In this document: positions 1-64,000 of the stretch, piece by piece | How the letters are laid out: every line of letters starts with the position of its first letter | How positions within the stretch are numbered: position 1 is the stretch's first letter | DNA from: Alphaproteobacteria bacterium | GTDB taxonomy: Bacteria > Pseudomonadota > Alphaproteobacteria > MPNO01 > UBA830 | Direction: 5' to 3' | Length of the DNA stretch: 64,000 nucleotides | Assembly (NCBI GenBank): GCA_038146925.1 | Contig: JAYQSP010000011.1 | Span: 42,816 to 106,815 of the forward strand | The notes under the pieces: generated by a model | Database searches by the model: none | The model's input: only the letters and a program-made list of their open reading frames with translations | Told to the model about the DNA's origin: nothing | Translations under genes and position numbers: made by a program

Positions 1-3000
1 AATATCTATATCGCTACAATGCTCTCTTGAAAGCACTCCTTCGTTAGAAATGTAGCCATTAGAAGCACTGAGCTCTTCTGTCTGATACCAGCCTGCAGAA
101 TTTCTTTCTGTTTCATATCTTGATGAGAAAGAAAGAGGTAATTTATCATACCCTTCGTTGCCAAATATTATATCTAGAGCATCACTTGAAAGAGCTACAT
201 TTGCTCTAATATCTTTTTCAAACCTTTCTGTTAAGAAATCAGATACCTGATTATCAATTTGTTTAAGATATGGGAATAATGATGCAATATTTTGAGCAAT
301 AATTTCAGTAACATTATCGGTTGGATTAACTATAAAGTCACTTAACAACGTTTGTTTATCAATTCCAAAATTTGTTGCAATACTTGTATATAAGTTTTCA
401 AGCTCACTTGTGATATTGCTAGCAACATTATCACCAGTAGATTCACATCCTTCTGCCACAGTTAAATCTTCAGTTAAGCTTGAATTAGATTTACCTTCTA
501 GAATTGCATTACCTAATAAAGAAGTAAATGGTGAAATAATTATTGAATTTACGCCTGTGTCATTTATTGAAGGCAATACCATTTGATAAGCATTTTCTAC
601 AACACCAAGAGTTGAATCAATTGCTCCAACAGGAACATCAACAATTATTGGTCTGTTGGCAAGACATTGATATTGGCTTTCATTATTAACGCCTATTGCA
701 AATTCACCATCAGAGTTAGTAGTACCACTAAATTCACCTTCATCAAATTTAAAATTGAAATTCTGATCAATAAATACATCGGCTCCTGAAAGATATCCAT
801 CAATTGCTGTTCCGGTATATACAAGGTCTGGTTCATAATAGACATCAAAACCACCCTCATCCACTCCATAACCTGAAGATTTGTATGCTAGATTTTCGAA
901 TATATCGTAAAAATATCCAGTAAATACATAGTATGCACCTGGAACTGTTTCCCTTGGAATTGTTATATTTGCTGTATAAGTTCCATTTGTTGCATCACCT
1001 GAGATTAACTCCCAAGGCTCAGAACCTTTAATATTAACTGCACTATTTATTTGTTGCACTTCTGGAGCAGGAAGATTGGCGAGATTTACTCCCGAAGTGT
1101 CAGATACTGTGACGGTAAGTGTAATTGTTGCATCTGCTACAGTTACATTTGGTGTATTTGGACTAATTGTTACATCAGAAACGACCGGAGAAGCTCCCTC
1201 TGTTAAACCAATTATTGTAACTCCACCATTTCCCGCACCAGAGCTAGATAACGAATATGATAAGTTATTGTATATATCATAAAAATATCCTGAGAATACT
1301 GAATAGTCAGTGCTTAGGGCTGAAGTTGAAATAGTGAAACTTGCCTCATATGTACCATCAGTATAATCACCTGAAGTTAAAACCCATGGACCATCAGCCT
1401 CAATGGTAATATTTCCTGAATTACCGTAAAGCTGAGGAGTTGGCAATCTATCACTATCAACACTTGAATCATCAGTAACTCTAGTTGTTAGAGTTAATAT
1501 TTTTGATGATTGAGTAACATCTAATGTTGTATCACTCAAGGTTACAGTTTCTATAACGGGTACATTACCTTCTCTGTTTGAAATGATGGTTAATCCACCA
1601 TCTGATGAACCATAATTTGTTAATTCATACTTCTGGTTATTGTGAACATCATAAAAAATTCCTGAATACATTGAGTAATCAGCAGCTGTTGCATCAGTGG
1701 AGATAGTAAATGAAGCACCATATACTCCATCATATTGATCACCTGATAATAAAGTCCAACTTCCACTAGCAGTAATAGTTGTATTTCCTGAATTAGCATA
1801 AAGTTGAGGTGTGTCAAGTCTAGATAAATTAATTCCAGAAACATCAGTTACTCTTATTACAAAAGTAACATCTACAGAATCAAGCGATACATCTATTTCT
1901 CTTATGCTAGGTTCAAAATTTGATAAATCTGGAGCATTTCCTTCAACAACAACACTAAATATATTATCTTGAACTTGAGTTGTTGTTTGTCCTTGCGAAT
2001 CATATATTTCGCCCGTATCAATATTATAGGAGCCTTCTCTTAAATTCTGAGGAAGTGTTCCTTGAGAACTCAGAGTTCCTTCATTTTGATCTCCGCTTAA
2101 GAGCTCCCAATTTGATAAAGTTAATGACTCTAAAGCCCCAGAATTATCATTAGAGGGTTTGATTCCAGAATCAAGATCATAATTCGATGGCATTATTAAT
2201 AAGCCAGATGATTGATTTGATTGACTGTTATAGCTGATTGATGGGGCAGGTAAATTTGATAAAGAGATTCCATCATTAGTTGAAAAATTCATCGTCAACT
2301 CTAATTCAAAAACATCATCCTCTAAGCTAATTACATTTGAATTTGGAACAATTGTACTAAGTTGAATTGAGGTTGGCTCTCCATCACCACCATCACCTCC
2401 ATCACCACCACCTGTAGTAAAGACAGAAATAATTTGTGTAGACTCATTCACTCCATCAGAAGCAGTAACTATTGCTGAATATGAGCTTTCAGTAGGTGAT
2501 GATGTAAAGGATAATTCTCCTGAACTTGAGTCTATTTCTAAATAATCACTTTCGATTGAAAAAGTAACAGTATCTCCCTCTGGGTCAGAAGCTTCTACAC
2601 TACCAATAGTTTCAAATTGTGCATTGTAATTAAACCATCGTGCTGAAGTAATTACTGGAGCTTTATCATTTGCATTTGTTACTGAAACTGTTACTGATTG
2701 AGTTGATGAATTAACCCCATCAGATGCAACAGCTGTAAATGCATAACTAGATCGAGATTCATAGTCTGGTGCTTCTCTGAAGCTTACAACCCCAGTAGTT
2801 GCATTAACACTAAAAGGCGATGCGCCAAATCCTGTAATATTGTAAGTAACAGTATCTCCATCAGGGTCACTAGCAACAAGAGTTCCAACTGTAGTTGTGT
2901 TTTCAACAACTTCAAAGGTATCCTCTGAAGTGAATTCAGGAGCATTGTCACCAACTGTTGTCGAGTCATCAGAGCTAGAGTCTGATTCACTAAATGCTGA

Positions 3001-5340
3001 TGCATCAGATGCTGATAAACCATGGACAACGGAGACAGTTGAAGGTTTATTTGGAGAATATCCTATAAAATTTGATCCTCCGTTAGGTCCTATATTTACT
3101 ATCTCAAGACTAGGTAAATCATCTACTGACCCCAAAGTTAAGGTATCACTATATTCATTTGCTTGTTTTAAGAAAACTACACCAAATGCTGGTTTTGTTA
3201 GGTAATAATCACCTGTTTGTCCTGAATTTTTATATAACCTACCTGTAGTTTCACTTGGCCTGATAACAAACTTTGAAACCCATGGCAAAAAACTTCCAGT
3301 GTCTGGATTAATACAGTCTTCAGTAAATTGGCCATCATAAACGCATCCACCAGGAATACCCCATAACTGATCACCGCCACCATATTGAAGTCTTAGTTCT
3401 TTGCCAGCATATTCTTGATACTTATTACTATCTTCAGGGGCTGTAAAATAAACACTTACAGGTCTACTAAAACTGACGAGCCTTCCATAAGAATCAATTA
3501 AACCTCTATATTGATTATAACGTTGAGGACCAGTTACCCATTGATAATATTCTGAAACTGCACCACTATAAACAGGAGATGTACAATAATCATATTCACT
3601 TATATCACATGTTAATTCGCTTAGTGATGTAACCAAAGCTCCACTAAATGCACCATAACCAAATTGTGAATATGAAAGCGCCTCTGATACTTCATCAGAC
3701 AAAGTTCCAAAAACAGCATCACCACCATCCCCAGCTGTATAAACATTAGTTTCAGAATTAATATTATAAGTAATAACATTTTCAGCTGAAGTACCAAAGG
3801 TATTGTAATTAGCATAAGGGCCTTCATTAGGTGCTTGAGAGCCTGCCTCTAATGCATCTGTTAAGGCTGTAATCTTTGTGTACGTTGGACAATTCTCAAC
3901 ACAATAAAGCGTAGTTGGAAAGTTGGCAGGTGAAACATCTGTCTCAATTTCTTGAGTAACAAGAGCCCTCGTCGGCTCCTTCATTGCATCAACTGAAATA
4001 CCTAAGCCTCCTATACCTGGCATAAAACCAAAAATTCCCCATCTTGAGGAATCACTTAAATAATCGGTAGATGTAAAAGATATTTCTGTATCAAGAGCTC
4101 TATCAAAACAACCTGTCTCGCCACAATAGTTGCTATGCGTTAAGGTAAAAGTATCAGTGTCTGCATCATAATTCATTTTGTATTCACCTGGCTCAGAAAT
4201 ACCAAGTGATGAGTCACTTCCTAAGAAAGATACAAAATTTAATCCACTAAGACTTGATAAGGATTTCTTTGAAACTTCTTTTTTAATTAATTTTCCGCCA
4301 AGGAAATATGTCGTATATTCTAGGCCATTAACTGATGAATCATCGTCATCTCTTACCACTGTTAAACCTGAGGTTAGTGAGCTGGTAGTTTCATTATCAA
4401 AATGTAATCCATAACCATCGGCAAAACCATATTGATTATTATATTTGACTCTGAAACCTTTATTGGGCAAGTCAAATTTTTCACCAGTTTCTGAGTTATA
4501 TAAAAAATATCCAAATACTTCTTTAGTACCTTTTGACTCATCTGTTAAAAAGCATTTCTCTGGTGCATCGTTTATGGGTGAACCATTTTGTATTACTTTT
4601 TTTCTGCAGAAAACAGTTTCGTTATAAGCAAATATATCTGTTCTGGTTGATAACTCACCCATATCACTAAATGTGTATCCAGAAACTGCGCCGCTACCAG
4701 TATCACCATCGCCTAAATTAATAACAGCTTTACTTTCTAGAGTCTGACCACTAAAGGGATCTGTAAACTCCTCACTATATGTAAGCTGAGTACCAGATGC
4801 TTGTAAGTAACCAAGAAAAAAGTCTTGAGAAGTCTCAAGAGTTGTTCCTGTAAATCTCATTAAAAACTCACCAAAAGGTGCTTCATCTGAGACGCCAGCG
4901 GTTGCCTCAGTATAGGTATAAATCATCATTCCCTCTGCACTACTTTCTGTTTCAGGAACCCATGCCTTTACAACCATTGGGTTTGACGTTGATGCCCTAG
5001 AGGCATTCACAACAACTTCTGTATAAGTTATAGCTGTACTTGATGAATTTGATGATGATGAAGCTGCACCACCAGAAGATTGTGGGCCGGATGAAACTTG
5101 TCCAGCTTCATCACAAGCTGCTTGATTTACTAATGCTAAGTAATCATTACCAGTTCTGGTAACCATTAAATCAGGTCTTAATTTAGACATAAAACAAAGA
5201 ATCATTCTTGGTTGACCTAATGTGTCATTTACCTGATCACTTAATGAGAAATACGGAGTATGCTCCGCATAATCACTATCAGATGGGACTTCAGCAAATA
5301 TAGGAAGTGATAATAATATTATTGCTAAAAACTTCTTCAT
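1..5340 (-). CDS. Giant secreted adhesin-like protein, N-terminal ~1780 aa; the C-terminus runs off the window edge. Contains cadherin-like/Ig-like domains.
   Basis: ATG at 5340 is preceded by GAGGAA (RBS). Signal peptide MKKFLAIILLSLPIFA. By-eye translation of the minus strand stays open to position 1. Cadherin-like motif, e.g. ...VVENTTTVGTLVASDPDGDTVTYNITG...APDYESRSSY. The ORF track omits it because it has no in-window stop. Confidence 0.65.
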   Translation of the reverse strand, partial: MKKFLAIILLSLPIFAEVPSDSDYAEHTPYFSLSDQVNDTLGQPRMILCFMSKLRPDLMVTRTGNDYLALVNQAACDEAGQVSSGPQSSGGAASSSSNSSSTAITYTEVVVNASRASTSNPMVVKAWVPETESSAEGMMIYTYTEATAGVSDEAPFGEFLMRFTGTTLETSQDFFLGYLQASGTQLTYSEEFTDPFSGQTLESKAVINLGDGDTGSGAVSGYTFSDMGELSTRTDIFAYNETVFCRKKVIQNGSPINDAPEKCFLTDESKGTKEVFGYFLYNSETGEKFDLPNKGFRVKYNNQYGFADGYGLHFDNETTSSLTSGLTVVRDDDDSSVNGLEYTTYFLGGKLIKKEVSKKSLSSLSGLNFVSFLGSDSSLGISEPGEYKMNYDADTDTFTLTHSNYCGETGCFDRALDTEISFTSTDYLSDSSRWGIFGFMPGIGGLGISVDAMKEPTRALVTQEIETDVSPANFPTTLYCVENCPTYTKITALTDALEAGSQAPNEGPYANYNTFGTSAENVITYNINSETNVYTAGDGGDAVFGTLSDEVSEALSYSQFGYGAFSGALVTSLSELTCDISEYDYCTSPVYSGAVSEYYQWVTGPQRYNQYRGLIDSYGRLVSFSRPVSVYFTAPEDSNKYQEYAGKELRLQYGGGDQLWGIPGGCVYDGQFTEDCINPDTGSFLPWVSKFVIRPSETTGRLYKNSGQTGDYYLTKPAFGVVFLKQANEYSDTLTLGSVDDLPSLEIVNIGPNGGSNFIGYSPNKPSTVSVVHGLSASDASAFSESDSSSDDSTTVGDNAPEFTSEDTFEVVENTTTVGTLVASDPDGDTVTYNITGFGASPFSVNATTGVVSFREAPDYESRSSYAFTAVASDGVNSSTQSVTVSVTNANDKAPVITSARWFNYNAQFETIGSVEASDPEGDTVTFSIESDYLEIDSSSGELSFTSSPTESSYSAIVTASDGVNESTQIISVFTTGGGDGGDGGDGEPTSIQLSTIVPNSNVISLEDDVFELELTMNFSTNDGISLSNLPAPSISYNSQSNQSSGLLIMPSNYDLDSGIKPSNDNSGALESLTLSNWELLSGDQNEGTLSSQGTLPQNLREGSYNIDTGEIYDSQGQTTTQVQDNIFSVVVEGNAPDLSNFEPSIREIDVSLDSVDVTFVIRVTDVSGINLSRLDTPQLYANSGNTTITASGSWTLLSGDQYDGVYGASFTISTDATAADYSMYSGIFYDVHNNQKYELTNYGSSDGGLTIISNREGNVPVIETVTLSDTTLDVTQSSKILTLTTRVTDDSSVDSDRLPTPQLYGNSGNITIEADGPWVLTSGDYTDGTYEASFTISTSALSTDYSVFSGYFYDIYNNLSYSLSSSGAGNGGVTIIGLTEGASPVVSDVTISPNTPNVTVADATITLTVTVSDTSGVNLANLPAPEVQQINSAVNIKGSEPWELISGDATNGTYTANITIPRETVPGAYYVFTGYFYDIFENLAYKSSGYGVDEGGFDVYYEPDLVYTGTAIDGYLSGADVFIDQNFNFKFDEGEFSGTTNSDGEFAIGVNNESQYQCLANRPIIVDVPVGAIDSTLGVVENAYQMVLPSINDTGVNSIIISPFTSLLGNAILEGKSNSSLTEDLTVAEGCESTGDNVASNITSELENLYTSIATNFGIDKQTLLSDFIVNPTDNVTEIIAQNIASLFPYLKQIDNQVSDFLTERFEKDIRANVALSSDALDIIFGNEGYDKLPLSFSSRYETERNSAGWYQTEELSASNGYISNEGVLSREHCSDIDI

Positions 5341-5395
5341 GATTCCTCGCTTTGTGTTTCTACTAGCTGTACACTTTGCGGCAATATAATCCCAC

Positions 5396-7081
5396 CTATT
5401 GATCATCATCAGCATCATTAATAATATTTATCGTGATTTCTTGAGTGCTTGTATTTTCTCCATCACTAGCTGTTACTATTGCGGTGTAACTGGTCTTAGT
5501 CTCGTAATCTGAGCTGAGGCAAAGGTTAGAACACCAGCTGAAGTTATTTCAAGTTCAGTACCTGAAACAGTGAAAGTAACATCATCGCCATCTGCATCAG
5601 TTGCTGTTACGGTTCCAATAGCTGTTTGGTTTTCAGCAGCACTAAAAGTAGCACTAGAGGTAAATACTGGAGCCACATCATTAACATTTGTTACATTAAC
5701 AGTAATGTTTTGTTGAGATATATTTACTCCATCTGTAGCAGTTACTGTTGCTGTGTAAGTAGCTTTAGTTTCATAATCTGGAGCTGAGGCAAAGGTTAGA
5801 ACACCAGCTGAGGTTATTTCAAGCTCATCTCCAGATATGATAAATGTTACTGCATCACCATCTGCATCAGTTGCTGTTACGGTTCCAATAGCTGTTTGGT
5901 TTTCAGCAGCACTAAAGGTAGCTTCTGAAGTAAAGCTTGGACTATTATCATTAACATTAGTTACATTAACGGTAATAGCTTGAGTGGTTGAGTTAGTGCC
6001 ATCACTAGCAGTTACTGTTGCTGTGTAAGTAGCTTTAGTTTCGTAATCTGGAGCTGAGGCAAAGGTTAGAACACCAGCTGAGGTTATTTCAAGTTCATCT
6101 CCAGATATGATAAATGTTACATCATCACCATCTGCATCAGTTGCTGTTACGGTTCCAATAGCTGTTTGGTTTTCAGCAGCACTAAAGGTAGCTTCTGAAG
6201 TAAAGCTTGGACTATTATCATTAACATTAGTTACATTAACTGTAATAGCTTGAGTGGTTGAGTTAGTGCCATCACTGGCAGTTACTGTTGCTGTGTAAGT
6301 AGCTTTAGTTTCGTAATCTGGAGCTGAGGCAAAGGTTAGAACACCAGCTGAGGTTATTTCAAGCTCATCTCCAGATATGATAAATGTTACTGCATCACCA
6401 TCTGCATCAGTTGCTGTTACGGTTCCAATAGCTGTTTGGTTTTCAGCAGCACTAAAGGTAGCTTCTGAAGTAAAGCTTGGACTATTATCATTAACATTAG
6501 TTACATTAACGGTAATAGCTTGAGTGGTTGAGTTAGTGCCATCACTGGCAGTTACTGTTGCTGTGTAAGTAGCTTTAGTTTCGTAATCTGGAGCTGAGGC
6601 AAAGGTTAGAACACCAGCTGAAGTTATTTCAAGTTCAGTACCTGAAACAGTGAAAGTAACATCATCGCCATCTGCATCAGTTGCTGTTACAGTTCCAATA
6701 GCTGTTTGGTTTTCAGCAGCACTAAAGGTAGCTTCTGAAGTAAAGCTTGGACTATTATCATTAACATTAGTTACATTAACGGTAATAGCTTGAGTGGTTG
6801 AGTTAGTGCCATCACTGGCAGTTACTGTAGCTGTGTAAGTAGCTTTAGTTTCATAATCAGGAGCTGAGGCAAAGGTTAGAACACCAGCTGAAGTTATTTC
6901 AAGTTCAGTACCTGAAACAGTGAAAGTAACATCATCGCCATCTGCATCAGTTGCTGTTACGGTTCCAATAGCTGTTTGGTTTTCAGCAGCACTAAAGGTA
7001 GCTTCTGAAGTAAAGCTTGGGCTATTATCGTTTTCGTTGGTTATCGTAATAGTTACATCTTTGGTTACTGTCTCAGTGCCG
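5396..7081 (-). pseudogene. Frame-disrupted repeat-domain continuation of the lipoprotein adhesin gene that starts at 8779. The stop is at 5396-5398 (...INIINDADDDQ*).
   Basis: Only a 66-aa ORF (5476..5676) survives in-frame. There is a 1-nt difference at 7082-7110 relative to the paralog at 25070, which reads through. There is also a 1-nt loss near 5510 versus sibling repeats. This could be real decay or repeat-region sequence error. Confidence 0.5.
5400..7080. repeat. Tandem coding repeats with a 270-bp (90-aa) period, about 6 copies. Cadherin-like repeat units (VTATDADGDDVTFTVSGTELEITSAGVLTFASAPDYETKSSYSATVTASDG).
   Basis: The string actattatcattaacattagttacattaac recurs at 5941, 6211, 6481 and 6751 (period 270), with a diverged first copy. 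Near-identical units. Confidence 0.85.
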
Positions 7082-8779
7082 TCAGTTAAAGGTCAGTGTG
7101 ATTGAGTATGAGCTCTTAGTTTCATAATCTGGTGCTTCTTTAAAGGTTAGAACATTTTCATCAGATAAATTAAAGCTATCGGCATCTGTACCACCTAGAG
7201 TTAATGTTAATTCATCTTCATCTACATCTGAGACTGAAACAGTTGTTACTGCTGTTTGGTTTTCAGCTACTTGAATAGTAGATGCTATATCAATAGAGGG
7301 TGCATCATTAACCGCATCAATGGTTATGGTTACATCAGCACTTGAAGTCTTATCGCCTTGAGTGATGGTGTAACTAAAGACATCAGTACCGTTGTAGTCT
7401 GTATCAGGAGTATAAACAATCTGTTCAGGAGATGACTCAGCAATTGTGGTTGTACCATTGGTTCCATTACTTGTTGTTACTGTTATAGGAGCTGTTGTCA
7501 CATATGAGTCATTTGCAACAACATTTATAGTTACAGCTGTATCCTCAGATGTGATTGTACTATCAGGTATAGCGCTGATATCGGGTGCTATTTCTCCAGA
7601 ATCTACATTCTGATCTTCAGCTATATAAGTTAATAGGTCTTCAGTATAACTAGTTACTGTCTCAGCAGTTGCAGTGCCATTAGCTATAGCCTGGATATCG
7701 GTTTGTAGGGTTGAAACCGCAAAACGTATAACTGAAGTAGTTAAATCATCAGAGGATTTAACTTCAATAACTGGCATAACACCAGCCAGAGCTTTAGTGG
7801 TATTTGCTTTAGCTGTCTCATCAATGGTTACTGATTTTGCTGCTATGACATTATCAACTACATTAGTAATAAAAGCTTCGGTTTCAATATCTACTTTGGT
7901 TTCTGTTTCAGTGTATTCTTTTTCTATCTCTTCAGTGATTGACTTAAAGTAGTCCTGAGTTGTTTCGGTTGTGGTATTTAAATTATTGGTTATGTTTTGC
8001 AAAGCAAAAGCAAGAACGGTTAACTGGTTACCCTTCTCATACAAATAATCGTTAATACCACCATCGCCTTTGTTAGCAACCGGATCAAAAGTAAAAACAT
8101 CAATGGATGCATCAATACCCAATGCTGCATTAACCAGTGAAGCATCTTCCATAAAAGCAGCAACTGAAGTTACAGGGGTAACCGCTTTAAACTCTGAATG
8201 GCCAGTTAGTTTATGAGTAATTAAAAGATTATCTAAAAGGGTTTGCGAATCTAAATCGGTTCCACCGATGGATACTAAATTACCGTTAGCATAACGAATA
8301 GTAAATTTACCTTCATTATCTGAAGTAGTTGAATTTTCATTTGAATCACATGTCCAACTCTCATCTTCATCAATACAAACTTCAGCCCCTGAAATATAAC
8401 CATCAACTACTACACCATCGGTTTCTCTATACCCCTCAACAGTAACAGATGCTGATCTAGTGCCACCTGCACCAGTACACGAAATAGAAAAAGTGTTATC
8501 ACCTACTGTAGTAATAGTTACTGCTTCTGAACCAGAAGTTCCTGTTTGGCTAGTCCATGATGCAGAACAAGAATTTGCATTGGTTGAGGACCAAGTAAGG
8601 GTTGAAGTACTTTCAAGAAGTACTGAAGTTGGATCAGCTGATAAATTAACGGTTGGAGCTGGAGTTGCTGGAGGTGTTGGTGTACTTCCACCGCCACCGC
8701 CACCGCCACATGAAGAAATAATAAATGCAGCAGTAATTGCTATTACTGTTCGTAAACTATAAGAACCCCTACTTCTCAT
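7082..8779 (-). CDS. Lipoprotein adhesin, N-terminal 565 aa with Ig-like plus cadherin-like domains. It probably originally continued through the repeats to 5396.
   Basis: Intact ORF. Lipobox IISSC followed by a Gly run. C-terminal ...APDYETKSSY cadherin motif. Paralogous to 25000-26470. Confidence 0.75.
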   Translation of the reverse strand: MRSRGSYSLRTVIAITAAFIISSCGGGGGGGSTPTPPATPAPTVNLSADPTSVLLESTSTLTWSSTNANSCSASWTSQTGTSGSEAVTITTVGDNTFSISCTGAGGTRSASVTVEGYRETDGVVVDGYISGAEVCIDEDESWTCDSNENSTTSDNEGKFTIRYANGNLVSIGGTDLDSQTLLDNLLITHKLTGHSEFKAVTPVTSVAAFMEDASLVNAALGIDASIDVFTFDPVANKGDGGINDYLYEKGNQLTVLAFALQNITNNLNTTTETTQDYFKSITEEIEKEYTETETKVDIETEAFITNVVDNVIAAKSVTIDETAKANTTKALAGVMPVIEVKSSDDLTTSVIRFAVSTLQTDIQAIANGTATAETVTSYTEDLLTYIAEDQNVDSGEIAPDISAIPDSTITSEDTAVTINVVANDSYVTTAPITVTTSNGTNGTTTIAESSPEQIVYTPDTDYNGTDVFSYTITQGDKTSSADVTITIDAVNDAPSIDIASTIQVAENQTAVTTVSVSDVDEDELTLTLGGTDADSFNLSDENVLTFKEAPDYETKSSYSITLTFN

Positions 8780-8820
8780 ATATATTATAAATTAACCTAA
8801 AAAGTTAAATATGTAAAATA

Positions 8821-9819
8821 TTAAAACGTGTATTTTAAAGAAATGCCTATCTCACCATATGGTTGGTCAAAATAATGTTCTGTTCTTTGATTAAAGGTTA
8901 TTGGCTCAAATCCAATGAGATTATTTTTATAAATATCACCATACAATAGAAGACTAAGATTTTCAGCATAGAATTCAATACCAGCTCTTAATTTAAAATT
9001 TACTTTTGGTGTTTTATATAATTGGTGGTAATTTTTAAAATTTAATAACACTAAGTCATATTCAGCTATGACATTAAAATTATAAATAGATATAAATTTT
9101 TGCTTTAATCCAAGATTAATTTGTTGTGATACCCATTGATCTTTTTGAGGTAATTTTCTTAGTGCTAAATCAATTGCATCACCTAAAATATTTCCATTAA
9201 TAACTAAATTTAATAAAAAAGGAGATTTGATATCTTCGATAGGTGATAGCCAGTCATAATTATATTCTGTTTCTTGAAATTCAAATTTAGTTGAATATAT
9301 CCAAAAATTATTCCAATATTTTTTAAAACCTACTCCATAGGTATCAGCTTCTCCTTCAATTGAAATAATATTGGATCCTAATTGTTGATATTTATCATTA
9401 CTAGAGGTGATAGAAAATGACGCATTCTCGCAACCTCCCAAAATAATACCGCTAAATTCATAGCAACTAAAAACTTGAGGATTTGCTTTTTGGGTTGAAT
9501 TAAAAAAATAAATTAAATTGTCTTCATCAAGTGTATATCCGATCATAAATCCTTCTTTTTTTGTATCAAGATTTACATCCTTAGGTTCAGAATTTCTCTT
9601 TAATGATAAATTTATTTTATTTTGAAAAATATTAGCCTTAAGTTTTTTATAGCTGTAACCGATTTCAATGGCTTCAGAGCTATTTTCATCAAAAGATACA
9701 GGAACATCTGGTAAAAAATTCCATTCTGCATCCATAAATTTTTTATCGAAAAGAATATATGTATTTTCAGAAAATAATGGCAATGATAGTAATATTAAAA
9801 AAAAGCGATTTAGTTTCAT
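8821..9819 (-). CDS. Outer-membrane beta-barrel protein (porin/OMP-like), hypothetical.
   Basis: 332-aa ORF. Signal peptide MKLNRFFLILLSLPLF. The C-terminal ...ISLKYTF ends in aromatic Phe, typical of OM barrels. Confidence 0.6.
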   Translation of the reverse strand: MKLNRFFLILLSLPLFSENTYILFDKKFMDAEWNFLPDVPVSFDENSSEAIEIGYSYKKLKANIFQNKINLSLKRNSEPKDVNLDTKKEGFMIGYTLDEDNLIYFFNSTQKANPQVFSCYEFSGIILGGCENASFSITSSNDKYQQLGSNIISIEGEADTYGVGFKKYWNNFWIYSTKFEFQETEYNYDWLSPIEDIKSPFLLNLVINGNILGDAIDLALRKLPQKDQWVSQQINLGLKQKFISIYNFNVIAEYDLVLLNFKNYHQLYKTPKVNFKLRAGIEFYAENLSLLLYGDIYKNNLIGFEPITFNQRTEHYFDQPYGEIGISLKYTF

Positions 9820-9829
9820 TGAATAAAAA

Positions 9830-10609
9830 TCATAATGTTATATCAAAAAAATCTTCAACGGTTTCGTGTGCAATTTTTTGCAGGAATTCTCTATCAATTG
9901 AATTAATTTTTTCAAAGTAATTGTATTTTATTCCAACTGGTGTCGTCTGAGTAATTGATGCAAAAACAACACAAGAAGCTAGATAAGTTCCTAAAAGGCT
10001 CGGGTGACTTCCATCAAATGATTTATGCAGTTCTATATTGGGCATAACTCTGTACGCGTTTTCAAATGCGATACCGACCGGAATGACTAATGCATTATTG
10101 TTGTTGCCTGCATTAATATACATTTTTTTTATATCTTTGATCATTTTTGGATTTGTATTCTTATGAGGAGCAACATATGCATGAATCATGTATAAGGCTG
10201 CTTCTGCTCCTGATGCATGAACTTTGTCAACAATCTGCTCTATACTATCTGCAAATATCTTTCTTTCAGTTGCTGTATTTGTCTCACCACTCCCGCCCTG
10301 AATAATGACAAGTTCAAAAGGTTTTTTTGCACCAATTTTTTGGTAGTTAAGTGGATGCTCGATATTATGATGCCAAGAACGTGATCCACTTATTGTTACT
10401 AATTTATAATTTGTAGTATTAATTTCTTTTGAATAATACTCCTCCAACATTCTTCTGACATGATTATGAAGACTATCGTTATAGTATAAATAGCTATTAC
10501 CAATATACAGAACTCTTTCAGGAGTTATATTTTTTAAGCTAGTTATTTTGATTTCAGAAGAAAATAAAAAATTAGAAAATATTAAAATTAGTAGTAATAT
10601 GTAATTCAT
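9830..10609 (-). CDS. Secreted SGNH/GDSL-type hydrolase (esterase-like).
   Basis: 259 aa. N-terminal signal peptide. Block I-like VLYIGNSY and a C-terminal FDGSHPS (DxxH catalytic block). Confidence 0.6.
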   Translation of the reverse strand: MNYILLLILIFSNFLFSSEIKITSLKNITPERVLYIGNSYLYYNDSLHNHVRRMLEEYYSKEINTTNYKLVTISGSRSWHHNIEHPLNYQKIGAKKPFELVIIQGGSGETNTATERKIFADSIEQIVDKVHASGAEAALYMIHAYVAPHKNTNPKMIKDIKKMYINAGNNNNALVIPVGIAFENAYRVMPNIELHKSFDGSHPSLLGTYLASCVVFASITQTTPVGIKYNYFEKINSIDREFLQKIAHETVEDFFDITL

Positions 10610-10668
10610 AAAAAAATTTTAACTCAAATACAACAAAGATTATAAATATTTCAAATACATATAAAGAT

Positions 10669-12105
10669 GTGGTAGTTGTTGGGGCTGGAATATCAGGTAT
10701 TGCAGCTGGATACAATCTAAAAAAATCTTGTCCTAATAAATCCTTTCTAATAATAGAGGGGAGAGATAATATTGGTGGAACCTGGGATCTCTTTAAGTAC
10801 CCAGGCATAAGATCAGATTCAGATATGCATACTCTTGGATATCGATTTAAACCATGGATACATGATAAATCTATCGCTGATGGACCATCAATTCTTGAAT
10901 ACCTAAAAGAAACAGTACATGAAAATGATTTAATGAAAAATATTCTTCTCAAGCACAAGATGATTTCAGCAAATTGGAATACAAAAAAATTAAAATGGGA
11001 GTTGCAAATAAAGGAAAAGGACGAAATAAAAAATATGACTTGTAATTTCTTATTTTTATGTGGAGGTTATTATAGTTATACAAAACCTCATATGCCCTAC
11101 TTTAAAAATCAAGAAGATTTTAATGGTCAAATAATTCATCCTCAATTTTGGGATGAAACAATTAATTATAAAAATAAAAAAATAGCAGTCATAGGAAGTG
11201 GCGCAACTGCAATGACAATTGTTCCAGCTATTGCAGAAATAGCTAACCATGTTGCAATGATTCAAAGATCACCCACATATGTTATATCTAGACCAAGTGA
11301 AGATATGATAAACAAATTTCTAAAGAAGTTTCTTCCTGTAAAAATTAGCTATTTTTTAACTAGATGGAAGAATATCTTATTTCAAAGCTGGAGCTTCTTT
11401 CTTGCAAGAAAATATCCAGAGGCTACCAAAAATAAATTACTAGATATGATAAGAGATGAACTTGGTGTGGAATATGATGTTGAAAAACACTTTACTCCTG
11501 CTTATAAACCATGGGACCAAAGAGTATGTCTGGTTCCAGATAGTGATCTTTTTGTATCAATAAGAAATAAAAAAGCATCGATAATAACTGATACTATTAA
11601 TAGATTTCAACATGATGGAATTCTTCTAGACTCTGGAGAAAAAGTTGATGCTGATATCATTATTACTGCTACAGGCATTGAATTAAATTCATTTAATGGA
11701 ATTGAGGTAACAATTGATAAATTAAAAGTAATTCCAAATGAAAGATTAACTTATAAAGGAATGTTATTAAGTGGTGTACCAAATTTTGCTATGTCATTTG
11801 GGTATGTGAATGCATCTTGGACCTTACGAGCTGATTTAACTTGTGAATATGTTTGCAGACTAATAAACCTAATGGATAAAAAAGGAGTTAGTTGTTGTGA
11901 ACCGATAGATGATAAAAATGCCTATGGCGATGACCGATTAATTGACTTTACCTCAGGTTATTTTGAAAGAGGTCTCTATAATATGCCCAAGCAAGGCAAC
12001 AAAGCGCCATGGAAAAACTATCAAAACTACCTTAAAGATATTTTTGCTGTAAGAATTTTTTCAATTAAAGATAAGAATCTAAATTTTTATAACTCTATTA
12101 AATAA
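10669..12105 (+). CDS. Type I Baeyer-Villiger / flavin-containing monooxygenase.
   Basis: 478 aa. FAD-binding GAGISGI. BVMO fingerprint FNGQIIHPQFWD (FxGxxxHxxxWD). Second Rossmann motif GSGATAMT. Confidence 0.85.
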   Translation: MVVVGAGISGIAAGYNLKKSCPNKSFLIIEGRDNIGGTWDLFKYPGIRSDSDMHTLGYRFKPWIHDKSIADGPSILEYLKETVHENDLMKNILLKHKMISANWNTKKLKWELQIKEKDEIKNMTCNFLFLCGGYYSYTKPHMPYFKNQEDFNGQIIHPQFWDETINYKNKKIAVIGSGATAMTIVPAIAEIANHVAMIQRSPTYVISRPSEDMINKFLKKFLPVKISYFLTRWKNILFQSWSFFLARKYPEATKNKLLDMIRDELGVEYDVEKHFTPAYKPWDQRVCLVPDSDLFVSIRNKKASIITDTINRFQHDGILLDSGEKVDADIIITATGIELNSFNGIEVTIDKLKVIPNERLTYKGMLLSGVPNFAMSFGYVNASWTLRADLTCEYVCRLINLMDKKGVSCCEPIDDKNAYGDDRLIDFTSGYFERGLYNMPKQGNKAPWKNYQNYLKDIFAVRIFSIKDKNLNFYNSIK

Positions 12106-13574
12106 TTTATTTTCAAAACGTTTATAAAAAGCAGCGTTTATCAAATTTTAAATAATTTTATTGATATCTAAGTGGAAAGTAGAAACCAATATTTAAAGAG
12201 GTAAATTGAATGCTAGAAAATTGATTATTGAAATCTACAGATGGTGATATCTCAATATCATTATTTTTACCAAATTTATTAATCATGCCCAAGCTAATTA
12301 CTTCTCTATTCCAATTGTCTACTGACTCATAGGCATAATTTACATAGAAAGTATCTTTATAATTCTGATTAAAGTATTTCTCAACATCTAGATTTATTTG
12401 ATAACCACAACTCAATTCATCCATAGTGATTATAGAATTTTCACACAGAACACCAATAGACATATCTGTTGATAGAATTGTTTGATTTGATTTAGTGTCC
12501 TCATCTAAAATAAAAGTTGTTGAAAGAGGTAATGATATTCTTCGAGATGTGACATTATTTAAATAAAGTTGAATATTTTTCTTTGTTTCACCTAAATAAG
12601 ATGCATTTAAAGAGGTCTTATCTATTTTTTCTTTTCCATAATTATATATAAAGTCTGTTGTATATAACCTATCATTTAAATAAAAATCACCTGTTAAAAT
12701 AAATCCATATGTTTTCCTTAAGCTTTCTGTTTTACCGGCTAAATGGAAACCGTCGCTATCAGAAAAGTCAAAATTGTAATTAACATCGCCAAATGATGTA
12801 TAGACCCCTCCTCTAAATGATTCAGAAATATTTTTATGTGCATAAATTATAATTTCAGAGGTATCTGTTTTTAGATTGCTATTATCAAAACCATACAAAT
12901 TACCGTCTGATTTAGATTTTATTATTCCTATACCTATTAAAGAGGAATCAGAAATATCTTTTTCTAAGATCAAAGAAGCCATAGAAGTCTTTGTTCTATC
13001 ATCAAGATTCTCAAAAGTTATATAACTTACATCAGTATATAGACGTATACTTTTTTCACATTCTAAATGCTGATCACTATAATCAAGACTTATATTGTTA
13101 CTATTTGGTCTAAATTGAGTTCTTGGTTCTTCCTCATAACATCGATTTTTATCATTTATATTCTTTAATATTGATTCATTATAAAAAATTGAATTATTTA
13201 GACTCTTTGAAATTTCATACTCTAAGTTACTTTGAAGTTTTGACTCTATTTCATTTAATTTTATAAGAACTTCCTCTGAATTGGTTACCCTTATTATTAA
13301 AGTTAGTGTTGCATCATTTTCATAAATATCATTTGCAACTATATTTATTAAATAATCATTATTTGTATCAGCATCTGCTGGGTTTTCATAATCTGGAGCT
13401 GATGCAAAAGTTAGAACCCCCGATGAGCTAATACTAAAGAGTGCTGAATCGGTACCGCTTAATGACCAAGTAACACTTTCATCAGCAGTAAAGCTAGTAA
13501 CAGCGGTTTGATTTTCATTGGTCATAATAAAGTCATTATCAATTATGGGGCTGCCATCTTCATTTAGTATTAAA

Positions 13575-14690
13575 GGAGCAGTTGTATCAACTACATTAAC
13601 AGTTCTAGTTGCAGTACCAGTATTACCTGATGCATCTGTAGCTGAATAAGTAACTGTATAACTACCTACCTTTGTGGTATCAACATCTGAACTAGATGTT
13701 ACTGTTTCACCACCATCGGCTATAGCACCTTCATCGTTATAAGTAGAACCAAGTTCTACTGTAGCTGGATTATCACCGATTACTGTAATAACCGGAGCAG
13801 TTGTATCAACTACATTAACAGTTCTAGTTGCAGTACCAGTATTACCTGATGCATCTGTAGCTGAATAAGTAACTGTATAACTACCTACCTTTGTGGTATC
13901 AACATCTGAACTAGATGTTACTGTTTCACCACCATCGGCTATAGCACCTTCATCGTTATAAGTAGAACCAAGTTCTACTGTAGCTGGATTATCACCGATT
14001 ACTGTAATAACCGGAGCAGTTGTATCAACTACATTAACAGTTCTAGTTGCAGTACCAGTATTACCTGATGCATCTGTAGCTGAATAAGTAACTGTATAAC
14101 TACCTACCTTTGTGGTATCAACATCTGAACTAGATGTTACTGTTTCACCACCATCGGCTATAGCACCTTCATCGTTATAAGTAGAACCAAGTTCTACTGT
14201 AGCTGGATTATCACCGATTACTGTAATAACCGGAGCAGTTGTATCAACTACATTAACAGTTCTAGTTGCAGTACCAGTATTACCTGAAGGATCAGTAGAT
14301 GTATAAGTAATTGTGTAAGTGCCAACAGTATCAGCATCTACACTACCACTTGATGTAACAGTTACATCACCAGAAAGATCAGTGGCTGTAGCACCTTCAT
14401 CGTTATAAGTAGAACCAAGTTCTACTGTAGCTGGATTATCACCGATTACTGTAATAACCGGAGCAGTTGTATCAACTACATTAACAGTTCTAGTTGCAGT
14501 ACCAGTATTACCTGAAGGATCAGTAGATGTATAAGTAATTGTGTAAGTGCCAACAGTATCAGCATCTACACTACCACTTGATGTAACAGTTACATCACCA
14601 GAAAGATCAGTGGCTGTAGCACCTTCATCGTTATAAGTAGAACCAAGTTCTACTGTAGCTGGATTATCACCGATTACTGTAATAACCGGA
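13575..14690. repeat. Tandem coding repeats, 219-bp units (x3) then about 238-bp variant units (x2).
   Basis: The string ggagcagttgtatcaactacattaacagttctagttgcagtaccagt recurs at 13575, 13794, 14013, 14232, 14470 and 14691. Confidence 0.8.
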
Positions 14691-15162
14691 GCAGTTGTAT
14701 CAACTACATTAACAGTTCTAGTTGCAGTACCAGTATTACCATGATCAGGACACTTTCATCGTTATAAAGTAGAACCAAGTTTGATGAACCACTAGTTAAG
14801 TAATAACTGCTGTATAAGTGTCCAACAGCATCAGCAATACGATGTGTTATTTGTATCAGCAGCATCTGGAGCTGATACACTACCACTTGAGTAACACTTT
14901 CATGTAGTAACAGCGGTTTGTTACATCATAGAACCAGAAAGATCAGTAAGCTAAAGTCTGTAGCATCAGTACAATAATATTAAGTTGATAATCATTATTT
15001 GTATCAGCATCTGCTGGGTTTTCATAATCTATGCAAAGTAGAACCTGATGAGCTAATACTAAAGAGTGCTGAATCGGTCTTAATAAGTAACACTTTCATC
15101 CGCTTAACAGCGGTTTGATTTTCATTAACATCAATGAACCACTAGTTGAATCGGTAATAACT

Positions 15163-17245
15163 GGAGCTGTATCATCGAGATCTAATACATTAACTTGATA
15201 AGCTAAAGTCGTTGCATTAGCAGCAGCATCAGTAGCAATAATATTAAGTTGATAATCATTATTTGTATCAGCATCTGCTGGGTTTTCATAATCTGGAGCT
15301 GATGCAAAAGTTAGAACCCCCGATGAGCTAATACTAAAGAGTGCTGAATCGGTACCGCTTAATGACCAAGTAACACTTTCATCAGCAGTAAAGCTAGTAA
15401 CAGCGGTTTGATTTTCATTAACATCAATAGAACCACTAGTTGAATCGGTAATAACTGGAGCTGTATCATCGAGATCTAATACATTAACTTGATAAGCTAA
15501 AGTCGTTGCATTAGCAGCAGCATCAGTAGCAATAATATTAAGTTGATAATCATTATTTGTATCAGCATCTGCTGGGTTTTCATAATCTGGAGCTGATGCA
15601 AAAGTTAGAACCCCCGATGAGCTAATACTAAAGAGTGCTGAATCGGTACCGCTTAATGACCAAGTAACACTTTCATCAGCAGTAAAGCTAGTAACAGCGG
15701 TTTGATTTTCATTAACATCAATAGAACCACTAGTTGAATCGGTAATAACTGGAGCTGTATCATCGAGATCTAATACATTAACTTGATAAGCTAAAGTCGT
15801 TGCATTAGCAGCAGCATCAGTAGCAATAATATTAAGTTGATAATCATTATTTGTATCAGCATCTGCTGGGTTTTCATAATCTGAGCTGATGCAAAAAGTT
15901 AGAACCCCTAAAGTCGATGAGCTAATACTAAAGAGTGCTGAATCGGTACCGCTTAATGACCAAGTAACACTTTCATCAGCAGTAAAGCTAGTAACAGCGG
16001 TTTGATTTTCATTAACATCAATAGAACCACTAGTTGAATCGGTAATAACTGGAGCTGTATCATCGAGATCTAATACATTAACTTGATAAGCTAAAGTCGT
16101 TGCATTAGCAGCAGCATCAGTAGCAATAATATTAAGTTGATAATCATTATTTGTATCAGCATCTGCTGGGTTTTCATAATCTGGAGCTGATGCAAAAGTT
16201 AGAACCCCCGATGAGCTAATACTAAAGAGTGCTGAATCGGTACCGCTTAATGACCAAGTAACACTTTCATCAGCAGTAAAGCTAGTAACAGCGGTTTGAT
16301 TTTCATTAACATCAATAGAACCACTAGTTGAATCGGTAATAACTGGAGCTGTAGAGTCTGCACCACTGGTATCATCGAGATCTAATACATTAACTTGATA
16401 AGCTAAAGTCGTTGCATTAGCAGCAGCATCAGTAGCAATAATATTAAGTTGATAATCATTATTTGTATCAGCATCTGCTGGGTTTTCATAATCTGGAGCT
16501 GATGCAAAAGTTAGAACCCCCGATGAGCTAATACTAAAGAGTGCTGAATCGGTACCGCTTAATGACCAAGTAACACTTTCATCAGCAGTAAAGCTAGTAA
16601 CAGCGGTTTGATTTTCATTAACATCAATAGAACCACTAGTTGAATCGGTAATAACTGGAGCTGTATCATCGAGATCTAATACATTAACTTGATAAGCTAA
16701 AGTCGTTGCATTAGCAGCAGAATCAGTACCAATAATATTAAGTTGATAATCATTATTTGTATCAGCATCTGCTGGGTTTTCATAATCTGGAGCTGATGCA
16801 AAAGTTAGAACCCCCGATGAGCTAATACTAAAGAGTGCTGAATCGGTACCGCTTAATGACCAAGTAACACTTTCATCAGCAGTAAAGCTAGTAACAGCGG
16901 TTTGATTTTCATTAACATCAATAGAACCACTAGTTGAATCGGTAATAACTGGAGCTGTATCATCGAGATCTAATACATTAACTTGATAAGCTAAAGTCGT
17001 TGCATTAGCAGCAGCATCAGTAGCAATAATATTAAGTTGATAATCATTATTTGTATCAGCATCTGCTGGGTTTTCATAATCTGGAGCTGATGCAAAAAGT
17101 TAGAACCCCGATGAGCTAATACTAAAGAGTGCTGAATCGGTACCGCTTAATGACCAAGTAACACTTTCATCAGCAGTAAAGCTAGTAACAGCGGTTTGAT
17201 TTTCATTAACATCAATAGAACCACTAGTTGAATCGGTAATAACTG
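15163..17245. repeat. Tandem coding repeats, 294 bp (98 aa) x7, above 98% identical. One copy carries an 18-bp insertion.
   Basis: The string ggagctgtatcatcgagatctaatacattaac recurs at 15163, 15457, 15751, 16051, 16345, 16657 and 16951. Confidence 0.9.
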
Positions 17246-18198
17246 GAGCTGTAGAGTCTGCAACAAATGATACTGAGGCTGTATTAGAAATAGCTGAGCC
17301 ATTCAGGGTACCAGATATAGTTGAAGTAGTAACGCTATTAGATGAAGTAAGAGTCGCAGAATATGAGCCATCTTGATTATCTGTAACTGAACCTAGAATT
17401 CCAGCAGAAGCGGTCAACAAGACAGTGTCTCCACCTGCAGATAGATTAAAATCATTTAAATCCTTTAGTTGGACTGTAATATCAGATGTAGATGTCCCAT
17501 TAGCTAAAATAGATGTTGGGTCTGCTGTAATAGTTGATCTAGATGGAGAAGCAGTATTAGTAGCTGACAAACCTGAAACATATGAGTTAAGAGCATCAAG
17601 CAATCCTTTAGTAGCAGCATTTCCTGATACAGATGAACCATCACTATAACTAAAGCCTTGAGTTGCTAGTATGTAAGTTTTTTGATGTCCAGATGATAGT
17701 GAATATGATGAACCATCGTTTATTGAAGATGTAGTAATAAGGCCTATGCCTTTAAGTGTGCTGCCTTGAGTATCTCTCCAGTTGACTGAGGCATTAAAAG
17801 AGTATGATGAACCATCAGAGTATTTTAAAGTAAGCGTGACATCATAATCGTTACCTTGTGTGCCACCAAATGTACCATCATCTGTCTCATCAGAAATAAT
17901 TGCTTCTGTTATGTTTAATGTTGAAAAAGATACTAAAGCATCTGGTTGATGACCATTATTTGTATATTCACCTATAGCTCCAGCAGAGAAACCCGCAACA
18001 GCAGTTGCAGCAGAAAGAGATGAATAAAAAAAAGTAGAAAAGAAGATTAAAGTTAAATAATTAAAATTTTTAATTGTTCTTTTTTTGGACATATTCACGG
18101 ATTCTATCTGATTATTATTATAAAAACTAGATAAAAAATGGTGGAGCTATTGGTTCAAAACTGGAACCAGCTTATCCCCTACTTCAAACAATTAGATT

Positions 18199-18696
18199 AT
18201 GTCTTCAAAGAATAGCTCTAACCTAGATAACCTCAAGTATGAATACATCTATGGCAGTATTCATAAAGACGGTAGAAGAAGCTTTAGATCACTAGATAAT
18301 CTTATCAAGGAGTATGAGTTAGCAGCATCTACTGTTTATAGGCACTCTTCTAAAGAACAATGGAAAGATCAACGTGTAGCTTATAGGACTGAATTAAGTG
18401 AAGAGATAAAAAAAGCCAGAAAGCATGACATAGTCAATGATATTGAGATGATTCATAACAAGGCTACTCAAGGTCTTTCATTGATATTAGATAAGGCAAT
18501 TAATTGTTTAGATAATCAAATTCTTAAGCCAAGAGATTTACATAATCTCACTCAAACTATTATTGCTTGTTATAAAAACTTACCTGAAGTAGTTGAAACT
18601 GATGAAGATGATAATGAAGCCTTTAGAGCTGCTATGGATATGTTAGATCAAATAGCTGCTTTTAAGAGAGATACACCAGGCTTTGAGTTTGATTAA
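18199..18696 (+). CDS. Hypothetical protein. Possibly an HTH or terminase-small-subunit-like protein, which is speculative.
   Basis: Intact 165-aa ORF on the opposite strand to the flanking adhesin genes. No signal peptide. Acidic C-terminus. Confidence 0.45.
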   Translation: MSSKNSSNLDNLKYEYIYGSIHKDGRRSFRSLDNLIKEYELAASTVYRHSSKEQWKDQRVAYRTELSEEIKKARKHDIVNDIEMIHNKATQGLSLILDKAINCLDNQILKPRDLHNLTQTIIACYKNLPEVVETDEDDNEAFRAAMDMLDQIAAFKRDTPGFEFD

Positions 18697-19246
18697 TTAT
18701 TTTTAATCAGTGGGTCTAATGTATTGAACTCAATACTTAAAACATTAGGATCATTGTTAAGAATTTGAAGCTTACTATCAACATCATATAAATTTGAGAC
18801 TTTAAAAATTCCTCTGTTTATATCAGATAAAGATTCTTCAAATATCAAACCATTATTAATGGCATACAATTCTAGATCCGGAATATTTTCAAATTTAACT
18901 ATCAAAGAACCGTTAAATAACTTGTACCTATTATCAACACCTTGAAGTCTTATATATTGATTTGTATTCAAGATTAGTATTTTTTCTGATTTTGAGAAAT
19001 GTTTTAGATTGGGCTTCTTGATTTATTATTAACTCAATACCTTCATCATTTTTATAATTTATATTATTGAGAGATAAAACTATATTGACGTACTAATTTG
19101 GTTATATCACTGAATTGTTGTTCTTGTTTTAAAGATTTAGATTTATTTATATTAGCCTCAGCATTAATTGAGGGAGCTAAAAAAAGAATAAATAGAAAAA
19201 TTTTTATTTTATTTAGTATTCTAGTTTCCATAAATTTGTATCCCAT
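18693..19246 (-). pseudogene. Small secreted protein, split by a frameshift: signal-peptide ORF 19064..19246 plus ORF 18693..18971.
   Basis: Signal peptide ...KIFLFILFLAPSINAEA. The downstream frame is protein-like. Possibly a protease propeptide/inhibitor-like partner. Uncertain. Confidence 0.3.
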
Positions 19247-19527
19247 TGAATAAAAGTTCCGGAAACTGAATCGTTTATATGATCATTGATATGAAGTTTC
19301 CAGTCGCCTTCAATGCTTTCTCCATAAAATGCATTAACACCTATATCAAACAAAGTTGATGATGGATTATCTCCAATATTAGTATATGGTTGAAGAATAT
19401 TTACCATTGTTCCATCAGGAGATTCTAATCTTAGACCAACTGATTTTGGTAAAGTGTGTGAAAATTTTACACTTACTCTGACAAATTCAACAAAATCATT
19501 AGATCCGGATGGTTTTGTAACTGACAA
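19213..19527 (-). CDS. Proprotein-convertase P-domain, the C-terminal fragment of a subtilisin-like (S8) protease.
   Basis: 104-aa ORF with the P-domain-like motif ...HTLPKSVGLRLESPDGTMVNIL...GDWKLHI. The upstream catalytic region has no intact frame. Confidence 0.5.
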   Translation of the reverse strand: MSVTKPSGSNDFVEFVRVSVKFSHTLPKSVGLRLESPDGTMVNILQPYTNIGDNPSSTLFDIGVNAFYGESIEGDWKLHINDHINDSVSGTFIQWDTNLWKLEY

Positions 19528-21100
19528 ATCATTTCTATTATTTGCTCCCCATCCTATAAATGAATTAGCAATAGAGCTAGGTATATAACCTGTATCTACA
19601 AATGTTCCTCTACTATTTGCACTATAAGTTAATGCTGTAGAAACTGCCTCTGTAGCATCTATTTTTCCAAAACCAAACCAATTATGAAATTTGTAGCCGG
19701 CACTATTAGTTTCCCATTCATACAGGGTTATGCCTGATGATGGTGCTCTATAAGTAAAGTCAGAATCTGTTCCTACCTGATCTGCAGTTAGCTAATATAT
19801 GTTTAATATCTCTCCAGGTTAAATTAGGATTTGCTTCAAGCATATAGGGCAACTACTCCAGCAACAGTTGGCGCTGCTGATGAAGTGCCATTAAAAGTGG
19901 TAGTATAATTACAACTAGAATTTGCTGAAAATCCTGAATGATATTTCAAGATTGATGTTTTTCAACAGAAACAAATAATTTTTTTGCCAACGTTCCGTTA
20001 ACAAACGTAATCAGGATAAAGGTTATAGACTTTAAATGTTCAAGATTGATTTGTGAGATATAAAAATTACCTTGCATGATTCCAGATTCTCTACCAAAAA
20101 CCACTTACCCTAAAGATCTTGACTTTTTGAAGCATCTGGATTAACTATAAAATAAGACAAAGATTCTGTTATCCTCAATTAGGGTTTTTTTAAATTAGCA
20201 TAGGCACTCCGTTATGTGGGTCTGTTTTTTGGTAGTACACCAGCCATATTCGCTTCCACACTCATACCATCACCAATTCAATCCAGTTATTTTCCAGCTC
20301 ATTCAAATATTTTGCCCTAAGCCATCTCTAAGATTTAACTCCGTTAACGAGGCCATCTTCTTTTGTAGAAGATAAAAATTACTGTATTAAATGTTTTTGG
20401 ATAGTTTCATCTTCATTTTTGAACCATCCCAATCCATAAGCTGAGCCAGGGTAATAAGGGTTATCTGCTCCATTAATTTTCTGGACAATTTAATCCAAGG
20501 CCCTTAATCTTTTGATATCCAGTTTGATTTTCAAACATTGAAATAATAGCCAATAATTCTTCTGCCTGGAAATCTGCCAAATATTATTCCAACCTTTAAT
20601 GCAATAAGACCTGCAATGCAGTTGTTCCATGATCGCCACTAAAATTTTATTTACTGGAGAGGTATCATTGGATCTGTTATAACGTATTTAAAAAATCATT
20701 ATGAATTTATTTGAAAAATATATTATCAACTAAAATCAACAGTTGCTATTTCCATTAGCATTTTCAAACACACTTGATTCAATTGTAACTTAATATTAGT
20801 AGTCTTTATCAAAATTATATCATCTTGTATTTAAATCAGTTAAAGTTCCTGCATTTACTGAATACTCTTCTGTTTGGCCATTTCTAACATGCCATTGATA
20901 TTGATAAGAGGATCTGTTTTTAAATTATAAGCTTTGACATTAGTCTGTTGAATCAACAGTTCCATCGTTTAGATTAAATGACAAAGCTCAGATTCAACAT
21001 AAAGCTTGCGTACTAGCATCCGTTTGAGAGATTACTGTTGTTAAATCACTAAGAGTTTATTATTGAGAGGCTCGTAACTACATTAGCTGAATATTCAGAT
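19528..21100 (-). pseudogene. Degraded remainder of the S8 protease gene. No ORF of 60 aa or more on either strand.
   Basis: Scattered protein-like frames (e.g. ...GTTALQVLL..., ...NGADNPYYPGSAYGLGWF...) interrupted by stops and frameshifts. Confidence 0.3.
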
Positions 21101-23170
21101 ATGGAGGTTATCACCATCTTCCTCCCAACAGTATCTAAGGTCACCCGATGTTTGTGCATCATTGTGGTTTATAGTAGCAATCGTTTGCTGTAGCAACTGG
21201 AGCATCATTAACATCTAAGTCACACTAATAGTTACGTCTTGAGTTGTTGAATTAGCTCCATCGCTTGCTGCAACTGTTGCTGAATAAGAAGTTCTTGGTT
21301 TCATAGTTTGGAGCTGATCCAAAAGTTAAAACTCCTGAGTAGATGTAATTGCCAATTTAGTACCTGAAATAGTAAAAGTTACATCATCACCCTCTGCATC
21401 CGTAGCTGTCACTGTTCCGATGGCTGTTTGGTTCTCTGCTGAGCTAAAGGTAGCTGATGAAGTAAATGCAGATCATTTACGTTGGTTACATTTATAGTAA
21501 TGTTTTGGGTTGCTGTATTTATTCCATCACTGGCAGTTACTGTAGCTATTGTAATAGCTTTTAGTTTCATAGTTTGGGGCTGATTAAAAGGTCAAAACTC
21601 CTGCAGATGTTATTTCTGATTCAGTACCTGTACCAGAGATGGAATAAGTAACATCATCGCCATCTGCATCAGTTGCTGTTACAGTTCCAATAGAAGTTTG
21701 GTTTTCAGCAGCACTAAAGGTAGCATCTAGAAGTAAATTCAGGCGAGCATTATCAATCAGATTGATACCGTTACAGTAATACCTTGAATGGATAGAGCAA
21801 TAATAATATAGACCCTCTGGTGTGTTATCTGTAACTTTTATAATAGTAGTTCCTGATGAACCAGTATTAACTCCAGTTGTATACTCAGTCCCTCCTCCAT
21901 GAGTGCCATCGGCAGTAGTAGAGAATCTAAATGGATGGGCTGTAGGATGAACGAATGTATAAGTAACTCCTTTAACTAAATCTAAATTTGGTCTTTGAGT
22001 TCCATTAATAACATATACATTTCCAGAGCCATTATTGTTCGCTTCAACACTTACTTGAATGGTCTGTTCGCGAACATCATTGATGTTAATTGTTATTTCT
22101 TGAGTTGATGAGTTTGTTCCATCGGTTGCAGTAACTGTAATTGAATAAGCTAGATTTACTTTCATAATTTGGTGCTGATAGCGAATACCATAACCCTGTT
22201 GATGTTTCATTGATAATAACTTCACTACCGCTTACAGAATAAGTTAGAGCATCACCTTTAGCATTTTAGCACTAACTGTTCCAATTCCAGTTTCATTTCA
22301 TCAACACTAAACGTTGAGCATGCTTATAAATATAGGATTGGCATTAGCAACAGGAACTAGATTATTAGAGTTTGGAAGATATTCAACTCTATTAAATGCT
22401 CTGTCATGAATTTCATATTTAATAATCTCTGCAGCCTCAGCATCAGCGTTTGAAGACATATCATGCCTTGTTACTACATTAAATGTACCATCTTCGTTAT
22501 CAATTAAATCTGATGAGTCAACGATATCACCCACATAACCAACTGAAGTATCACTTGCATGAACATTAATATAGTATCTACATTTCATTAATTTCTTCAG
22601 TGTTGAATTGGTGCCATCACTACCTCTATGATAGAGTCTAGCTATCTTAGAATCCTCTTCTTTAATTAATGCGTGAACTGATAAAACATTATCATTAACA
22701 GTTAGTGTATGAGCTAATAATTCTGGTGCTGTAACCTCTTGACTAGAATTTGTAACTTCAAAGCTCGTCTCAAAATTGCTGTGATATTATTGCATTAATT
22801 GCATTTTTATCTAATGTGTCATATAAACCAAGCTCAACTATTCTATAAATTCCAGATCTAAGTTTATTATTAAAAGATATGCCGACAGCACTTTCTAATA
22901 CTAGTCTGAATTTGCACTATCACAAAGTAAGTATAGTTTTGAACATCTTCATAAAAAGATTTAGTATCAGAATTCTCTAATCTTAAAACAACTTTTGATA
23001 TAGCCGTCTCATCAGTAACCCTAAATTGTATTGAAGTAGAACTATATTTAAAATCAGTATCGCTATTTGTACCAGTTCCCCTTATTTTTAGATCAACAAG
23101 CTCAGGTGGGCCTTCATCTGCATCAGTGACACTTATTGTTATCTCTTGAGATGAAGTGAAAGCGCCATCA
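21100..23170 (-). pseudogene. Fragments of cadherin-repeat adhesin gene(s). Includes ORF 21584..22225 (which has a cupredoxin-like YYYCSIH segment) and ORF 22307..22588.
   Basis: Diverged copies of the 270-bp repeat carrying substitutions and indels. Frames repeatedly broken. Confidence 0.4.
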
Positions 23171-23299
23171 CTTACAGTAATAGTAGCTGAGTGGCTAGTT
23201 GCAGTTTCATAATCAGGTGCTGAGGATTAAAGTAAATAACTCCAGATGAGTTATCAATACTTATATCTGATTCAGAAGTAATACTAAAAGCAATTCCAT

Positions 23300-24990
23300 C
23301 GCCGTCAGCATCAGTTGCGGTTGCTTGACCAACTGCAGTTGTATTTTCTTCTAATGAATATTCATTAGAAGATGTAATAACAGGGCTATTATCGTTTACA
23401 TTCGTTACATTAACAGTAATATCTTGAGTGGTTGAGTTAGTGCCATCGCTTGGCTGTAACTGTTGCTGTGTAAGAAGACTTAGTTTCATAATCTGGAGCT
23501 GAGGCAAGCGTTAGAACACCAGCTGATGTTATTTCAAGTTCATACCAGATATGATGAAATGTTACTGCATCACCATCAGCATCAGTTGCTGTTACGGTTC
23601 CAATAGCTGTTTGGTTTTCAGCAGCACTAAAGGCAGCTTCTGAAGTAAAGCTTGGGCTATTATCATTAACATTAGTTACATTAACGGTGATATCTTGAGT
23701 GGTTGAGTTAGTGCCATCGCTTGCTGTAACTGTTGCTGAATAAGAAGACTTAGTTTCATAGTCAGGTGCTGATACAAAGGTCAAAACTCCTGCTGATGTT
23801 ATTTCAAGTTCAGTACCTGAAACAGTGAAAGTAACATCATCGCCATCAGCATCAGTTGCTGTTACGGTTCCAATAGCTGTTTGGTTTTCGTCTGCAGTAA
23901 ATGAGTTATTTGAAGTTATAACAGGATTGTTATCGTTTAGGTTATTTACGTTAACTGTAATATCTTGGGTTGCTGTATTTATTCCATCACTGGCTGTTAC
24001 TGTAGCTGTGTAAGTAGACTTTAGTTTCATAGTCAGGAGCTGATACAAAGGTAAGAACACCAGCTGATGTTATTGCTAATTCAGTACCTGAAACAGTGAA
24101 AGTAACATCATCACCTTCTGCATCAGTAGCTGTTACTGTTCCAATAGCTGTTTGGTTTTCTGCTGCACTAAAAGTAGCATCAGAGGTAAACTCGGGTGCT
24201 ATGTCATTTACATTCGTTACATTAACGGTAATGTCTTGGGTTGTTGTATTTAGTCCATCGCTTGCTGTGACTGTTGCTGAATAAGAAGACTTTGTTTCAT
24301 AGTCAGGGGCTGATACAAAGGTCAAAACTCCTGCAGATGTTATTTCTAATTCTGATCCAGAGACAGTAAAGGTAACATCATCTCCTTCTGCATCACTAGC
24401 TGTTACTGTTCCGATGGCTGTTTGGTTTTCTGCTGCACTAAAAGTAGCATCAGAGGTAAACTCGGGTGCTATGTCATTTACATTCGTTACATTAACGGTA
24501 ATGTCTTGGGTTGTTGTATTTAGTCCATCGCTTGCTGTGACTGTTGCTGAATAAGAAGACTTTGTTTCATAGTCAGGTGCTGATACAAAGGTCAAAACTC
24601 CTGCTGATGTTATTTCAAGTTCAGTACCTGAAACAGTGAAAGTAACATCATCGCCATCTGCATCACTAGCTGTTACTGTTCCGATGGCTGTTTGGTTTTC
24701 AGCAGCACTAAAAGTAGCATCAGAGGTAAACTCGGGTGCTATGTCATTTACGTTGGTTACATTAACTGTAATGTCTTGGGTTGCAGAATTATCTTCTGTA
24801 TCTACAACAGTTACTGTGGCAGTATAAGTAGCTTTAGTTTCATAGTCAGGGGCTGATATAAAAGTTAGGGCTCCAGCTGAGGTTATTTCTAGTTCAGTAC
24901 CTGAAATACTAAAACTAAAACTATCTCCTTCTGGATCAGTTGCTGTTACGGTTCCAATAGCTGTTTGGTTTTCTGCAGCACTAAAAGTAG
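23300..24990. repeat. Tandem ~270-bp cadherin-like coding repeats (about 6 units), paralogous to 5400-7080.
   Basis: ORFs 23437..24060 and 23987..24595 translate to repeated ...ENQTAIGTVTATDADGDDVTFTVSGTELEITSAGVLTFVSAPDYETKSSY... Confidence 0.8.
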
Positions 24991-26470
24991 CATCAGAGGT
25001 AAAGACTGGTGCTGCATCATTAATGTCTATAATAGCAATAGTTACATCTTTGGTTACTGTCTCAGTGCCGTCAGTTAAAGATAGAGTAATTACATATGAG
25101 TTCTTAGTTTCATAATCTGGAGCTTCTTTGAAGGTTAGAACATTGTCATCAGATAAATTAAAGCTATCGGCATCGGTGCCACCAAGAGTTAATGTTAATT
25201 CATCTTCATCTACATCTGAGACTGAAACAGTTGTTACTGCTGTTTGGTTCTCTTCTACTTGAATAGTAGATGCTATATCAATAGAGGGTGCATCGTTAAC
25301 GGCTTCAATGGTTACTGTGACATCAGCACTTGAAGTCTTATCGCCTTGAGTGATGGTGTATGAAAAGGAATCACTACCATTATAGTCAGTATCTGGAGAA
25401 TAAGTTATTAGGTTATTAGATATTGATGTTGATCCGTTAGTGCCATTGGTTGCTGATAATGAGAATGGTGATGAAGTAACATAGGAGTCGTTTAACAGTA
25501 CGTTGATTTCTACTTCAGTATCCTCAGATGTAGATACATTATCAGGTATAGCGCTGATATCGGGTGCTATTTCTCCAGAATCTACATTCTGATCTTCAGC
25601 TATATAAGTTAATAGGTCTTCAGTATAACTAGTTACTGTCTCAGCAGTTGCAGTGCCGTTAGCTATAGCTTGGATATCGGTTTGTAGGGTTGAAACCGCA
25701 AAACGTATAACTGAAGTAGTTAAATCATCAGAGGATTTAATTTCAATAACTGGAATATTCCAGAAAGAGCTTTAGTGGTATTTGCTTTAGCTGTCTCATC
25801 AATGGTTACTGATTTTGTTTCTATTACATTTTCTAATGCTTTAGTTACAAAAGCTTGAGTCTCAATATCTACTTTGGTTTCTGTTTCAGTGTATTCTTTT
25901 TCTATCTCTTCAGTGATTGACTTAAAGTAGTCCTGAGTTGTTTCGGTTGTGGTATTTAAATTATTGGTTATGTTCTGCAGGGCAAAAGCAAGAACTGTTA
26001 ACTGGTTACCCTTCTCATACAAATAATCATTAATACCACCATCGCCTTTGTTAGCAACGGATCAAAAGTAAAAACATCAATGGATGCATCTATACCCAAT
26101 GCTGCATTAACCAGTGAAGCATCTTCCATAAAAGCAGCAACTGAAGTTACAGGGGTAACCGCTTTAAACTCTGAATGGCCAGTTAGTTTATGAGTAATTA
26201 AAAGATTATCTAAAAGGGTTTGCGAATCTAAATCGGTTCCACCGATGGATACTAAATTACCGTTAGCATAACGAATGGTAAATTTACCTTCGTTATCTGA
26301 AGTAGTTGAATTTTCATTTGAATCACAAGTCCAACTCTCATCTTCATCAATACAAACTTCAGCCACCGCCTGAAATATAACCATCTACAGCTACACCATC
26401 AGTTTCTCTATAGCCCCCTCAACAGTAACAGATGCTGGAGATTTCTAGTGCCACCTGCACCAGTACACAA
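24991..26470 (-). pseudogene. Second copy of the lipoprotein adhesin N-terminal region (paralog of 7082..8475). Indel-riddled and truncated at the GC junction.
   Basis: 90-98% nucleotide identity to 7090-8475, with many small indels (e.g. at 25750, 26050, 26370-26440). ORFs 25720..26022 and 25998..26384 match the 565-aa protein. The homology stops at about 26470, about 300 nt short of where the start would be. Confidence 0.55.
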
Positions 26471-26505
26471 GTAAAAAATTCTTTTTATCTTTAAAAGAAA
26501 TATTT

Positions 26506-26667
26506 GCGACCTACGAATGCTCGACCGACGCCGACATCGCGGCGTTCGCCGATATCGTCAACCGGGCCGGGTATTCGTCCCCTGTACGCACGCCGCGCGG
26601 GCGCGATATACTGGCGGCCTGCGGGCAGCTGAAAACCGCCAGCGAGCGGGAACGGAAAATCGCCTGA
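26506..26667 (+). CDS. C-terminal fragment (54 codons) of an unknown GC-rich gene, truncated at the junction.
   Basis: Open frame ...[55 protein letters not shown]3 codon bias matches the downstream genome. No start codon. Confidence 0.35.
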
Positions 26668-26691
26668 ACGAAAACAGACGGGTGAACGGCG

Positions 26692-27162
26692 ATGGACTGG
26701 AAAGACGTGACGCCGGAAGAAGCGGCGGAAAACAGATACTACGGCGTCGGCGGCTGGCTGCTGGTGTTTTACGTGCTTGGCGTGCTGGGATTTCTCGCGT
26801 CGTTTGCGGGCCTGCTGTCGTTGGAAATGCTGAAGCGGACATTTGGCGATAACTATATGATTCTCGCCGGCCTCGGCGTCGTTCAGGGGATCCTGTATCT
26901 GCCGTTTCTGATCCTGGCGCCGCAGAAACACCCTTTGATGCCCAGGGCCGCCATTTCCGCGCTCTGGCTCAGTGTCGTGGTGACGGCGATCGCGGGCATG
27001 GTCGCCGATCCTAGCCAGATGATGGGTCAGTTGATCTTCAGCGTCGTCATGGTGGCCCTGTTTGCCTGGTATCTCCGCAAGTCGAAGCGGGTAAACGTGA
27101 CGTATCTCCACCGGGTGCCGGTGGAAGAGCACGCGGATACGGCCGAAAGGCCGACCGATTAG
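26692..27162 (+). CDS. Hypothetical membrane protein (DUF2569-like).
   Basis: 156 aa with 4 predicted TM segments. GC3-rich codons. The antisense 213-aa ORF is Arg-rich noise. Confidence 0.55.
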   Translation: MDWKDVTPEEAAENRYYGVGGWLLVFYVLGVLGFLASFAGLLSLEMLKRTFGDNYMILAGLGVVQGILYLPFLILAPQKHPLMPRAAISALWLSVVVTAIAGMVADPSQMMGQLIFSVVMVALFAWYLRKSKRVNVTYLHRVPVEEHADTAERPTD

Positions 27163-27331
27163 TGCGTCATTCCCGCGAAGGCGGGAATCTCTATCAGGAC
27201 AGAACGGGCAAAAAGATCCCCGCCTGCGCGGGGATGACGGTTCAAAGGCGCCTTTAGTATGAACGTCCCCACCTTGCCGCGCCCGGCGGAATGCCTATAC
27301 TCCGCGCGCGCTAGAAATTAGGGAATATTCC

Positions 27332-28552
27332 ATGGCCGGACCAAGACCCGGAGAGGTCAATAAAATCGTGCTCGCCTATTCGGGCGGGCTGGATACATCC
27401 GTCATCCTGAAATGGCTGCAGCAGACTTATGACTGCGAGGTCGTCACCTTCACCGCCGATCTGGGGCAGGGCGAAGAGGTCGAACCGGCGCGGGCCAAGG
27501 CCGAAGCCGCGGGCGTGAAGGAAATCTATATCGATGATTTGCGCGAGGAATTCGTCCGCGATTTCGTGTTTCCGATGTTCCGGGCCAACGCGCTGTACGA
27601 AGGCATCTATCTGCTCGGCACCTCGATCGCCCGGCCGCTGATCTCCAAGCGCCAGATCGAAATCGCCCGTGAAACCGGCGCCGACGCCGTCAGCCACGGC
27701 GCTACCGGCAAGGGCAACGATCAGGTCCGGTTCGAACTTGGCTATTACGCGCTGGAACCCGATATCAAGGTCATCGCGCCGTGGCGCGAATGGGATCTCG
27801 ATTCCCGCACCAAGCTGATGGAATTCGCGCGAAACAACCAGATCCCGATCTCGCGCGACAAGATCGACGAGCCGCCCTATTCGACCGACGCCAATCTTCT
27901 GCATATTTCATACGAAGGAAAGGCGCTGGAAGATCCGTGGGTCGAGGCCGACGATGCGATGTACACGCGCTCCGTCTCCCCGGAAAACGCGCCCGACACA
28001 CCGACCTATATCGAGATCGAGTTCGAGGCGGGCGACGCGGTGGCGATCGACGGCGAAAAGATGTCGCCGGCGACCCTGCTGACCAAGCTGAACGAGCTCG
28101 GCGGCGCCAACGGGATCGGCCGGATCGATATCGTCGAAAACCGCTATGTCGGCATGAAGTCGCGCGGCGTCTACGAAACGCCCGGCGGCACGATCCTGGC
28201 CGCGGCCCATCGCGGGATCGAATCCCTCACGCTGGATCGCGGCGCCGCGCATCTGAAGGACGAGCTGATGCCGCGCTACGCGGAGCTGGTCTATAACGGG
28301 TTCTGGTTCTCGCCCGAGCGCGAAATGATCCAGGCGGCGGTCGACGAAAGCCAGAAGCACGTATCGGGCACCGTGCGGCTGAAACTGTTCAAGGGATCGG
28401 TCACCGTGGTGGGCCGCAAATCTCCGGTCAGCCTCTATTCCGAACAGCACGTCACATTCGAGGCCGACACCGTCTACGACCAGCGCGACGCCGAGGGCTT
28501 TATCAAGCTGAACGCCCTGCGTCTGCGGCTGATGAACGCCCGCAAGGGATGA
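27332..28552 (+). CDS. argG: Argininosuccinate synthase.
   Basis: 406 aa. PP-loop AYSGGLDTS. Conserved ...[13 protein letters not shown]..., ...[14 protein letters not shown]... Confidence 0.95.
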
Positions 28553-29430
28553 CGACCGGCACCGGGGTCGCCATGCCCCGGTTTCTGATCGCGGCCTGCT
28601 GGGCGTTGCTCGCGGCCGCCAGCTTCGCCGTGATGATGACGAGCGTCCGTTATATGGACGGCAAGTTCGATGCGTTCGAGATCGTGTTTTTCCGGGCGCT
28701 GATCGGTATCTTCCTGATTGTCCCGATCGTCTCGAAATCGGGATTTACGGCGCTCCGAACCGACCGGCTTCCGATGCACGTCGTGCGGACACTATTCGCG
28801 CTGTTCGCCATGGCGACGCTGTATTACGCGCTGGAATTCATTCCGGTCGCTCAGGCGGTCGCGCTGACCTTCCTGATTCCGCTGTTCACGACGATCGCCG
28901 CCGGTACGGTGCTGCGCGAAAAGGTCGGGCTACATCGCTGGGGCGCAACGCTGGTGGGCTTCGGCGGGGCGCTGATCATCATCCGCCCCGGTGTCGCCGA
29001 TATCAGCCTGCCGGTCCTGCTGGCGGTGCTGTCGTCGGCGCTCTATGCCGGCGCGTGGTCGAGCGTGAAGATTCTCACCCGGACCGATTCCGCCGCGGTT
29101 ACGGTGTTCTGGATGAACCTGCTGATGGTGCCGCTGACGGCGATCCCGCTGATTTTCGTCTGGGTCACGCCGGCCCCGGAGGATATCCTGCCTATCGCGA
29201 TCATGGCGCTGTCCGGCTGGGCGGCGCATTTCTGCCAGGCGCGGGCGTTCGAATCCGCCGATGCCAGCGCGGTCATGCCGTTCGATTTCCTGCGTCTGCC
29301 GCTGGGCGCGCTGTTCGGCTATTTCCTGTTCGCGGAGCTGGTCGACGGCTGGACCTGGGCCGGCGCAGTGGTGATCTTCCTGGCGGGCTATTACATCACC
29401 CGGCGCGAGGCCCTCCGGAAAGCTTCCTAG
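28549..29430 (+). CDS. EamA/DMT-family transporter.
   Basis: 293 aa, 10 TM. Two EamA-like halves. ATGA start/stop overlap with argG. Confidence 0.8.
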
Positions 29431-30122
29431 GCCGGGAACAGATGCATCCCGAACACGGTCTCGTGCACAAACAGAATGACGAGATAAAGCACGCTTCCCA
29501 GCGCCACCCGCCACCAGCCGACATCGCGCATCACCAGCGTGCGGCGGCCTTCGAGAATGGCGCGAAACGGCGTGCGGGACGTGCCTGCCCGGAACGATCG
29601 CCAGGCATCGTCCGCGTTGGCGTCGCGCCGCATGTCGATATGCACCATGCCCAGAGTCGAGAGCGCCAGCATGCCGCCGAAAAACAACACGGCGGCCAGA
29701 TCCCCCCGCACGAACAGATGCGCCAGCGACCATAGCGCGATGGCCGCCATCATCGGGTGGCGGACGATCGCGTATATGCCTTTGCCCGGCGCGTTCTCGT
29801 AATGCAGGTTGTCCATGCCCACCATCGTGGGGTTGCGGGTGGTGACGCTGCAAACGAAGAACACGGTGGCGAAATACATCAGGATCAGGATGACCGGCGG
29901 GCCCAGAATGCCGGCATTCCACAGCGGCACGTAGGGCGCGTCCATATAGGCGGTAATCATCCAGTACAACGCGGCAATCATCAGGACCGAGTAGACGCCG
30001 CGAAACGGCCTTTCGCCCATCATGCCGGTCAACGGGCCGCGCACCGGTGCGCTCGACAGCAGAAAATGACCGCCGGCGAAGGCGAGGGTCGCGAAGGCGA
30101 GGGTGATCAGGGCAGGGTCCAT
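29427..30122 (-). CDS. NnrU/ICMT-like family membrane protein.
   Basis: 231 aa. Polytopic. ...AIVRHPMMAA... motif typical of the NnrU/isoprenylcysteine-methyltransferase-like fold. Confidence 0.6.
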   Translation of the reverse strand: MDPALITLAFATLAFAGGHFLLSSAPVRGPLTGMMGERPFRGVYSVLMIAALYWMITAYMDAPYVPLWNAGILGPPVILILMYFATVFFVCSVTTRNPTMVGMDNLHYENAPGKGIYAIVRHPMMAAIALWSLAHLFVRGDLAAVLFFGGMLALSTLGMVHIDMRRDANADDAWRSFRAGTSRTPFRAILEGRRTLVMRDVGWWRVALGSVLYLVILFVHETVFGMHLFPA

Positions 30123-30137
30123 GCGTAACCCTACAAG

Positions 30138-31028
30138 CTAGATGTCGGGTACTTCAATTCCATTCTGGCGGCACGCGGCGACCAGTGTGTTGCGAAGCAG
30201 GCAGGCGATGGTCATCGGACCGACCCCGCCCGGTACCGGCGTGATGGCGCCCGCGTGTTTTACGGCCTCGTCGAATTCGACGTCGCCGACCAGACGCATT
30301 TTGCCTTCTTCCTCGGCCGGCACCCGGTTGATGCCGACGTCGATCACCGTGGCGCCCGGCTTGATCCAGTCGCCCCCGATCATCTGCGGGCGGCCGACGG
30401 CGGCGACCAGGATATCGGCCTCGCGGCAGACGCCGGGCAGGTCCCGGGTGCGCGAATGGGCGATGGTGACCGTGCAGTTGGCGTCGAGCAGCAGCTGCGC
30501 CATCGGTTTGCCGACAATGTTGGAGCGCCCCACCACGACCGCGTTCATCCCGGTAAGGTCGCCGAGGCGATCTTCTAGAAGCATGCGACAGCCCAGCGGC
30601 GTGCAGGGCACCATGCCGCCGCGCCCGGTCGCCAGCAGGCCCACATTGCGCAGATGGAATCCGTCGACATCCTTGGCGGGGTCGATGGCGTCGATGACCG
30701 AATTCGGGTCGATCTGGTCGGGCAGGGGCAGTTGCACCAGGATGCCGTGCACTGCCGGATCGGCGTTCAGCTTGTCGATGGCGGCCAGCAGGTCGGCCTG
30801 GGTCGTATCCGCCGGCAGCGTTTCGCCCAGCGACCGCATGCCGGCCTCGACCGTCTGTTTGTTCTTGTTGCGGACATAGACCTGGCTTGCCGGGTCTTCG
30901 CCGACCAGCACGGCGGCGAGGCCCGGCACGATGCCGTGTTCGGCGGTCAGCTTCGCGGTCTCGACGGCGATCCGTTCCCGCAGCCCCGCGGCGAACGCCT
31001 TGCCGTCGATGATATTGTAATTCGCCAT
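30138..31028 (-). CDS. folD: Bifunctional methylenetetrahydrofolate dehydrogenase/cyclohydrolase.
   Basis: The internal Met [16 protein letters not shown]... at 31028 gives 297 aa. Motifs ...YVRNK..., ...GILVQLPLP..., ...[12 protein letters not shown]... The track's 436-aa ORF is an upstream read-through extension. Confidence 0.92.
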
Positions 31029-31036
31029 TCGAAAAA

Positions 31037-31339
31037 TCAGGTCGCGATCCAGATATAGACCTGGCGCAATACGCCGTCCTTGATGAAGATCAGCAGCAGA
31101 ATGGCGATCAGCGGCGAGAAGTCGATCCCGCCGAAATTCGGCAGCATGTTGCGGATCGGCCGCAGGACGGGTTCGGTGATCCGGTACAGAAAATCGCCCA
31201 CCGTATAGACGAACCGGTTGCTGGTGTTGATCACGTTGAATGCGATCAGCCAGCTCAGAATCGCCGATATGATGAAACACCACATGTAGAGGTTCACGAC
31301 GACGTCGAGAAGATTGAAAAGGGTAGCGATCAGCTGCAT
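31037..31339 (-). CDS. YggT-family membrane protein.
   Basis: 100 aa from Met at 31339 ([20 protein letters not shown]...). Immediately upstream of folD. Confidence 0.7.
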
Positions 31340-31524
31340 GAAATGGTGCCTGTGAGTGTGAGGCCGCAGGGTAGCGGCGGCCCGATTCGCGTGCAAGCGG
31401 ATCGGCATCGGGTACGCGTTTCTCCTCTGTCCAACAATCTGCGGTCAAATCGTTTCAGATTGCTTGACAGGACCCCGCTTCCTACACATTATCCGCCCGC
31501 CCGATCCTCCGGGGTCGGCACCGT

Positions 31525-31600
31525 GGGGCCGTAGCTCAGCTGGGAGAGCGCTGCGTTCGCAATGCAGAGGTCGGGAGTTCGATCCTCCTCGGCTCCACCA
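31525..31600 (+). tRNA. tRNA-Ala (anticodon CGC).
   Basis: GGGGCCGTAGCTCAGCTGGGAGAGCGCTGCGTTCGCAATGCAGAGGTCGGGAGTTCGATCCTCCTCGGCTCCACCA. Has the G3:U70 pair. Anticodon loop TTCGCAA. T-arm GGTTCGATCC-like. Encoded CCA. Confidence 0.9.
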
Positions 31601-31641
31601 ACTCCTCTTGAAACGCCTGCAGGAGCGCCGGGACGGACAGG

Positions 31642-32079
31642 CTAGCCCAGCCCCGCCTTCCACCGGTCGGTCAGCCTGAACACAGTAAACGCCGCCGACC
31701 ACGCCATCATCAGCAGGCCGATCAGGGCCTCGAAGCCGCAGATCGTCCGCAGGTAGCCGGTCGGGACGATTTCGCCGTATCCCAGCGTGGTGTAATTGAC
31801 CAGCGAGATATAGAGATAGTCCCGCGCGCTGCCGTCGAATGCCCCGTCCAGCGTGCCGAGCTGCAGGATTTCCTGCCCGACATACAGCGCGCCGGCGAAC
31901 ACCCACACCTCGATCGAGTGCGCGAGGAAAAGCGTGAACACACCCACCAGCAGCCCGATGCGCACCGGCCAGCGCACCCGGTTCGCCAGCTTCGACATCA
32001 GGGTCATGATCTCGAAATGGATCAGGATGACGATCGCCGACGTCACCGCCGTCAGCAATGTCGCGACAATCATCTGCAT
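31642..32079 (-). CDS. Two-TM potassium-channel family protein.
   Basis: 145 aa. Selectivity-filter-like YTTLGYGE between two TM helices. Confidence 0.75.
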   Translation of the reverse strand: MQMIVATLLTAVTSAIVILIHFEIMTLMSKLANRVRWPVRIGLLVGVFTLFLAHSIEVWVFAGALYVGQEILQLGTLDGAFDGSARDYLYISLVNYTTLGYGEIVPTGYLRTICGFEALIGLLMMAWSAAFTVFRLTDRWKAGLG

Positions 32080-32117
32080 AGCCCCCTAACGTCCCGCTCT
32101 CGACAAGTGGACCAATA

Positions 32118-33626
32118 ATGAATAATCCAGAGCCCATGACAAGCGGATCCTTCACCGAACGCCACGGGTTGCGCGACGCGGCGCAGGCGGCGCTGGCGGA
32201 CGAGGTGCTGAAACAGGTCGAGGCCGACGGGCTGCAGCTGATCCGCCTTGCGTGGGCGGACCCGCACGGCGCGGCGCGGGCCAAGGCGGTGACGCCCGAT
32301 GCGTTCCGGGCGGCCATGGTCGACGGCTATAACATCAATGTCGCGACCTCGACGCTGGATGCGTCGGGTGGGCGCGTGTTCGCGAGTTTCGTGCCCGGCG
32401 GCGGCATGGGGCTGGCCGAAATGACGGGATCGCCCAACCTCGTCATCGTGCCCGACCCGGAAACGTTCCGCGTCCTGCCCTGGGCGCCCGGCGTGGGCTG
32501 GATCCTGTGCGACGAATATTTCCGCGACGGCACGCCGTTTCATTTCTCGACGCGGCATCTGTTGCGCAAGCAGGTCGCGCGGCTGGCGGACGCCGGCATG
32601 CGGCATGTCGTCGGCCTCGAGGTCGAATGGTATCTCGCCCATCTGACGCAGGACCGCCTGACGGCGGAAAACACCGGCGTTCCCGGCCGCCGCGGCCTTC
32701 CGCCTGAAACCGCGCCGCTCGAACCCGGATATTCCTATCACTCGGAAACCAATCTCGACGTGATGCAGCCGATGCTGAGCGCGCTGGCCGGCGCCTACAC
32801 GGACATCGGGCTGCCGCTGCGGTCGGTCGAAAACGAATACGGTCCCGGCCAGGTCGAATGCACGTTCACGGCGGACGACGCGATGCGCGCGGCCGACAAC
32901 TACGTTCTGTTCCGCACCGCGACGCGCCAGGTGTGCCGCCGTCAAGGGTATTTCGCGACATTCATGTGCCGCCCGGGACTGGCGGGGCATTTTTCAAGCG
33001 GCTGGCATCTGCACCAGTCGGTCGTCGGCGCGGCAAGCGACGAGAACCTTTTCACGCCGGGTACCGATGCGGATGCCCTGTCGGAAAAGGGCAGCGCCTT
33101 TCTTGCCGGTCTGCTCGACCACACGCTGCCCGCCACCGTGTTCGCGTCCCCCACCGTGAACGGTTTTCGCCGGTTTCAGCCGAATTCCCTGGCTCCGAAC
33201 CGGGCCACCTGGGGGACGGATCATCGCGGTGCCCTGATGCGCGTGATTTCAGCGTCGGGCGATCCGGCTTCGCGGATCGAGAACCGGGCGGGCGAACCGG
33301 CGGCCAATCCGTATCTGTTCATCGCTTCGCAGATCGCGGCGGGGCTCGATGGGATCGAACGCGGACTGTCCCTGGCCCCGCCCGACGACGCGCCCTACGA
33401 GTCCGACAAGCCGCTGCTGCCGGCGTCGCTGGCGGAGGGGCTGGAGGCGCTGGCGCAGGACGGCTTCTATCGCTCCGTTTTCGGCGATGTTTTCACGGAT
33501 TACTATCTCGGCCTGAAAAACGCCGAACTGGATCGCTACCGCCAATATTGCGAAGATGAAGGCATCGGCGAAAACGACGCCGACGTGACCGGGTGGGAGC
33601 AGAACGAATATTACGATTTCTTCTGA
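32118..33626 (+). CDS. Glutamine synthetase family protein (GS-like gamma-glutamyl ligase, GlnT/PuuA/TdnQ-like).
   Basis: 502 aa. GS catalytic-domain-like blocks ...GLEVEWY..., ...ENEYGPGQVE..., ...GWHLHQS... Adjacent to Rieske oxygenase genes. Confidence 0.8.
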   Translation: MNNPEPMTSGSFTERHGLRDAAQAALADEVLKQVEADGLQLIRLAWADPHGAARAKAVTPDAFRAAMVDGYNINVATSTLDASGGRVFASFVPGGGMGLAEMTGSPNLVIVPDPETFRVLPWAPGVGWILCDEYFRDGTPFHFSTRHLLRKQVARLADAGMRHVVGLEVEWYLAHLTQDRLTAENTGVPGRRGLPPETAPLEPGYSYHSETNLDVMQPMLSALAGAYTDIGLPLRSVENEYGPGQVECTFTADDAMRAADNYVLFRTATRQVCRRQGYFATFMCRPGLAGHFSSGWHLHQSVVGAASDENLFTPGTDADALSEKGSAFLAGLLDHTLPATVFASPTVNGFRRFQPNSLAPNRATWGTDHRGALMRVISASGDPASRIENRAGEPAANPYLFIASQIAAGLDGIERGLSLAPPDDAPYESDKPLLPASLAEGLEALAQDGFYRSVFGDVFTDYYLGLKNAELDRYRQYCEDEGIGENDADVTGWEQNEYYDFF

Positions 33627-33665
33627 TCCCCGCGGCACCGCCGGAAACCGCGAGGACCGCGTGAC

Positions 33666-35033
33666 ATGGACGGACTGACACCGACACCCGACAGCCGCCT
33701 CGACGGCTACGATTTCGACTACCTGATCCAGGAGGATCGGGTTCATCGCCATATCTATACGGAGGAGCCGATTTTCCGCGCCGAGATGACGCGCGTCTTC
33801 GGCGCCGTCTGGGTGTATCTCGGCCATGAAAGCGAAATTCCGGACAACGACGATTTCGTCCAGACCTGGCTGGGCCTGCGGCCGATCATCCTGGTCCGCG
33901 ATTCCGACGGGAATATCCGCGCGCTCTACAATCGGTGCACCCATCGCGGGTCCACCGTCTGCCGCCGACAATCAGGATCGGCAAAGGCGTTCCAGTGTCC
34001 GTATCACGGCTGGACATTTCGCAACAACGGCGAAATCACCGGCGTCCCCTGGCCGGAAGGCTATGCCGACGATTTTTCCGATTCCAAGTTCAACCTGGCG
34101 CAGGTGCCGCGGGTCGATTCCTACAAGGGCTTCGTTTTCGGCACGCTGAACATGGCGGCGCCGTCGCTGATGGACTATCTCGGCCCCGTCGCAAAACCGC
34201 TCGCCGAATGGGTCGACCGGCATCCCGGCGGGAAGGTCGCGCTCTGCAATGCGAACCGTCTCAAGCTGCACGGCAACTGGAAGCTGGTCTACGACAATTC
34301 GGCGGACGGCTATCATGTCGTCTTTTCGCACCGCTCGCTGCTGGCCATGGAGAACCGCCTGTCCGAGGAGGGCGACAAGGGCATGGCTTTCTACAAGGAA
34401 AGCCCCGATACGGCGCCCATGTACGTCTACTATTTCGGCAACGGCCATCACTTCAAGGACAAGCGCGGCAATGTGGAACGCGACAAGCCCGGCGCGCTGT
34501 GGGAGATAGAGGGCGTCGCGCCGGGGATGGAATATTTCGAGGACAAGCTGCGCCGCGAACATCCCGGCCGCGCGGACGAATTCCTCGATCTCGCCGCGTC
34601 CGAGCCGATGAACATCAATGTGTTTCCCAATCTGCACATCCTCGGCAACCACATCCAGGTCGTGCGGCCGATTTCGGTGACCGAAACCGACACCACCTGG
34701 TGGGGCACGGCGGTGGTCGACGACGAGGGGGTGCTGGACGGGGCGGTCGACGATATCAACGCCATCCGGATGCGGACACAGGAAGGCTTTCCCAATTTCG
34801 GCGAAGTCGACGACCTGATGAATTTCGAACAGATCCAGGTCGGGCTGCAGGCGGAAGAGGACGAATGGGCCTATACCCATCGCGGCCTGGGACTTCCGGA
34901 CAGGTTTTCGGTCGACGAAGCCGGCACGATCAAGGGACCGGCGACGGACGAGGTTTTCCTGCGCGAATACTTCAGGGAATATCGCCGCCTGATGACGACG
35001 CGTCCCGATATCCAGATCGCGCGGGAGGTGTGA
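33666..35033 (+). CDS. Rieske non-heme iron ring-hydroxylating oxygenase, alpha subunit.
   Basis: 455 aa. Rieske CTHRG-x15-CPYHGW. Mononuclear iron ...DNSADGYHVVFSH... Confidence 0.9.
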   Translation: MDGLTPTPDSRLDGYDFDYLIQEDRVHRHIYTEEPIFRAEMTRVFGAVWVYLGHESEIPDNDDFVQTWLGLRPIILVRDSDGNIRALYNRCTHRGSTVCRRQSGSAKAFQCPYHGWTFRNNGEITGVPWPEGYADDFSDSKFNLAQVPRVDSYKGFVFGTLNMAAPSLMDYLGPVAKPLAEWVDRHPGGKVALCNANRLKLHGNWKLVYDNSADGYHVVFSHRSLLAMENRLSEEGDKGMAFYKESPDTAPMYVYYFGNGHHFKDKRGNVERDKPGALWEIEGVAPGMEYFEDKLRREHPGRADEFLDLAASEPMNINVFPNLHILGNHIQVVRPISVTETDTTWWGTAVVDDEGVLDGAVDDINAIRMRTQEGFPNFGEVDDLMNFEQIQVGLQAEEDEWAYTHRGLGLPDRFSVDEAGTIKGPATDEVFLREYFREYRRLMTTRPDIQIAREV

Positions 35034-35040
35034 TCCGGTC

Positions 35041-35622
35041 ATGAACGCGAACCCGGCCCGGACGTCTTACTATGTTGACGATGATTTCTACGCGGACCTG
35101 ACGGCCGCGTTTTCGGATTGGCAGTCGGAGGAGGCGGAGATCGCCGATCCGGCCCGGCGCGATGAATTCCGCCGCCTGCTGGAGCGCGAGGCGCGCCTGC
35201 TGGAACAGGACCGCCACGCCGACTGGCTGGCCATGTACGCGCCGGAATGCCTGTACTGGGTACCCGCGTCGGCGGATGGCGGCGACCCGAAACGGGAGGT
35301 CGCGATCGCCTTCGACGACCGGCGCCGGCTCGAGGACCGGGTGTACCGGCTGGGCACCGACTATGCCTGGTCGCAGCAGCCGCCGTCGCGCACCAGCCGG
35401 ATCGTGTCCAACGTCGCCGCCTTCGAAACTGCCGACGATGCGGTCGTCATGATCCGGTCGAATTTTCTGATCACCGAATTCCAGGCGGGGGATTACCGGA
35501 CATGGGCCGGCTGGGCAGGGCACCGTCTGCGGCGGAACGGCGATGGATGGGAAATCCTGGTCAAGCAGGTCAACCTGATCAATTACGACCAGAACCTCCG
35601 CAATCCGAGCATCACGCTTTAG
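35041..35622 (+). CDS. Ring-hydroxylating dioxygenase beta subunit (SnoaL-like fold).
   Basis: 193 aa, 8 nt after the alpha subunit. Beta-subunit-like ...ECLYWVPAS..., ...RIVSNV... Confidence 0.8.
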   Translation: MNANPARTSYYVDDDFYADLTAAFSDWQSEEAEIADPARRDEFRRLLEREARLLEQDRHADWLAMYAPECLYWVPASADGGDPKREVAIAFDDRRRLEDRVYRLGTDYAWSQQPPSRTSRIVSNVAAFETADDAVVMIRSNFLITEFQAGDYRTWAGWAGHRLRRNGDGWEILVKQVNLINYDQNLRNPSITL

Positions 35623-35650
35623 CCGGTCTTTTCAGCGAAGATCGGGAATG

Positions 35651-35680
35651 AAAAAAGGCGGCTCACCGAGCCGCCTTTCT
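35651..35680. terminator. Bidirectional rho-independent terminator.
   Basis: AAAAAAGGCGGCTCaccGAGCCGCCTTTCT: 8-bp GC stem flanked by an A-run and a T-run. Lies between convergent genes. Confidence 0.6.
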
Positions 35681-35700
35681 CATGTTTTCTTTTCCGTCCT

Positions 35701-36153
35701 TCAGGACATGCCGTCCAGATCGCCGATGACCTGGCCGGGATGATCCGCCGGCGTCACCTCGTCATAGGCGGCGGCGACTGTTCCGTCCGGCCCGATCAGC
35801 ACGGATTTGCGCGGCGAGCGCGGGCTGTCCGGTTCCGAAACGCCGAAGGCGACGGAAACAGCGCCGTCCTCGTCGCTGAGGAGGTCGTAGGGGAAAGAGA
35901 ATTTGTCGCGAAACGCGCCATTGTCCGCCGGGCTGTCGTAGGAAACGCCGACGATGGATGCGTTGCGGTCTTCGAAGTCCTGGATTCGATCACGGAACCC
36001 GTTGCCTTCGATGGTTCAGCCGGGTGTGTCGGCTTTGGGATACCACCAGAGCAGGACGTAGCGACCGGCGAAGTCGTCTTTTTTCACCGTCTTACCGTCC
36101 TGGTTCGGGAGGCTGAAATCCGGCGCTTCCGCGCCGGAGGCAATTAAGGCCAT
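35701..36153 (-). CDS. bcp: Bcp/PrxQ-type peroxiredoxin with in-frame TGA (candidate selenocysteine) at the peroxidatic Cys position, codon 45 (TGA 36016-36018).
   Basis: Minus-strand translation: MALIASGAEAPDFSLPNQDGKTVKKDDFAGRYVLLWWYPKADTPG[TGA]TIEGNGFRDRIQDFEDRNASIVGVSYDSPADNGAFRDKFSFPYDLLSDEDGAVSVAFGV...IGPDGTVAAAYDEV...*. Matches E. coli Bcp ...YFYPKAMTPGCT...DNM... GGAG RBS 9 nt upstream of the ATG. No other stops in frame. Confidence 0.6.
35971..36011 (-). promoter_or_regulatory. Candidate bacterial SECIS-like hairpin immediately 3' of the in-frame UGA.
   Basis: mRNA UGA-ACCA-UCGAAGG-CAACG-GGUUC-CGUGAUC-GAAUC-CAGGA-CUUCGA. Outer stem UCGAAG/CUUCGA, inner stem GGUUC/GAAUC, apical loop CGUGAUC containing GU. 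Confidence 0.35.
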
Positions 36154-36225
36154 TCAGGTTGCTCCATTCGATGTATCGTACCGGAGAAGTATATCATCTG
36201 GTGACCGACTCCGACATAGCGGCAT

Positions 36226-36256
36226 AAAAAAACCCGGCGCGGGGCGCCGGGTTTTT
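36226..36256. terminator. Rho-independent terminator (bidirectional).
   Basis: AAAAAAACCCGGCGCggggCGCCGGGTTTTT. Downstream of the small zinc-ribbon gene. Confidence 0.7.
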
Positions 36257-36274
36257 AACTTATCGATCGGTAGA

Positions 36275-36454
36275 TCAGACGAAATCGGGCTCGCTGCGTT
36301 TGCGGCAGCGCAGGCACAGGCGGTTGTGCCAGCCTTCGCTCGCGAATTTCTCGCCGCACGACATGCAGGGTCGCTCGGTGGGTACATCGCTCACCGCGCG
36401 ATGGTCCATCACCAGTTCTTCAGCTTCCAGCGAGCTTGTGTTCGATTCGCTCAT
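36275..36454 (-). CDS. Small zinc-ribbon protein (CxxC...CxxC), hypothetical.
   Basis: 59 aa: MSESNTSSLEAEELVMDHRAVSDVPTERPCMSCGEKFASEGWHNRLCLRCRKRSEPDFV. GGGAG RBS. Below the 60-aa track cutoff. Followed by a strong terminator. Confidence 0.45.
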   Translation of the reverse strand: MSESNTSSLEAEELVMDHRAVSDVPTERPCMSCGEKFASEGWHNRLCLRCRKRSEPDFV

Positions 36455-36815
36455 CTAATGGCTCCCTCTTCGTAATTGATTACGACGTAATCGTCAGTTG
36501 TCCCAACCACCGTTGCGGTGGCACCAATTTTTACGCTCTTCGGCGATTTGCCTCCCGCAAACCCGCTTTTTGAAAGCACTTTTCCGTGAGGTAGCCCTTC
36601 CGGATACCTCCGTGCCGGCGGTTATTACGGTTTGATTACTTCCCCATCCTTGCCTGCGCGAGCGGAAACGGACTTCCCGCCCGGAAGGGGGCCGCGTCGG
36701 GTGTTATGCCCCGATTTCGTCGATCCCCAATACTTAGTATTCTAACATATTCCGTCGGGAAATGGGTAATGAATCCGTCATCTCGAGGGCATTTTCCGCG
36801 TATGCAACGGAGCGT

Positions 36816-36846
36816 GCGGAATCGCGCGGATTCTGCGCGATTCCGC
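36816..36846. other. Perfect 12-bp inverted repeat (GCGGAATCGCGC-ggattct-GCGCGATTCCGC) in the 400-bp intergenic region downstream of the GlcG-like gene.
   Basis: Read directly from the sequence. No U-tract, so this is more REP/operator-like than terminator-like. Confidence 0.4.
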
Positions 36847-36861
36847 CTTGGCCCGGGCTAA

Positions 36862-37284
36862 TCAGAAAGATTGGCTTCCCGGAATGGCGGCGATCGCCGC
36901 GGTCGCGACCTCGCGATCCTGTTCTCCCGTGCCCGATCCGACGCCCACTCCGCCGATACAGTGGCCGTCAACGATGATGGGCAGGCCGCCCGGCAGATTG
37001 ATGCGCTGTCCGTCCGTGCCAAGAGCCAGCTTGATGTCGACGCCTTCCATGAGCCCGCCCGAAGGGTCGCCGTAGCAGGCCGCCGTGCGGGCCTTGCGCA
37101 GCGACGTTTCCAGCGACATGTGAAAGGCGCCGTCCATGCGGACGAACGCCAGAAGGTTGCCGCCGTTGTCGACCACCGAGATGCATTGCGGCTGACCCAT
37201 ATCGGCCGCTTTGGCGATACCAGCGTTCAGCGCGGCAAGCGCCCCTTCATGCGTGAGTTTCAGAAACTGCGCCGTTTCGGCCAT
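36862..37284 (-). CDS. GlcG/HbpS-like (DUF336) heme-binding-domain protein.
   Basis: 140 aa. ...ISVVDNGGNLLAFVRMDGA..., ...IVDGHCIGGVGVSGG... family-like blocks. Confidence 0.75.
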   Translation of the reverse strand: MAETAQFLKLTHEGALAALNAGIAKAADMGQPQCISVVDNGGNLLAFVRMDGAFHMSLETSLRKARTAACYGDPSGGLMEGVDIKLALGTDGQRINLPGGLPIIVDGHCIGGVGVGSGTGEQDREVATAAIAAIPGSQSF

Positions 37285-37401
37285 GACCTTTTCCCTCTGA
37301 ATTCGAATAGACCGCAGTTTTTCAGGTCACGCGCCGGCACGCAACCACCCGTGCGAACACGGGTGCGAATTCCGATCAAAACAAGGGAGAAAATATCCGG
37401 A

Positions 37402-38106
37402 TCAGGCCTTGCGACGACGGGAAAACGCGCGACCCGCCATCAGGAGGCCGCCGATCACCAGCGACGGCGTCAACGCGGGCTCGGGTATGTCCGTGGTCGG
37501 TTTGAACCCGCTTTCAAGCACCGAGTTGAAGCTCGAATTCTGGCCGCCGGCGGCATGGGTAATCGTCGCGACGGTGGTCAGGGAGTAGAGACCGGTCAGC
37601 GCCTCGGCGCCGACATCGACGAACACGAAACCGCCGGTCAGGGCGCCGGAATCGAAGAGCGCTATATCCCGCGCGAAACCGGTGTTGGCGGCGGAGGCGA
37701 AATGTTCGAACTGGACCGTATCCGCGGTGACGCCGCCGATTTCCGTCGAGAAGTTGACGGTCGGTCCGCCGGACAAAAAATCGGTTTCGGTAAACTCGAT
37801 CGTCAGGATGCCGCCCGCGGCGCCAGTGACATCAATGGAATTCAAATCCAGAACCGGATCGGTCGGGCTGCCGAGCAGCGGTTTTGTGATCCCTGTCGTG
37901 ACGTTGACGCTGAAATCGCCGATTGCGCCGTTGAAGACCACGACGCCGGCCAGGGGATTGATATCGCCTGCGCCGCCATCGGTGACGGTCACCGTGTTAA
38001 TACCGTCGGAAAGCCGGAGCTGGGGCACCGCATGCGCCGGAACGGACACTGCGGAGGCCGCAAGGGCCGCCAGTCCGATCAGCAGATGTTTCTTTATGCG
38101 GTTCAT
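37402..38106 (-). CDS. PEP-CTERM sorting-domain secreted protein (exosortase substrate).
   Basis: 234 aa. Signal peptide. C-terminal ...IPEPALTPSLVIGGLLMAGRAFSRRRKA (PEP motif, TM helix, basic tail). Confidence 0.8.
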   Translation of the reverse strand: MNRIKKHLLIGLAALAASAVSVPAHAVPQLRLSDGINTVTVTDGGAGDINPLAGVVVFNGAIGDFSVNVTTGITKPLLGSPTDPVLDLNSIDVTGAAGGILTIEFTETDFLSGGPTVNFSTEIGGVTADTVQFEHFASAANTGFARDIALFDSGALTGGFVFVDVGAEALTGLYSLTTVATITHAAGGQNSSFNSVLESGFKPTTDIPEPALTPSLVIGGLLMAGRAFSRRRKA

Positions 38107-38341
38107 GTCGATCTCTTCGAAACACGTCGGAAAAACTAAACTTGTTACGCGAGACTCAAACTACTGCCATGGTTAATGCAATTATCGTGCCAGATTCGAT
38201 GAATCCGGGTATTTCAATAGGTTATGGTGCTGCCGGACTCCCGTGGCGTTAACCATTGTAAAAAATTCCGACAGGGATCCCATGCATTCCAAATGCGCTC
38301 GACAGTCCGGGAATCCCCTGAGTTCCAGGGCTTTCAGCGGA

Positions 38342-39556
38342 TCAGGAAGCGGGTGCGGGGTCCGGCGCCTCGACGGGGCGGTCGTCGATGCACCAGTGAA
38401 TAAGAGCCGCCGCCGCGGACAGCCCGATCGCCAGCCACCAGGCGGCGTCGTAAGTCCCGAACATGTCGTAAAACAGCCCGCCCAGGAACACGCCCGAAAA
38501 CGCTCCCAGCTGGTGGCTCAGAAAAACGATGGCGAACAGCGTGCTCATATAACGGGGGCCGAACACCTGCGCGACGATTCCGCTGGTCAACGGCACCGTC
38601 GACAGCCACAGCAGCCCGAGAATCGCACTGAAGCCGATGACCGTGATCTCGTTCACCGGCAGGTACAGAAACACGAGAAACAGCAGGCCCCGGGCAAGAT
38701 AAAGCTGGCTCAGCAGGTTCCGCTTGCGCCACCGCCCGCCCGCCCAGCCGGCGATAATGGTGCCGAACAGGTTGAATAGTCCGATGGTGCTGATCGCCGC
38801 TGCGGCCAGCCAGGCGCCGGCGCCGGAATCGGTCAGGAATTTGGGCAGGTGCGTGCCGACGAACTGCACCTGAAATCCGCAGACGAAAAATCCGATCACC
38901 AGCAGCCAGTACCCGCGATGATGGCTCGCTCTCTTCAGGGCGCTGCCGAGGGTTTCCGTATCCGGTTTGGAAAACGCCACTGCGCCGGCGGACCGCATCG
39001 ACCAGGCCAACGGCACCGCGACGGCGACGATAAGGGCGAGAATGACGATTCCGCCTGCCCAGCCGAACCCGTCGATCAGGCCCTTGCTCGTCAGGGCGAA
39101 GGCGAACTGCCCGGCGGAGCCGCCGGCCGTTACGATGCCGAGCCAGAACGTGCGCGATTTTTCCGGTGCGACCCTGCCGACAATCCCCAGCGGCAGGGTC
39201 AGCCCCACGCCCGAGGCACCGATGCCGACGATCAGCCCGGCGGACAGATACATCGTTCCCGGCGTCACCGAGACGGAAATCAGGGCGACCCCGGTGGCGT
39301 ACAGCCCGGCGGCCAGCGCGATCACGGTCGTCGGGCGCATCCAGCGGTCGGCGAGCGCCCCGGTGAAGGGCGCGGCAATGCCCATGATCAGGTTCTGAAT
39401 GGCGATGGCGGTTGCGAATTCCGTAACGCCCCATTTCAGATCAGTGCTGATCGGTTCGAGAAACAGGCCGAAACTTTGCCGCGACCCGTTGGCGATCAGC
39501 ACGATCGCGGTTGCGGCAAACAGGATGTATACGGGAGATCGCCAGAAAGCCTTCAT
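38342..39556 (-). CDS. MFS transporter.
   Basis: 404 aa, 12 TM. The antisense and alternate-frame ORFs here are Arg-rich shadows. Confidence 0.85.
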   Translation of the reverse strand: MKAFWRSPVYILFAATAIVLIANGSRQSFGLFLEPISTDLKWGVTEFATAIAIQNLIMGIAAPFTGALADRWMRPTTVIALAAGLYATGVALISVSVTPGTMYLSAGLIVGIGASGVGLTLPLGIVGRVAPEKSRTFWLGIVTAGGSAGQFAFALTSKGLIDGFGWAGGIVILALIVAVAVPLAWSMRSAGAVAFSKPDTETLGSALKRASHHRGYWLLVIGFFVCGFQVQFVGTHLPKFLTDSGAGAWLAAAAISTIGLFNLFGTIIAGWAGGRWRKRNLLSQLYLARGLLFLVFLYLPVNEITVIGFSAILGLLWLSTVPLTSGIVAQVFGPRYMSTLFAIVFLSHQLGAFSGVFLGGLFYDMFGTYDAAWWLAIGLSAAAALIHWCIDDRPVEAPDPAPAS

Positions 39557-39630
39557 GGGCAGAGTGTCCGTTTCAGATCGTCCGCTTCGGGTCTTCGATC
39601 ACACTATAGTTGCCGGAAGCGAGGCCGCAA

Positions 39631-40794
39631 TCAGCCGTTGCCGCGCTCCAGCGTGTGGATCTCGGCAGCGGGAGCGATTTCGTCGACGTCGGGACCTTCG
39701 CCCAGCTCGATCAGTTCTATCTTTTCGCCGCGGCTGGTGACTTTGTTGGTCGATGTGCGGATCTTGCCGATGTCTTCCTGCGCCTGGCGGAAATGGGTCT
39801 GGAGCTTGTCCACCCTTTCGTCGATCCGCCCGACATCGACCAGCATCTTGCGGACTTCTGTCTGGATGAGGCCGGCCTGCTCCTGCATGGATGCGTCTTT
39901 CAGCACGGCGCGGACCGTGTTCAGCGTCGCCATCAGGGTCGTCGGAGACACGATCCACACCCGGGCGCGATAGGATTTCTCCACCGTCTCGGGATGATTG
40001 GCATAAAGCTCGGCATAGACGGCTTCGGACGGCAGGAACATCAGCGCGGATTCGGCGGTTTCGCCCGGAATGATATAGCGGTCGGCAATATCGCGGACGT
40101 GTTTCAGCACGTCGGCCGCAAAGGCCCGTGCATACTGCGCCCTGCCGGCGTCGTCCTTTGCGGCCCGCAGCAAATGATAGCTTTCCAGCGGAAATTTGGC
40201 GTCGATTGCGATGGCGCCGGGCGGATTCGGCAGATTGAGTACGCAGTCCGCGCGCTTGTTGTTGCCCAGCGTTTTCTGGAATTCGTAAGCCGATGGCGGC
40301 AGGGCCGCCTGCACCAGGTCCTGCAGTTGGATTTCGCCGAAGGCGCCGCGAGCCTGCCGGTTGGTCAGCACGTCCTGCAGCTGCACCACCTGCGCCGACA
40401 GGTCGGTGATGTTTTTCTGGGCCGCGTCGATCACCGCCAGCCGCTCCTGCAGTTTGGTCATCGTCTCCGATGATTTCGTACTGGTCTGCTGCAGGCTGTC
40501 GCCAACTTTTTTCGTCACGTCGGCGAGGCGTTCTTCCAAAGTCTTGGTGATCGCGATTTCCTGGTTCTGGAGACGTTCCGACAGCGCCTTCTGGCTGGCG
40601 GCATCGGCTTCCGCGATCTGTGACAGGCGGCCTGCCAGTTCCGCCTGCTGCGCGGCCAGTCGTTCGGTCGTCTGCGCGATGTCTGCGGACGCGTCCCGCT
40701 TGCCGCTCCGCAGCAGAACGAATGCGGCGAGCGCCAGCGCTCCTGCGGCGACAACCAGCGCGATGATCGTGATCGGATCCATGTAGCGGAACAT
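39631..40794 (-). CDS. rmuC: DNA recombination protein RmuC.
   Basis: 387 aa. N-terminal TM, long coiled coil and a C-terminal RmuC domain (...FLPSEAVYAEL...). The true start may be the second Met at 40782. Confidence 0.88.
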   Translation of the reverse strand: MFRYMDPITIIALVVAAGALALAAFVLLRSGKRDASADIAQTTERLAAQQAELAGRLSQIAEADAASQKALSERLQNQEIAITKTLEERLADVTKKVGDSLQQTSTKSSETMTKLQERLAVIDAAQKNITDLSAQVVQLQDVLTNRQARGAFGEIQLQDLVQAALPPSAYEFQKTLGNNKRADCVLNLPNPPGAIAIDAKFPLESYHLLRAAKDDAGRAQYARAFAADVLKHVRDIADRYIIPGETAESALMFLPSEAVYAELYANHPETVEKSYRARVWIVSPTTLMATLNTVRAVLKDASMQEQAGLIQTEVRKMLVDVGRIDERVDKLQTHFRQAQEDIGKIRTSTNKVTSRGEKIELIELGEGPDVDEIAPAAEIHTLERGNG

Positions 40795-40907
40795 ATCACG
40801 AACTTTTCCGAATCGGTCCGCGCAACCCGACCGGACAACGTGATGCTTGACCCTGCGGGGCCGAACGCATACCTAACCCCGGACCGATACTTAGGAAACC
40901 GAGCCCG

Positions 40908-41444
40908 ATGGCCTTGCTGCCCATCATCACCGCCCCCGATCCGCGCCTTAAAAGGGTCGCGACGCCTGTCGAATCCGTCGACGACGACGTGCGACGACTG
41001 ATGGACGACATGCTGGAAACCATGTACGCCGCGCCGGGCGTCGGGCTGGCTGCGCCGCAGGTCGGCGTACTGAAACGGGTGATCGTCGCCGATGTTGCCC
41101 GGACCGGCGAAGAACCGCAGCCGATGTGCCTGGCAAACCCGGAAATCGTCGGCGCTTCCGAAGAGATTTCCGTGTTCGAGGAGGGTTGCCTGTCGTTGCC
41201 GGAACACTTTGCCGAGGTGAAACGGCCTGACAAGGTGCGGATCCGGTATCTGGATTACGAAAACGAAATCCGCGAACAGGATATGGACGGTTTTCTGGCG
41301 ACCTGCATCCAGCACGAGATCGATCACCTCGACGGCGTACTGTTCGTCGACCGCATCTCCAGCCTGAAGCGCGGCATGATCCTGCGCAAACTGACGAAGC
41401 TCAAAAAAGCCGACGCCAAGGCCGCCGAAAAAGCGGGCGTCTGA
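40908..41444 (+). CDS. def: Peptide deformylase.
   Basis: 178 aa. [13 protein letters not shown] and HEIDHL motifs. Confidence 0.95.
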
Positions 41445-41455
41445 GGGGTTTCCCG

Positions 41456-42361
41456 ATGCGGGTCGTATTCATGGGCACACCCGATTTTTCCGTGTCCGCG
41501 CTGGCGGCGCTGATCGAGGCCGGTCACGAGATCGTCTGCGTTTATTCCCAGCCGCCCCGTCCGGCCGGGCGCGGTCACAGGGAAAAGCCGTCGCCGGTTC
41601 AGGCATTCGCGGAATCGAAGGGTCTCGCCGTTCGATATCCGGTCAGCCTCAAAGACGCAGAGGCCCAGGCGGATTTCGCGGCGCTCGACGCGGATGTCGC
41701 CGTTGTCGCGGCCTACGGGTTGATCCTGCCCAGGCCTGTCCTGGAGGCGCCCCGTCTGGGATGCATAAACATCCACGCGTCCCTCCTTCCCCGGTGGCGC
41801 GGTGCCGCGCCGATCCAGCGGGCCATTCTGGCGGGCGATACGGAAACCGGGATTACCATCATGCAGATGGACGAAGGGCTCGATACCGGCCCGATGCTGG
41901 CGGCCGAAGCCGTGCCGATTACCGGCAGCACCACGGCATCGGGCCTGCACGATGCACTGGCCGATATCGGCGGACGTCTGATCGTCGACGTGCTGTCGGG
42001 CGACCTGCCCCCCGCCGTGCCGCAACCGGAAGAGGGCGTCACCTATGCGGCCAAACTCGACCGTGCCGAGGGTCGCATCGACTGGACCGAAAGCGCGGCC
42101 GCCCTCGATCGTCGGGTGCGGGCGCTGAACCCCTGGCCCGGTGTCTGGTGCGAACGCGACGGCGAGCGCCTGAGGATACTGGCGGCCACTCCGGTGGACG
42201 GGAACGGAGATCCCGGAACCGTCATCGCCGAGCCCCTCACCATCGCGTGCGGCGACGGTGCATTGAAGGTCGAGCGGGTCCAGCGCGCCGGGAAATCGGC
42301 CATGCCGGCGGCCGATTACGCGCGCGGCAATCCGGCGGCGGTCGGCGCCGTTCTCTCATGA
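41456..42361 (+). CDS. fmt: Methionyl-tRNA formyltransferase.
   Basis: 301 aa. ...FMGTPDF..., ...[20 protein letters not shown]... Confidence 0.95.
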
Positions 42362-43134
42362 CCCGCTGGAAACTGACCGTCGAATATGACGGCGGCAGTT
42401 ACGCCGGCTGGCAACGCCAGGACAACGGCCCGTCGATCCAGCAATCTATGGAAGAGGCCGTGTTCCGGTTTTGCGGCGAGGAGGCGCGCGTACACGGTTC
42501 CGGGCGGACGGATGCGGGCGTTCATGCGATTGCACAGGTTGCGCATGTCGATATCGAAAAGGACACGGACGCCCATACGGTCCGCGAAGCGCTGAATGCC
42601 CACATGCGCGAGGAACAGATCGTCGTGACGGAGGCAGTGGCGGTTTCGGACGATTTCCACGCCCGGGTTTCCGCCGTGGAACGTTCCTATCTGTATCGCA
42701 TCCTGAACCGCCGGCCGCGCCCGGCGCTCGATGCAGGGCGGGTCTGGCACGTGCCTTTGCCGCTGGACGTCACTGTCATGCACGATGCCGCGCAGGTGCT
42801 GGTCGGCCGTCACGACTTCACCAGTTTCCGCGCGGCGATGTGCCAGGCGAAATCGCCGGTGCGGACACTGGACGAACTGCGCGTTACCCGGGCGGGCGAC
42901 GAAATACACATTCATGCGCGCGCCCGGTCGTTCCTCCACCATCAGATACGTAACTTCGCGGGGACGCTGGAATTGGTCGGGGCGGGAAAATGGACGGCGG
43001 CAGACGTCGCCTCGGCGCTCGATGCGAAGGATCGTTCCGCCGCCGGGCCCACGGCGCCGCCGGACGGTCTGTATCTCGTGTCCGTCAAATATCCCGAAAC
43101 GGAATCCGGTCAGGCGCCCGCGGATCCCGCATAA
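42358..43134 (+). CDS. truA: tRNA pseudouridine(38-40) synthase.
   Basis: 258 aa starting [21 protein letters not shown]. The ATGA overlaps the fmt stop. ...[11 protein letters not shown]... catalytic Asp. Confidence 0.92.
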
Positions 43135-43694
43135 AACGACTGCGTGATCACGTTGAGCGCCAGGGCCACCACCAGATCGATGGCGACGATCATAACGGCG
43201 GCAGGCGCCCGTATTTCCAGCGTGGAGACCGCGATAAACCCCTGATAGACAAGGATCGCGCCGACCGCGATCAGGCTGACGAAGCCTGACACCTGACCTG
43301 GCATCATACCGCTCGCGATCAGGGCGCTGATGGCGAGAAACAGGAACACCTGCAGGACGATGGCCCAGTTCCAGGCCGTCATGAAACGGTAGTAACGGTC
43401 GAACCGGTTCAGCGTATCGGTCAGGGCGATCATGATCAGCGGAAAAATCACCCAGCCGATGACATATGCGGAAGATTCCACGACCAGGATGCGAAACCCC
43501 GAGGCATTGACCGGGTTTTCCGCAAAGTTAAGGAGCACCAGCAGCGCGTAGGCTGGCAGGGCTATCGCCGCCGCATAGAACGATCGCCAGAACGCTTCCG
43601 GTGTGTTGTCGAAATACTGCGCCGCGGCGCGGTCGAATTTGGCGAACTGGCAGGCCCCGTATATCGACAGCGCGACCTCCCGGCTGGTGATCAT
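43110..43694 (-). CDS. Hypothetical polytopic membrane protein.
   Basis: 194 aa, 5 TM. Convergent 25-nt overlap with the end of truA. Confidence 0.5.
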
Positions 43695-44929
43695 GACGCC
43701 TGTGCCGCGATATCCGTGAAATAGCCTGACAGGATCGCCGCGTAGATGTCCGTGAGATCCCGGATATCCGCGACGGCGATACGCTCGTCGACCTTGTGCA
43801 TGGTCTGGCCGACAAGGCCGAATTCGGCGACCGGGCAGAAATCCTTGATGAACCGGGCGTCCGAGGTGCCGCCGGATGTACTGAGTTCGGGGGCAAGCCC
43901 GGTCGCCTGCTCGACGGATTTGGTAATCAGGTCGCTGAAATCGCCGGGCGGGGTCAGGAAGGCTTCACCCGATACCTTGATGTCCAGCTCGTACTGGCCG
44001 CCCACGGCTTCGCACTGTTCGTGCAGCCATTTGGTCAGGCTGTCGCCGGTATGAAGATCGTTGAACCGGATGTTGAATCCGGCGGTCGCCGAGGCGGGGA
44101 TCACGTTCGTCGCCGGGTTGCCGGTATCGACGGTGGTGAGCTGCAGGTTCGACGGCTGGAAGTGATCGGTGCCGCGGTCGAGTTCATGGGACGAGATCGC
44201 GTCCAGCATCCGCACCAGTCGGGGCAGGGGATTATCGGCCAGATGGGGATAGGCCGTGTGGCCCTGCACGCCGGTGACCGTCAGCCGGCCCGTCAGGCTG
44301 CCGCGGCGGCCGATCTTGACCATGTCGCCCAGCCTGTTGGGATTGGTCGGTTCGCCAACCAGGCAGACGTCGATGGTCTCGCCGCGATCTGCCATCCAGT
44401 CCAGCACCTTCTTGGTGCCGTTGATGGCCGGTCCTTCTTCGTCGCCGGTGATCAGCAGGCTGATCGACCCGGAGACGCCGCCGTCATTCCGGACCCGGCT
44501 TACCGCTTCCACGAAGGATGCGATGGCGCTTTTCATATCGGTTGCACCGCGGCCGTACAGAACATCTTCGATGATCTCGCCGCCGAACGGATCCACGGTC
44601 CAGGAGTCCGGGTTGCCCACCGGCACCACGTCGGTATGACCCGCGAAGCAGAAATTCGGACCGCTATCGCCCAGCCGCGCATAGAGATTGTCGACGTCCG
44701 GCGTGTCCGCATCGGAAAAAACCAGCCGGTGACAGACGAATCCGAGGTCTTCCAGCGCGCGTTCAAGCACGCCCAGCGCGCCGGCGTCTTCCGGCGTCAC
44801 GCTGGGACAGCGGATCAGGTCGCGGGCAAGTTCGACGGCGTCGACGATGACGGTCAGTCCCGCAACAGATCGTTGATCGAGGTCTTCGACCGGGTCTGTT
44901 CGTCGACCTGTTTCACGATGACCGCGCAA
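43691..44929 (-). CDS. dapE: Succinyl-diaminopimelate desuccinylase.
   Basis: M20 peptidase motifs ...FAGHTDVVP... and ...GRGATDMKS... The annotated Met at 44929 overlaps the dapD stop by 76 nt. The true start is likely internal or non-ATG, so the N-terminus is uncertain. Confidence 0.85.
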
Positions 44930-45711
44930 TACAGGCTCGGCCCGTCGCTGCCGTCGGGCAGTTTCTTGCCGGGCATCGTGCCGGGCACGACGACCGAATA
45001 GGCAGGCACGCGGCCGGAATGGACCTCGCCCGTCTCGCGGTTGACGATCTTGGTCGACTGGCCGAGGAACACGCCCATCGACAGCACGGCCCCTTCTTCG
45101 ACGATCACGCCTTCGGCCACTTCGGACCGCGCGCCGATAAAGCAGTTATCCTCGATGATGACCGGATCGGCCTGCAGAGGCTCCAGCACGCCGCCGATGC
45201 CGACGCCTCCCGAAATATGGCAGTCCTTGCCGATTTGCGCACAGGATCCGACGGTCGCCCAGGTATCCACCATTGTGCCGGAATCCACATAGGCGCCCAG
45301 GTTGACGAAACTCGGCATCAGCACGACGCCCGGCGCCAGAAAGGCGGAGCGGCGCACCGTGCAGTTCGGGACCGCGCGAAAACCGGCGTCGCGGAATTTG
45401 GCTTCGTCCCAGCCCGCGAATTTGGACGGCACCTTGTCGAACCACGGGCTGTCGCCGATCCCGGGGAAAGAGGGCCCGCCCGGCAGCGGTGCCATGTCGA
45501 AGATCCGGAACGACAGCAGCACCGCTTTTTTCAGCCACTGATTGACAGTCCAGCCGTCCGCACCTTTCTCCGCGACGCGCAGGGTGCCGGAATCCAGGCC
45601 CTCCAGCGCGGCGTCGATGGCGTCGCGCGCCTCGCCCGTGGTGTCCGGTGTGATGCTGTCCCGGTCGTCCCAGGCGCGGTCGATAGCTTGTTCGAGTGCG
45701 GTGTCGCTCAT
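44854..45711 (-). CDS. dapD: 2,3,4,5-tetrahydropyridine-2,6-dicarboxylate N-succinyltransferase.
   Basis: 285 aa. Hexapeptide-repeat left-handed beta-helix region. Typical alphaproteobacterial dapD adjacent to dapE. Confidence 0.92.
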
Positions 45712-45780
45712 GTTCCTGTCACTTTGCCCCGTTTAAATCCGGCGGGAATATAGAGGATTTCCGCCGCCGGTGGAAACCGC

Positions 45781-46476
45781 TCAGCGGCGTTTAATCGTCT
45801 CTTTCAGCCACGTCGTCAGATCGTCCGTAACGTGATCTATATGACCGGTTTCCGTAATACCCTTTGCCCAGTCCGTGTCGGTGCGCACCCAGACGGTCGT
45901 CATGCCGAGCTCCGCCGCGGGTTCGAGGTTGCGGGGAATGTCTTCGACCATCGCTGCACGGGCCGGGTCGATGCCGTGCAGATCGCACAGCCGCCGGTAG
46001 GAATCGATCGCGGGCTTGGGCACGAAATCCGCATCGCTGATATCGAATACGCCGTCGAAATGATCGGTGATCCCGATCCGTTCCATGACGTCGCGCGTGT
46101 GTTCGGTAAATGCATTCGTATAGACGAACTTCCGACCGTCGAGCCCGGCCAGCGTTTCCGCGAGATGCGGGTCGGGCGTCACATCGTTCAAATCCAGCTG
46201 CGACAGATGTTCGATGTAGTCCTGCGGGTCGAGCCCGTGTTCCACCATCAGACCGCGCAGCGTCAGCCCGTGGGTACGGAAGTATCCTTTCTGGATGCGG
46301 CGTGCTTCGACGCGGTCTACGCCGAGGAAATCCGCGATGAACGATCCCATAAGCTCGTCGATCTGCGCCAGCATTTCCGGGGTCGTCCGGTACAGCGTGT
46401 TGTCCAGGTCGAATATCCAGAAATCGATGTGATCGAGGCCGTCCGGCGACGGTCCGTTCGTATTGGGTTCTGTCAT
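45781..46476 (-). CDS. HAD-family pyrimidine 5'-nucleotidase-like hydrolase.
   Basis: 231 aa. HAD motif I FDLDNTLY, plus motif III/IV-like blocks. Confidence 0.8.
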   Translation of the reverse strand: MTEPNTNGPSPDGLDHIDFWIFDLDNTLYRTTPEMLAQIDELMGSFIADFLGVDRVEARRIQKGYFRTHGLTLRGLMVEHGLDPQDYIEHLSQLDLNDVTPDPHLAETLAGLDGRKFVYTNAFTEHTRDVMERIGITDHFDGVFDISDADFVPKPAIDSYRRLCDLHGIDPARAAMVEDIPRNLEPAAELGMTTVWVRTDTDWAKGITETGHIDHVTDDLTTWLKETIKRR

Positions 46477-46632
46477 TCGGAGAATTTGGCCGTGCAGGGA
46501 CCGCAGCGCAAGGAATCGTTAAGGGCCGGCCCGTAGAATGGCTGTTAAGGGTTCAAAAACCGGCAAATCGCTCCATGACCGCGCAGGAAGGACCAGAATA
46601 TATGGACAACCTGAAGAAGGAACGCGATCGTT

Positions 46633-47169
46633 TTGTCGCGCTTGCCTTCTGCGCCGCTGATCGGCCGGCCGACCCTGTCGGGGAAGGCGGCCACGAGCCG
46701 GTCGCGCTACGTGACGGAAGCGTTGCTGGAAAAGCTGCGCGACCGTGACGATCTGGACCCGTCCGTGGCGAAAGCGGTCGGCGAAAGCATGCGGCGACGC
46801 GATGATACGCCGAAAGCGGAAGGCGCCGAAACGGATCGTGAAAAGGTTAAGCGTCTGCATCTCGACGGCGAGCTTGACGAAGAAGCCGTGAAATCGGCGG
46901 TTATGCGCGGCGAACGCGTGTTCGTGGTCGAAGCGATAGCGTCGCTTGGCCGGTTGGATACGACAGTTGTGCAGAAGGCTTTTTCCCGTGCCAGCGCCAA
47001 GGGCGTTTCGGCGATGGCCTGGAAAGCGGGCCTTTCCGCGGAACTGGCGCACCAGATGCAGCTTCGCCTTGCCAAGGTGCCGCCGGACGAGGCGATCAAA
47101 CCGGTCGGCGGCGGCTATGCGATGTCCGACGACGATCTCGACTGGCAGATAGAGTTTTTCGGCGGTTGA
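46633..47169 (+). CDS. Hypothetical protein. N-terminus uncertain (TTG start in the track).
   Basis: 178-aa frame with GC3 bias and balanced composition. A 49-aa ATG ORF (46603) overlaps in another frame. Confidence 0.45.
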   Translation: MSRLPSAPLIGRPTLSGKAATSRSRYVTEALLEKLRDRDDLDPSVAKAVGESMRRRDDTPKAEGAETDREKVKRLHLDGELDEEAVKSAVMRGERVFVVEAIASLGRLDTTVVQKAFSRASAKGVSAMAWKAGLSAELAHQMQLRLAKVPPDEAIKPVGGGYAMSDDDLDWQIEFFGG

Positions 47170-47221
47170 TGCAGGACCCGCAGGTTCTCCACAGGGGGGT
47201 GCCGCCTGGAATGATAACGCT

Positions 47222-48151
47222 TTAGCTTTTCTTCGCCCGGATCATCGTCCCGGCGCCGTGTTCCGTGAAAATTTCGAGCAGCAATGCGTGCGGCACGCGG
47301 CCGTCCATGATGACCGCTGCCTCGACGCCGTCTTTCACCGCGTCCAGGCAGGTTTCGATCTTCGGAATCATGCCGCCTGAAATCGTTCCGTTCTTGATCA
47401 GTGTCCGGGCCTGACGTGCCGTGATATCGGTGATCAGCTCGCTCTTCTTGTCGAGCACGCCGACCACGTCCGTCAGCATCAGAAGACGCGTCGCGCCGAT
47501 CGCGCCGGCGATCGCGCCCGCAGCCGTATCGGCGTTGATATTGTACGTCGTTCCCCTGGCGCCTATGCCGAGCGGTGCGATCACCGGGATCATGTGCGAA
47601 CCGGCCAGCGTATCCAGCACCTTGGTATTGATGGCATAGGGCTCGCCGACGAATCCCAGGTCGACGGCCTTCTCGATGTTCGAATCCGTTTTGCGTTTGT
47701 GCTTCAGCTTGCGGGCCTGGATCAGGTTGCCGTCCTTGCCTGAGATGCCCACCGCGGTGCCGCCGGCGTCGTTGATCGCGGTGACGACTTCCTTGTTGAT
47801 CGATCCCGCCAGAACCATTTCGACGATGTCGACCGTCCGTTTGTCGGTGACGCGCAGGCCGTCGACGAATTCGCTTTCGATCTTCATCTGTTTGAGCATG
47901 GCGCCGATCTGTGGCCCGCCGCCATGCACGATGACCGGATTTATGCCGACCTGTTTCAGCAGCACGATGTCGCTGGCGAACTGTTCCGCCAGCTTCTCGT
48001 CGCCCATCGCGTGGCCGCCGTATTTGATAACGAAGGTCTTGCCGCTGAATTCCTGCAGATAGGGCAGGGCTTCGGTCAGGGTTTCCGCGGTGCGCAGCAG
48101 AGATTTGATTTCGAAGATGTTCTTGGGGTCGGATTTTTTTGTCGATGCCAT
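47222..48151 (-). CDS. argB: Acetylglutamate kinase.
   Basis: 309 aa from Met at 48151 ([17 protein letters not shown]...). ...VIKYGGHAM..., ...VHGGGPQI... The upstream 73 codons in the track ORF are an extension. Confidence 0.92.
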
Positions 48152-48201
48152 CGGAGTTTCTCGGGCAAACGCGTCCGAAGACGCAATGGAAGGGTTCGCG
48201 T

Positions 48202-48858
48202 TTAGCGGATATCGGCGAGCATTGCCAGTTCGGCGCGCAGGGTTTCGATACCGTCGTTTTTGACCGAACTGGTTTGAATGATCGTCGGGTGGGCGGCGAC
48301 ATGTCTGGCAATCCGGTTCGCCGTCGCGTCGGTGAGGCGCGCCAGGGCGCCGGGTTTCACCTTGTCGCATTTTGTCAGGACGATCTGATAGGACACCGCG
48401 GCGTCGTCCAGGTCCTTCATCACGTCGATGTCCTTGTCTTTCAGGCCGTGGCGCGCGTCGATCAGCAGACAGACCCGGCGCAGCGAAGGCCGGCCGCGCA
48501 GATAGTCGAATATCAGTCCGGTCCAGCGTCGGATTTCGGTTTTCGAGGCCTTGGCATAGCCGTAGCCCGGCAGGTCAGCCAGCATCAACGCATCCTGCAG
48601 CCGGAAGAAATTGATCTGCTGGGTCCGCCCCGGCGTGTTCGATGTCCGCGCCAGGGTCTTGCGGCCGGTCAGGGCGTTTATCAGGCTGGATTTGCCGACA
48701 TTCGACCGGCCGACGAAGGCGATTTCAGGCAGGTCGGCGTCCGGTACGCCGTCATAGTTCGCGGCGCCGGAAACGAACACGCATTCCTGCGCGAAAAGCC
48801 AGCGGCCGCGTTCCTGCAGTTCCGGGTCGAGTTCCTGTCCGTCCGGTGCATCCGTCAT
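48202..48858 (-). CDS. engB: Ribosome-biogenesis GTPase YihA/EngB.
   Basis: 218 aa. G1 [10 protein letters not shown]3 DLPGYG, G4 TKCDK. Confidence 0.92.
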
Positions 48859-48881
48859 GACCGGGGCTCCGTTGGTTGAAG

Positions 48882-50888
48882 TCAGCGGCGCTTGCGCTGG
48901 CGGCGGGTCTTGCCCTTCGACTTGGCTTTCGCATTGGGCTTGGGCGGCGGGGCGGGTTTGTCGCCGTTGTCACCGTCGTCGCCGCTGTCACCGTCGCCCC
49001 GACCCTCGCCGTCTTTGTCGGCTTTCTTTTTTCTGTTCCCGCGCGGCGGTGCTTTCGGCGGCTCTTCGTTTATTGCCTCGCCCGATGCGGTGATCCCCAT
49101 CTGGCGCATGATCAGCCACTGCTGACCGATCGAGAGTGTATTGTTCCAGGCCCAGTAGATCACCAGCCCGGCCGGGAAGCCGCCGAGCAGGAAGGTGAAA
49201 ACGATCGGCAGCACCATGAATATCTTGGCCTGCATCGGGTCGGCGGGCTGCGGATTCAGCTTCTGCTGCAGGAACATCGTCAGGCCCATGATGATCGGCC
49301 AGATGCCGATATTCACGATGGCCAGAGCCTGCGGCACATCCCAGGGAACAAGTCCGAACAGGATCAGAATGCCGAGCGGATCCGGCGCCGACAGATCCTG
49401 GATCCAGCCGAAAAACGGCGCGTGCCGCATTTCGATGGTGACGAACAGCACCTTGTAGAGGGCGAAGAAGACCGGAATCTGGATCAGGATGGGGAAACAG
49501 CCCGACATCGGGTTTGCCCCTTCCTTCTTGTACAGCTCCATCATCGCCTGGTTCTGGCGCTGTCGGTCGTCCTTATACCGGTCGCGGATTTCGACCATCT
49601 TCGGCTGCAGCTTCTTCAGCCGGCTCATCGAACGATAGGACTTGTTGGCCAGCGGGAAGAACGCGATCTTGATCAGCACCGTCAGCAGCAGAATGGCGAG
49701 CCCGAAATTGCCGAGGATGCGGTTGAAATATTCGATCGCGTAGAAGATCGGCTTGGTCAGATAGTAGAACCAGCCGAAATCGACCAGCTTGTCGAACACC
49801 GGCAGGCCGAGATTGTCGCGGTAGGAATCCAGAAGCCTGACCTCTTTCGCGCCGGCAAAAAGCTTTGTTGCGTACTCGCCCGTCTGACCCGGGGCCAGCA
49901 CGCTGGCCGATGCCAGATAATCCGCCTGGTATTTTTCCTTCGCGCCGCGCGGTGCGTTGTGGACCCAGCGACCCTTGTTCTCCGTTTTCTGATCCGGTAC
50001 CAGGGCGGTGGCAAAGTACTTCGCCGTGATCCCGATCCAGTTGCTCTGGCCGTCCGGTGCGATCACGCCGTCGTCTTCATCCTGCAGCGAACTGTAGCTT
50101 TCTTCCTGCAGGGTGCCGTCAAAGGCGCCCGTCATGCCTTCGTGCAGGATCCAGAAGCCCGATGTTTCCGGCGTGCCGGTTAGTGATATCAGGCCATAGG
50201 GATTCAGCGTGACCGATTTATCGCTGCTGTTTTTGACCTGCTGACGGATAGAGAACATGAAGTTCTCGTCGAGCGACACCACCTGGCTGAATTCAATGCC
50301 TTCCGGGTTGGTCCAGCGCAATGTGACCGGCGATCCGACCGACAGCGTATCCCGGTCGGCGGTCCAGACGGTGTCGGCGTCCGGCACGGTGATCCCGGCA
50401 GTCTGAGACACCCAGCCGAACTGCGCGTAGTATGGGTTCTCCGTATTCAGCGGCGAGAGGATGACGATGTTGGGACTGTCTTTTTTGATGGTCTGGCGGT
50501 AGTTGAGCAGCGTCAGATCGTCGATCAGCGCGCCTTTCAGGCGGATCGATCCGATAACGCGGTCGGTGGCGATCTTGATCCGGGGAAAGGCGTTCAGGAC
50601 CGCTTCCCGCGCCACTTTCGGTGCAACGGCGGGCTGTCCCGCGACCGGGGCGGTTGCGCCGGCGGTCGGTGCCGTTCCCGGAACGCCAGGTGCGGTTGCG
50701 GCGGGCGGGGTCGCTCCCGCCGGCACGCCCGGTTGCGCGGGCTGAACGGTCTGGCTCGCTTCCTTGGCCTTCTGCGCCTCACGCGCGGCGCGTTCCTGCT
50801 CCATACGCGGCGCTTCGATGAAAATCTGGAAACCCAGCAGGATGGAGACGCTGAGCACGATCGCCATGATGAGATTGCGTTGTTCCAT
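48882..50888 (-). CDS. yidC: Membrane protein insertase YidC.
   Basis: 668 aa. N-terminal TM, large periplasmic domain, conserved C-terminal 5-TM core (...GCFPILIQIPVFFALYKVL...). Basic/acidic low-complexity tail. Confidence 0.93.
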   Translation of the reverse strand: MEQRNLIMAIVLSVSILLGFQIFIEAPRMEQERAAREAQKAKEASQTVQPAQPGVPAGATPPAATAPGVPGTAPTAGATAPVAGQPAVAPKVAREAVLNAFPRIKIATDRVIGSIRLKGALIDDLTLLNYRQTIKKDSPNIVILSPLNTENPYYAQFGWVSQTAGITVPDADTVWTADRDTLSVGSPVTLRWTNPEGIEFSQVVSLDENFMFSIRQQVKNSSDKSVTLNPYGLISLTGTPETSGFWILHEGMTGAFDGTLQEESYSSLQDEDDGVIAPDGQSNWIGITAKYFATALVPDQKTENKGRWVHNAPRGAKEKYQADYLASASVLAPGQTGEYATKLFAGAKEVRLLDSYRDNLGLPVFDKLVDFGWFYYLTKPIFYAIEYFNRILGNFGLAILLLTVLIKIAFFPLANKSYRSMSRLKKLQPKMVEIRDRYKDDRQRQNQAMMELYKKEGANPMSGCFPILIQIPVFFALYKVLFVTIEMRHAPFFGWIQDLSAPDPLGILILFGLVPWDVPQALAIVNIGIWPIIMGLTMFLQQKLNPQPADPMQAKIFMVLPIVFTFLLGGFPAGLVIYWAWNNTLSIGQQWLIMRQMGITASGEAINEEPPKAPPRGNRKKKADKDGEGRGDGDSGDDGDNGDKPAPPPKPNAKAKSKGKTRRQRKRR

Positions 50889-50891
50889 GAC

Positions 50892-51137
50892 TTAGCGCCT
50901 GTCTGCTTCGGGCACGGGGTCGTATCCGCCGCTGCCCCACGGATGACACTTGCCGATCCGCTTCAGCGCCAGCCAGCCTCCGCGGGCCGCGCCGTGTTCG
51001 CGGATCGCCTCGATCGCGTAGCCGGAACAGGTCGGATGAAAGCGGCAGGTTTGCGGCAGGACAGGCGACACGAAAAGCTGGTAGCCGCGTACGACGCAGA
51101 TCAGCAAGATGCCGGGTAGTCTTTTCAATCGGTCCAT
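50892..51137 (-). CDS. yidD: Membrane protein insertion efficiency factor YidD.
   Basis: 81 aa. ...[27 protein letters not shown]... Confidence 0.88.
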
Positions 51138-51150
51138 GCCGTCCCGTTTT

Positions 51151-51540
51151 CTAATGCGCCCGGTCGGGGGCGTCGTTGTCGTTATTCAACTCGCGCAACG
51201 CGCCGAGCTTTTCAAGACCTGTTTTCAGATCTTTCCTAAGCGCCGAAAAGTCACGCGACGGCGTCCCTTTACGTCCGATCAGGACATAATCGTATTCCGT
51301 CGACGCGATTGTCGGCAGTATTTCTTCCGCAACCGCGCGCAGTCGCCTGCGGGCGCGGTTGCGCGTCACGGCGTTTCCCACGCGCTTGCTGACCGTAAGT
51401 CCGTAGCGAGGTCCGTTGTCTCCCGTCCGGTCGTCGGACGGTTGGGGCGCGGCCTGGAGAACGATTCCGGGCGCGGCCCATTTGCGGTTTTCCGCGGCAA
51501 CTCGAAGGAACTGCCGCCGGGTTTTCAGGCGCTGGATCAT
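51151..51540 (-). CDS. rnpA: Ribonuclease P protein component.
   Basis: 129 aa. ...[11 protein letters not shown]..., ...[22 protein letters not shown]... Confidence 0.9.
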
Positions 51541-51553
51541 CGCGCCTGCGCAA

Positions 51554-51688
51554 TCAGGCGGACAGACGCTTACGACCCCTGGCGCGACGGCGGGACAGGA
51601 CCCGGCGACCGCCTACGGTTTGCTTGCGCGCGCGAAAGCCGTGCCGACGTTTGCGTACGAGGACGCTGGGCTGGAATGTACGTTTCAA
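51554..51688 (-). CDS. rpmH: 50S ribosomal protein L34.
   Basis: 44 aa from the TTG start at 51688: (M)[43 protein letters not shown]. The track's 82-aa ORF is an in-frame upstream extension. Confidence 0.88.
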
Positions 51689-51979
51689 GGCTTTCTCCGG
51701 CTTCAATCTGGTCGAAAAACTGGCCCGCTGTATAGTGTTTTGGCCAAGCCAAGTCAACGAAACTGCAACATTCGCCCGAAAGAACGAATTTTTACCCTTC
51801 ACGCTTTGTTGAGAGCGTGTTGATTAGGGTTGTTCTCCGCGAAAATCCAGATATCCGTGTGCGGGCGGCATCCGTCGTCCGTGTGTCGAAACCGGACAGG
51901 CAGTAAGATGACCCTCCACGCTTCCACGCCGTCATCCGACGGGGCTATACAGACAGGAAACCCGTCAAGGGGTGAGGAA

Positions 51980-52738
51980 ATGGCAGAGAACAGCGCTTCC
52001 GAGGCGGATAAACCGGAGAAGAAATCGGGCTTTTCGGCCGGTCGGGTGGTGCCGCTGGTCCTGCTCGCTGTCGGCCTCGCGGCGTTCTTTGTCTTCGATC
52101 TGAACCAATATGTGTCGCTTGATGCCCTGAAGACGCACCGGGAAACGTTGCAGTCGTGGGTCGTAAATTACGGCGTGCTGACGGCCGCGATTTTCATGCT
52201 GGTCTATGCGCTGGCGGTTGCCTTTTCCGTGCCGGGTGCCGTTTTTATCACCATCGCCGGCGGTTTTATGTTCGGCCCGTATCTCGGTACCGTCTATGTG
52301 GTTGTCGGCGCAACGATCGGGGCGGTCGGTGTGTTTCTCGCCGCCAAATACGCGCTCGGCGACGTTCTGCGGGCCAGGGCGGGTCCCGCCATCAAGCGCA
52401 TGGAAGCAGGTTTCAGAGAAAACGAGATGAGTTACCTGCTCATCCTGCGTCTGGTGCCGCTGTTTCCGTTCTGGCTGGTCAATCTGGTGCCGGCGTTTCT
52501 CGGCGTCAGCCTACGCACCTATACGATCGGCACCCTGCTCGGCATTATTCCCGGTGCGTTCGTCTATGCGCTGGTCGGTGATGGCGCCGGCGCGGTTCTG
52601 GACGCCGGCGGCGATCTGAACCTCGGCATTATCTTCGAGCCGCGGTTCCTGGCGCCGATCATCGGTCTGGCGGTTCTCGCCTGCATTCCCATCGTTTACA
52701 AGAAAATCAGGGGACGCAAAGACGTCCCGTCCGGCTGA
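51980..52738 (+). CDS. DedA/TVP38/TMEM64-family membrane protein.
   Basis: 252 aa from the Met at 51980 (GGTGAGGA RBS). DedA-like ...GFMFGPYLGT... re-entrant region. Confidence 0.82.
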   Translation: MAENSASEADKPEKKSGFSAGRVVPLVLLAVGLAAFFVFDLNQYVSLDALKTHRETLQSWVVNYGVLTAAIFMLVYALAVAFSVPGAVFITIAGGFMFGPYLGTVYVVVGATIGAVGVFLAAKYALGDVLRARAGPAIKRMEAGFRENEMSYLLILRLVPLFPFWLVNLVPAFLGVSLRTYTIGTLLGIIPGAFVYALVGDGAGAVLDAGGDLNLGIIFEPRFLAPIIGLAVLACIPIVYKKIRGRKDVPSG

Positions 52739-52760
52739 ACGGGCATTCGATCAACAGAAG

Positions 52761-54194
52761 GTGTCAAACATGACGAACGAGATTACCGCTGATATATGCG
52801 TTATCGGCGGCGGGTCCGGCGGTTTGTCCGTCGCCGCCGGCGCGTCCCAGATGGGGGCCGAGGTCGTCCTCGTCGAAGGCGCGAAGATGGGCGGCGACTG
52901 CCTGAACTACGGCTGCGTGCCGTCCAAGTCGATGATCGCGGCCGCGCATGCGGCGCACGCCATCCGGTCGGCGGACCGGTTCGGTATCGATGCCGCGGAA
53001 CCCAATGTCGATTTCCGGAAAGTGCATGACCACGTGCACGGCGTGATCGGCGCCATCGCGCCGCACGATTCCGTCGAGCGCTTCGAAGGTCTCGGTGTGC
53101 GGGTGATCCAGGAGAAAGGAAAATTCGTCGGCCCCAATCGGGTCCAGGCGGGCGATACCGTCATCACGGCCAAGCGTATTGTCGTGTCGACCGGTTCCCA
53201 TGCCGGAGCGCCCCCAATCCCGGGGCTGGACTCCGTGCCTTACCTGACCAACGAAACCGTGTTCGACCGCACCGAGGCGCCGGCGCATTTGCTGGTGATC
53301 GGCGGCGGGCCGATCGGCAGCGAACTGTCCCAGGCACACCGGCGGCTTGGCTGCGACGTTACGATCCTCGATATCGCCAAAACCCTGAACAACGACGATC
53401 CCGAGCTGACCGAAGTCGTCCGCACCCGGATGCTGAAGGAAGGTATCGTCATACGCGAAGAGATCGAAATCCTCAGCGTCGAGAAAGACGGCGCGGGCGT
53501 TGCGGTCAATATCCGGGATAACGGCAAAGAGGAACGCGTCACCGGCTCCGATCTTCTGGTCGCCGCCGGCCGGGTCCCCAATCTCGACGGGCTGGATCTG
53601 GAAGCCGCCGGGATCGAGTACGACAGACGCGGCATCAAGGTCGATGCGCGTTTGCGGACGACGAACAAAAAGGTCTTTGCCATAGGCGATGCCGCCGGCA
53701 GTTTCCAGTTCACCCATGTCGCCGGCTACCACGCCGGCATCGTGATCCGGAACGTGCTGTTCCGTCTGCCGGCCAAGGTCGATTATTCGGCGTTGCCGTG
53801 GGTCACCTATACCGACCCCGAGCTGGCCCATGTCGGCATGACGGAGAAACAGGCGCGGGAAAAACACGGCGATATCTGCATCCTCCGGCATCCGTTCGCG
53901 GAAAACGACCGCGCCCAGGCCGAACGCGATACCGATGGCCTGGCAAAGATCGTCACCACGGCGAAAGGCGTGATCGTCGGCGCATCCATCGTCGGACCGC
54001 ACGCGGGCGAACTGATCCAGCCCTGGATTCTGCCGATCCAGAAAAAGATGAAGATCGGCGCGGTGGCGGGACTGATCATCCCATATCCGACGTTGGGCGA
54101 AGTAAACAAGCGCGCCGCCGGCAGCTTCTACACACCGAAACTGTTCAGCGAGAAAACGAAGAAAATCGTCCGTTTCCTTTCGAAACTGGGATGA
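52761..54194 (+). CDS. Class I pyridine nucleotide-disulfide oxidoreductase (dihydrolipoamide dehydrogenase / mercuric-reductase-like, no metal-binding domain).
   Basis: 477 aa. FAD GGGSGG. Redox disulfide GGDCLNYGCVPSK. NAD site VIGGGPIGSE. C-terminal dimerisation domain with HPT-like motif. Confidence 0.88.
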   Translation: MSNMTNEITADICVIGGGSGGLSVAAGASQMGAEVVLVEGAKMGGDCLNYGCVPSKSMIAAAHAAHAIRSADRFGIDAAEPNVDFRKVHDHVHGVIGAIAPHDSVERFEGLGVRVIQEKGKFVGPNRVQAGDTVITAKRIVVSTGSHAGAPPIPGLDSVPYLTNETVFDRTEAPAHLLVIGGGPIGSELSQAHRRLGCDVTILDIAKTLNNDDPELTEVVRTRMLKEGIVIREEIEILSVEKDGAGVAVNIRDNGKEERVTGSDLLVAAGRVPNLDGLDLEAAGIEYDRRGIKVDARLRTTNKKVFAIGDAAGSFQFTHVAGYHAGIVIRNVLFRLPAKVDYSALPWVTYTDPELAHVGMTEKQAREKHGDICILRHPFAENDRAQAERDTDGLAKIVTTAKGVIVGASIVGPHAGELIQPWILPIQKKMKIGAVAGLIIPYPTLGEVNKRAAGSFYTPKLFSEKTKKIVRFLSKLG

Positions 54195-54472
54195 CGTTTC
54201 GACGCAGTGTCAAATTGTCGATCATCATCTCGCTGATGACCGCGACGCTGGTCTATCTCAGCCTGAAATCGATGGTTGTCCGCCCGATGCATAACATCAC
54301 CGACAGTATGGTGCATTTCCGCCGCGACCTGGAAGACGTCCGGAGTCTCAACACCCCGATCGGCGGTACCGAACGCGAGCTCGCGCAGATGCAGCGGCGT
54401 CTACGCGATGCGCTGAAACCGCGGGTCCGGCTAGCTGCCCTGGGTACGGCGAATACTCATCACTCTAAATAA
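54191..54472 (+). CDS. Small membrane-anchored hypothetical protein.
   Basis: 93 aa from an ATG overlapping the reductase stop (ATGA). One N-terminal TM helix. Confidence 0.45.
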   Translation: MTFRRSVKLSIIISLMTATLVYLSLKSMVVRPMHNITDSMVHFRRDLEDVRSLNTPIGGTERELAQMQRRLRDALKPRVRLAALGTANTHHSK

Positions 54473-54667
54473 CAGGTGGTGACGGGAAGGTGTTCGTTTT
54501 CAGTCTCCCGGTCGAATAAAAGCGTGAACGCGCGCGCTTTGCCCATATGACATCTCCCAGGTCCGATAATCCCGACCACCTGGTAATGCGGCAGAGTAGC
54601 CGTTGCACCGGCCGGTCTGACCGAGTATCTATTTTCCCGTCACAAAGGATCGACAGCGGAACGTATC

Positions 54668-54856
54668 ATGACCAATTTTTCGAACTGGGTTCTCGGCTTC
54701 TGCGCGGCCATTATGGGCGTTGGCGGATTGTTCGTCGCCTCGCATGCTGGCCACGGCGTCGGTTATTGGGGTGGCTTGGCAGTTTTCCTGTTCGCCGTGC
54801 TGTTTGTCTTCTTTCTGATTCGCACGACGCTTGATCACGACGAAGCCGGACACTAG
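54668..54856 (+). CDS. Small 2-TM membrane protein, hypothetical.
   Basis: 62 aa. Hydrophobic, GC3-biased. Confidence 0.4.
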   Translation: MTNFSNWVLGFCAAIMGVGGLFVASHAGHGVGYWGGLAVFLFAVLFVFFLIRTTLDHDEAGH

Positions 54857-55998
54857 TCACCGGCGCTGTGGATCAACCCGGCGAGCCACAATGCGACCGC
54901 CCCTCCGGCGGCCGACAGCAGTGTCATCGCGTAGAACGCCTCGCCGCCGTACCCGGCATACAGCCAGCCCGTCACCAGCATCATCAATCCCATCACCAAT
55001 CCGATCGCAAAGCCCGAATAAAGGCCCTGCGCCGATGCCGACATGCGTTCCGGCACGGTGCGCAGCATGTGGTGCATCGCCGCCAGATGCGCCGCGCCGA
55101 AGGTCAGGCCATGCAGCCACTGAGTTGCGAACAGCGTGGTCAAATCCGTGGTGTTCGCCAGGATCGCCCAGCGGACGACGCCGGCGGCGGCGGAGATGTA
55201 CATCAGACGGATCGGGCTGACGCGCGCGACCACGGCGCCGGAAAACGCGAAGAGAATGATTTCGGCGATCACGCCTTCCGCCCACAGCGCGCCGATCACG
55301 TCGTCCGCGATACCGGCGTCGCGCCAGTGGATCGTACCGAAGACATACAGGACGGCATGGCTCGACTGCAGCAGGCTCACGGCGGCGATGAACACCAGGA
55401 AGCGTTTCTGGCGCAGCAGCGCGAAAGCCGGGAAACGCACATCGGGCACGGTTGCCGGGTCACGGGTCGGGCGCTCCGGCAGTCCGAACCCGGCGATGAA
55501 GGCGGCGATCATGGCCGCGACGATCATCCACAGGATCGCCGCGTCGCCGGTTTCCTCGACCACCCAGCCGCCGGCATAGGCGGCGAGGATGAACGTGATA
55601 GATCCCCACAGCCGGACACGCCCGTAGTCGAAGCCGTGCTCCACCGACGCGCGCGAGGCCAGGTTTTCGCCCAGCGGAATCAGCGCCATGAACATAGCGC
55701 TGGCCGCGACGTTGACGACGAACAGCATCCAGAACCCGTCGGCGATGCCGAACAGCGCGTAGGTTACCACGCCGCCGCCGGCGGCAATCATGATGATCTT
55801 CTTATTCGCGCCCGACCGGTCGGCGAAGTGGGCGATGAACGGGTTGGCAAAGGCGCGGATCCACACGCCGACCGACAGGATCAGGCTGATCTCCGCCGCG
55901 TCGAGGCCGCGGAATTTCAGCCAGGCCGGCCAGAACGGCAGATGAATGCCGACGGCAAGAAAGATCGCGGCGTAATAGAAGGAAAAGCGGACGGCCAT
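54853..55998 (-). CDS. MFS transporter (HcaT/MFS_1_like type).
   Basis: 381 aa, 12 TM. Confidence 0.82.
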   Translation of the reverse strand: MAVRFSFYYAAIFLAVGIHLPFWPAWLKFRGLDAAEISLILSVGVWIRAFANPFIAHFADRSGANKKIIMIAAGGGVVTYALFGIADGFWMLFVVNVAASAMFMALIPLGENLASRASVEHGFDYGRVRLWGSITFILAAYAGGWVVEETGDAAILWMIVAAMIAAFIAGFGLPERPTRDPATVPDVRFPAFALLRQKRFLVFIAAVSLLQSSHAVLYVFGTIHWRDAGIADDVIGALWAEGVIAEIILFAFSGAVVARVSPIRLMYISAAAGVVRWAILANTTDLTTLFATQWLHGLTFGAAHLAAMHHMLRTVPERMSASAQGLYSGFAIGLVMGLMMLVTGWLYAGYGGEAFYAMTLLSAAGGAVALWLAGLIHSAGD

Positions 55999-56096
55999 GC
56001 TGCGGGCGGTTTAGCAGCTTGGGGCCTGCGTGTCGCGCCCGCTCTGCGTTGCCAATTTGCACTCTCCCCCTTGGGGGCGAGGGGGTTTTTTTGCCG

Positions 56097-56815
56097 TCAA
56101 ATCGGCATCGCGATGCGCAGGTGACCGGATTCCTGATCGCTGTTCAGAAGATCGACACGCTTTGATGCGATGGCAAAACCGTCCCCCTCGGCGACCAGGG
56201 CCCATGTCACATGGGCCGAAAACATCCTCTGCTCGTCACGGCGGTATTCGACGAACAGCAGGCTCGCCTTTGCCGTCAGGGTGTCGCCGGCATCGCTCCC
56301 GACCTGTCGATGGTGAAAAGGGTGCCGAATTCGTCGAACTTCAGCACATTGTCCAGGGAGCCTGCGCCCGTCATCGGGGTCGGGATTGATGTCAGCAGGC
56401 CGGTCGTCCGGTCCACCGTGGCGATAGCAGCGATGTCGTGCATGGACAGCGAGCCGGTTCCGTCGAAGGCCAGACCGGTGCCGAGATCGATCGTGACAAG
56501 GTCGTCTTGGATCGTACGGGCTTCGCTCCGACCGTATAAAATTCCCGATGAATCAAACGAGCTATCGGGAACCTGCGCGCCCGAGTTTCCGATCATGGTT
56601 ACCGCGCCCGTGCCCTTGTTGATCGAAATCAGCTGCGTCGCGCCCGATCCGAACAAGTTGCTGACATGGCCGTGCAAATCGCCAGTGACGGGATTTACCG
56701 CAAGTCCCGTGACATGGGAAAAACCGGTCGCACCGATCAGTGTCGCAGTCGCGGTCGAAGTGTCGAGCGCGTAAAGCGACGAGCTCGCGCCCGACGCACC
56801 CGTGATGGCGTACAT
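56097..56815 (-). CDS. Hypothetical protein. The 179-aa ORF 56276..56815 has a probable frameshifted protein-like continuation to the stop at 56097.
   Basis: The -1/+1 frame after 56280 reads ...TLTAKASLLFVEYRRDEQRMFSAHVTWALVAEGDGFAIASKRVDLLNSDQESGHLRIAMPI*. Gly/Thr/Ser-rich repeat-like N-terminal region. Confidence 0.4.
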
Positions 56816-56990
56816 GACGCCTGCGTGCGCTTTTGGCGCCGCGCAAAAAAAGCGGCCGCACAGATGACGCCCGTAAGATATCGTTTCGCCTGTATTCGGA
56901 ACGACATATCAACCTCCCCCTCCCACTGGCTGTACGCGTGAAAAATCCGTTGTCAGACTGTACGCAAGCTTTGTGCCACGAAATTATTTG

Positions 56991-57008
56991 CCATGTTTTT
57001 CAACATGG
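56991..57008. promoter_or_regulatory. Palindromic candidate operator in the AT-rich divergent promoter region upstream of the TPP-enzyme operon.
   Basis: CCATGTTtttcAACATGG (7-4-7). Nearby direct repeats CTGTACGC at 56930 and 56958. Confidence 0.3.
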
Positions 57009-57171
57009 TACCGAAATGCCGTATGTTTTGTTTTGTAAAACCGTAAAAATCATCGACGCCCCGGGGAGGGGTTTTCCGCCGCCGAAACGCCGGGCCGGCG
57101 GGGTGCGGCCTAGATCAGCCTGGCCTTCCATGCTATCGGACAGACACACAAAGGGATGAGGGACAGCAGCT

Positions 57172-58923
57172 ATGCCAGCCAAGACAATCAAGGTCGATAG
57201 CGCCGCCGAAGCCTATCTGACGGTCCTCAAGGACCGCGAGGTCGATTACCTGTTCGGCAATGCGGGGACGGATTTTCCGTCCATCATCGAGGGTCTTTCC
57301 AAATCGCTGACCGGCGAGGGCAGCGCGCCGACGCCGGTGACCGTGCCGCACGAAAATCTCGGCGTCGCCATGGCGCATGGCTATTTCGTCTCCACCGGGC
57401 GCATGGCGGCGGTGATGGTGCATGTGAATGTCGGCACGGCCAACGCGATCTGCGGCATCATGAACGCGGCTCGGGAGAATGTGCCGATCCTGATGACGTC
57501 CGGCCGGACGCCGCTGACCGAAGAAGGCTTCGACGGGTCGCGCTCGCTTTATATCCACTGGGGCCAGGAAATGTTCGATCAGGCATCGACCCTGCGCGAA
57601 ATGGTCAAGTGGGATTACGAATTGCGCAACGCCAAGCAGATCGAGACCATCGTCGACCGTGCTGTCACGGTCGCGATGACGGAACCGCGGGGGCCGGTCT
57701 ATCTGTCGCTGCCGCGCGAAGTGCTGGCCGAGGATCCGGGCGAGTTCACCTACCAGTCGCCGACCCGTCGGGTCGTGGCGCGGGCGGCGGCGGCCGATCC
57801 GGCGGCGCTGGACGAAGCCGCCGAAATCCTGGCAAGCGCGGAAAATCCGCTGATCATCACGGCCAGTATGGGGCAGAATCGCGCAGCCGTGCCCGCGCTC
57901 GAGTCCCTTGCCGAACACTATGCCCTGCCGGTGATCACCTATCGGCCGCGCTATGTGAATATCGCTTCCGATCATCCGATGCATCTCGGCTACGAGCCCG
58001 GCGCGTATCTGCGCGATGTCGACGCCGTGCTGGTGATAGATTGTGATGTGCCGTGGATACCGTCACTGCACAAACTGAACCCGGACGCCAAAGTCATTCA
58101 CCTCGGCGCCGATCCATTGTTCGAAAACTACCCGGTGCGCGGATTCCCCTGCGACCTCGGTATCAGGGGCAGCTCGGCGACCGCCCTGCCGCAGCTGGAG
58201 GAAGCGATGGCCAGCCGGGAAAAATCCGCGAAGGGCCGGATCGACGCCCGGCGCAGGAAAATCGCCGACACCAAGGCTGACCAGGCAGCGGCCAATCAGG
58301 CGCGGATCGATAAAATCGCCTCTGGCGCCGCCGCCATGGACAATGCCTGGGTCGCGCATTGCCTCGGACAGCTCAAGGAAGACGACGATATTCTGGTCTC
58401 CGAATCCCAGCTCGCGCTGGCCAACCTCTCGCTCCGGAATCCGGGCACGTATTTCGGCACCAGCCCGGCGGGTGGGCTCGGCTGGGGACTGGGCGCGGGG
58501 ATCGGCGTAAAGCTCGGCGACCGCGACAAACGGGTGTGGAACGTGGTCGGCGACGGGTCTTACATGTTCGGCAACCCGACGCCGGCGCATTTCGTCTCCG
58601 CCGCCTACGACCTGCCGGTCCTTACCGTCATCATGAACAACAAGATGTGGGGCTCCGTCCGCAAGGCCACACTCGGCCTGTATCCCGAAGGCGCCGCTTC
58701 CAGCGCCAATCAGGCGCCGCTGACGTATCTGGATCCCGCGCCGGAATACCACAAGATCGTCGAAGCGTCCGACGGCTACGGCGAGGAAGTGAAAGACCCT
58801 GCCGATCTGCCGGCCGCGCTCGAACGCGGGATGAAGGCGGTCGATATTGACGGCAGGACAGCCGTCATCAACGTCCACACCACCTATGACGATGCTGCCG
58901 CCAAGGCGGACGCGGTGCGCTGA
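57172..58923 (+). CDS. Thiamine-diphosphate-dependent enzyme (acetolactate synthase large-subunit-like).
   Basis: 583 aa. ThDP motif GDGSYMFGNPTPAHFVSAAYDLPVLTVIMNNKMWG. N-terminal pyrimidine-binding domain. Confidence 0.85.
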   Translation: MPAKTIKVDSAAEAYLTVLKDREVDYLFGNAGTDFPSIIEGLSKSLTGEGSAPTPVTVPHENLGVAMAHGYFVSTGRMAAVMVHVNVGTANAICGIMNAARENVPILMTSGRTPLTEEGFDGSRSLYIHWGQEMFDQASTLREMVKWDYELRNAKQIETIVDRAVTVAMTEPRGPVYLSLPREVLAEDPGEFTYQSPTRRVVARAAAADPAALDEAAEILASAENPLIITASMGQNRAAVPALESLAEHYALPVITYRPRYVNIASDHPMHLGYEPGAYLRDVDAVLVIDCDVPWIPSLHKLNPDAKVIHLGADPLFENYPVRGFPCDLGIRGSSATALPQLEEAMASREKSAKGRIDARRRKIADTKADQAAANQARIDKIASGAAAMDNAWVAHCLGQLKEDDDILVSESQLALANLSLRNPGTYFGTSPAGGLGWGLGAGIGVKLGDRDKRVWNVVGDGSYMFGNPTPAHFVSAAYDLPVLTVIMNNKMWGSVRKATLGLYPEGAASSANQAPLTYLDPAPEYHKIVEASDGYGEEVKDPADLPAALERGMKAVDIDGRTAVINVHTTYDDAAAKADAVR

Positions 58924-60092
58924 TGTCGTCCTCCACCGACGCGCTGAATGCGCAGCTGGAGAAACTGTCCAGGCACCCGTTCTACAAGGGGCGTGTGCCG
59001 TTCTCCGTCGCAGATGCGGCGGATTTCGCGGCGAACGTGCCGTTGATGAACCGTGCCGACCTGGTGGCCGAGATGACCAGACCCGGGTATGGCGCGTTCG
59101 GGGGCAGCAACCCGGTGCGTATGAACCTCAGCCCGATGGGGGCGTCGCTGGTGCCCGCCATGCAGACGGCGGGCGACCTTGATAACCTGATCGCCGCCGC
59201 GCTGACGCATCTCGATGCCTGCGGGATCGGACCGGGCGATGTCTGCGCGGTGACGTTCGGTTATCACATGTTCGTGGCCGGACTGTTCTACCAGTCGCAG
59301 ATGGAAGCCCACGGCGTCGCCTGTATTCCACTGGGGCCGGGCGAAGCCGAGCGGACGGTCGAGGTGTGCGCGGCCCATAACGTGACGGTGCTTGCGGGCA
59401 ATCCGTCCTTTACCCTCAAACTCATCGAGGCCGGGCTGACGCCGCCCAAGGTGTTTTTCGCCGGCGGCGAGGCGTTTACAGGCAATCCGACGCTGTACAA
59501 CGCGGTCCGCGCCGCGATGCCTGACACGGTGCTGGTGGACTCATTTTCCCTGTCGGAGTTCCTGCCGGTCGCGCGGACATTCCCCGGCGGAGAGGGTGTG
59601 CATGTCTTCGACGAACTGGTCTATGCCGAGGTGATCGACCCTGCGACGGGCGATCCAGTCGCCAACGGCGAACGGGGCGAGTTGGTGCTTACCCATCTGA
59701 AAAAGGAAGCGCAGCCGCTGCTGCGCTACCGAACCGGCGATCTGACCGTGCGCCGGACGACGGAACCCGTGCATGGCCGGACCGTCAATTTGCCGCGTGT
59801 CGTGTTCGGCCGCACTGACGATATGGTTAAGGTGAAGGGTGTGAAAGTCTACCCGTCGGAAATCCGCAGTGTGCTGCTGGGCCTCGACGGACCGACCGGC
59901 GCCTACCGGCTGACGGTCTCGGCCAGGGACGGTGGCGGCGACCGGTTGGCGCTAGCGCTGGAAGGTGCGGGCAATGACGATGTGTCGGAACAAATTGCCC
60001 GTAGGTTCAAGAGCCAGACGTTGATATCGGCCGACGAAATTACGTTTGTGGAGAAGCTGGAAGAGGGCCCGGCTGTGCTGGACGAGCGCTAG
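58923..60092 (+). CDS. PaaK-like adenylate-forming CoA ligase (phenylacetate-CoA ligase / F390 synthetase family).
   Basis: 389 aa. TGATG overlap with the upstream gene. ...YRTGD... and ...VKGVKVYPSEI... motifs typical of the PaaK family. Confidence 0.75.
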   Translation: MSSSTDALNAQLEKLSRHPFYKGRVPFSVADAADFAANVPLMNRADLVAEMTRPGYGAFGGSNPVRMNLSPMGASLVPAMQTAGDLDNLIAAALTHLDACGIGPGDVCAVTFGYHMFVAGLFYQSQMEAHGVACIPLGPGEAERTVEVCAAHNVTVLAGNPSFTLKLIEAGLTPPKVFFAGGEAFTGNPTLYNAVRAAMPDTVLVDSFSLSEFLPVARTFPGGEGVHVFDELVYAEVIDPATGDPVANGERGELVLTHLKKEAQPLLRYRTGDLTVRRTTEPVHGRTVNLPRVVFGRTDDMVKVKGVKVYPSEIRSVLLGLDGPTGAYRLTVSARDGGGDRLALALEGAGNDDVSEQIARRFKSQTLISADEITFVEKLEEGPAVLDER

Positions 60093-60200
60093 ATATTTGA
60101 TCTCTTCATTCCCGCGGAGGCGGAGATCTTCGTTTGGACGTGAACGAGTAGACAGAAAGTTCCCGCGTTCGCGGGGCTGACATGAAGAGGAAAGTAACGG

Positions 60201-61310
60201 ATGACCGATACCCCCTGGCGACTGATCGTCGACAAGAATTCCTATGCCGATTTTTCGGTTTCGGTGTCTCCCGCCGTGGAAAAGGCGGTCGTGAACGGCG
60301 ATGCGCCGCCGACGATTTTTCTCAACATCTTCGACCGGGACTCGATCACGATCGGCGTCAACGAAGACCCGGAACAGGTGCTGGATCTCGACTACTGTCG
60401 CGACAACAACATCGATTTCCGGCGCCGCGTTAATGGTGGCGGGGCGATCTATACCGGGACAGGATCGGCGTTTCTCGTCTATTTCGTGCCCACCTCCCAT
60501 CCCGACGTGCCGGAAACGACGGCAGAGGCATTCCCCAAGATTCTGACGGCACTCGCCGAGACGTTTCAGGATCTCTACGGGTTTCCCGCGGAATACCGGC
60601 CTCTGAACGACGTTCAGGTCGAAGGCCGCAAGCTGGTTCCGACATCGCTGAAGATCGAAAACGGCGTGATGACGTTCCGCATCGTCGTCAACGTGAAGGA
60701 GATGGATACCGAAACCGCCGGCGCGGCCATGCCGATGCCGCCCGAAAAGGTGCAGGACAAGGTGTTGAAGGATCTGCAGTCGCGTTTCACCTGTCTGGAA
60801 CGTGAAGCGGGCAGGGAACTGTCGGCGGACGATCTCGAACGGATGACGCGGGCCGCGGTGGAGCACGCCTTCGGTGCGCCGGTGCTGGAACCGGGAAAAC
60901 TGACGGATGCCGAACGAAAATATGCCGAGGAATTTCGCGCCGAATACGACAACGACGGCTGGCTGTTCGGCAAATCCGAACGCAACCGGTTCCGCGCCGA
61001 CACGCAGCCGGGCGACACTGTCGGTTACGGCCGCGAGAAAGCGGTCGGGGGCATGTTGTGGGCAACCCTGGCGGTCCGCGACGGCAAGATATTTCATGCC
61101 ATCCTGAACGGCGACTGGCATCCGCGGCCCATCGATTCCGTAGGCTGGCTGGAACAGGCGCTGGTCGGCGTCGACGCGGCCGAAGACGCCGTTCGCGACG
61201 TCGTGACGTCGTTCATGGGGCGCGATGACGTGGAGTTCGCCAGTGTCGAGATCGACAACCTGATGGCGGCGTTCGGCAAGGCGCTGGCGGATCAGAAACC
61301 GGTTGGCTGA
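60201..61310 (+). CDS. Lipoate-protein ligase (LplA/BPL-LPL catalytic domain) family protein.
   Basis: 369 aa. BPL/LPL-like core ...RRVNGGGAIYTGTGSAFLVY... and ...KLVPTSLKIENG... Confidence 0.65.
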   Translation: MTDTPWRLIVDKNSYADFSVSVSPAVEKAVVNGDAPPTIFLNIFDRDSITIGVNEDPEQVLDLDYCRDNNIDFRRRVNGGGAIYTGTGSAFLVYFVPTSHPDVPETTAEAFPKILTALAETFQDLYGFPAEYRPLNDVQVEGRKLVPTSLKIENGVMTFRIVVNVKEMDTETAGAAMPMPPEKVQDKVLKDLQSRFTCLEREAGRELSADDLERMTRAAVEHAFGAPVLEPGKLTDAERKYAEEFRAEYDNDGWLFGKSERNRFRADTQPGDTVGYGREKAVGGMLWATLAVRDGKIFHAILNGDWHPRPIDSVGWLEQALVGVDAAEDAVRDVVTSFMGRDDVEFASVEIDNLMAAFGKALADQKPVG

Positions 61311-61695
61311 TCCCGACGCCGGATCGCTGCCGGGTGAAGGTGGCGCTTACGCGCTGTATTTCGAGCTCTCCGAACCCGTCGCGCTTCCGATTGCGCGTCT
61401 GAATAATCCCGTCCTCGACCCCGGCGTCTATGTATATGCCGGCAGCGCGTACGGCCCCGGCGGTATCCGGGCCCGCGTCACGCGGCATCTTCGCCGCGAC
61501 AAGCGACCTCACTGGCATATCGATCATCTGAGCGTGCGGGTGGGCTGCCGGCGGGTGGACGCATTTCCCGGCGGGAAGGAATGCGACTTGGTCGCGGATT
61601 TTTTGGAGGCGGGCGGCTATGTGCCCGTGCCGGGCTTCGGCAGTTCGGACTGCAAGACCTGTGCGGCGCATCTGGTGCGCCTTGCCGGAGAATAG
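61303..61695 (+). CDS. DUF123/GIY-YIG-like small protein.
   Basis: 130 aa. ...GVYVYAGSAYGPGGIRARVTRHLR... 8-nt overlap with the upstream gene. Confidence 0.45.
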   Translation: MADPDAGSLPGEGGAYALYFELSEPVALPIARLNNPVLDPGVYVYAGSAYGPGGIRARVTRHLRRDKRPHWHIDHLSVRVGCRRVDAFPGGKECDLVADFLEAGGYVPVPGFGSSDCKTCAAHLVRLAGE

Positions 61696-61740
61696 CAAAA
61701 CGGCAATATTGCCGCCGGGACAAACGAGGGAATACAGGAT

Positions 61741-62511
61741 ATGGGCGTCGTAAACATCGACCGCCGCGACGACGGGATTGCCAGCGTCGCGATCAACCGT
61801 CCGGACAAGCGCAACGCGCTGAACGACGAGGTGCGCGCCACGCTGATCGCCGAATTGCCGGGTCTGCTGCGCGACGCGACCGTGCATGCGCTGGTGCTGA
61901 CGGGCGAAGGCGGGCATTTCTGCGCCGGCGGCGATATCGCCAGCATGGAAGGGCTCGATTCCAAGGGCGCTCGTGCCCGTATGAAAGACAACCACACCAT
62001 CGTCCGGCTGATCGCGGAATCCGAGAAACCGGTCGTCACCGCGATCGAGGGGTTTGCCGTCGGCGCCGGCGCCGGTCTGGCGATGCTGGGCGACACGGCC
62101 GTTATTGCCGAAGGCGGCACCATCGGCTTTCCGTTTTTCCGCGTCGGGCTGATACCCGATTACGGCATCCTGCACACCCTGCCGCGCCGTGCCGGCGGCG
62201 CGAAGGCGCGCCAGCTGCTGCTCTATGCGAAGATGGTCAAGGCGCCCGATGCCGTCGCCTGGGGGCTGGCCGACGAGCTGGTTTCCGACGGCAAGGCCGA
62301 GGAGACGGCCATCGAACGGGCGCTCGAACTGGCGCAGATGCCGCCCTTCGCCTTCGCTATCGCCAAGCAACAGCTCGGCCTTGCACCGGTGAAGCTGGAT
62401 GAAGCGCTGGAAATGGAAGCGCTGGCGCAGGCCGGATGTTTCGGCGCCGACGAATTCCTCGAAGGGTCCGCTGCATTCCTCGAAAAGCGCAAGCCGGTTT
62501 TCCGGAAATAA
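61741..62511 (+). CDS. Enoyl-CoA hydratase/isomerase family protein.
   Basis: 256 aa. Crotonase oxyanion region ...LTGEGGHFCAGGDIASM... and ...EGFAVGAGAGLAM... Confidence 0.9.
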   Translation: MGVVNIDRRDDGIASVAINRPDKRNALNDEVRATLIAELPGLLRDATVHALVLTGEGGHFCAGGDIASMEGLDSKGARARMKDNHTIVRLIAESEKPVVTAIEGFAVGAGAGLAMLGDTAVIAEGGTIGFPFFRVGLIPDYGILHTLPRRAGGAKARQLLLYAKMVKAPDAVAWGLADELVSDGKAEETAIERALELAQMPPFAFAIAKQQLGLAPVKLDEALEMEALAQAGCFGADEFLEGSAAFLEKRKPVFRK

Positions 62512-62518
62512 GCACGGG

Positions 62519-63502
62519 ATGGTTCCGCAACCATTCCGGACCCGTATTACCGATCTGTTCGGGACCGAGCATCCTGTCGTGTGCGGCGGCATGATGTGGC
62601 TTGCCGACGCGGAGTATGTGTCAGCCGTGGCGCGCGCCGGCTGCATCGGGTTCATTACGCCGCGTTCCTTCCCGACGCCCGGGGATTTCCGCGAACAGCT
62701 GCGTAAGGCGCACGATCTGTCGGAAGGCAAGCCGTTCGGCGTGAACCTCTATATATCGGCCCGGCCGGAAGCCAATGAACTTCTGCAGACTTTTCTCGAC
62801 ATCTCGATCGCCGAAGGCGTCCGGTTCGTCGAGACCGCGGGATTTTCGCCCAAGGCGTTCATGCCCAAAATCAAGGATGCCGGCATCACGGTGATGCACA
62901 AATGCACCACCCTGCGGCATGCCCTGTCGGCGCAGAATGCGGGCGTCGATGCGATTGCGATCCTCGGCGCGGAAGCCGGCGGCCATCCTGGCATGGACAT
63001 GATCGGCACCATGGTGCAGGGCGCGATCGTGCCGCATGAACTGGATGTTCCGGTCGTGCTCGCCGGCGGCATGGGCACCGGACGCCAGCTCGTCGCCTGT
63101 CTCGCGCTGGGCGCGGAAGGCATGCTGGTCGCGACGCGCATGGTGGTCGCCGATGAAATCTGGGCCCACGAGAATTACAAGAAACACCTGGGCGGACTGG
63201 GTCCCGACGGCACGAAAATGATCATGTCGATCTTTGGCGACAATTCGCGGGTGATCGACAATGCCTCCACCCAGGCCGTGCTGGCGCTGGAAGCCGAGGG
63301 AAATACCGATTACGAGGCGTATCGGCCCCATGTGCAGGGCACGCTGCAAAAACAGGCTTATGAAGACGGCGACTGGACCAGGGGCACCATGTCCATCGGC
63401 CAGTCGGTTGCCTTTGCCGGCGATGTCGAGCCGGTGGAAACCATCATCGACGGGATCGTGGAAGAGGCGGCCGCCGTCCGCGACCGTCTGAACGGACTTT
63501 AG
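62519..63502 (+). CDS. Nitronate monooxygenase (NMO / 2-nitropropane dioxygenase family).
   Basis: 327 aa from Met at 62519. ...PVVCGGMMW..., ...VLAGGMGTGRQL... FMN TIM-barrel motifs. Confidence 0.85.
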   Translation: MVPQPFRTRITDLFGTEHPVVCGGMMWLADAEYVSAVARAGCIGFITPRSFPTPGDFREQLRKAHDLSEGKPFGVNLYISARPEANELLQTFLDISIAEGVRFVETAGFSPKAFMPKIKDAGITVMHKCTTLRHALSAQNAGVDAIAILGAEAGGHPGMDMIGTMVQGAIVPHELDVPVVLAGGMGTGRQLVACLALGAEGMLVATRMVVADEIWAHENYKKHLGGLGPDGTKMIMSIFGDNSRVIDNASTQAVLALEAEGNTDYEAYRPHVQGTLQKQAYEDGDWTRGTMSIGQSVAFAGDVEPVETIIDGIVEEAAAVRDRLNGL

Positions 63503-63519
63503 AAAAAAAGGGTAAATCA

Positions 63520-64000
63520 ATGGCGCAGGACATCAATTCCCCCGACTACACCATCGGCGTCATCGGCACCGGAACCATGGGGCGGGGCATCGCGCAGATT
63601 TCCGTTGCCGGCGGTTACAAGGTCAAAATGTTCGACGCGCAGGACGGCGCCGCCGCCAAGGCCGAGGAATTCATCCACCGGATGATCAACCGTGCCGCCG
63701 AAAAGGGGCAGATCACGGAGGGCGAAGCGGAAGCCGCCAACGGACGGCTGACCATCGTGAACAGCCTGTCGGAAATGGGCGACTGCAGCCTGGTTATCGA
63801 GGCCATCGTCGAAAACCTCGACGTCAAACGCGCCGTGTTCTCCGAACTGGAAGGCATCGTCGCCGATGACGCGATCCTGGCATCCAACACCTCGTCATTG
63901 TCGGTCACGCAGATCGCGGCCGGTTGCGAAAAGCCGGAACGGGTAGCCGGCTATCACTATTTCAATCCGGTGCCGCTGCTGAAAGTCGTCGAAGTGGTCG
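63520..64000 (+). CDS. 3-hydroxyacyl-CoA dehydrogenase, NAD-binding; partial, as the C-terminus is beyond the window.
   Basis: GVIGTGTMGRGIA Rossmann motif. ...NTSSLSV..., ...HYFNPVP... Confidence 0.88.
   Translation, partial: MAQDINSPDYTIGVIGTGTMGRGIAQISVAGGYKVKMFDAQDGAAAKAEEFIHRMINRAAEKGQITEGEAEAANGRLTIVNSLSEMGDCSLVIEAIVENLDVKRAVFSELEGIVADDAILASNTSSLSVTQIAAGCEKPERVAGYHYFNPVPLLKVVEVV

Follow-up and report, generated by a model that had tools for sequence, protein, structure and literature searches.

The window analyzed here, a stretch of DNA 64,000 nt in length, carries two very large genes on the reverse strand, termed paralogue A (5396-8779) and paralogue B (19216-26505), and changes organism abruptly at 26505/26506. 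The stretches of the two genes that align to each other are termed copy 1 (in paralogue A) and copy 2 (23416-26478, reverse strand, in paralogue B). The low-GC part of the window (1-26505) is DNA of a SAR86-clade gammaproteobacterium and forms a variable island of very large cell-surface proteins. The best relatives of a 565-aa ORF in paralogue A are found in SAR86 single-cell and metagenome genomes with 85-87% amino acid identity. Variable lipoproteins of the Mycoplasma type, suggested by the low GC content, lipoprotein signal and repeats, were set aside as the relatives are from SAR86.

Domain architecture of paralogues A and B

Paralogue A is a lipoprotein gene of ~1125 codons, defined by three-frame translation and Pfam, that is split by two 1-nt indels as written. 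The frame-corrected protein is 1125 aa in length, and intact homologues of 765-970 aa number in the hundreds in marine sequence. The protein starts with a signal peptide with the lipobox ISSC and a Gly/Pro/Thr linker, followed by an Ig-like domain, a helical domain, a Big_9 domain and ~6.5 cadherin-like repeats of 90 aa, with the Pfam families Big_9, Cadherin_5, Cadherin_4 and Cadherin all above their cut-offs. For the ORFs of both copies the scores are 51-118 bits for Big_9 (cut-off 23.6), 60-105 bits for Cadherin (28.8) and 30-92 bits for Cadherin_4 (25.1). The cadherin-like domains are encoded by a 270-bp tandem array at 5460-7029 on the reverse strand (5.8 units with 93% matches in TRF; Pfam Cadherin 2.1e-30). 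Viewed by eye, the N terminus MRSRGSYSLRTVIAITAAFIISSC-GGGGGGG has a basic n-region and a hydrophobic core, with I-S-S-C fitting the pattern [LVI][ASTVI][GAS]C, and the lipobox residue Cys-24 is invariant in 25 homologues. A PDB sequence search with the N-terminal module returned nothing below E = 0.29, and its AlphaFold model (mean pLDDT 67) gave only generic Ig/PKD-like matches against the PDB in Foldseek, with TM-scores of 0.24 or less. The 200-aa helical domain behind the Ig-like domain matched no Pfam family and no solved structure.

The 565-aa ORF (7082-8779, reverse strand), which is identical to database protein P0003 and which the earlier note described as an intact lipoprotein ORF, is the N-terminal part of paralogue A. 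Its stop codon is created by a +1 frameshift near 7094, and the frame runs on into the 270-bp repeats, resuming as frame +1 from 7092, up to a -1 frameshift near 5510. The first of these sites, at 7090-7096 on the reverse strand, contains a single extra base where copy 1 reads 'CTGACCTTTAAC' and local alignments place one C fewer in copy 2 and in the homologous loci L083 and L004 (7094/25082 among the listed indels). The second, at 5506-5514 on the same strand, lacks a single base, with 'TCAGCT-CAGATTAC' in copy 1 aligned to 'GCTCCAGATTA' in copy 2, L083, L004 and L006, and disrupts the conserved motif SAPDYETK. Both frameshifts are 1-nt indels that are not present in the 3-4 comparators. An alternative genetic code was rejected as an explanation for the missing ORFs, the repeats being open in the shifted frame under table 11.

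Paralogue B comprises ~2400 codons, of which copy 2 forms the front part, and was delineated from intact ORFs in L008, L012 and L015, frameshift-aware alignments and three-frame translation. The N-terminal module, Big_9 and cadherin repeats are followed by a cupredoxin-like stretch, two further cadherin units, a subtilisin S8 domain and a P domain. As written, the gene is cut at its 5' end by the junction and contains at least ~30 frameshifts. Elsewhere it exists as one intact ORF in SAR86 genomes, with lengths of 2014 aa (L008), 2148 aa (L012) and 1683 aa (L015), each joining the N-terminal module, cadherin repeats, S8 domain and P domain in a single protein. The architecture of the L008 protein was examined with Pfam, its S8 domain scoring 110 bits for PF00082. 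The 270-bp tandem array of paralogue B is at 23385-25021 on the reverse strand (TRF, 6.0 units with 84% matches), so that the 270-bp repeats reported earlier are present as a tandem array in both copies. Copy 2 lacks the first ~96 codons, equivalent in copy 1 to the region from 8491 to the start codon at 8779, and is broken into ~8 ORF pieces by seven frameshifts near 26443, 26361, 26056, 25754, 24019, 23448 and 23221. Once frame-corrected, it contains no in-frame stop in ~900 codons, has 83% amino acid identity to copy 1 and preserves the domain motifs. The C terminus of paralogue B is an intact 192-aa ORF at 19216-19791 on the reverse strand with a proprotein-convertase P domain (P_proprotein, 2.6e-13, 50.3 bits compared with a cut-off of 21), for which the nearest database relatives are 63% identical. 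In the S8 domain, which is split by 18-28 frameshifts, the serine motif GTSSAAPTVAG can still be read, and an 'HGT' motif is present in another frame. Searches of public data for a same-strain paralogue B found none, with the P-domain protein search returning fragments of at most 63% identity and a metagenome scan with the front of copy 2 reaching at most 89% at the amino acid level.

By domain content, paralogues A and B are predicted surface lipoproteins with cadherin-like repeats. They resemble the bacterial cadherin-like/Big_9 surface proteins (PF17963, PF17803, PF17892 and PF00028) in having tandem 90-aa β-sandwich repeats that form an extended stalk behind an N-terminal anchor and differ in the anchor itself, which is a lipoprotein signal in place of a type I secretion signal or LPXTG. 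The SAR86 homologues are annotated at NCBI as 'Ig-like domain-containing protein'; no paper was found with experimental work on the function of any member of these cadherin-repeat proteins, and none linking them to SAR86. Paralogue B ends with S8 and P domains as do the subtilisin/kexin type proteases (PF00082 and PF01483) and the L008 protein, and its P domain is intact in the window. Unlike in those proteases, ~1400 aa of lipoprotein module and cadherin repeats precede the protease in the same protein, and its catalytic domain cannot be read as a single frame in the window. The order of domains suggests that paralogue B is presumably a protease held off the outer membrane by a stalk of cadherin repeats.

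Similarity of the two copies and gene order

A blastn comparison of the window with itself aligns copy 1 (5433-8491) with copy 2 (23416-26478) in the same orientation at an offset of 17,983 nt (E = 0), which bears out the long direct repeat ~17 kb apart described in the earlier note. Over 3091 alignment columns there are 439 mismatches, 37 gap openings and 60 gap columns, and the identity of 83.9% falls short of the 90-98% reported before. Mismatches range from 2 to 44 per 200 nt and identity per 100 nt from 59 to 99%. Values of 96-99% are restricted to ~0.6 kb of the 5' part (about 7900-8400 compared with 25900-26300), and the repeat arrays are ~20% different; with this distribution of mismatches the copy pair is not substitution-poor as had been claimed. 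Many of the listed indels within the repeat arrays are compensating gap pairs, that is alignment artefacts of diverged DNA. The description of copy 2 as rich in indels holds in part, the excess of frame-breaking indels being real but modest (7 frameshifts in 3.4 kb) and many of the array indels being such artefacts.

The same gene content and flanks with uniformly high identity, as would mark a recent segmental duplication, are not seen. Only the N-terminal module and the repeat type are common to both copies; downstream, A is followed by a giant protein and B continues into an S8 protease domain. In L032 the order is B (3' end), small gene, FMO, GDSL, A and giant protein, the same as in the window, and L008 carries B, small gene, FMO and GDSL; neither has the window's 12.1-18.7 kb region between its FMO gene and small gene. 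The copies represent an N-terminal module, made up of a lipoprotein signal, Ig-like domain, helical domain and Big_9, that two distinct genes have in common. The order of these genes is conserved in independent SAR86 assemblies, and neither a copied locus nor collapsed strain variants, both proposed in the earlier note, find support. Several SAR86 genomes carry 2-3 such paralogues.

As a separate observation, SAR86 genomes repeatedly hold a conserved gene pair that shares the lipoprotein/Ig-like/helical anchor module, with one member fused to an S8 protease; a search for literature on this gene pair found none. The published SAR86 hypervariable region, which holds glycosyltransferases and other outer-membrane modification genes (PMC3569297), is similar to the island in the window in being a cluster of surface-exposed products with content varying among related genomes, at which short-read assemblies break, and differs in that the island here holds giant repeat proteins.

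Indel-dense tracts and the junction at 26505/26506

In paralogue B the highest density of indels is in a tract at 19962-21234 (reverse strand), which covers the S8 catalytic domain and has a raw-read-like error profile compared with the homologues L117, L141 and L009. Against these, 102-137 gap openings are counted with blastn and at least 39 indel events with MAFFT, the positions being inferred from 75-90%-identical homologues and the count varying with gap parameters. Frameshift-aware alignment gives 18-28 frameshifts, and the longest stop-free stretch is 65 aa. Among themselves, the three homologues differ by 62-109 substitutions with no gap columns and are open throughout. In all, at least 39 to ~130 indels accompany ~160-250 substitutions in this tract compared with no gaps in homologues at similar divergence. 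A second indel-dense tract is found at ~14750-15270 (reverse strand) from repeat-unit alignment, the tile table and translation, and lies at the junction of a 294-bp and a 219-bp array in a third large surface-protein gene. Aligned with each other, the units 14962-15171 and 17013-17253 have 4 mismatches, whereas 8 gaps are opened over 31 columns.

Counted in 500-nt tiles, gap openings reach 36-41 in 20001-21500 and 44 in tile 14501, with 1-8 in copy 2, compared with zero in both 8436-13067 and 26506-38553. The former of these clean stretches lies between the copies and contains a 332-aa protein, a GDSL-like protein, an FMO-like oxidoreductase and the C terminus of an 865-aa ORF; this stretch, to which the direct same-strain comparison of the SAR86 sequence extends, matches contigs of the same strain in JGI metagenome and Logan run assemblies at 99.6-100% identity. 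Insertion events are no rarer than deletions in the frameshift-aware and homologue alignments, and there is no deletion bias. No clear association with homopolymers is seen, the same base adjoining the change in 1 of 4 insertions and 1 of 9 deletions of a single base, and the indels therefore point to no specific sequencing platform.

At the right-hand end of copy 2, clean alignment to copy 1 is lost in an AT-rich SAR86 tail (26479-26505) that looks like a low-quality contig or read end. High-GC sequence begins abruptly at 26506 within a gene, the last ~160 nt of an alphaproteobacterial rlmN on the forward strand (26506-26667). The GC content rises from ~0.38 to 0.64 within 50 nt, the flanking DNA having 35% GC on the SAR86 side and 62% GC on the alphaproteobacterial side, and relatives of the encoded proteins change from SAR86 to Rhodospirillaceae-like. 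Four independent contigs (L079-L082) are 99.4-99.7% identical to 26506-38553 with 0-1 gaps, and upstream of 26506 they continue into a complete rlmN, EamA, MFS and further genes. A single NCBI contig of 1,389,458 bp is on record with proteins from either side. The composition and the organism change abruptly at the same point, and independent assemblies are colinear through it without the other partner, as at a chimeric junction; 26505/26506 is a chimeric join or contig concatenation in mid-rlmN within the 1.39-Mb record. The 37-nt tail at 26473-26509 has no second occurrence in the window or in 174 loci, and no sign of an inverted MDA-type chimera or of adapter was found. Known inter-genome chimeric contigs likewise switch organism over a few bases, with a gene interrupted on either side.

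The SAR86 sequence is fragile elsewhere as well. In other assemblies, contigs of the same strain stop at the repeats on either side, at 8436-8714 and at 13067, one of them 45-55 nt inside the block that the copies share. These breaks, together with the end of the SAR86 sequence within copy 2 at the artificial junction, agree with the earlier view of the region as assembly-fragile.

Origin of the indels and of the copy pair

The reading that copies 1 and 2 belong to paralogous SAR86 surface genes, that their small indels are most likely errors of quality and that the SAR86 DNA has been joined artificially to unrelated DNA is held with considerable confidence. The small indels most likely represent sequence errors and not mutations. 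The suggestion of an error-prone consensus in the earlier note is backed mostly from outside the two copies (19962-21234 and ~14750-15270), with the two 1-nt indels in copy 1 in addition. Sequence quality is very uneven, with unique stretches essentially perfect and repeat-containing stretches, above all paralogue B, probably retaining uncorrected indel errors in a profile like that of a poorly polished or single-read long-read consensus, the technology being suggested by the profile itself. Frameshift-type errors confined to tracts beside essentially error-free sequence are likewise seen as residual indel errors in long-read and metagenome-derived assemblies; a difference is that the indels here have no clear homopolymer link. 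A failure to polish repeats does not fully explain the location of the errors, since the worst tract is unique sequence and not a repeat.

Under the active pseudogenisation raised in the earlier note, the whole of paralogue B with its copy 2 part would be a redundant surface-protein gene in genuine decay, and the indels would be real mutations. Its breakage at many places over 7 kb, its position within a variable island that differs in gene content among SAR86 genomes and a P domain without a close relative in public data are in keeping with decay. Bacterial pseudogene decay is deletion-biased, and SAR86 genomes are streamlined with few pseudogenes. Of the nonsense codons, relaxed constraint and deletion bias that accompany frameshifts in a genuine pseudogene, stops are lacking from frame-corrected copy 2, which keeps all its domain motifs, and insertions at least equal deletions in frequency; the indel/substitution ratio is also far above that of functional homologues of like divergence, and on these grounds decay is disfavoured. 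Similar damage in copy 1 and in the last 294-bp array unit of another gene, and an indel density that climbs toward the artificial junction, count against it further and make it unlikely. Phase variation or programmed frameshifting of the surface-protein genes is scarcely credible as the source of the frameshifts. The phase-variable genes of other bacteria classically include those for surface-exposed repeat proteins, and both copy 1 frameshifts are 1-nt changes, but the sites lie in 2-nt runs, not in the long homopolymer or short-repeat tracts of a contingency locus, and no switching mechanism needs the dozens of shifts in paralogue B.

A further reading is that the duplication itself is an artefact, with copy 2 a strain variant (allele) of copy 1 misplaced 18 kb away by the assembler. 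The record is demonstrably mis-joined at 26505/26506, and the 96-99% identity in the 5' part is much closer than the 69-80% of paralogue pairs in other SAR86 genomes. Against this, copy 2 continues within one gene into cadherin, S8 and P domains, exactly as its intact counterparts in L008, L012 and L015 do, independent assemblies (L008 and L032) carry the order B ... FMO, GDSL, A and giant protein on one contig, and the repeat arrays are too far apart (~20%), so that a misplaced allele is even less probable than decay. Both parts of the record being on one 1.39-Mb contig might also be read as a genuine horizontally acquired island of 26.5 kb in an alphaproteobacterial chromosome. This has next to no likelihood given that the housekeeping gene rlmN is interrupted at the join but intact in the four independent contigs of the same alphaproteobacterium, and that a SAR86 gene is cut there too; the SAR86 part is 100% identical to contigs with SAR86-like flanks, and the 27-point GC gap gives no sign of amelioration.

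The 96-99% blocks lie outside what the paralogy and quality-error reading explains, and could be due to gene conversion or to consensus cross-talk. If the blocks, which lie within the 5' 1.6 kb, are real, a tentative explanation, less likely than not, is that the anchor modules of the two different surface-protein genes have recently undergone gene conversion in this lineage.

The main consequence is a quality flag on a public record, as in the 1.39-Mb NCBI contig an alphaproteobacterial chromosome is joined within rlmN to SAR86 DNA of at least 26.5 kb. Its raw-read-like error tracts break genes of ~1100-2400 codons into many short ORFs, and the 565-aa fragment is already present in protein collections as if complete. 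Pangenome, pseudogene or horizontal-transfer analyses using the record would be misled. For the biology of SAR86 little is gained, as the pattern described as indel-rich and substitution-poor is best explained by sequence quality and paralogy of this kind is nothing unusual in marine surface-protein islands. Should the gene conversion be true, it would indicate concerted evolution or cassette-like exchange in the surface-protein island of a streamlined planktonic bacterium, and a part of the frameshifts could in that case represent real variation in the population.

Two paralogous surface-protein genes

Comparison of the window with itself bears out the long same-orientation repeat described in the earlier note, with 5433-8491 (copy 1) aligning to 23416-26478 (copy 2) at an offset of 17,983 nt. 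The identity of 83.9% over 3091 columns (439 mismatches, 37 gap openings and 60 gap columns) is lower than the 90-98% claimed, and the pair is not substitution-poor as had been proposed, with 2-44 mismatches per 200-nt step. Identity of 96-99% is limited to ~0.6 kb (7900-8400 versus 25900-26300). The 270-bp repeats reported in each copy are confirmed by Tandem Repeats Finder, at 5460-7029 in copy 1 (period 270, 5.8 units, 93% matches) and at 23385-25021 in copy 2 (6.0 units, 84% matches). Within these arrays most of the apparent indels between the copies come as compensating pairs of gaps separated by only a few bases, an artefact of aligning ~20% diverged DNA.

Copy 1 belongs to paralogue A (5396-8779, minus strand), which looks like a repeat-stalk surface protein, the label "adhesin" being drawn from domain content only. 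The 565-aa ORF at its N-terminal end (7082-8779) begins with a lipoprotein signal (…AAFIISSC, then a Gly run) and continues with an Ig-like domain, an unassigned domain, Big_9 and the first cadherin-like unit; its closest relatives in the genome collection come from SAR86, both from single-cell genomes and from MAGs (85-87% amino acid identity). The ORF had been taken as intact, but the protein runs on past its stop codon in the +1 frame for 538 codons (7092 to 5479), across all of the 270-bp units, and then shifts back for the final ~38 codons ending at 5396. Both frame breaks are single-base indels. Near 7094 the window carries one extra base ('CTGACCTTTAAC') absent from copy 2 and from the homologous loci L083 and L004, and near 5510 it is one base short ('GCT-CAGATTAC'), the base being present in copy 2, L083, L004 and L006 and its loss disrupting the conserved SAPDYETK motif. 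The repaired paralogue A has ~1125 codons; homologues in the database are unbroken, with lengths of 765-970 aa.

The module shared by the two copies comprises a lipoprotein anchor and, after it, an Ig-like sandwich that is confidently predicted (residues ~40-120); the helical domain at residues ~200-395 gave no match to a Pfam family, PDB sequence or solved fold. Relatives of the first Ig-like domain (residues ~40-115, window ~8435-8660, motif TLTWSSTNA.SC) are found in very distant lineages, Patescibacteria, Acidobacteria and Verrucomicrobia among them, with 40-56% identity, which suggests a widely shared surface-protein module. The (GGCGGT)n run at ~8690-8715, forming the poly-Gly linker after the lipobox Cys, differs by 6 nt from the same-strain contigs L088 and L085 and represents natural length variation of a short tandem repeat.

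Copy 2 is split into ORF pieces of 112-594 aa, with frameshifts near 26443, 26361, 26056, 25754, 24019, 23448 and 23221 in the frameshift-aware protein-to-DNA alignment. Downstream on the minus strand, three-frame translation reveals cadherin units, a cupredoxin-like stretch and a subtilisin catalytic domain in constantly changing frames, including two more 270-bp-type units (21204-21791) and a Ser-site motif, GTSSAAPTVAG, that remains readable, and the proprotein-convertase P domain follows as an intact 192-aa ORF (19216-19791, minus strand, Pfam 50 bits). This series is a single uninterrupted ORF in the homologous loci L008 (2014 aa, at 4548-10592 of that locus; Big_9, Cadherin, Peptidase_S8 and P_proprotein by Pfam), L012 (2148 aa) and L015 (1683 aa). 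Copy 2 therefore forms the beginning of another, larger gene, paralogue B (19216-26505, minus strand), instead of duplicating the locus. Paralogue B encodes a putative surface-tethered subtilisin. The cupredoxin-like stretch lies between cadherin units (~21800-22000, minus strand), is also found in L008 and reads '...TYTFVHPTAHPFRFSTTADGTHGGG...GLYYYCSIH', with no Pfam match for its ORF fragment. The DNA similarity of the subtilisin S8 tract (19962-21234) to the loci L117, L141 and L009 ends at exactly 19962 in all three, and relatives of the intact P-domain ORF just beyond are only 63% identical; the interval 19791-19962 may mark a natural site of domain exchange or a place where assembly segments with different support meet.

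Over the first 1.7 kb, the corresponding paralogues in five other SAR86 genomes share 69-80% identity, spread uniformly along the sequence; the window pair is 89% identical over this region, a mosaic with the 96-99% blocks. One locus (L120) is the best outside relative of both copies. The blocks could reflect recent gene conversion between the two anchor modules, or cross-talk from one copy to the other while the consensus was built.

Organization of the SAR86 island

The gene order in L008 is paralogue B, a small gene, an FMO-like gene and a GDSL-like gene, and in L032 the 3' end of paralogue B is followed by the same three genes, paralogue A and a giant protein. The window has the L032 order with an extra 6.6 kb (12.1-18.7 kb) carrying a third large repeat-protein gene, and the N-terminal module is found at two or three loci in several SAR86 genomes. 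The conserved order and the multiple module loci per genome identify the copies as genuine paralogues in a variable surface-protein island and rule out an assembly duplication or misplaced alleles as their source; the repeat is real and the copies are ordinary paralogues. A hypervariable surface-related region has been reported in SAR86 (PMC3569297), although its gene content differs from that of the island in the window. A literature search found no papers on these SAR86 proteins.

The third large surface-protein gene (12161-18098, minus strand, ~1980 codons) has a lipoprotein start with Invasin_D3/Big_1, followed by a cadherin-like array of 7.8 units of 294 bp (98 aa; 14962-17253) and a Bact_surface_Ig-like/HYR array of 5.3 units of 219 bp (13575-14745). 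A stop at 17100-17102 ('SSSGF*LFASAPDYE' compared with 'SSSGVLTFASAPDYE' in sister units) and a tract dense in indels at ~14750-15270 interrupt the gene. Immediately downstream of paralogue A, in the position it also has in L083 and L032, lies a giant minus-strand ORF of at least 1790 aa (1-5370; Cadherin, DUF7034, DUF7035 and DUF7743) that extends beyond the left edge of the window and has no frameshifts over 5.4 kb. A 165-aa protein without family assignment (18199-18696, plus strand; also in L009, L016 and L023, the last with two copies) is 94-98% conserved and adjoins these surface-protein genes in several SAR86 genomes.

The junction at 26505/26506

The GC content is ~35% to the left of 26500 and ~62% between 26500 and 64000. 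The genes of this right-hand part are intact housekeeping genes of a Rhodospirillaceae-like alphaproteobacterium, among them argG, folD and yidC. The match to the independent alphaproteobacterial contigs L079-L082 begins exactly at 26506, ~160 nt before the rlmN end, and upstream these contigs carry the remainder of rlmN and further genes. On the left, the similarity of copy 2 to copy 1 stops at 26478, ~96 codons short of the start codon (from the alignment end at 8491 and the start at 8779 in copy 1), insertions of 2-5 nt are present in the last ~150 nt of the SAR86 part, and no second occurrence of the 37-nt tail at the junction was found in the window or in the 174 loci compared. The join is not biological and truncates, at a single position, genes belonging to two unrelated organisms. 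By exact-sequence look-up, proteins encoded on either side are recorded on one NCBI contig of 1,389,458 bp; the join is therefore present in the public record, which is chimeric or concatenated.

Distribution and origin of the small indels

When 500-nt tiles of 1-27000 are each compared with the best relative among 174 fetched loci, gap openings per tile number 0 in 9001-13000 (at most 2 mismatches), 0-11 in 1-8500, 1-8 within copy 2 and 36-41 in 20001-21500, the last with only 47-79 mismatches. The S8 tract has 102-137 gap openings against L117, L141 and L009 by blastn and 39 indel events, most of a length not divisible by three, in a four-way MAFFT alignment, in which these three loci differ among themselves by 62-109 substitutions and no gap columns. 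All three are open throughout the tract, but in the window no stop-free stretch there exceeds 65 aa, and frameshift-aware alignment gives 18-28 frame changes over the S8/P-domain part. A second such tract is found at ~14750-15270, where comparing the last unit of the 294-bp array with its sister units gives 4 mismatches but 8 gap openings and 31 gap columns. The indel-rich, substitution-poor signature claimed earlier is present in the window, but mainly outside the segments in which it had been described. Clean sequence is found at 8436-13067, 99.6-100% identical to eleven contigs (JGI metagenome and Logan run assemblies) that are evidently of the same strain, the only gap being 6 nt in the Gly-codon run, and at 26506-38553, which matches four independent metagenome contigs at 99.4-99.7% identity with 0-1 gaps. 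The same-strain contigs end at 8436-8714 and 13067, on entering the repeated genes, one of them 45-55 nt inside the block common to both copies. Samples containing this SAR86 strain are JGI 3300063995, 3300063452 and 3300063453 and the runs SRR26337518-SRR26337574.

Judged from sequence, the small indels are probably artefacts of uneven consensus quality and not mutations; the excess, real as written, would stem from such unevenness in a record chimeric at 26505/26506. Genuine pseudogenisation of paralogue B is a most improbable account of the damage, since copy 2, once its frames are corrected, reads through ~900 codons without an in-frame stop and keeps all domain motifs (83% protein identity to copy 1), and the indel/substitution ratio of the S8 tract is far above that of functional homologues of similar divergence. 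Bacterial pseudogenes have a deletion bias, whereas insertions here are at least as common as deletions. The damage also lies in tracts beside perfect sequence, hits three different genes and rises towards the junction. The attribution to consensus errors is weakened in that the indels show no clear link to homopolymers, the most heavily affected tract lies in unique sequence and not in repeats, and no same-strain sequence of paralogue B was found in the collections searched. The main value of the finding is as a data-quality warning.

Follow-up and report, generated by a model that had tools for sequence, protein, structure and literature searches.

A probable inter-genome misassembly joining SAR86-type DNA to alphaproteobacterial DNA in a marine metagenome contig

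Chimeric contigs in metagenome assemblies are described as inter-genome translocation misassemblies, a class that MetaQUAST and metaMIC use and that outnumbered the other kinds of misassembly in the simulated benchmark metagenomes of CAMI (PMC9661791). We compared a stretch of 64,000 nucleotides (the window, by which we mean the whole of the DNA analysed) with this class, with horizontally acquired genomic islands and with contamination of the bins from which metagenome-assembled genomes (MAGs) are drawn. Bin contamination is flagged by tools such as GUNC and CheckM. The window consists of two segments that belong to different bacterial classes, a SAR86 gammaproteobacterium on the left and an alphaproteobacterium on the right, and a gene is cut short on each side of the point where they meet. 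The segments, the bases between them and the genes that bear on the join are as follows.

1 to 26,469, no strand: SAR86-type (Gammaproteobacteria) segment, 34.8% GC.
5,479 to 8,779, minus strand: adhesin copy A, with a lipoprotein-type signal, an N-terminal domain and then Big_9/cadherin-like repeats.
19,961 to 21,757, minus strand: decayed remnant of a further adhesin gene, inside the 19.8–23.4 kb stretch.
23,416 to 26,469, minus strand: adhesin copy B, frameshifted, its 5' end (about 240–310 nt, signal peptide included) missing.
26,470 to 26,505, no strand: junction zone, 36 AT-rich bases, aagtaaaaaattctttttatctttaaaagaaatattt, matched to neither partner.
26,506 to 64,000, no strand: alphaproteobacterial segment, 62.4% GC, with housekeeping genes; it carries genes for a DUF2569 protein, argG, EamA, NnrU, folD, tRNA-Ala, a glnA-like gene, yidC, rnpA, argB, dapD, dapE, truA and others.
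26,506 to 26,667, plus strand: 3' fragment of rlmN (23S rRNA A2503 methyltransferase), codons 320–372 and the stop.

The step in base composition was located first by GC content alone. GC was 34.8% over 1–26,505 and 62.4% over 26,506–64,000, a difference of 27.6 points. The preliminary description of this DNA had reported a discontinuity of about 30 points at about 26,471, with a right side of about 65% GC; the abrupt step is real, while its size and the right-hand value were both set somewhat too high. A two-segment maximum-likelihood changepoint scan of GC over the whole window put the end of the left segment at base 26,505, which refines the position given earlier. In 1-kb bins, GC ranged from 26 to 40% up to 26,000 and from 58 to 67% from 27,000 on, and in a 60-nt profile the climb fell within 26,480–26,520. 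The GC contrast between flanking 2-kb stretches was 0.24 at the join, versus at most 0.106 at any other point of the window. Comparison of tetranucleotide usage between the two sides had also been proposed, and was carried out on 6-kb chunks normalised for base composition. Each side proved coherent (correlation of 0.73 left to left and 0.87 right to right) and the two were uncorrelated with each other (−0.09), which points to two genomes. The shift in base composition and oligonucleotide signature at 26,505 is thus point-like, as expected of an inter-genome chimeric contig.

For a more direct view of the right-hand border, we turned to public contigs that carry the same genes. The first complete gene past the join encodes a DUF2569 protein (26,692–27,162) and is followed by argG and an EamA transporter gene. 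At least 23 public contigs encode exactly this DUF2569 protein, and the six with the most flanking DNA (L001–L006; one belongs to the NCBI MAG GCA_964633385.1 and the other five to ENA metagenome assemblies) were compared with the window. DNA identity to the window was 98.7–99.9%, and the alignment started at exactly 26,506 in all six. An intact rlmN of 372 codons lies directly upstream of the DUF2569 gene in every one of these native contigs, preceded by genes for EamA, MFS, IalB, SpoU, methyltransferase, SIR2 and RND pump proteins, and each of the six independent assemblies runs unbroken through the point that matches 26,506. In the 100 nt just before the join, the window agrees with the native high-GC sequence at 23 positions, which is the random level. 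The breakpoint can therefore be fixed to about 40 bases without reads, by comparison with independent assemblies.

Only the 3' end of rlmN is left in the window. The fragment comprises 53 codons and a stop, and no in-frame start codon is present back to the upstream stop; it had been described earlier as a start-less plus-strand fragment of 54 codons, which is accurate save for the count. The radical-SAM CxxxCxxC motif is missing from it. The encoded peptide equals the C-terminus of the 372-residue RlmN of contig L005 except for P321T, a difference that comes from the A at 26,509. This base is C in six of six native contigs, and when the window is compared with contig L002 it is the sole difference over the next 3 kb.

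Beyond the border, the right side of the window follows its native counterparts. The six contigs are collinear with it over 26,506–37,163, and contigs L171–L174, likewise in the range of 98.7–99.9% identity, over 41,580–60,889, a region that includes yidC, rnpA, argB, dapD, dapE and truA. Some relatives of the right-side proteins in clusters of 90% identity sit on ENA contigs of 3.30–3.38 Mb, and cluster members are named as MAGs of 'Alphaproteobacteria bacterium' or 'Rhodospirillaceae bacterium'. The content of this segment, with argG, folD, a glnA-like gene, yidC, rnpA, argB, dapD, dapE and truA, is core chromosome and not accessory DNA. One further irregularity was seen at 46,650–46,661, where about 3.9 kb of native sequence in L171 and L172 is absent from the window; the missing DNA comprises part of a DUF2336 gene, a PAS-GGDEF gene and EAL genes. 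The edges of this deletion overlap by 12 nt, L174 also diverges here, and L173 has a different deletion of 1.7 kb at the same place. The gap may be due either to a hotspot of strain-level indels or to a second collapse in assembly.

The left segment contains giant genes for repetitive surface proteins along with one FMO-like and one GDSL-like gene, and its very large minus-strand genes encode Big_9, cadherin-like, HYR, Ig-like and invasin-D3 domains. The adhesin, the FMO/GDSL genes and the 16.6–18.1 kb genes match SAR86 single-cell and metagenome loci at 72–86% nucleotide identity, and the genes adjoining the adhesin are syntenic with SAR86 loci. The right side gave zero hits to the SAR86 loci that match the left. 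The adhesin has abundant relatives in marine metagenomes, 265 of which were confirmed; among named genomes, its close relatives are nearly all from SAR86 single-cell or metagenome genomes, with 59–87% amino acid identity over most of the protein. SAR86 genomes are 1.05–1.66 Mbp long with 31–40% GC (PMC11582366), a range that the 34.8% GC of the left side fits. Short contigs obtained independently in JGI metagenomes and Logan assemblies (L007–L012) match 8,436–13,067 at 99.6–100%, showing that the left organism exists separately. For the exact proteins of 18,199–18,696 and 25,998–26,384, no public record was found.

Several other features of the left segment were recorded. The lowest GC of the window (26–31%) is found over 9,000–13,000, which holds the FMO-like gene and genes for unannotated proteins of 332 and 259 residues, and GC steps of about 10 points occur near 8,750 and 13,350. 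A 43-nt motif at 23,484–23,526 recurs six times, with 86% identity, inside Ig-like surface-protein genes (at 13,384, 15,284, 15,578, 16,172, 16,484 and 16,778). Adhesins with a lipoprotein signal and Big_9/cadherin domains form a family that is widespread in SAR86, and a single genome can carry several loci (AG-912-C05 has three and AAA076-P13 two, for instance); the words 'adhesin' and 'cadherin' are both absent from the SAR86 isolate paper (PMC11582366). An alternative genetic code was considered for the broken open reading frames of this side. Tables 4 and 25 failed to yield long frames, and code 11 stands.

The gene cut on the left is the second of two adhesin copies. Copy A begins with an ATG at 8,779, its N-terminus, MRSRGSYSLRTVIAITAAFIISSC, is a lipoprotein-type signal (...AAFIISSC), and the protein matches the Pfam families Big_9, Cadherin, Cadherin_4 and Cadherin_5. 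Copy B (23,416–26,478) aligns with copy A (5,433–8,491) at 84% identity overall and at about 96% in the last 920 nt, and clear homology between the two stops at 26,469; measured to the ATG of copy A, about 288–310 nt are absent. In alignments across the left side, the match of relatives to copy A extends to about 8,707–8,726. When relatives were queried with 26,300–26,505, by comparison, alignments ended mostly at 26,467, a few reached 26,487–26,496 and none passed 26,496. Copy B is thus cut about 240–310 nt before the start codon that copy A and over 100 relatives retain, in agreement with the preliminary description, which had it ending about 300 nt short of its start. The truncation was judged against a paralogue (copy A) and relatives.

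Toward the break, the sequence of copy B also deteriorates, a feature that had gone unremarked before. Relative to copy A, the last 920 nt carry 34 substitutions and indels of 1, 1, 4, 2 and 5 nt; three of these five indels lie within the final 105 nt before the break, and the last 40 codons are spread over three reading frames. It is also possible that the frameshifts in copy B reflect genuine pseudogene decay instead of consensus error. The stretch 23,385–25,021 forms a tandem array of six 270-nt units with 84% identity, which encode the Big_9/cadherin-like repeats of copy B, and copy A carries the same repeat family. Compared with copy B, a 1-nt indel splits copy A itself near 7,085–7,094 into two overlapping frames (7,085–8,791 and 5,479–7,092). 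Its SAR86 relatives are single open reading frames of 945–1,678 residues, and the split may stem from an error in the consensus or from a real frameshift.

A third, more heavily decayed adhesin locus was detected at 19,961–21,757. Searches by tblastn with intact relatives of 1,361–1,478 residues found matches in all three minus-strand frames, at 30–39% amino acid identity, although nucleotide identity is 70–75%. The surrounding 19.8–23.4 kb has a median longest open frame of 65 residues, compared with 418–1,809 in the other stretches measured; this paucity contrasts with the coding density of about 96% reported for the lineage. The loss of frames could be due to a mixed-strain consensus or to a true pseudogene.

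Between the end of copy B and the start of rlmN lie the 36 AT-rich bases of the junction zone (26,470–26,505), the second thing absent from the preliminary description. By composition the zone sides with the left segment. It does not recur elsewhere in the window, even when 3 mismatches are allowed, and comparison with 170 related loci gave no significant match. To our knowledge, it is unlike the common Illumina, Nextera, ONT and PacBio adapters. Microhomology at the join was considered and rejected: the native partners share no stretch beyond a few bases.

The border was also searched for traces of mobile DNA. Repeats across it amount only to chance matches of 11–23 nt; no transposase gene, terminal inverted repeats or target-site duplication occurs within 2 kb of the join, and no tRNA or att direct repeats were found at the border. 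Integrase, transposase and phage domains were absent from the left open reading frames (Pfam, NCBIfam) and from the native right-side genes (precomputed Pfam). The sole tRNA, a tRNA-Ala at 31,525–31,600, is located 5 kb into the high-GC segment, at a position that it also has in the native contigs; an Rfam scan detected nothing else in the window. The repeat, tRNA and domain scans thus agree with the earlier report of no direct repeats, tRNA, integrase, IS ends or att-like sequence at the boundary. Neither GTDB species representatives nor JGI metagenome contigs contain the 25-mer abutting the join, and IMG/VR viral contigs lack a 48-mer across the junction; no independent sequence in the collections searched reproduces the join.

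To locate the join among public records, six exact proteins, three from each side, were looked up. All six gave the same figure for the longest contig, 1,389,458 bp at NCBI, and we infer from this shared figure that a single deposited contig carries both sides. The FMO-like protein of the left side was found on that contig alone. The join most likely resides within this deposited record and was not created on cutting the window. That it arose instead when the 64-kb window was cut from separate records, and exists in no public sequence, is very improbable. The contigs found to encode the queried exact proteins did not include the 1,389,458-bp one, as this reading would have it, but it sits poorly with a figure shared by three proteins per side and with the FMO-like protein that occurs there only. 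The common alleles of genes downstream of the break were recorded on the 1.39-Mb contig in three of three cases, whereas the common alleles of six native genes upstream of it (full rlmN, EamA, MFS, IalB, SpoU and SIR2) are not on this contig. An insertion of a SAR86 block into rlmN, with the other half of the gene nearby, was rejected on the suggestive evidence of these six missing alleles.

Two origins, an exact breakpoint, a gene cut on each side and an uninterrupted native sequence in the right-hand organism are demonstrated by these comparisons. Judged from sequence, the join is probably an inter-genome misassembly in a marine metagenome contig, and is best read as an artefact, not as a biological feature. 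The assembled contig would link SAR86 DNA (1 to about 26,490) to unrelated alphaproteobacterial DNA (26,506 on), two pieces that in nature would reside in different cells. The break falls where an adhesin locus that is rich in repeats and varies between strains comes to an end; the consensus there appears to be poor already, and assemblers are likely to lose the true path at such loci; one chimeric or mis-overlapped read could then have bridged to the second genome. The succession of an indel cluster, 36 unassignable bases and a private mismatch at 26,509 would represent a thinly supported consensus. From this decay in sequence quality toward the break, we infer that the join was made by an assembler and not by a person. 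With no k-mer in common between the partners at the join, a chimera of the simple de Bruijn-graph kind is unlikely. The size of the 1.39-Mb contig suggests a long-read or scaffolded assembly, and the join may have come about through a chimeric long read, during scaffolding or gap closing, or by concatenation without a spacer.

The last of these routes is a possible but clearly less likely account in its own right, in which two separately assembled contigs were united end to end with no N spacer, so that 26,505 and 26,506 are contig ends. SAR86 and alphaproteobacterial contigs could, with the same modest likelihood, have been merged through a contaminated bin or in a scaffolding or gap-closing step. 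The right-hand match begins cleanly at 26,506 in all six comparisons, as a contig end would, and the left side stops in a repeated gene, where short-read assemblies break as well: the JGI and Logan contigs of the same organism terminate at 8,436–8,714, in copy A. Errors at contig ends would also account for the indels as well as for the 36 junction-zone bases and the private mismatch at 26,509. A record made of many contigs should contain more joins, however, and the window is collinear on both sides wherever native contigs exist; moreover, binning that takes account of composition would seldom unite contigs of 35% and 62% GC. An inter-genome misassembly is the reading that we prefer.

The preliminary description had likewise favoured a chimera over an acquired island, and its judgement is borne out by an rlmN that is intact in six of six native contigs, by the different classes of the two sides, by the housekeeping nature of the DNA and by the lack of any mobile-element signature. 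A physically real junction, in which at least 37 kb of core chromosome passed between SAR86 and an alphaproteobacterium by very recent transfer or illegitimate recombination, with no mobile-element machinery, no amelioration yet and either a SAR86 cell or an alphaproteobacterium as host, is the least credible account of all: both segments most likely lie on one deposited contig and both organisms are marine bacterioplankton that could co-occur in a sample, but the cargo is housekeeping DNA (argG, folD, yidC, rnpA, argB, dapD, tRNA-Ala) that is unameliorated and 99.4–99.9% identical to free-living genomes, integrase, IS, att site and repeat are all absent, a border gene is destroyed on each side, the donor sequence continues through the breakpoint in six assemblies, the join-abutting 25-mer is missing from GTDB representatives and JGI contigs and the junction from IMG/VR, and the count of common alleles on the 1.39-Mb contig (none of six upstream, three of three downstream) speaks against insertion into rlmN.

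The join has no biological significance, and is useful solely for flagging a problem of data quality. At least 37.5 kb of alphaproteobacterial housekeeping DNA appears to lie on a public contig whose length, 1,389,458 bp, is close to that of an entire SAR86 genome. Left unflagged, the join would inflate the gene content of streamlined SAR86 with a second argG, folD, yidC and so on, would yield false evidence of horizontal transfer, and would contaminate reference databases and pangenome analyses.

Compared with the described systems, the window most resembles an inter-genome translocation. As in that class, there is a single sharp breakpoint whose sides map to different genomes, composition shifts across it, genes are cut, and a biological junction signature is absent. 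It differs from the usual short-read chimera, which is built on shared k-mers, in that its partners share no sequence at the join. The window resembles a horizontally acquired genomic island in its abrupt shift of GC and codon usage over tens of kilobases. Unlike islands associated with an integrase or tRNA, however, it has a border with no integrase, tRNA or att repeat, and carries no accessory cargo; the 'island' here is core chromosome from a different organism, matched at about 99.9% identity, and the genes at its border have been truncated, not duplicated or restored. With MAG bin contamination it shares the presence of DNA from two lineages under one genome label. It goes beyond mere bin contamination in that the two lineages appear to be joined within a single sequence record.

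Follow-up and report, generated by a model that had tools for sequence, protein, structure and literature searches.

The window, by which we mean the whole 64,000-nucleotide stretch of DNA analyzed, carries a complete peroxiredoxin gene with an in-frame UGA at the codon for the peroxidatic residue. The encoded protein is very probably a Bcp/PrxQ-class peroxiredoxin with a thioredoxin fold and with selenocysteine (Sec; U46) in place of the peroxidatic cysteine (Table 1). The earlier note on this DNA had put the gene forward as a selenoprotein candidate, and this proposal is now supported by the corresponding codon of orthologues, by a SECIS-like hairpin, and by independent assemblies. The gene is another copy of the marine Prx TxxU clade, whose members were published as selenoproteins between 2005 and 2008, and is as such already catalogued.

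Gene, protein family, and public annotation

Translation of the minus strand from ATG 36153-36151 gives a frame with a lone interruption, the TGA at 36018-36016, which stands in the context ...WWYPKADTPG-TGA-TIEGNGFRD... (at the DNA level, ...LLWWYPKADTPG-TGA-TIEGNGFRDRIQ...). The codon preceding this ATG is a stop, so that the start is unambiguous, and the MALI... N terminus is conserved among homologues. A full-length Bcp-family frame from this ATG, open past the TGA and preceded by a GGAG ribosome-binding site, had been described before and stands, but its measures had to be corrected: counting the TGA but not the stop, there are 150 sense codons (not 152), 104 of them past the TGA (not 107), and the site at 36165-36162 is separated from the ATG by 8 nt (not 9). 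When the high-GC part of the window was scanned for in-frame TGAs with a coding-like GC3 signal on both flanks, 36016-36018 was the sole site.

Table 1. Features of the peroxiredoxin locus (window coordinates)
Feature	Position	Strand	Remarks
Terminator-like hairpin, CCCGGCGC-ccc-GCGCCGGG then T7	36226..36251	-	Sequence reading; ends the upstream small ORF
GGAG ribosome-binding site	36162..36165	-	Sequence reading; 8-nt spacer to ATG
Predicted Sec-type Bcp/PrxQ peroxiredoxin CDS, complete	35701..36153	-	150 residues including U46, then TGA stop 35701-35703
UGA codon 46, predicted to be read as selenocysteine	36016..36018	-	Peroxidatic position of P39-x-x-x-T43-x-x-U46
Bacterial SECIS-like stem-loop	35972..36011	-	Lower stem 36011-36006/35977-35972; upper stem 36000-35995/35987-35982
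Apical loop CGUGAUC, 7 nt	35994-35988	-	Loop of the SECIS-like stem-loop
Terminator-like hairpin, AAAGGCGGCTC-ggt-GAGCCGCCTTT then TTT	35651..35678	-	23 nt past the stop; the terminator scan lists + strand 35654-35678

With Cys substituted at the TGA, the protein matched Pfam AhpC-TSA (PF00578) over residues 7-128 with 110.1 bits (cut-off 26; E = 8.9e-32). The top NCBIfam models were Bcp (NF006960, 103 bits) and PrxQ (NF053650, 92 bits), compared with 35 bits for AhpC and 27 bits for Tpx; since the scores stay under the equivalog cut-offs of Bcp (140) and PrxQ (260), the protein is assigned to a divergent clade and not to either equivalog. The top 15 PDB matches were all Bcp/PrxQ/DOT5 proteins (5enu, E = 8e-19; 2cx3; 5iph). 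Identity to E. coli bcp is 37.5%, and the annotated matches in a plasmid collection are likewise named "bcp"; no match above 60% identity and no annotated Sec form was present in that collection. The active-site motif reads P39-K-A-D-T43-P-G-U46. In the homologue alignment P39, T43, and R115 are invariant, and R115 aligns with the conserved Arg of 5enu. Cys-containing Bcp/PrxQ proteins (E. coli Bcp; Xanthomonas campestris, 5iph/3gkk; Aeropyrum pernix, 2cx3; Burkholderia, 5enu; PDB matches with E of 1e-16 to 8e-19) have the same fold, a length of ~150-160 aa, the PxxxTxxC pocket, and the conserved Arg, whereas the window protein has predicted Sec for the peroxidatic Cys and Asn for the resolving Cys at position +5.

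Indeed, the resolving Cys that the earlier note had found missing from the EGNG segment is absent: position +5 is Asn51, and there is no CxxxxC. Cys occupies this position in 65 of 77 Cys forms but in none of 38 Sec forms, which carry Asn, Lys, or Gln instead. Furthermore, 27 of the 38 Sec forms have no Cys at all, and the remainder have one at scattered positions, so that none is conserved; this agrees with the 1-Sec type suggested before. 1-Cys variants of Bcp exist, and therefore the missing +5 Cys rules out a 2-Cys mechanism but not membership in the Bcp/PrxQ subfamily. Nearest among the Cys forms that also lack the +5 Cys are P0064, P0090, and the Nitrospina-type loci L010-L019. They share TPGxT[IM]EG[KQN]GFRD without CxxxxC and are 41-58% identical to the window protein, but they have TGC or TGT at the peroxidatic codon, a Cys at +47 (LLCD versus LLSD in the Sec forms), and no hairpin (2-3 of 6 upper-stem pairs).

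Standard annotation had been expected to miss the gene, and so it does: public gene calls reduce it to a stub of 45 aa or to a C-terminal piece of 83-103 aa, or else give the full length with a false "W". Among the matches listed in the protein database search were both full-length entries of ~150 aa (60-87% identical, "W" at the critical position) and 83-103-aa C-terminal fragments (75-91% identical) named "redoxin domain-containing protein." The false W (TPGWT) arises from code-4 gene calling on short contigs, and two such entries (P0003 and P0004) also run past the true stop into junk. Such false-Trp entries, many of them among the matches P0001-P0027, are a systematic error that affects homology-based annotation. 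With an in-frame stop and scores below the Bcp/PrxQ equivalog cut-offs, annotation pipelines still fragment the gene.

Conservation of the TGA and the downstream hairpin

All 57 close loci retrieved have the TGA, long-read contigs among them; they represent 38 distinct proteins and reach down to ~55% identity. Among species-representative GTDB genomes, the five closest all have it; they comprise two Rhodospirillaceae MAGs, one MAG each from Alphaproteobacteria and SAR324, and an unclassified MAG. The TGA likewise occurs in 42 of 42 close metagenome loci (61-100% identity) and in five further contigs, of which two, 1.33 Mb and 346 kb long, are "ptg" contigs of long-read style. Assemblies with the gene include GCA_004213075.1 (SHAZ01), the WLWZ01 Alphaproteobacteria MAG, ERZ19489113 (the 1.33-Mb contig s84.ptg000824l), and ERZ27313046 (contig k141_666391). 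Four independent ENA assemblies, 99.3-99.6% identical to the window (26.9-46.7 kb), have an identical TGA and downstream sequence. In 76 more distant genome loci (≤46% identity) the codon is TGC or TGT, and the TGA column aligns with a TGC/TGT column in 77 homologues, giving a Sec/Cys pair. The pattern used to search genome contigs, PKADTPG[WC]T, cannot match a TGA and is therefore biased to Cys forms; five TGA loci were found with a second pattern. The comparison with orthologues proposed in the earlier note thus sets close relatives, all with TGA, apart from more distant ones with TGC or TGT, and confirms that the TGA had been placed correctly, in coordinates and motif, at the position of the peroxidatic Cys. 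In a distant peroxiredoxin (~30% identity; L130 45-47, Ga0316628_100932265), a TGA also occurs at the peroxidatic position, in the motif PKAFTGG-TGA-T, and probably marks a Sec-Prx lineage of independent origin.

Identity to the window protein is equal on both sides of the TGA, with the N- and C-terminal halves tracking each other, and the median dN/dS is ~0.09 upstream and ~0.05 downstream. Both halves of the gene are thus under purifying selection, in line with the earlier view that this is not a decayed pseudogene.

The SECIS-like hairpin begins 4 nt past the UGA. With the U of UGA as nt 1, the lower stem is formed by nt 8-13 and 42-47 and the upper stem by nt 19-24 (GGGUUC) and 32-37 (GAAUCC). 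Published criteria for bSECIS elements are an apical loop of 3-9 nt, an upper stem of 4-16 bp, a distance of 16-37 nt from the UGA, an MFE of ≤ −7.5 kcal/mol, and a G within the first two loop positions that is followed by G or U (PMC13188914). The window hairpin lies within all of these limits, with a 7-nt loop, a 6-bp stem, G-U at loop positions 2-3, an apical loop 21 nt downstream of the UGA, and an MFE of −13.1 kcal/mol, and it is conserved; the bSECIS check suggested for this region was therefore positive. Rfam had no SECIS-type family for it, neither at gathering thresholds over the whole window nor at permissive E values over 35900-36100, and returned only a tRNA-Ala and a chance snoRNA match.

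Folded as a single sequence, the region is unremarkable for its GC content (z = +1.31; 188 of 200 shuffled sequences are at least as stable), and since the hairpin is no stabler than shuffles, thermodynamics alone does not discriminate and comparative tests are preferred. Across 33 distinct Sec sequences, 96% of the cells are paired overall, 100% in the upper helix and 92% in the lower helix. The upper stem varies at one position only (G-U to A-U), and the changes in the lower stem are C-G to U-A and G-C to G-U. Two-sided covariation is sparse (one pair, four cells), and the structural case therefore comes mainly from synonymous constraint and from specificity for the TGA forms. Codons +6 to +11 (G52 F53 R54 D55 R56 I57) are nearly fixed in the Sec forms (GGG 30/33, TTC 33/33, CGT 33/33, GAT 31/33, NGA 33/33, and ATC 33/33), whereas the Cys forms encode the G-F-R-D residues with mixed codons (Arg is CGC in 53, CGT in 10, CGG in 8, CGA in 3, and AGA in 2). 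The synonymous diversity of these six codons is 0.11, the minimum of the gene, compared to ~0.5 elsewhere, and the sole freely varying nucleotide in the upper hairpin, C or A at the first base of R56, is the last position of the loop. An upper stem with six of six pairs in the same register is found in all 33 Sec forms and in none of the 77 Cys forms. The SECIS is overprinted on the conserved GFRDRIQ segment.

Readings of the UGA and proposed catalysis

The UGA might be read as Trp, Cys, or Gly, by an altered genetic code or by hairpin-stimulated suppression independent of SelB. Many homologues are publicly translated with W at this position, and Sec machinery was not found nearby: tRNA-Sec, selA, selB, and selD were not detected in the 37.5 kb of high-GC DNA in the window or in any of the fetched flanks. 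A search for tRNA-Sec was negative in the window and 18 related loci. E. coli SelA, SelB, and SelD, used as tblastn queries on the window and all fetched loci, matched only an unrelated GTPase in a Cys-form locus. Pfam scans of 30 neighboring genes revealed housekeeping genes and no sel genes. However, TGA is the normal stop for 20 of the 31 genes in the window, the peroxiredoxin gene included, and the code-4 calls also pass genuine stops, as the junk C-terminal extensions of P0003 and P0004 illustrate. Trp or Gly at the peroxidatic position would abolish catalysis, yet the active-site residues are invariant, and the hairpin fits the SelB-type bSECIS model down to the G-U of its loop. A standard amino acid at codon 46 is therefore very improbable.

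Less probable still is termination at the UGA, which would leave a 45-residue N-terminal peptide, possibly a separate C-terminal domain, and the hairpin as a regulatory or attenuator element. Gene callers do report just such pieces, and some relatives have an ATG soon after the TGA (P0028 and P0097 begin MEGNGF). In the window, however, the first in-frame start past the TGA is a GTG 72 codons downstream, which leaves an ORF of 33 aa, and the codon coincides exactly with the catalytic Cys of homologues, for which a split point has no reason. Moreover, the thioredoxin fold would be cut just before helix alpha-2; we know of no precedent for an active peroxidase from a fold split there and lacking the catalytic residue. 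Finally, the idea that a nonsense mutation, or an error in sequencing or assembly, produced the TGA in a dead or misread Cys-Bcp, to which one in-frame stop in an otherwise intact gene would point if a single sequence were at hand, has practically no chance of being true, because the same TGA recurs in 57 loci and 38 distinct proteins across several phylum-level lineages, independent assemblies, and long-read contigs (which excludes the sequencing error that the earlier note had kept in view), because selection is strong on both halves, and because no close relative has TGC or TGT. Taken together, the conserved TGA, selection on both halves, the lack of a usable downstream start, and the use of TGA as an ordinary stop lead us to reject error, pseudogene, split gene, and an altered code such as 4 or 25.

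For Sec at codon 46, we infer the following course of decoding and catalysis. At UGA 36018-36016, the mRNA hairpin would recruit SelB-GTP-Sec-tRNA(Sec) to the ribosome, and selenocysteine would be inserted instead of termination, to yield the enzyme of 150 residues. By analogy to peroxiredoxin chemistry, T43 and R115 of the PxxxTxxU pocket would activate the selenolate, which would attack the hydroperoxide and become a selenenic acid. Since the Sec forms have no conserved Cys, the selenenic acid would most likely be resolved by an external thiol (thioredoxin, glutaredoxin, or glutathione) via a mixed selenenylsulfide, in a 1-Sec mechanism and not through the CxxxxC disulfide of typical Bcp.

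Genomic setting and place among known selenoproteins

The terminator-like hairpin upstream suggests that the peroxiredoxin gene is a transcription unit of its own, although the consensus terminator scan did not list this hairpin. The hairpin past the stop is common to the peroxiredoxin gene and the convergent gene for a ring-hydroxylase beta subunit. The order of the neighborhood is conserved: an HbpS-like gene, a 59-aa zinc-ribbon-like ORF, the peroxiredoxin, the convergent ring-hydroxylating dioxygenase, and a glutamine synthetase-like gene. The small ORF (36,275-36,454, minus strand; MSESNTS...PCMSCGEKF...LCLRCRKRSEPDFV), directly upstream of the peroxiredoxin gene, has a CxxC...CxxC pattern and its own terminator, and ORFs of 58-59 aa occupy the same place in L136/L137 and L143-L146. 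In a second lineage (L138-L140; Tara/ENA/Logan), the Sec-Prx gene has other neighbors: before it lie a molybdopterin oxidoreductase/4Fe-4S/NrfD cluster and genes for a glycosyltransferase, an aquaporin, and a ferredoxin-like protein, and after it lies a gene for a B12-binding radical SAM protein. Gene context is therefore not conserved across the Sec-Prx clade.

Other parts of the window deserve separate mention. Between 26,400 and 26,600, the GC content steps from ~37% to ~63% within 100 bp, and the high-GC DNA starts in the middle of rlmN, of which only the last ~50 codons are present (...ERERKIA*); in the syntenic MAG L001 the gene is complete, with 373 aa. The window looks like two unrelated sequences joined by contig concatenation or chimeric assembly and not like a genomic island. 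The low-GC part encodes, on the minus strand at 5,476-25,771, very long, Met-poor, adhesin-like tandem-repeat proteins, with one repeat cadherin-like (FTSEATFSAAENQTAIGTVTATDADGD) and another reading TAPVITVIGDNPATVELGSTYNDEGA, broken into several stop-to-stop ORFs of 539-866 codons. The breaks are probably frameshifts from repeat assembly, and the ORFs are underreported by the ORF lister because start codons are rare inside the repeats. A 565-aa ORF of this part had no exact match on record. At the tRNA-Ala (CGC) gene (31,525-31,601), three of four near-identical population contigs have an extra ~3 kb adjoining (L143-L145, 15,700-18,665) that encodes a Trans_reg_C/TPR regulator and a Cupin_7 protein and is absent from the window and from L146. 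The two alignment blocks share 17 bp (31,585-31,601), the kind of overlap expected of a direct repeat at the flanks, and the population may be segregating for a small indel associated with this tRNA.

In the Sargasso Sea survey, the Prx TxxU selenoprotein family (COG1225) ranked second in abundance, with 43 sequences (Zhang, Fomenko & Gladyshev 2005, PMC1088965), and was later represented by 253 sequences in 34 GOS samples (Zhang & Gladyshev 2008, PMC2398784) and by 91 genes in 78 sequenced bacteria (PMC5029168); it is also listed in a 2026 review (PMC13188914). Two entries under "#Peroxiredoxin" in the GOS Dataset S1 have U at the site of U46 and are closely similar to the window protein: JCVI_READ_560720 (121/128 identical residues, 94.5%) and JCVI_READ_1000727 (133/150, 88.7%). 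The window protein shares with this family (COG1225/PF00578) the domain, the TxxU motif with peroxidatic Sec, the marine metagenomic origin, and the bSECIS directly downstream. There is no difference in kind; the window adds a longer genomic context, in which the gene is monocistronic and is placed between the HbpS-like and small zinc-ribbon genes on one side and an operon for the ring-hydroxylating dioxygenase on the other. A precedent for the chemistry is PrxU of Eubacterium acidaminophilum, described as an experimentally characterized peroxiredoxin with peroxidatic Sec (Sohling et al. 2001, as cited in PMC13188914). However, PrxU (NF040737, profile length 233) belongs to a different Prx subfamily, for which the window protein scored 47.2 bits against a cut-off of 270, and comes from an anaerobic Firmicute and not from a marine alphaproteobacterium; the comparison with PrxU drawn earlier therefore holds as an analogy only and not as orthology.

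The locus is a clean and well-sampled Sec/Cys switch in which the resolving Cys was lost alongside, and it can be used to test selenoprotein predictors and to compare the enzymology of Sec and Cys, although it opens no new question. Stubs, fragments, and false-W entries each misrepresent an abundant marine antioxidant enzyme. The 19-nt upper hairpin is nearly identical in nucleotide sequence in Alphaproteobacteria, the unclassified MAG, and SAR324, with proteins down to ~55% identity, which could be due either to spread by horizontal transfer or to a SelB recognition code of unusual strictness. It is conceivable, but we think it rather unlikely, that the Sec clade is a cysteine-free, obligately 1-Sec lineage of Bcp whose gene and SECIS travel between phyla together as a cassette. 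If so, the loss of both candidate resolving Cys residues (+5 and +47) would call for an external reductant dedicated to this enzyme.

Follow-up and report, generated by a model that had tools for sequence, protein, structure and literature searches.

A stem-loop lying within a Bcp/PrxQ-type peroxiredoxin coding sequence, on the minus strand of the 64,000-nucleotide stretch of alphaproteobacterial DNA analysed here (the window), is very probably a bacterial selenocysteine insertion sequence (bSECIS) by which an in-frame UGA is read as selenocysteine (Sec). The features of the locus are listed in Table 1. Nucleotides of the mRNA are numbered n from the U of the UGA (n = 1), the window coordinate being 36019 − n. 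The non-randomness of the hairpin comes from comparative evidence, not from thermodynamics. Sec-containing peroxiredoxins (Sec-Prx) with a bacterial SECIS are an abundant marine family, already known and described since 2005, of which the present locus is a genuine but ordinary member. The known picture of Sec decoding is unchanged by the peroxiredoxin hairpin.

Table 1. Features of the peroxiredoxin locus in window coordinates.
Feature	Coordinates	Strand	Basis
Probable selenoprotein gene, Bcp/PrxQ-type peroxiredoxin	35701..36153	minus	Translation, Pfam, NCBIfam, PDB alignment
Shine-Dalgarno-like GGAG, 8 nt 5' of the ATG at 36153	36162..36165	minus	Read from sequence
In-frame UGA, probable Sec codon at the peroxidatic-Cys position	36016..36018	minus	Homologous codon comparison
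Outer stem, 5' arm UCGAAG (U8–G13)	36006..36011	minus	Short-context MFE
Probable SECIS core, a 6-bp stem GGGUUC/GAAUCC with one G-U pair	35982..36000	minus	MFE, codon conservation, RNAalifold
Apical loop CGUGAUC (C25–C31), 7 nt	35988..35994	minus	MFE and codon conservation
Outer stem, 3' arm CUUCGA (C42–A47)	35972..35977	minus	Short-context MFE
GC-rich palindromic hairpin, U-runs on both strands	35654..35678		Terminator scan

The Peroxiredoxin Gene

Translation of the gene (36153..35701) gives a product of 150 residues followed by a TGA stop, with Sec as residue 46 in the motif PKADTPG-U-T and without any Cys. The protein matched AhpC-TSA (PF00578) with E = 8.9e-32, and its best NCBIfam matches were Bcp/PrxQ models, at scores under the model cutoffs. 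Residue 46 aligned to the Cys of YPKxxTPGCT in the Bcp structures 5enu and 2cx3, and the U of P-K-A-D-T-P-G-U was also aligned to Cys in Cys homologues, including P0064 and P0090. By these comparisons, the protein combines the AhpC-TSA/Bcp fold with PxxxTxxU, U lying at the peroxidatic Cys, which is the combination that marks a Sec-containing Prx (COG1225/pfam00578).

A promoter scan found no sigma-70-like promoter upstream of the gene. Between the gene and the convergent dioxygenase genes lies the palindromic hairpin 35654..35678, the minus-strand reading of which is AGGCGGCUCGGUGAGCCGCCUUUUUU (in the cmscan alignment). This hairpin is likely to be a bidirectional terminator, and the peroxiredoxin gene would therefore be monocistronic.

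Folding of the Hairpin

An earlier note on this DNA had described an in-frame UGA with a hairpin downstream of it, and in the minus-strand reading the sequence, the coordinates and both features were as described. When segments of 63 nt and 44 nt were folded with RNAfold, a two-stem structure of −13.1 kcal/mol was both the MFE and the centroid. The whole hairpin occupies nt 8–47 counted from the U of the UGA, and its core nt 19–37. The outer stem UCGAAG/CUUCGA of 6 bp was present in the MFE of both segments, as the note had claimed, and so was the 7-nt loop CGUGAUC, in which the GU dinucleotide (G26–U27) is correctly placed, 23–24 nt past the UGA. The inner stem, which had been given as the 5-bp GGUUC/GAAUC with one G-U pair, needed a correction in length: RNAfold extends it to 6 bp, G19–C24 (36000..35995) pairing with G32–C37 (35987..35982). 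The core hairpin starts 15 nt past the UGA and is 19 nt long.

Although the predicted hairpin was thus recovered as the MFE, its stability was no better than that of shuffled sequences. The 63-nt fold had z = +0.30, with 118 of 200 shuffles at least as stable, and the 44-nt fold z = −1.22 (24 of 200). When 141 nt were folded (z = −0.03), the two-stem structure was absent from the MFE, in which the outer arms pair elsewhere, and the centroid kept a 5-bp inner hairpin only. Cys-form homologues folded comparably, at −12 to −15 kcal/mol. Thermodynamic stability, the check that the note had put first, was discarded as a criterion because shuffles match it, the z-scores failing to part the hairpin from them, and also because the Cys forms fold equally well.

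Other identities for the element were considered. The 19-mer GGRTTCCGTGAYMGAATCC is unique within the window, which rules out a dispersed repeat or REP-like element; it is found exactly once each in 130 related loci, and in every one it begins 18 nt downstream of the T of TGA. The sequence GGGUUC...GAAUCC recalls the tRNA T-arm GGTTCGAATCC, a likeness that we take as coincidence, ARAGORN having found no tRNA there. A comparison with SECIS covariance models, suggested in the note, went against the element: the region 35600..36300 gave 29 matches at E <= 10, none of them to an Rfam SECIS family. Matches near 36228–36268 and 35648–35772 were set aside as terminator-like hairpins fitting parts of unrelated sRNA models, and in the whole window only tRNA reached the gathering score.

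Comparison with Known SECIS Elements

As PMC13188914 summarises it, the bSECISearch model (Zhang and Gladyshev) allows a loop of 3–9 nt, an upper stem of 4–16 bp, a UGA-to-loop distance of 16–37 nt and an MFE limit of −7.5 kcal/mol, and places a G in loop position 1 or 2, usually with G or U next. The present stem-loop has the location expected of a bSECIS, in the coding region directly 3' of the in-frame UGA. Its 7-nt loop and 6-bp stem are both inside these limits, the loop begins with C-G-U, so that G is at position 2 and is followed by U, and the UGA-to-loop spacing is 21 nt (positions 4–24); the proposal of a bacterial SECIS-like spacing and loop is borne out by these four constraints (PMC13188914). 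The MFE of −13.1 kcal/mol passes the limit as well, yet, as noted above, shuffled sequence does no worse. The structure is also kept by synonymous conservation specific to the Sec forms (see below), with few double-sided changes and with tests that ignore phylogeny. A match to the bSECIS consensus is necessary, not specific: the model is descriptive and permissive, and the fit lacks specificity because Cys-form sequences here also fold stably.

The SECIS of E. coli fdhF is reportedly the SelB-binding hairpin that was defined experimentally by the Bock laboratory. Its upper stem-loop is the functional core and its lower stem is dispensable; the apical loop, of 4–6 nt, carries G23/U24, and the upper stem has a bulged U17 that E. 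coli SelB needs. The two hairpins have in common their location in a coding region and an upper stem-loop as the core, with a lower stem that is probably dispensable here too, and the loop G-U is found at a similar distance, G26/U27 being one codon farther from the UGA than G23/U24. In contrast to fdhF with its bulged U17, the 6 bp of the present inner stem follow one another with no bulge, and the loop has 7 nt instead of 4–6.

PMC1088965 and PMC2398784 report Sec-Prx (COG1225/pfam00578, TxxU) with a predicted bacterial SECIS, 43 genes from the Sargasso Sea and 253 from GOS. As described there, these are likewise AhpC-TSA proteins of the Bcp/PrxQ type from marine bacteria, with T-x-x-U, Sec at the peroxidatic position, and a coding stem-loop that follows the UGA directly and has a G in its small loop. 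There is no difference of kind, and the present locus adds an uncultured high-GC alphaproteobacterial lineage. The near-invariant 19-nt hairpin and the possible second architecture, in relatives presumed to be from soil, are apparently not spelled out in the two papers. PrxU of Eubacterium acidaminophilum (NF040737) shares Sec at the peroxidatic position, but it is a Sec-containing 2-Cys-type peroxiredoxin of another subfamily, with ~230 aa versus the 150 aa of the Bcp/PrxQ type here; the window protein scored 47.2 bits against the NF040737 equivalog, which has a cutoff of 270.

In the mechanism that we propose, the UGA (36018..36016) would enter the ribosomal A site while GGGUUC-CGUGAUC-GAAUCC, 15 nt downstream, has not yet been unfolded at the mRNA entrance. 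SelB, carrying GTP and Sec-tRNA(Sec), would bind the hairpin through G26–U27 of the apical loop (35993..35992) and deliver Sec at the UGA in competition with release factor 2, and the product would be a peroxiredoxin with Sec as its peroxidatic residue and no Cys. This assumes that the host genome has the Sec-decoding trait and its machinery. No selA, selB, selD or tRNA-Sec was found in 37.5 kb of sequence from the same genome, in which the only tRNA is tRNA-Ala, and a Pfam scan of 30 ORFs gave no SelA, SelB or SelD domains.

The lack of Sec machinery in these 37.5 kb and of an Rfam SECIS match would also suit a hairpin with some other RNA role, be it Sec-independent read-through, ribosome pausing, or mRNA stability or regulation, the UGA then being decoded by a near-cognate Trp or Cys tRNA. 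Structures 3' of stop codons can promote read-through in other systems. We nevertheless regard such a role as improbable. The UGA falls exactly at the redox-active Cys of a thiol peroxidase, as is characteristic of a Sec/Cys pair, and Trp at residue 46 would inactivate the enzyme. In one related locus, L081, TGA has been converted to TGC with the hairpin still intact, showing Cys as the functional equivalent. Moreover, the element agrees with the bSECIS consensus (PMC13188914) in its geometry and in its loop G-U, and the protein belongs to a selenoprotein family that is catalogued in PMC1088965 and PMC2398784.

Conservation of the Hairpin

The invariant amino acids of the peptide G-F-R-D-R-I-Q-D-F-E fix the stem at codon positions 1 and 2, and the hairpin could in principle be a passive by-product of this peptide and of codon bias, with no function at the RNA level. 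Against such an origin, third positions not constrained by the protein lack variation in the hairpin segment alone, and only in TGA forms. The 19-nt pattern GGR-UUC-CGU-GAY-MGA-AUC-C was constant at synonymous sites: in the species-level orthologues, codons +6 to +11 were GGG/GGA, TTC (81/81), CGT (81/81), GAT/GAC, CGA/AGA and ATC (81/81). The five lowest codon entropies among 62 conserved degenerate columns were all located in these codons, and the mean relative codon entropy was 0.18 at the hairpin versus 0.83 elsewhere (Mann–Whitney p = 4e-5). The Arg codon of the loop was always CGT despite the six codons available, as against an entropy of 2.1–2.2 bits for Arg codons elsewhere in the same genes. 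Similarly, other Phe and Ile codons vary, and the TTC and ATC of the hairpin are fixed. Within the loop, G26, G28 and A29 were invariant in 138 unique TGA forms, while positions 6 and 7 were freely variable (U/C and C/A, respectively).

The same peptide is encoded by other codons in the Cys forms. In five independent older Cys forms, G-F-R-D was encoded with GGT/GGC and CGG/CGA/CGC, and no more than 1–4 of the 6 inner pairs were present, the hairpin being lost. Divergent Sec forms, on the other hand, keep the inner stem with different bases; compensatory changes were what the earlier note had proposed to look for in orthologues. Their variant stems are GGGCUC/GAGCCC, GGCUUC/GAAGCC, GGGUUC/GAGCCC and GGCCUG/CAGGCC, the last of which (L161) has a 6-nt loop and a 3' arm one nt nearer, outside the fixed register. 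Pairing is kept even where the amino acids change, as when F → L together with I → A swaps a U-A pair for C-G.

In the 138 unique sequences, which were unselected, the structure was 87.7% paired, compared to 13–57% for slid controls. Pair 22–34 was UA in 125 sequences, CG in 3 and UG in 2, and pair 21–35 was GU in 100, AU in 16, GC in 6 and CG in 1. Double-sided compensatory changes in the inner helix amounted to only 4 cells, and the shuffle and Fisher tests ignore phylogeny. RNAalifold recovered the inner hairpin and 4 of the 6 outer pairs from 81 unselected genome-level sequences, and the inner hairpin was present in 79 of the 81 single-sequence MFEs. There was no RNAalifold covariation bonus in the marine clade (81 sequences), as a by-product of the peptide would predict; the inner stem is frozen there, rather than covarying, because each synonymous third-position base pairs with a protein-fixed base. 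A mixed alignment of all 138 TGA forms gave no RNAalifold consensus structure, which we attribute to the mixing of two architectures.

The outer stem presents a different picture. Its helix was 85.4% paired across the 138 sequences, but the E-G / D-F codons leave the four central pairs no variation other than G-U wobble, and pair 9–46 showed a weak CG/UA association, phylogeny being ignored. Cys forms, too, contain the outer-stem sequence. The outer stem is mainly a by-product of the I-E-G...D-F-E codons, with an auxiliary or incidental role. Since the stem starts 4 nt past the UGA, the ribosome must melt it during decoding, and at most it would aid folding before that step.

The earlier note had asked whether the hairpin-forming bases are simply constrained by the conserved codons of FRDRIQDFE, and the answer differs between the two stems. 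For the outer stem, this is largely the case. For the inner hairpin, the synonymous sites that are frozen in 81 of 81 sequences and free in Cys forms point to selection on the RNA, and the comparative data support the inner hairpin as the selected core, with a likely function at the RNA level. That the whole hairpin is a passive consequence of the peptide and codon bias is very unlikely, even when the presence of the outer-stem sequence in Cys forms and the unexceptional folding energy are counted in its favour.

Conservation of the In-Frame UGA

TGA was found at the homologous codon in all of 80 species-representative genome orthologues, which have 57–92% protein identity to the window protein (the nearest genome match is UBA7314, at 91%), and in 77 of 80 metagenome relatives. 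Orthologues are also carried by the complete chromosomes OZ251539.1 and OZ244055.1. The metagenome scan used Cys forms as queries, and TGA forms predominate regardless. In the Cys forms, the codon homologous to the UGA is TGC. Global reassignment of UGA is ruled out, because TGA terminates the peroxiredoxin gene itself and is the most frequent stop of the neighbouring ORFs, with 33 of 64 (high-GC3 ORFs).

In public databases, the orthologues appear either as C-terminal fragments of 83–103 aa or in read-through form, Trp standing in for Sec. Such fragments would be in keeping with a genuine stop (the gene being split, a pseudogene or wrongly sequenced) and an irrelevant hairpin, a reading that is effectively refuted by conservation, considering the TGA that 157 independent related sequences share at this codon, with the frame intact on both sides, the strong residue conservation across it and the frozen hairpin directly downstream.

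For annotation, the gene is thus predicted to encode a full-length, probably highly active selenoenzyme and not a truncated "redoxin domain protein". GGRTTCCGTGAYMGAATCC, 15 nt past TGA, provides a simple and specific marker for marine-clade Sec-peroxiredoxin genes, and would imply selenium dependence of these uncultured marine alphaproteobacteria.

A Possible Second Architecture

The family might, tentatively, contain two SECIS architectures built on a common GGGUUCCG core within one orthologous set of Sec-peroxiredoxins, although we consider this rather doubtful. In the marine clade, which includes the window, GGGUUC pairs with GAAUCC and G26–U27 lie in the 7-nt loop. In the clade with the motif WFYPKADTPGU, GGUNGCGG would pair with CCGCNACC, so that a GUU triloop would hold G21–U22 from this shared core. 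The latter fold was 92.8% paired, versus 41–49% for slid controls, and included one GC/CG swap. An equivalent fold of the marine clade, ACGG-GUU-CCGU, was rejected: it requires a C or U as the last base of codon +5, as in only ~60% of the sequences, and would not account for the conserved GAUCGAAUCC. Should the two-architecture pattern be true and undescribed, it would offer a natural series for a SECIS register shift under coding constraint, and the family would also show the speed of SECIS decay after replacement of Sec by Cys.

The UGA-Interrupted Peroxiredoxin Gene

The stem-loop proposed in the earlier note lies within a minus-strand peroxiredoxin gene, the open reading frame of which is interrupted by an in-frame TGA. 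Read through this codon, the frame encodes 150 residues (MALIASGAEAPDFSLPNQDGKTVKKDDFAGRYVLLWWYPKADTPG-U-TIEGNGFRDRIQDFEDRN...). The product matched Pfam AhpC-TSA (E = 8.9e-32) and also Redoxin, and the Bcp/PrxQ thiol-peroxidase models ranked best in NCBIfam, although below their equivalog cutoffs; PrxU was rejected, since the score of 47 bits lay below the cutoff of 270. In the Bcp/PrxQ chains 5enu and 2cx3 (solved structures), the residue aligned to the UGA is the Cys of the motif YPKxxTPGCT, and from the established PxxxTxxC motif we take this to be the position of the peroxidatic cysteine. Since the protein contains no cysteine at all, residue 46 is the only candidate redox residue and there is no resolving Cys. 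The enzyme would thus be a "1-Sec" peroxiredoxin, the recycling of which would need an external thiol.

Features in and around the peroxiredoxin gene. Nucleotides (nt n) are numbered from the U of UGA as 1, so that the window coordinate is 36019 − n.
Feature	Position	Strand	Remarks
Rieske dioxygenase alpha and beta genes	33666..35622	plus	Convergent with peroxiredoxin gene
GC-rich palindromic hairpin	35654..35678		U/A runs on both sides; between peroxiredoxin and convergent Rieske dioxygenase genes
Peroxiredoxin ORF	ATG at 36153 to TGA stop at 35703..35701	minus	Sequence reading, translation
In-frame TGA	36018..36016	minus	Sole interruption of peroxiredoxin ORF
Outer stem (UCGAAG/CUUCGA)	36006..36011 with 35972..35977	minus	U8-G13 with C42-A47; RNAfold
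Internal loop		minus	5 nt on 5' side, 4 nt on 3' side; RNAfold
Inner hairpin	35982..36000	minus	Stem G19-C24 with G32-C37; RNAfold
Apical loop CGUGAUC		minus	G26-U27, nt 23 and 24 past UGA; RNAfold
GGAG motif	8 nt upstream of peroxiredoxin ATG	minus	Sequence reading
GC-rich palindromic hairpin	36228..36258		U/A runs on both sides; between peroxiredoxin gene and upstream small ORF
Candidate small ORF	36275..36454	minus	59 aa

Scanning a single genome for each GTDB species yielded 80 loci spanning the whole protein (57–92% protein identity to the window), nearly all from uncultured marine Alphaproteobacteria or Rhodospirillaceae MAGs. TGA was present at the homologous codon in 80/80, in the context WWYPKAD(T/P)(P/R)G-TGA-T. 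In a metagenome scan, TGA forms made up 77 of 80 loci, even though the query was an alignment of Cys forms, the homologous loci with TGC at this codon. UGA is also used as an ordinary stop: the peroxiredoxin gene itself ends in it, as do 33 of the window's 64 ORFs with high GC3. These results exclude a pseudogene, a sequencing error and a reassigned genetic code. In the protein database, seemingly full-length homologues read TPGWT, with Trp in place of the UGA because genes on short contigs had been called under a different genetic code. The remaining homologues are C-terminal fragments of 83–103 aa, named "redoxin domain-containing protein" or "peroxiredoxin". In both kinds of entry (P0001–P0062, P0028 and P0081–P0112 taken together), public protein collections store the Sec-peroxiredoxin wrongly.

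Predicted Fold

For segments of 63 and 44 nt, RNAfold returned a single structure as both MFE and centroid (−13.1 kcal/mol). It reproduced the outer stem, the 7-nt loop CGUGAUC and the GU about 23–24 nt after the UGA described in the earlier note, but the inner stem, put there at 5 bp, has 6 bp including one G-U. While the proposed structure is indeed the MFE, its energy is ordinary, with z-scores of +0.30 (63 nt) and −1.22 (44 nt). When the context is extended to 141 nt, the outer arms take other partners in the MFE, and the centroid retains the inner hairpin as 5 bp only. Comparison with covariance models lent the proposal no support, as nothing in Rfam matched the hairpin, even at E ≤ 10. 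The fold alone is no more than is expected by chance in GC-rich coding sequence. Moreover, the corresponding segments of the Cys forms L082, L158, L163 and L166 (nt 4–51 past TGC) fold at −12 to −15 kcal/mol and are about as stable as the Sec forms, so that folding energy 3' of the UGA cannot by itself identify a SECIS in the Sec-containing peroxiredoxin (Sec-Prx) family.

Synonymous Sites in the Inner Hairpin

Codons +6 to +11 (G-F-R-D-R-I) were counted in the window and the 80 genome loci (n = 81). Phe +7 (TTC), Arg +8 (CGT) and Ile +11 (ATC) were invariant, each 81/81, and the others used two codons each: Gly +6, GGG 71 and GGA 10; Asp +9, GAT 74 and GAC 7; Arg +10, CGA 53 and AGA 28. Elsewhere in the same genes, codon entropy was ≈0.8–1.0 bit for Phe, 2.1–2.2 for Arg, 1.3–1.9 for Gly and ≈1.1 bits for Ile. 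Among the 62 conserved degenerate columns of the whole-gene codon alignment, the five lowest relative entropies all fell within +6 to +11, where the mean was 0.18 compared to 0.83 elsewhere (Mann–Whitney p = 4e-5, phylogeny-uncorrected); the smallest value outside was 0.38. The 19-mer GGRTTCCGTGAYMGAATCC occurs once in the window, with 0.10 copies expected even at three mismatches, and exactly once per locus across 130 related loci, in every case with its start 18 nt past the T of TGA.

The stem does not covary but is frozen, because each synonymous stem site pairs with a base fixed by the protein: G21 with U35, C24 with G32, A33 with U23 and C36 with G20, the second partner in each pair being base 2 of the Ile, Arg, Phe and Gly codon, respectively. 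The sole variant tolerated at these sites is G21 to A, which turns the G-U pair into A-U. In the loop, positions 30 (U/C) and 31 (C/A) vary freely; U27, base 3 of an Arg codon, never does. These interlocking codon and pairing constraints explain the near-invariance of the 19-nt hairpin in the marine clade, a mildly new point.

Five independent older Cys forms served as a control. They encode G-F-R-D (T-F-R-D in L165) with other codons, namely GGT TTC CGG GAT (L082), GGT TTT CGA GAC (L158), GGC TTC CGC GAC (L163/L164 and also L166) and ACC TTT CGC GAT (L165), and only 1–4 of the six inner pairs form. The amino acids thus do not force the hairpin. The concern that its bases are merely constrained by conserved codons is thus answered for the inner hairpin, both by the frozen synonymous sites and by the other codons in the Cys forms.

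One further Cys form, L081 (L081:254-310; ENA ERZ27300294, contig k119_170300), reads TGC at this codon and still has the whole hairpin, GGG TTC CGT GAT AGA ATC C. Most simply, TGA would have been converted to TGC (Sec to Cys) very recently, leaving a fossil SECIS, which would also be mildly new; a sequencing variant on this 590-nt contig is possible.

Compensatory Changes and the Outer Stem

The compensatory changes sought in orthologs were present in the divergent TGA forms L127, L142 and L159. In L127 and L142 (GGGCUC/GAGCCC), the joint substitutions F to L and I to A convert U22-A34 to C-G; in L159 (GGCUUC/GAAGCC), C-G replaces G21-U35. Other stems were GGGUUC/GAGCCC (L147) and GGCCUG/CAGGCC (L161), the latter with a 6-nt loop and its 3' arm one nt nearer, giving 6 bp in its own register and 3/6 in the fixed one. 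Divergent TGA forms alter amino acids yet retain the helix. Double-sided changes are few, and all comparative tests are phylogeny-uncorrected. Across 138 unique, unselected TGA sequences, the two-helix structure was 87.7% paired, compared to 13–57% with slid 3' partners, and the inner helix 90.0%; pair 22-34 was UA in 125, CG in 3 and UG in 2, and pair 21-35 was GU in 100, AU in 16, GC in 6 and CG in 1. With 81 unselected genome-level sequences, RNAalifold recovered the inner hairpin and four outer pairs. It awarded the marine clade no covariation bonus. The hairpin was found in the single-sequence MFE of 79/81.

The codon-constraint argument comes out differently for the outer stem. The four pairs at its center (G10-C45, A11-U44, A12-U43 and G13-C42) fall in codons of the invariant E-G and D-F and can change only via G-U wobble, making them uninformative either way. 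Of the two outermost pairs, one is disrupted in 35 and the other in 50 of the 138 sequences. At pair 9-46 there is a C-G/U-A association, with 65 and 19 sequences (odds ratio 9.5; phylogeny-uncorrected Fisher p = 3.7e-5), a hint of selection. The Cys forms L082, L158, L163 and L166 retain the outer-stem sequence AUCGAAG...GACUUCGA. Given how much mRNA a ribosome is known to cover, an outer stem that begins merely 4 nt past the UGA would lie inside the ribosome with UGA in the A site, and in E. coli the upper stem-loop alone reportedly suffices. We therefore regard the inner hairpin as the functional core and consider the outer stem incidental or auxiliary.

A different hairpin, GGUNGCGG-GUU-CCGCNACC, occupies nt 13–31 past the TGA in the WFYPKADTPGU clade, divergent TGA forms from metagenome contigs (L111, L120, L122, L124, L125, L131, L133, L134, L136, L143, L146, L148, L150, L151, L155, L157, L160 and L162). 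It uses the same GGGUUCCG core, centered on GGGUUC, and presents G21-U22 within a triloop, GUU, that lies 17 nt past the UGA. In a 19-sequence set that also took in L121, it was 92.8% paired, compared to 41–49% for slid controls, with one compensatory GC/CG swap at pair 17-27. This hairpin appears to be a second architecture on a shared core, again a mildly new point.

Relationship to Known bSECIS Elements

The bacterial SECIS (bSECIS) consensus, summarizing the bSECISearch model, has a loop of 3–9 nt with G within its first two positions, usually followed by G or U, an upper stem of 4–16 bp, a UGA-to-loop distance of 16–37 nt and an MFE of −7.5 kcal/mol or lower (PMC13188914). The hairpin described here has a 7-nt loop opening with C-G-U, a 6-bp upper stem, a spacing of 21 nt and an MFE of −13.1 kcal/mol. 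Compared with the E. coli fdhF SECIS, the bulged U is absent, the loop is 7 nt and the G-U is one codon farther from the UGA. All 43 Sec-Prx genes (COG1225/pfam00578, TxxU motif) from the Sargasso Sea had a predicted bacterial SECIS (PMC1088965), and 253 genes were found in 34 samples of the GOS data (PMC2398784); the gene in the window agrees with this family on every tested feature.

The frozen synonymous sites, the Cys-form control, the compensatory stems and the consistency with the consensus limits all support the SECIS reading of the earlier note. The hairpin is very probably a functional bSECIS, an element of an already described kind that had been correctly identified, and the practical value of the finding lies in annotation. 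By the standard mechanism, the most likely one here, SelB with GTP and Sec-tRNA(Sec) would bind the hairpin via the loop G-U with UGA in the A site, and Sec would be inserted in competition with RF2. The genome presumably contains selA, selB, selC and selD; in the same-genome sequence (37.5 kb) there are only tRNA-Ala and housekeeping genes, e.g., argG, folD, def, fmt, dapD, dapE, argB and yidC.

Genomic Surroundings

The GC content of the window is ≈30–39% to roughly 26.5 kb (1..26,505) and ≈60–65% beyond (26,510..64,000). The step is abrupt, within <100 nt near 26,505–26,510, and the high-GC part starts mid-ORF. The pattern resembles an end-to-end join of two unrelated contigs or a chimeric assembly, and the valid genomic context of the peroxiredoxin gene is confined to 26.5–64 kb. 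The 59-aa candidate ORF upstream had no Pfam match and carries a zinc-ribbon-like CxxC...CxxC pattern (PCMSCGEKF...LCLRCRK). Partial Rfam sRNA matches were spurious, caused by the two palindromic hairpins flanking the gene, which look like bidirectional intrinsic terminators.
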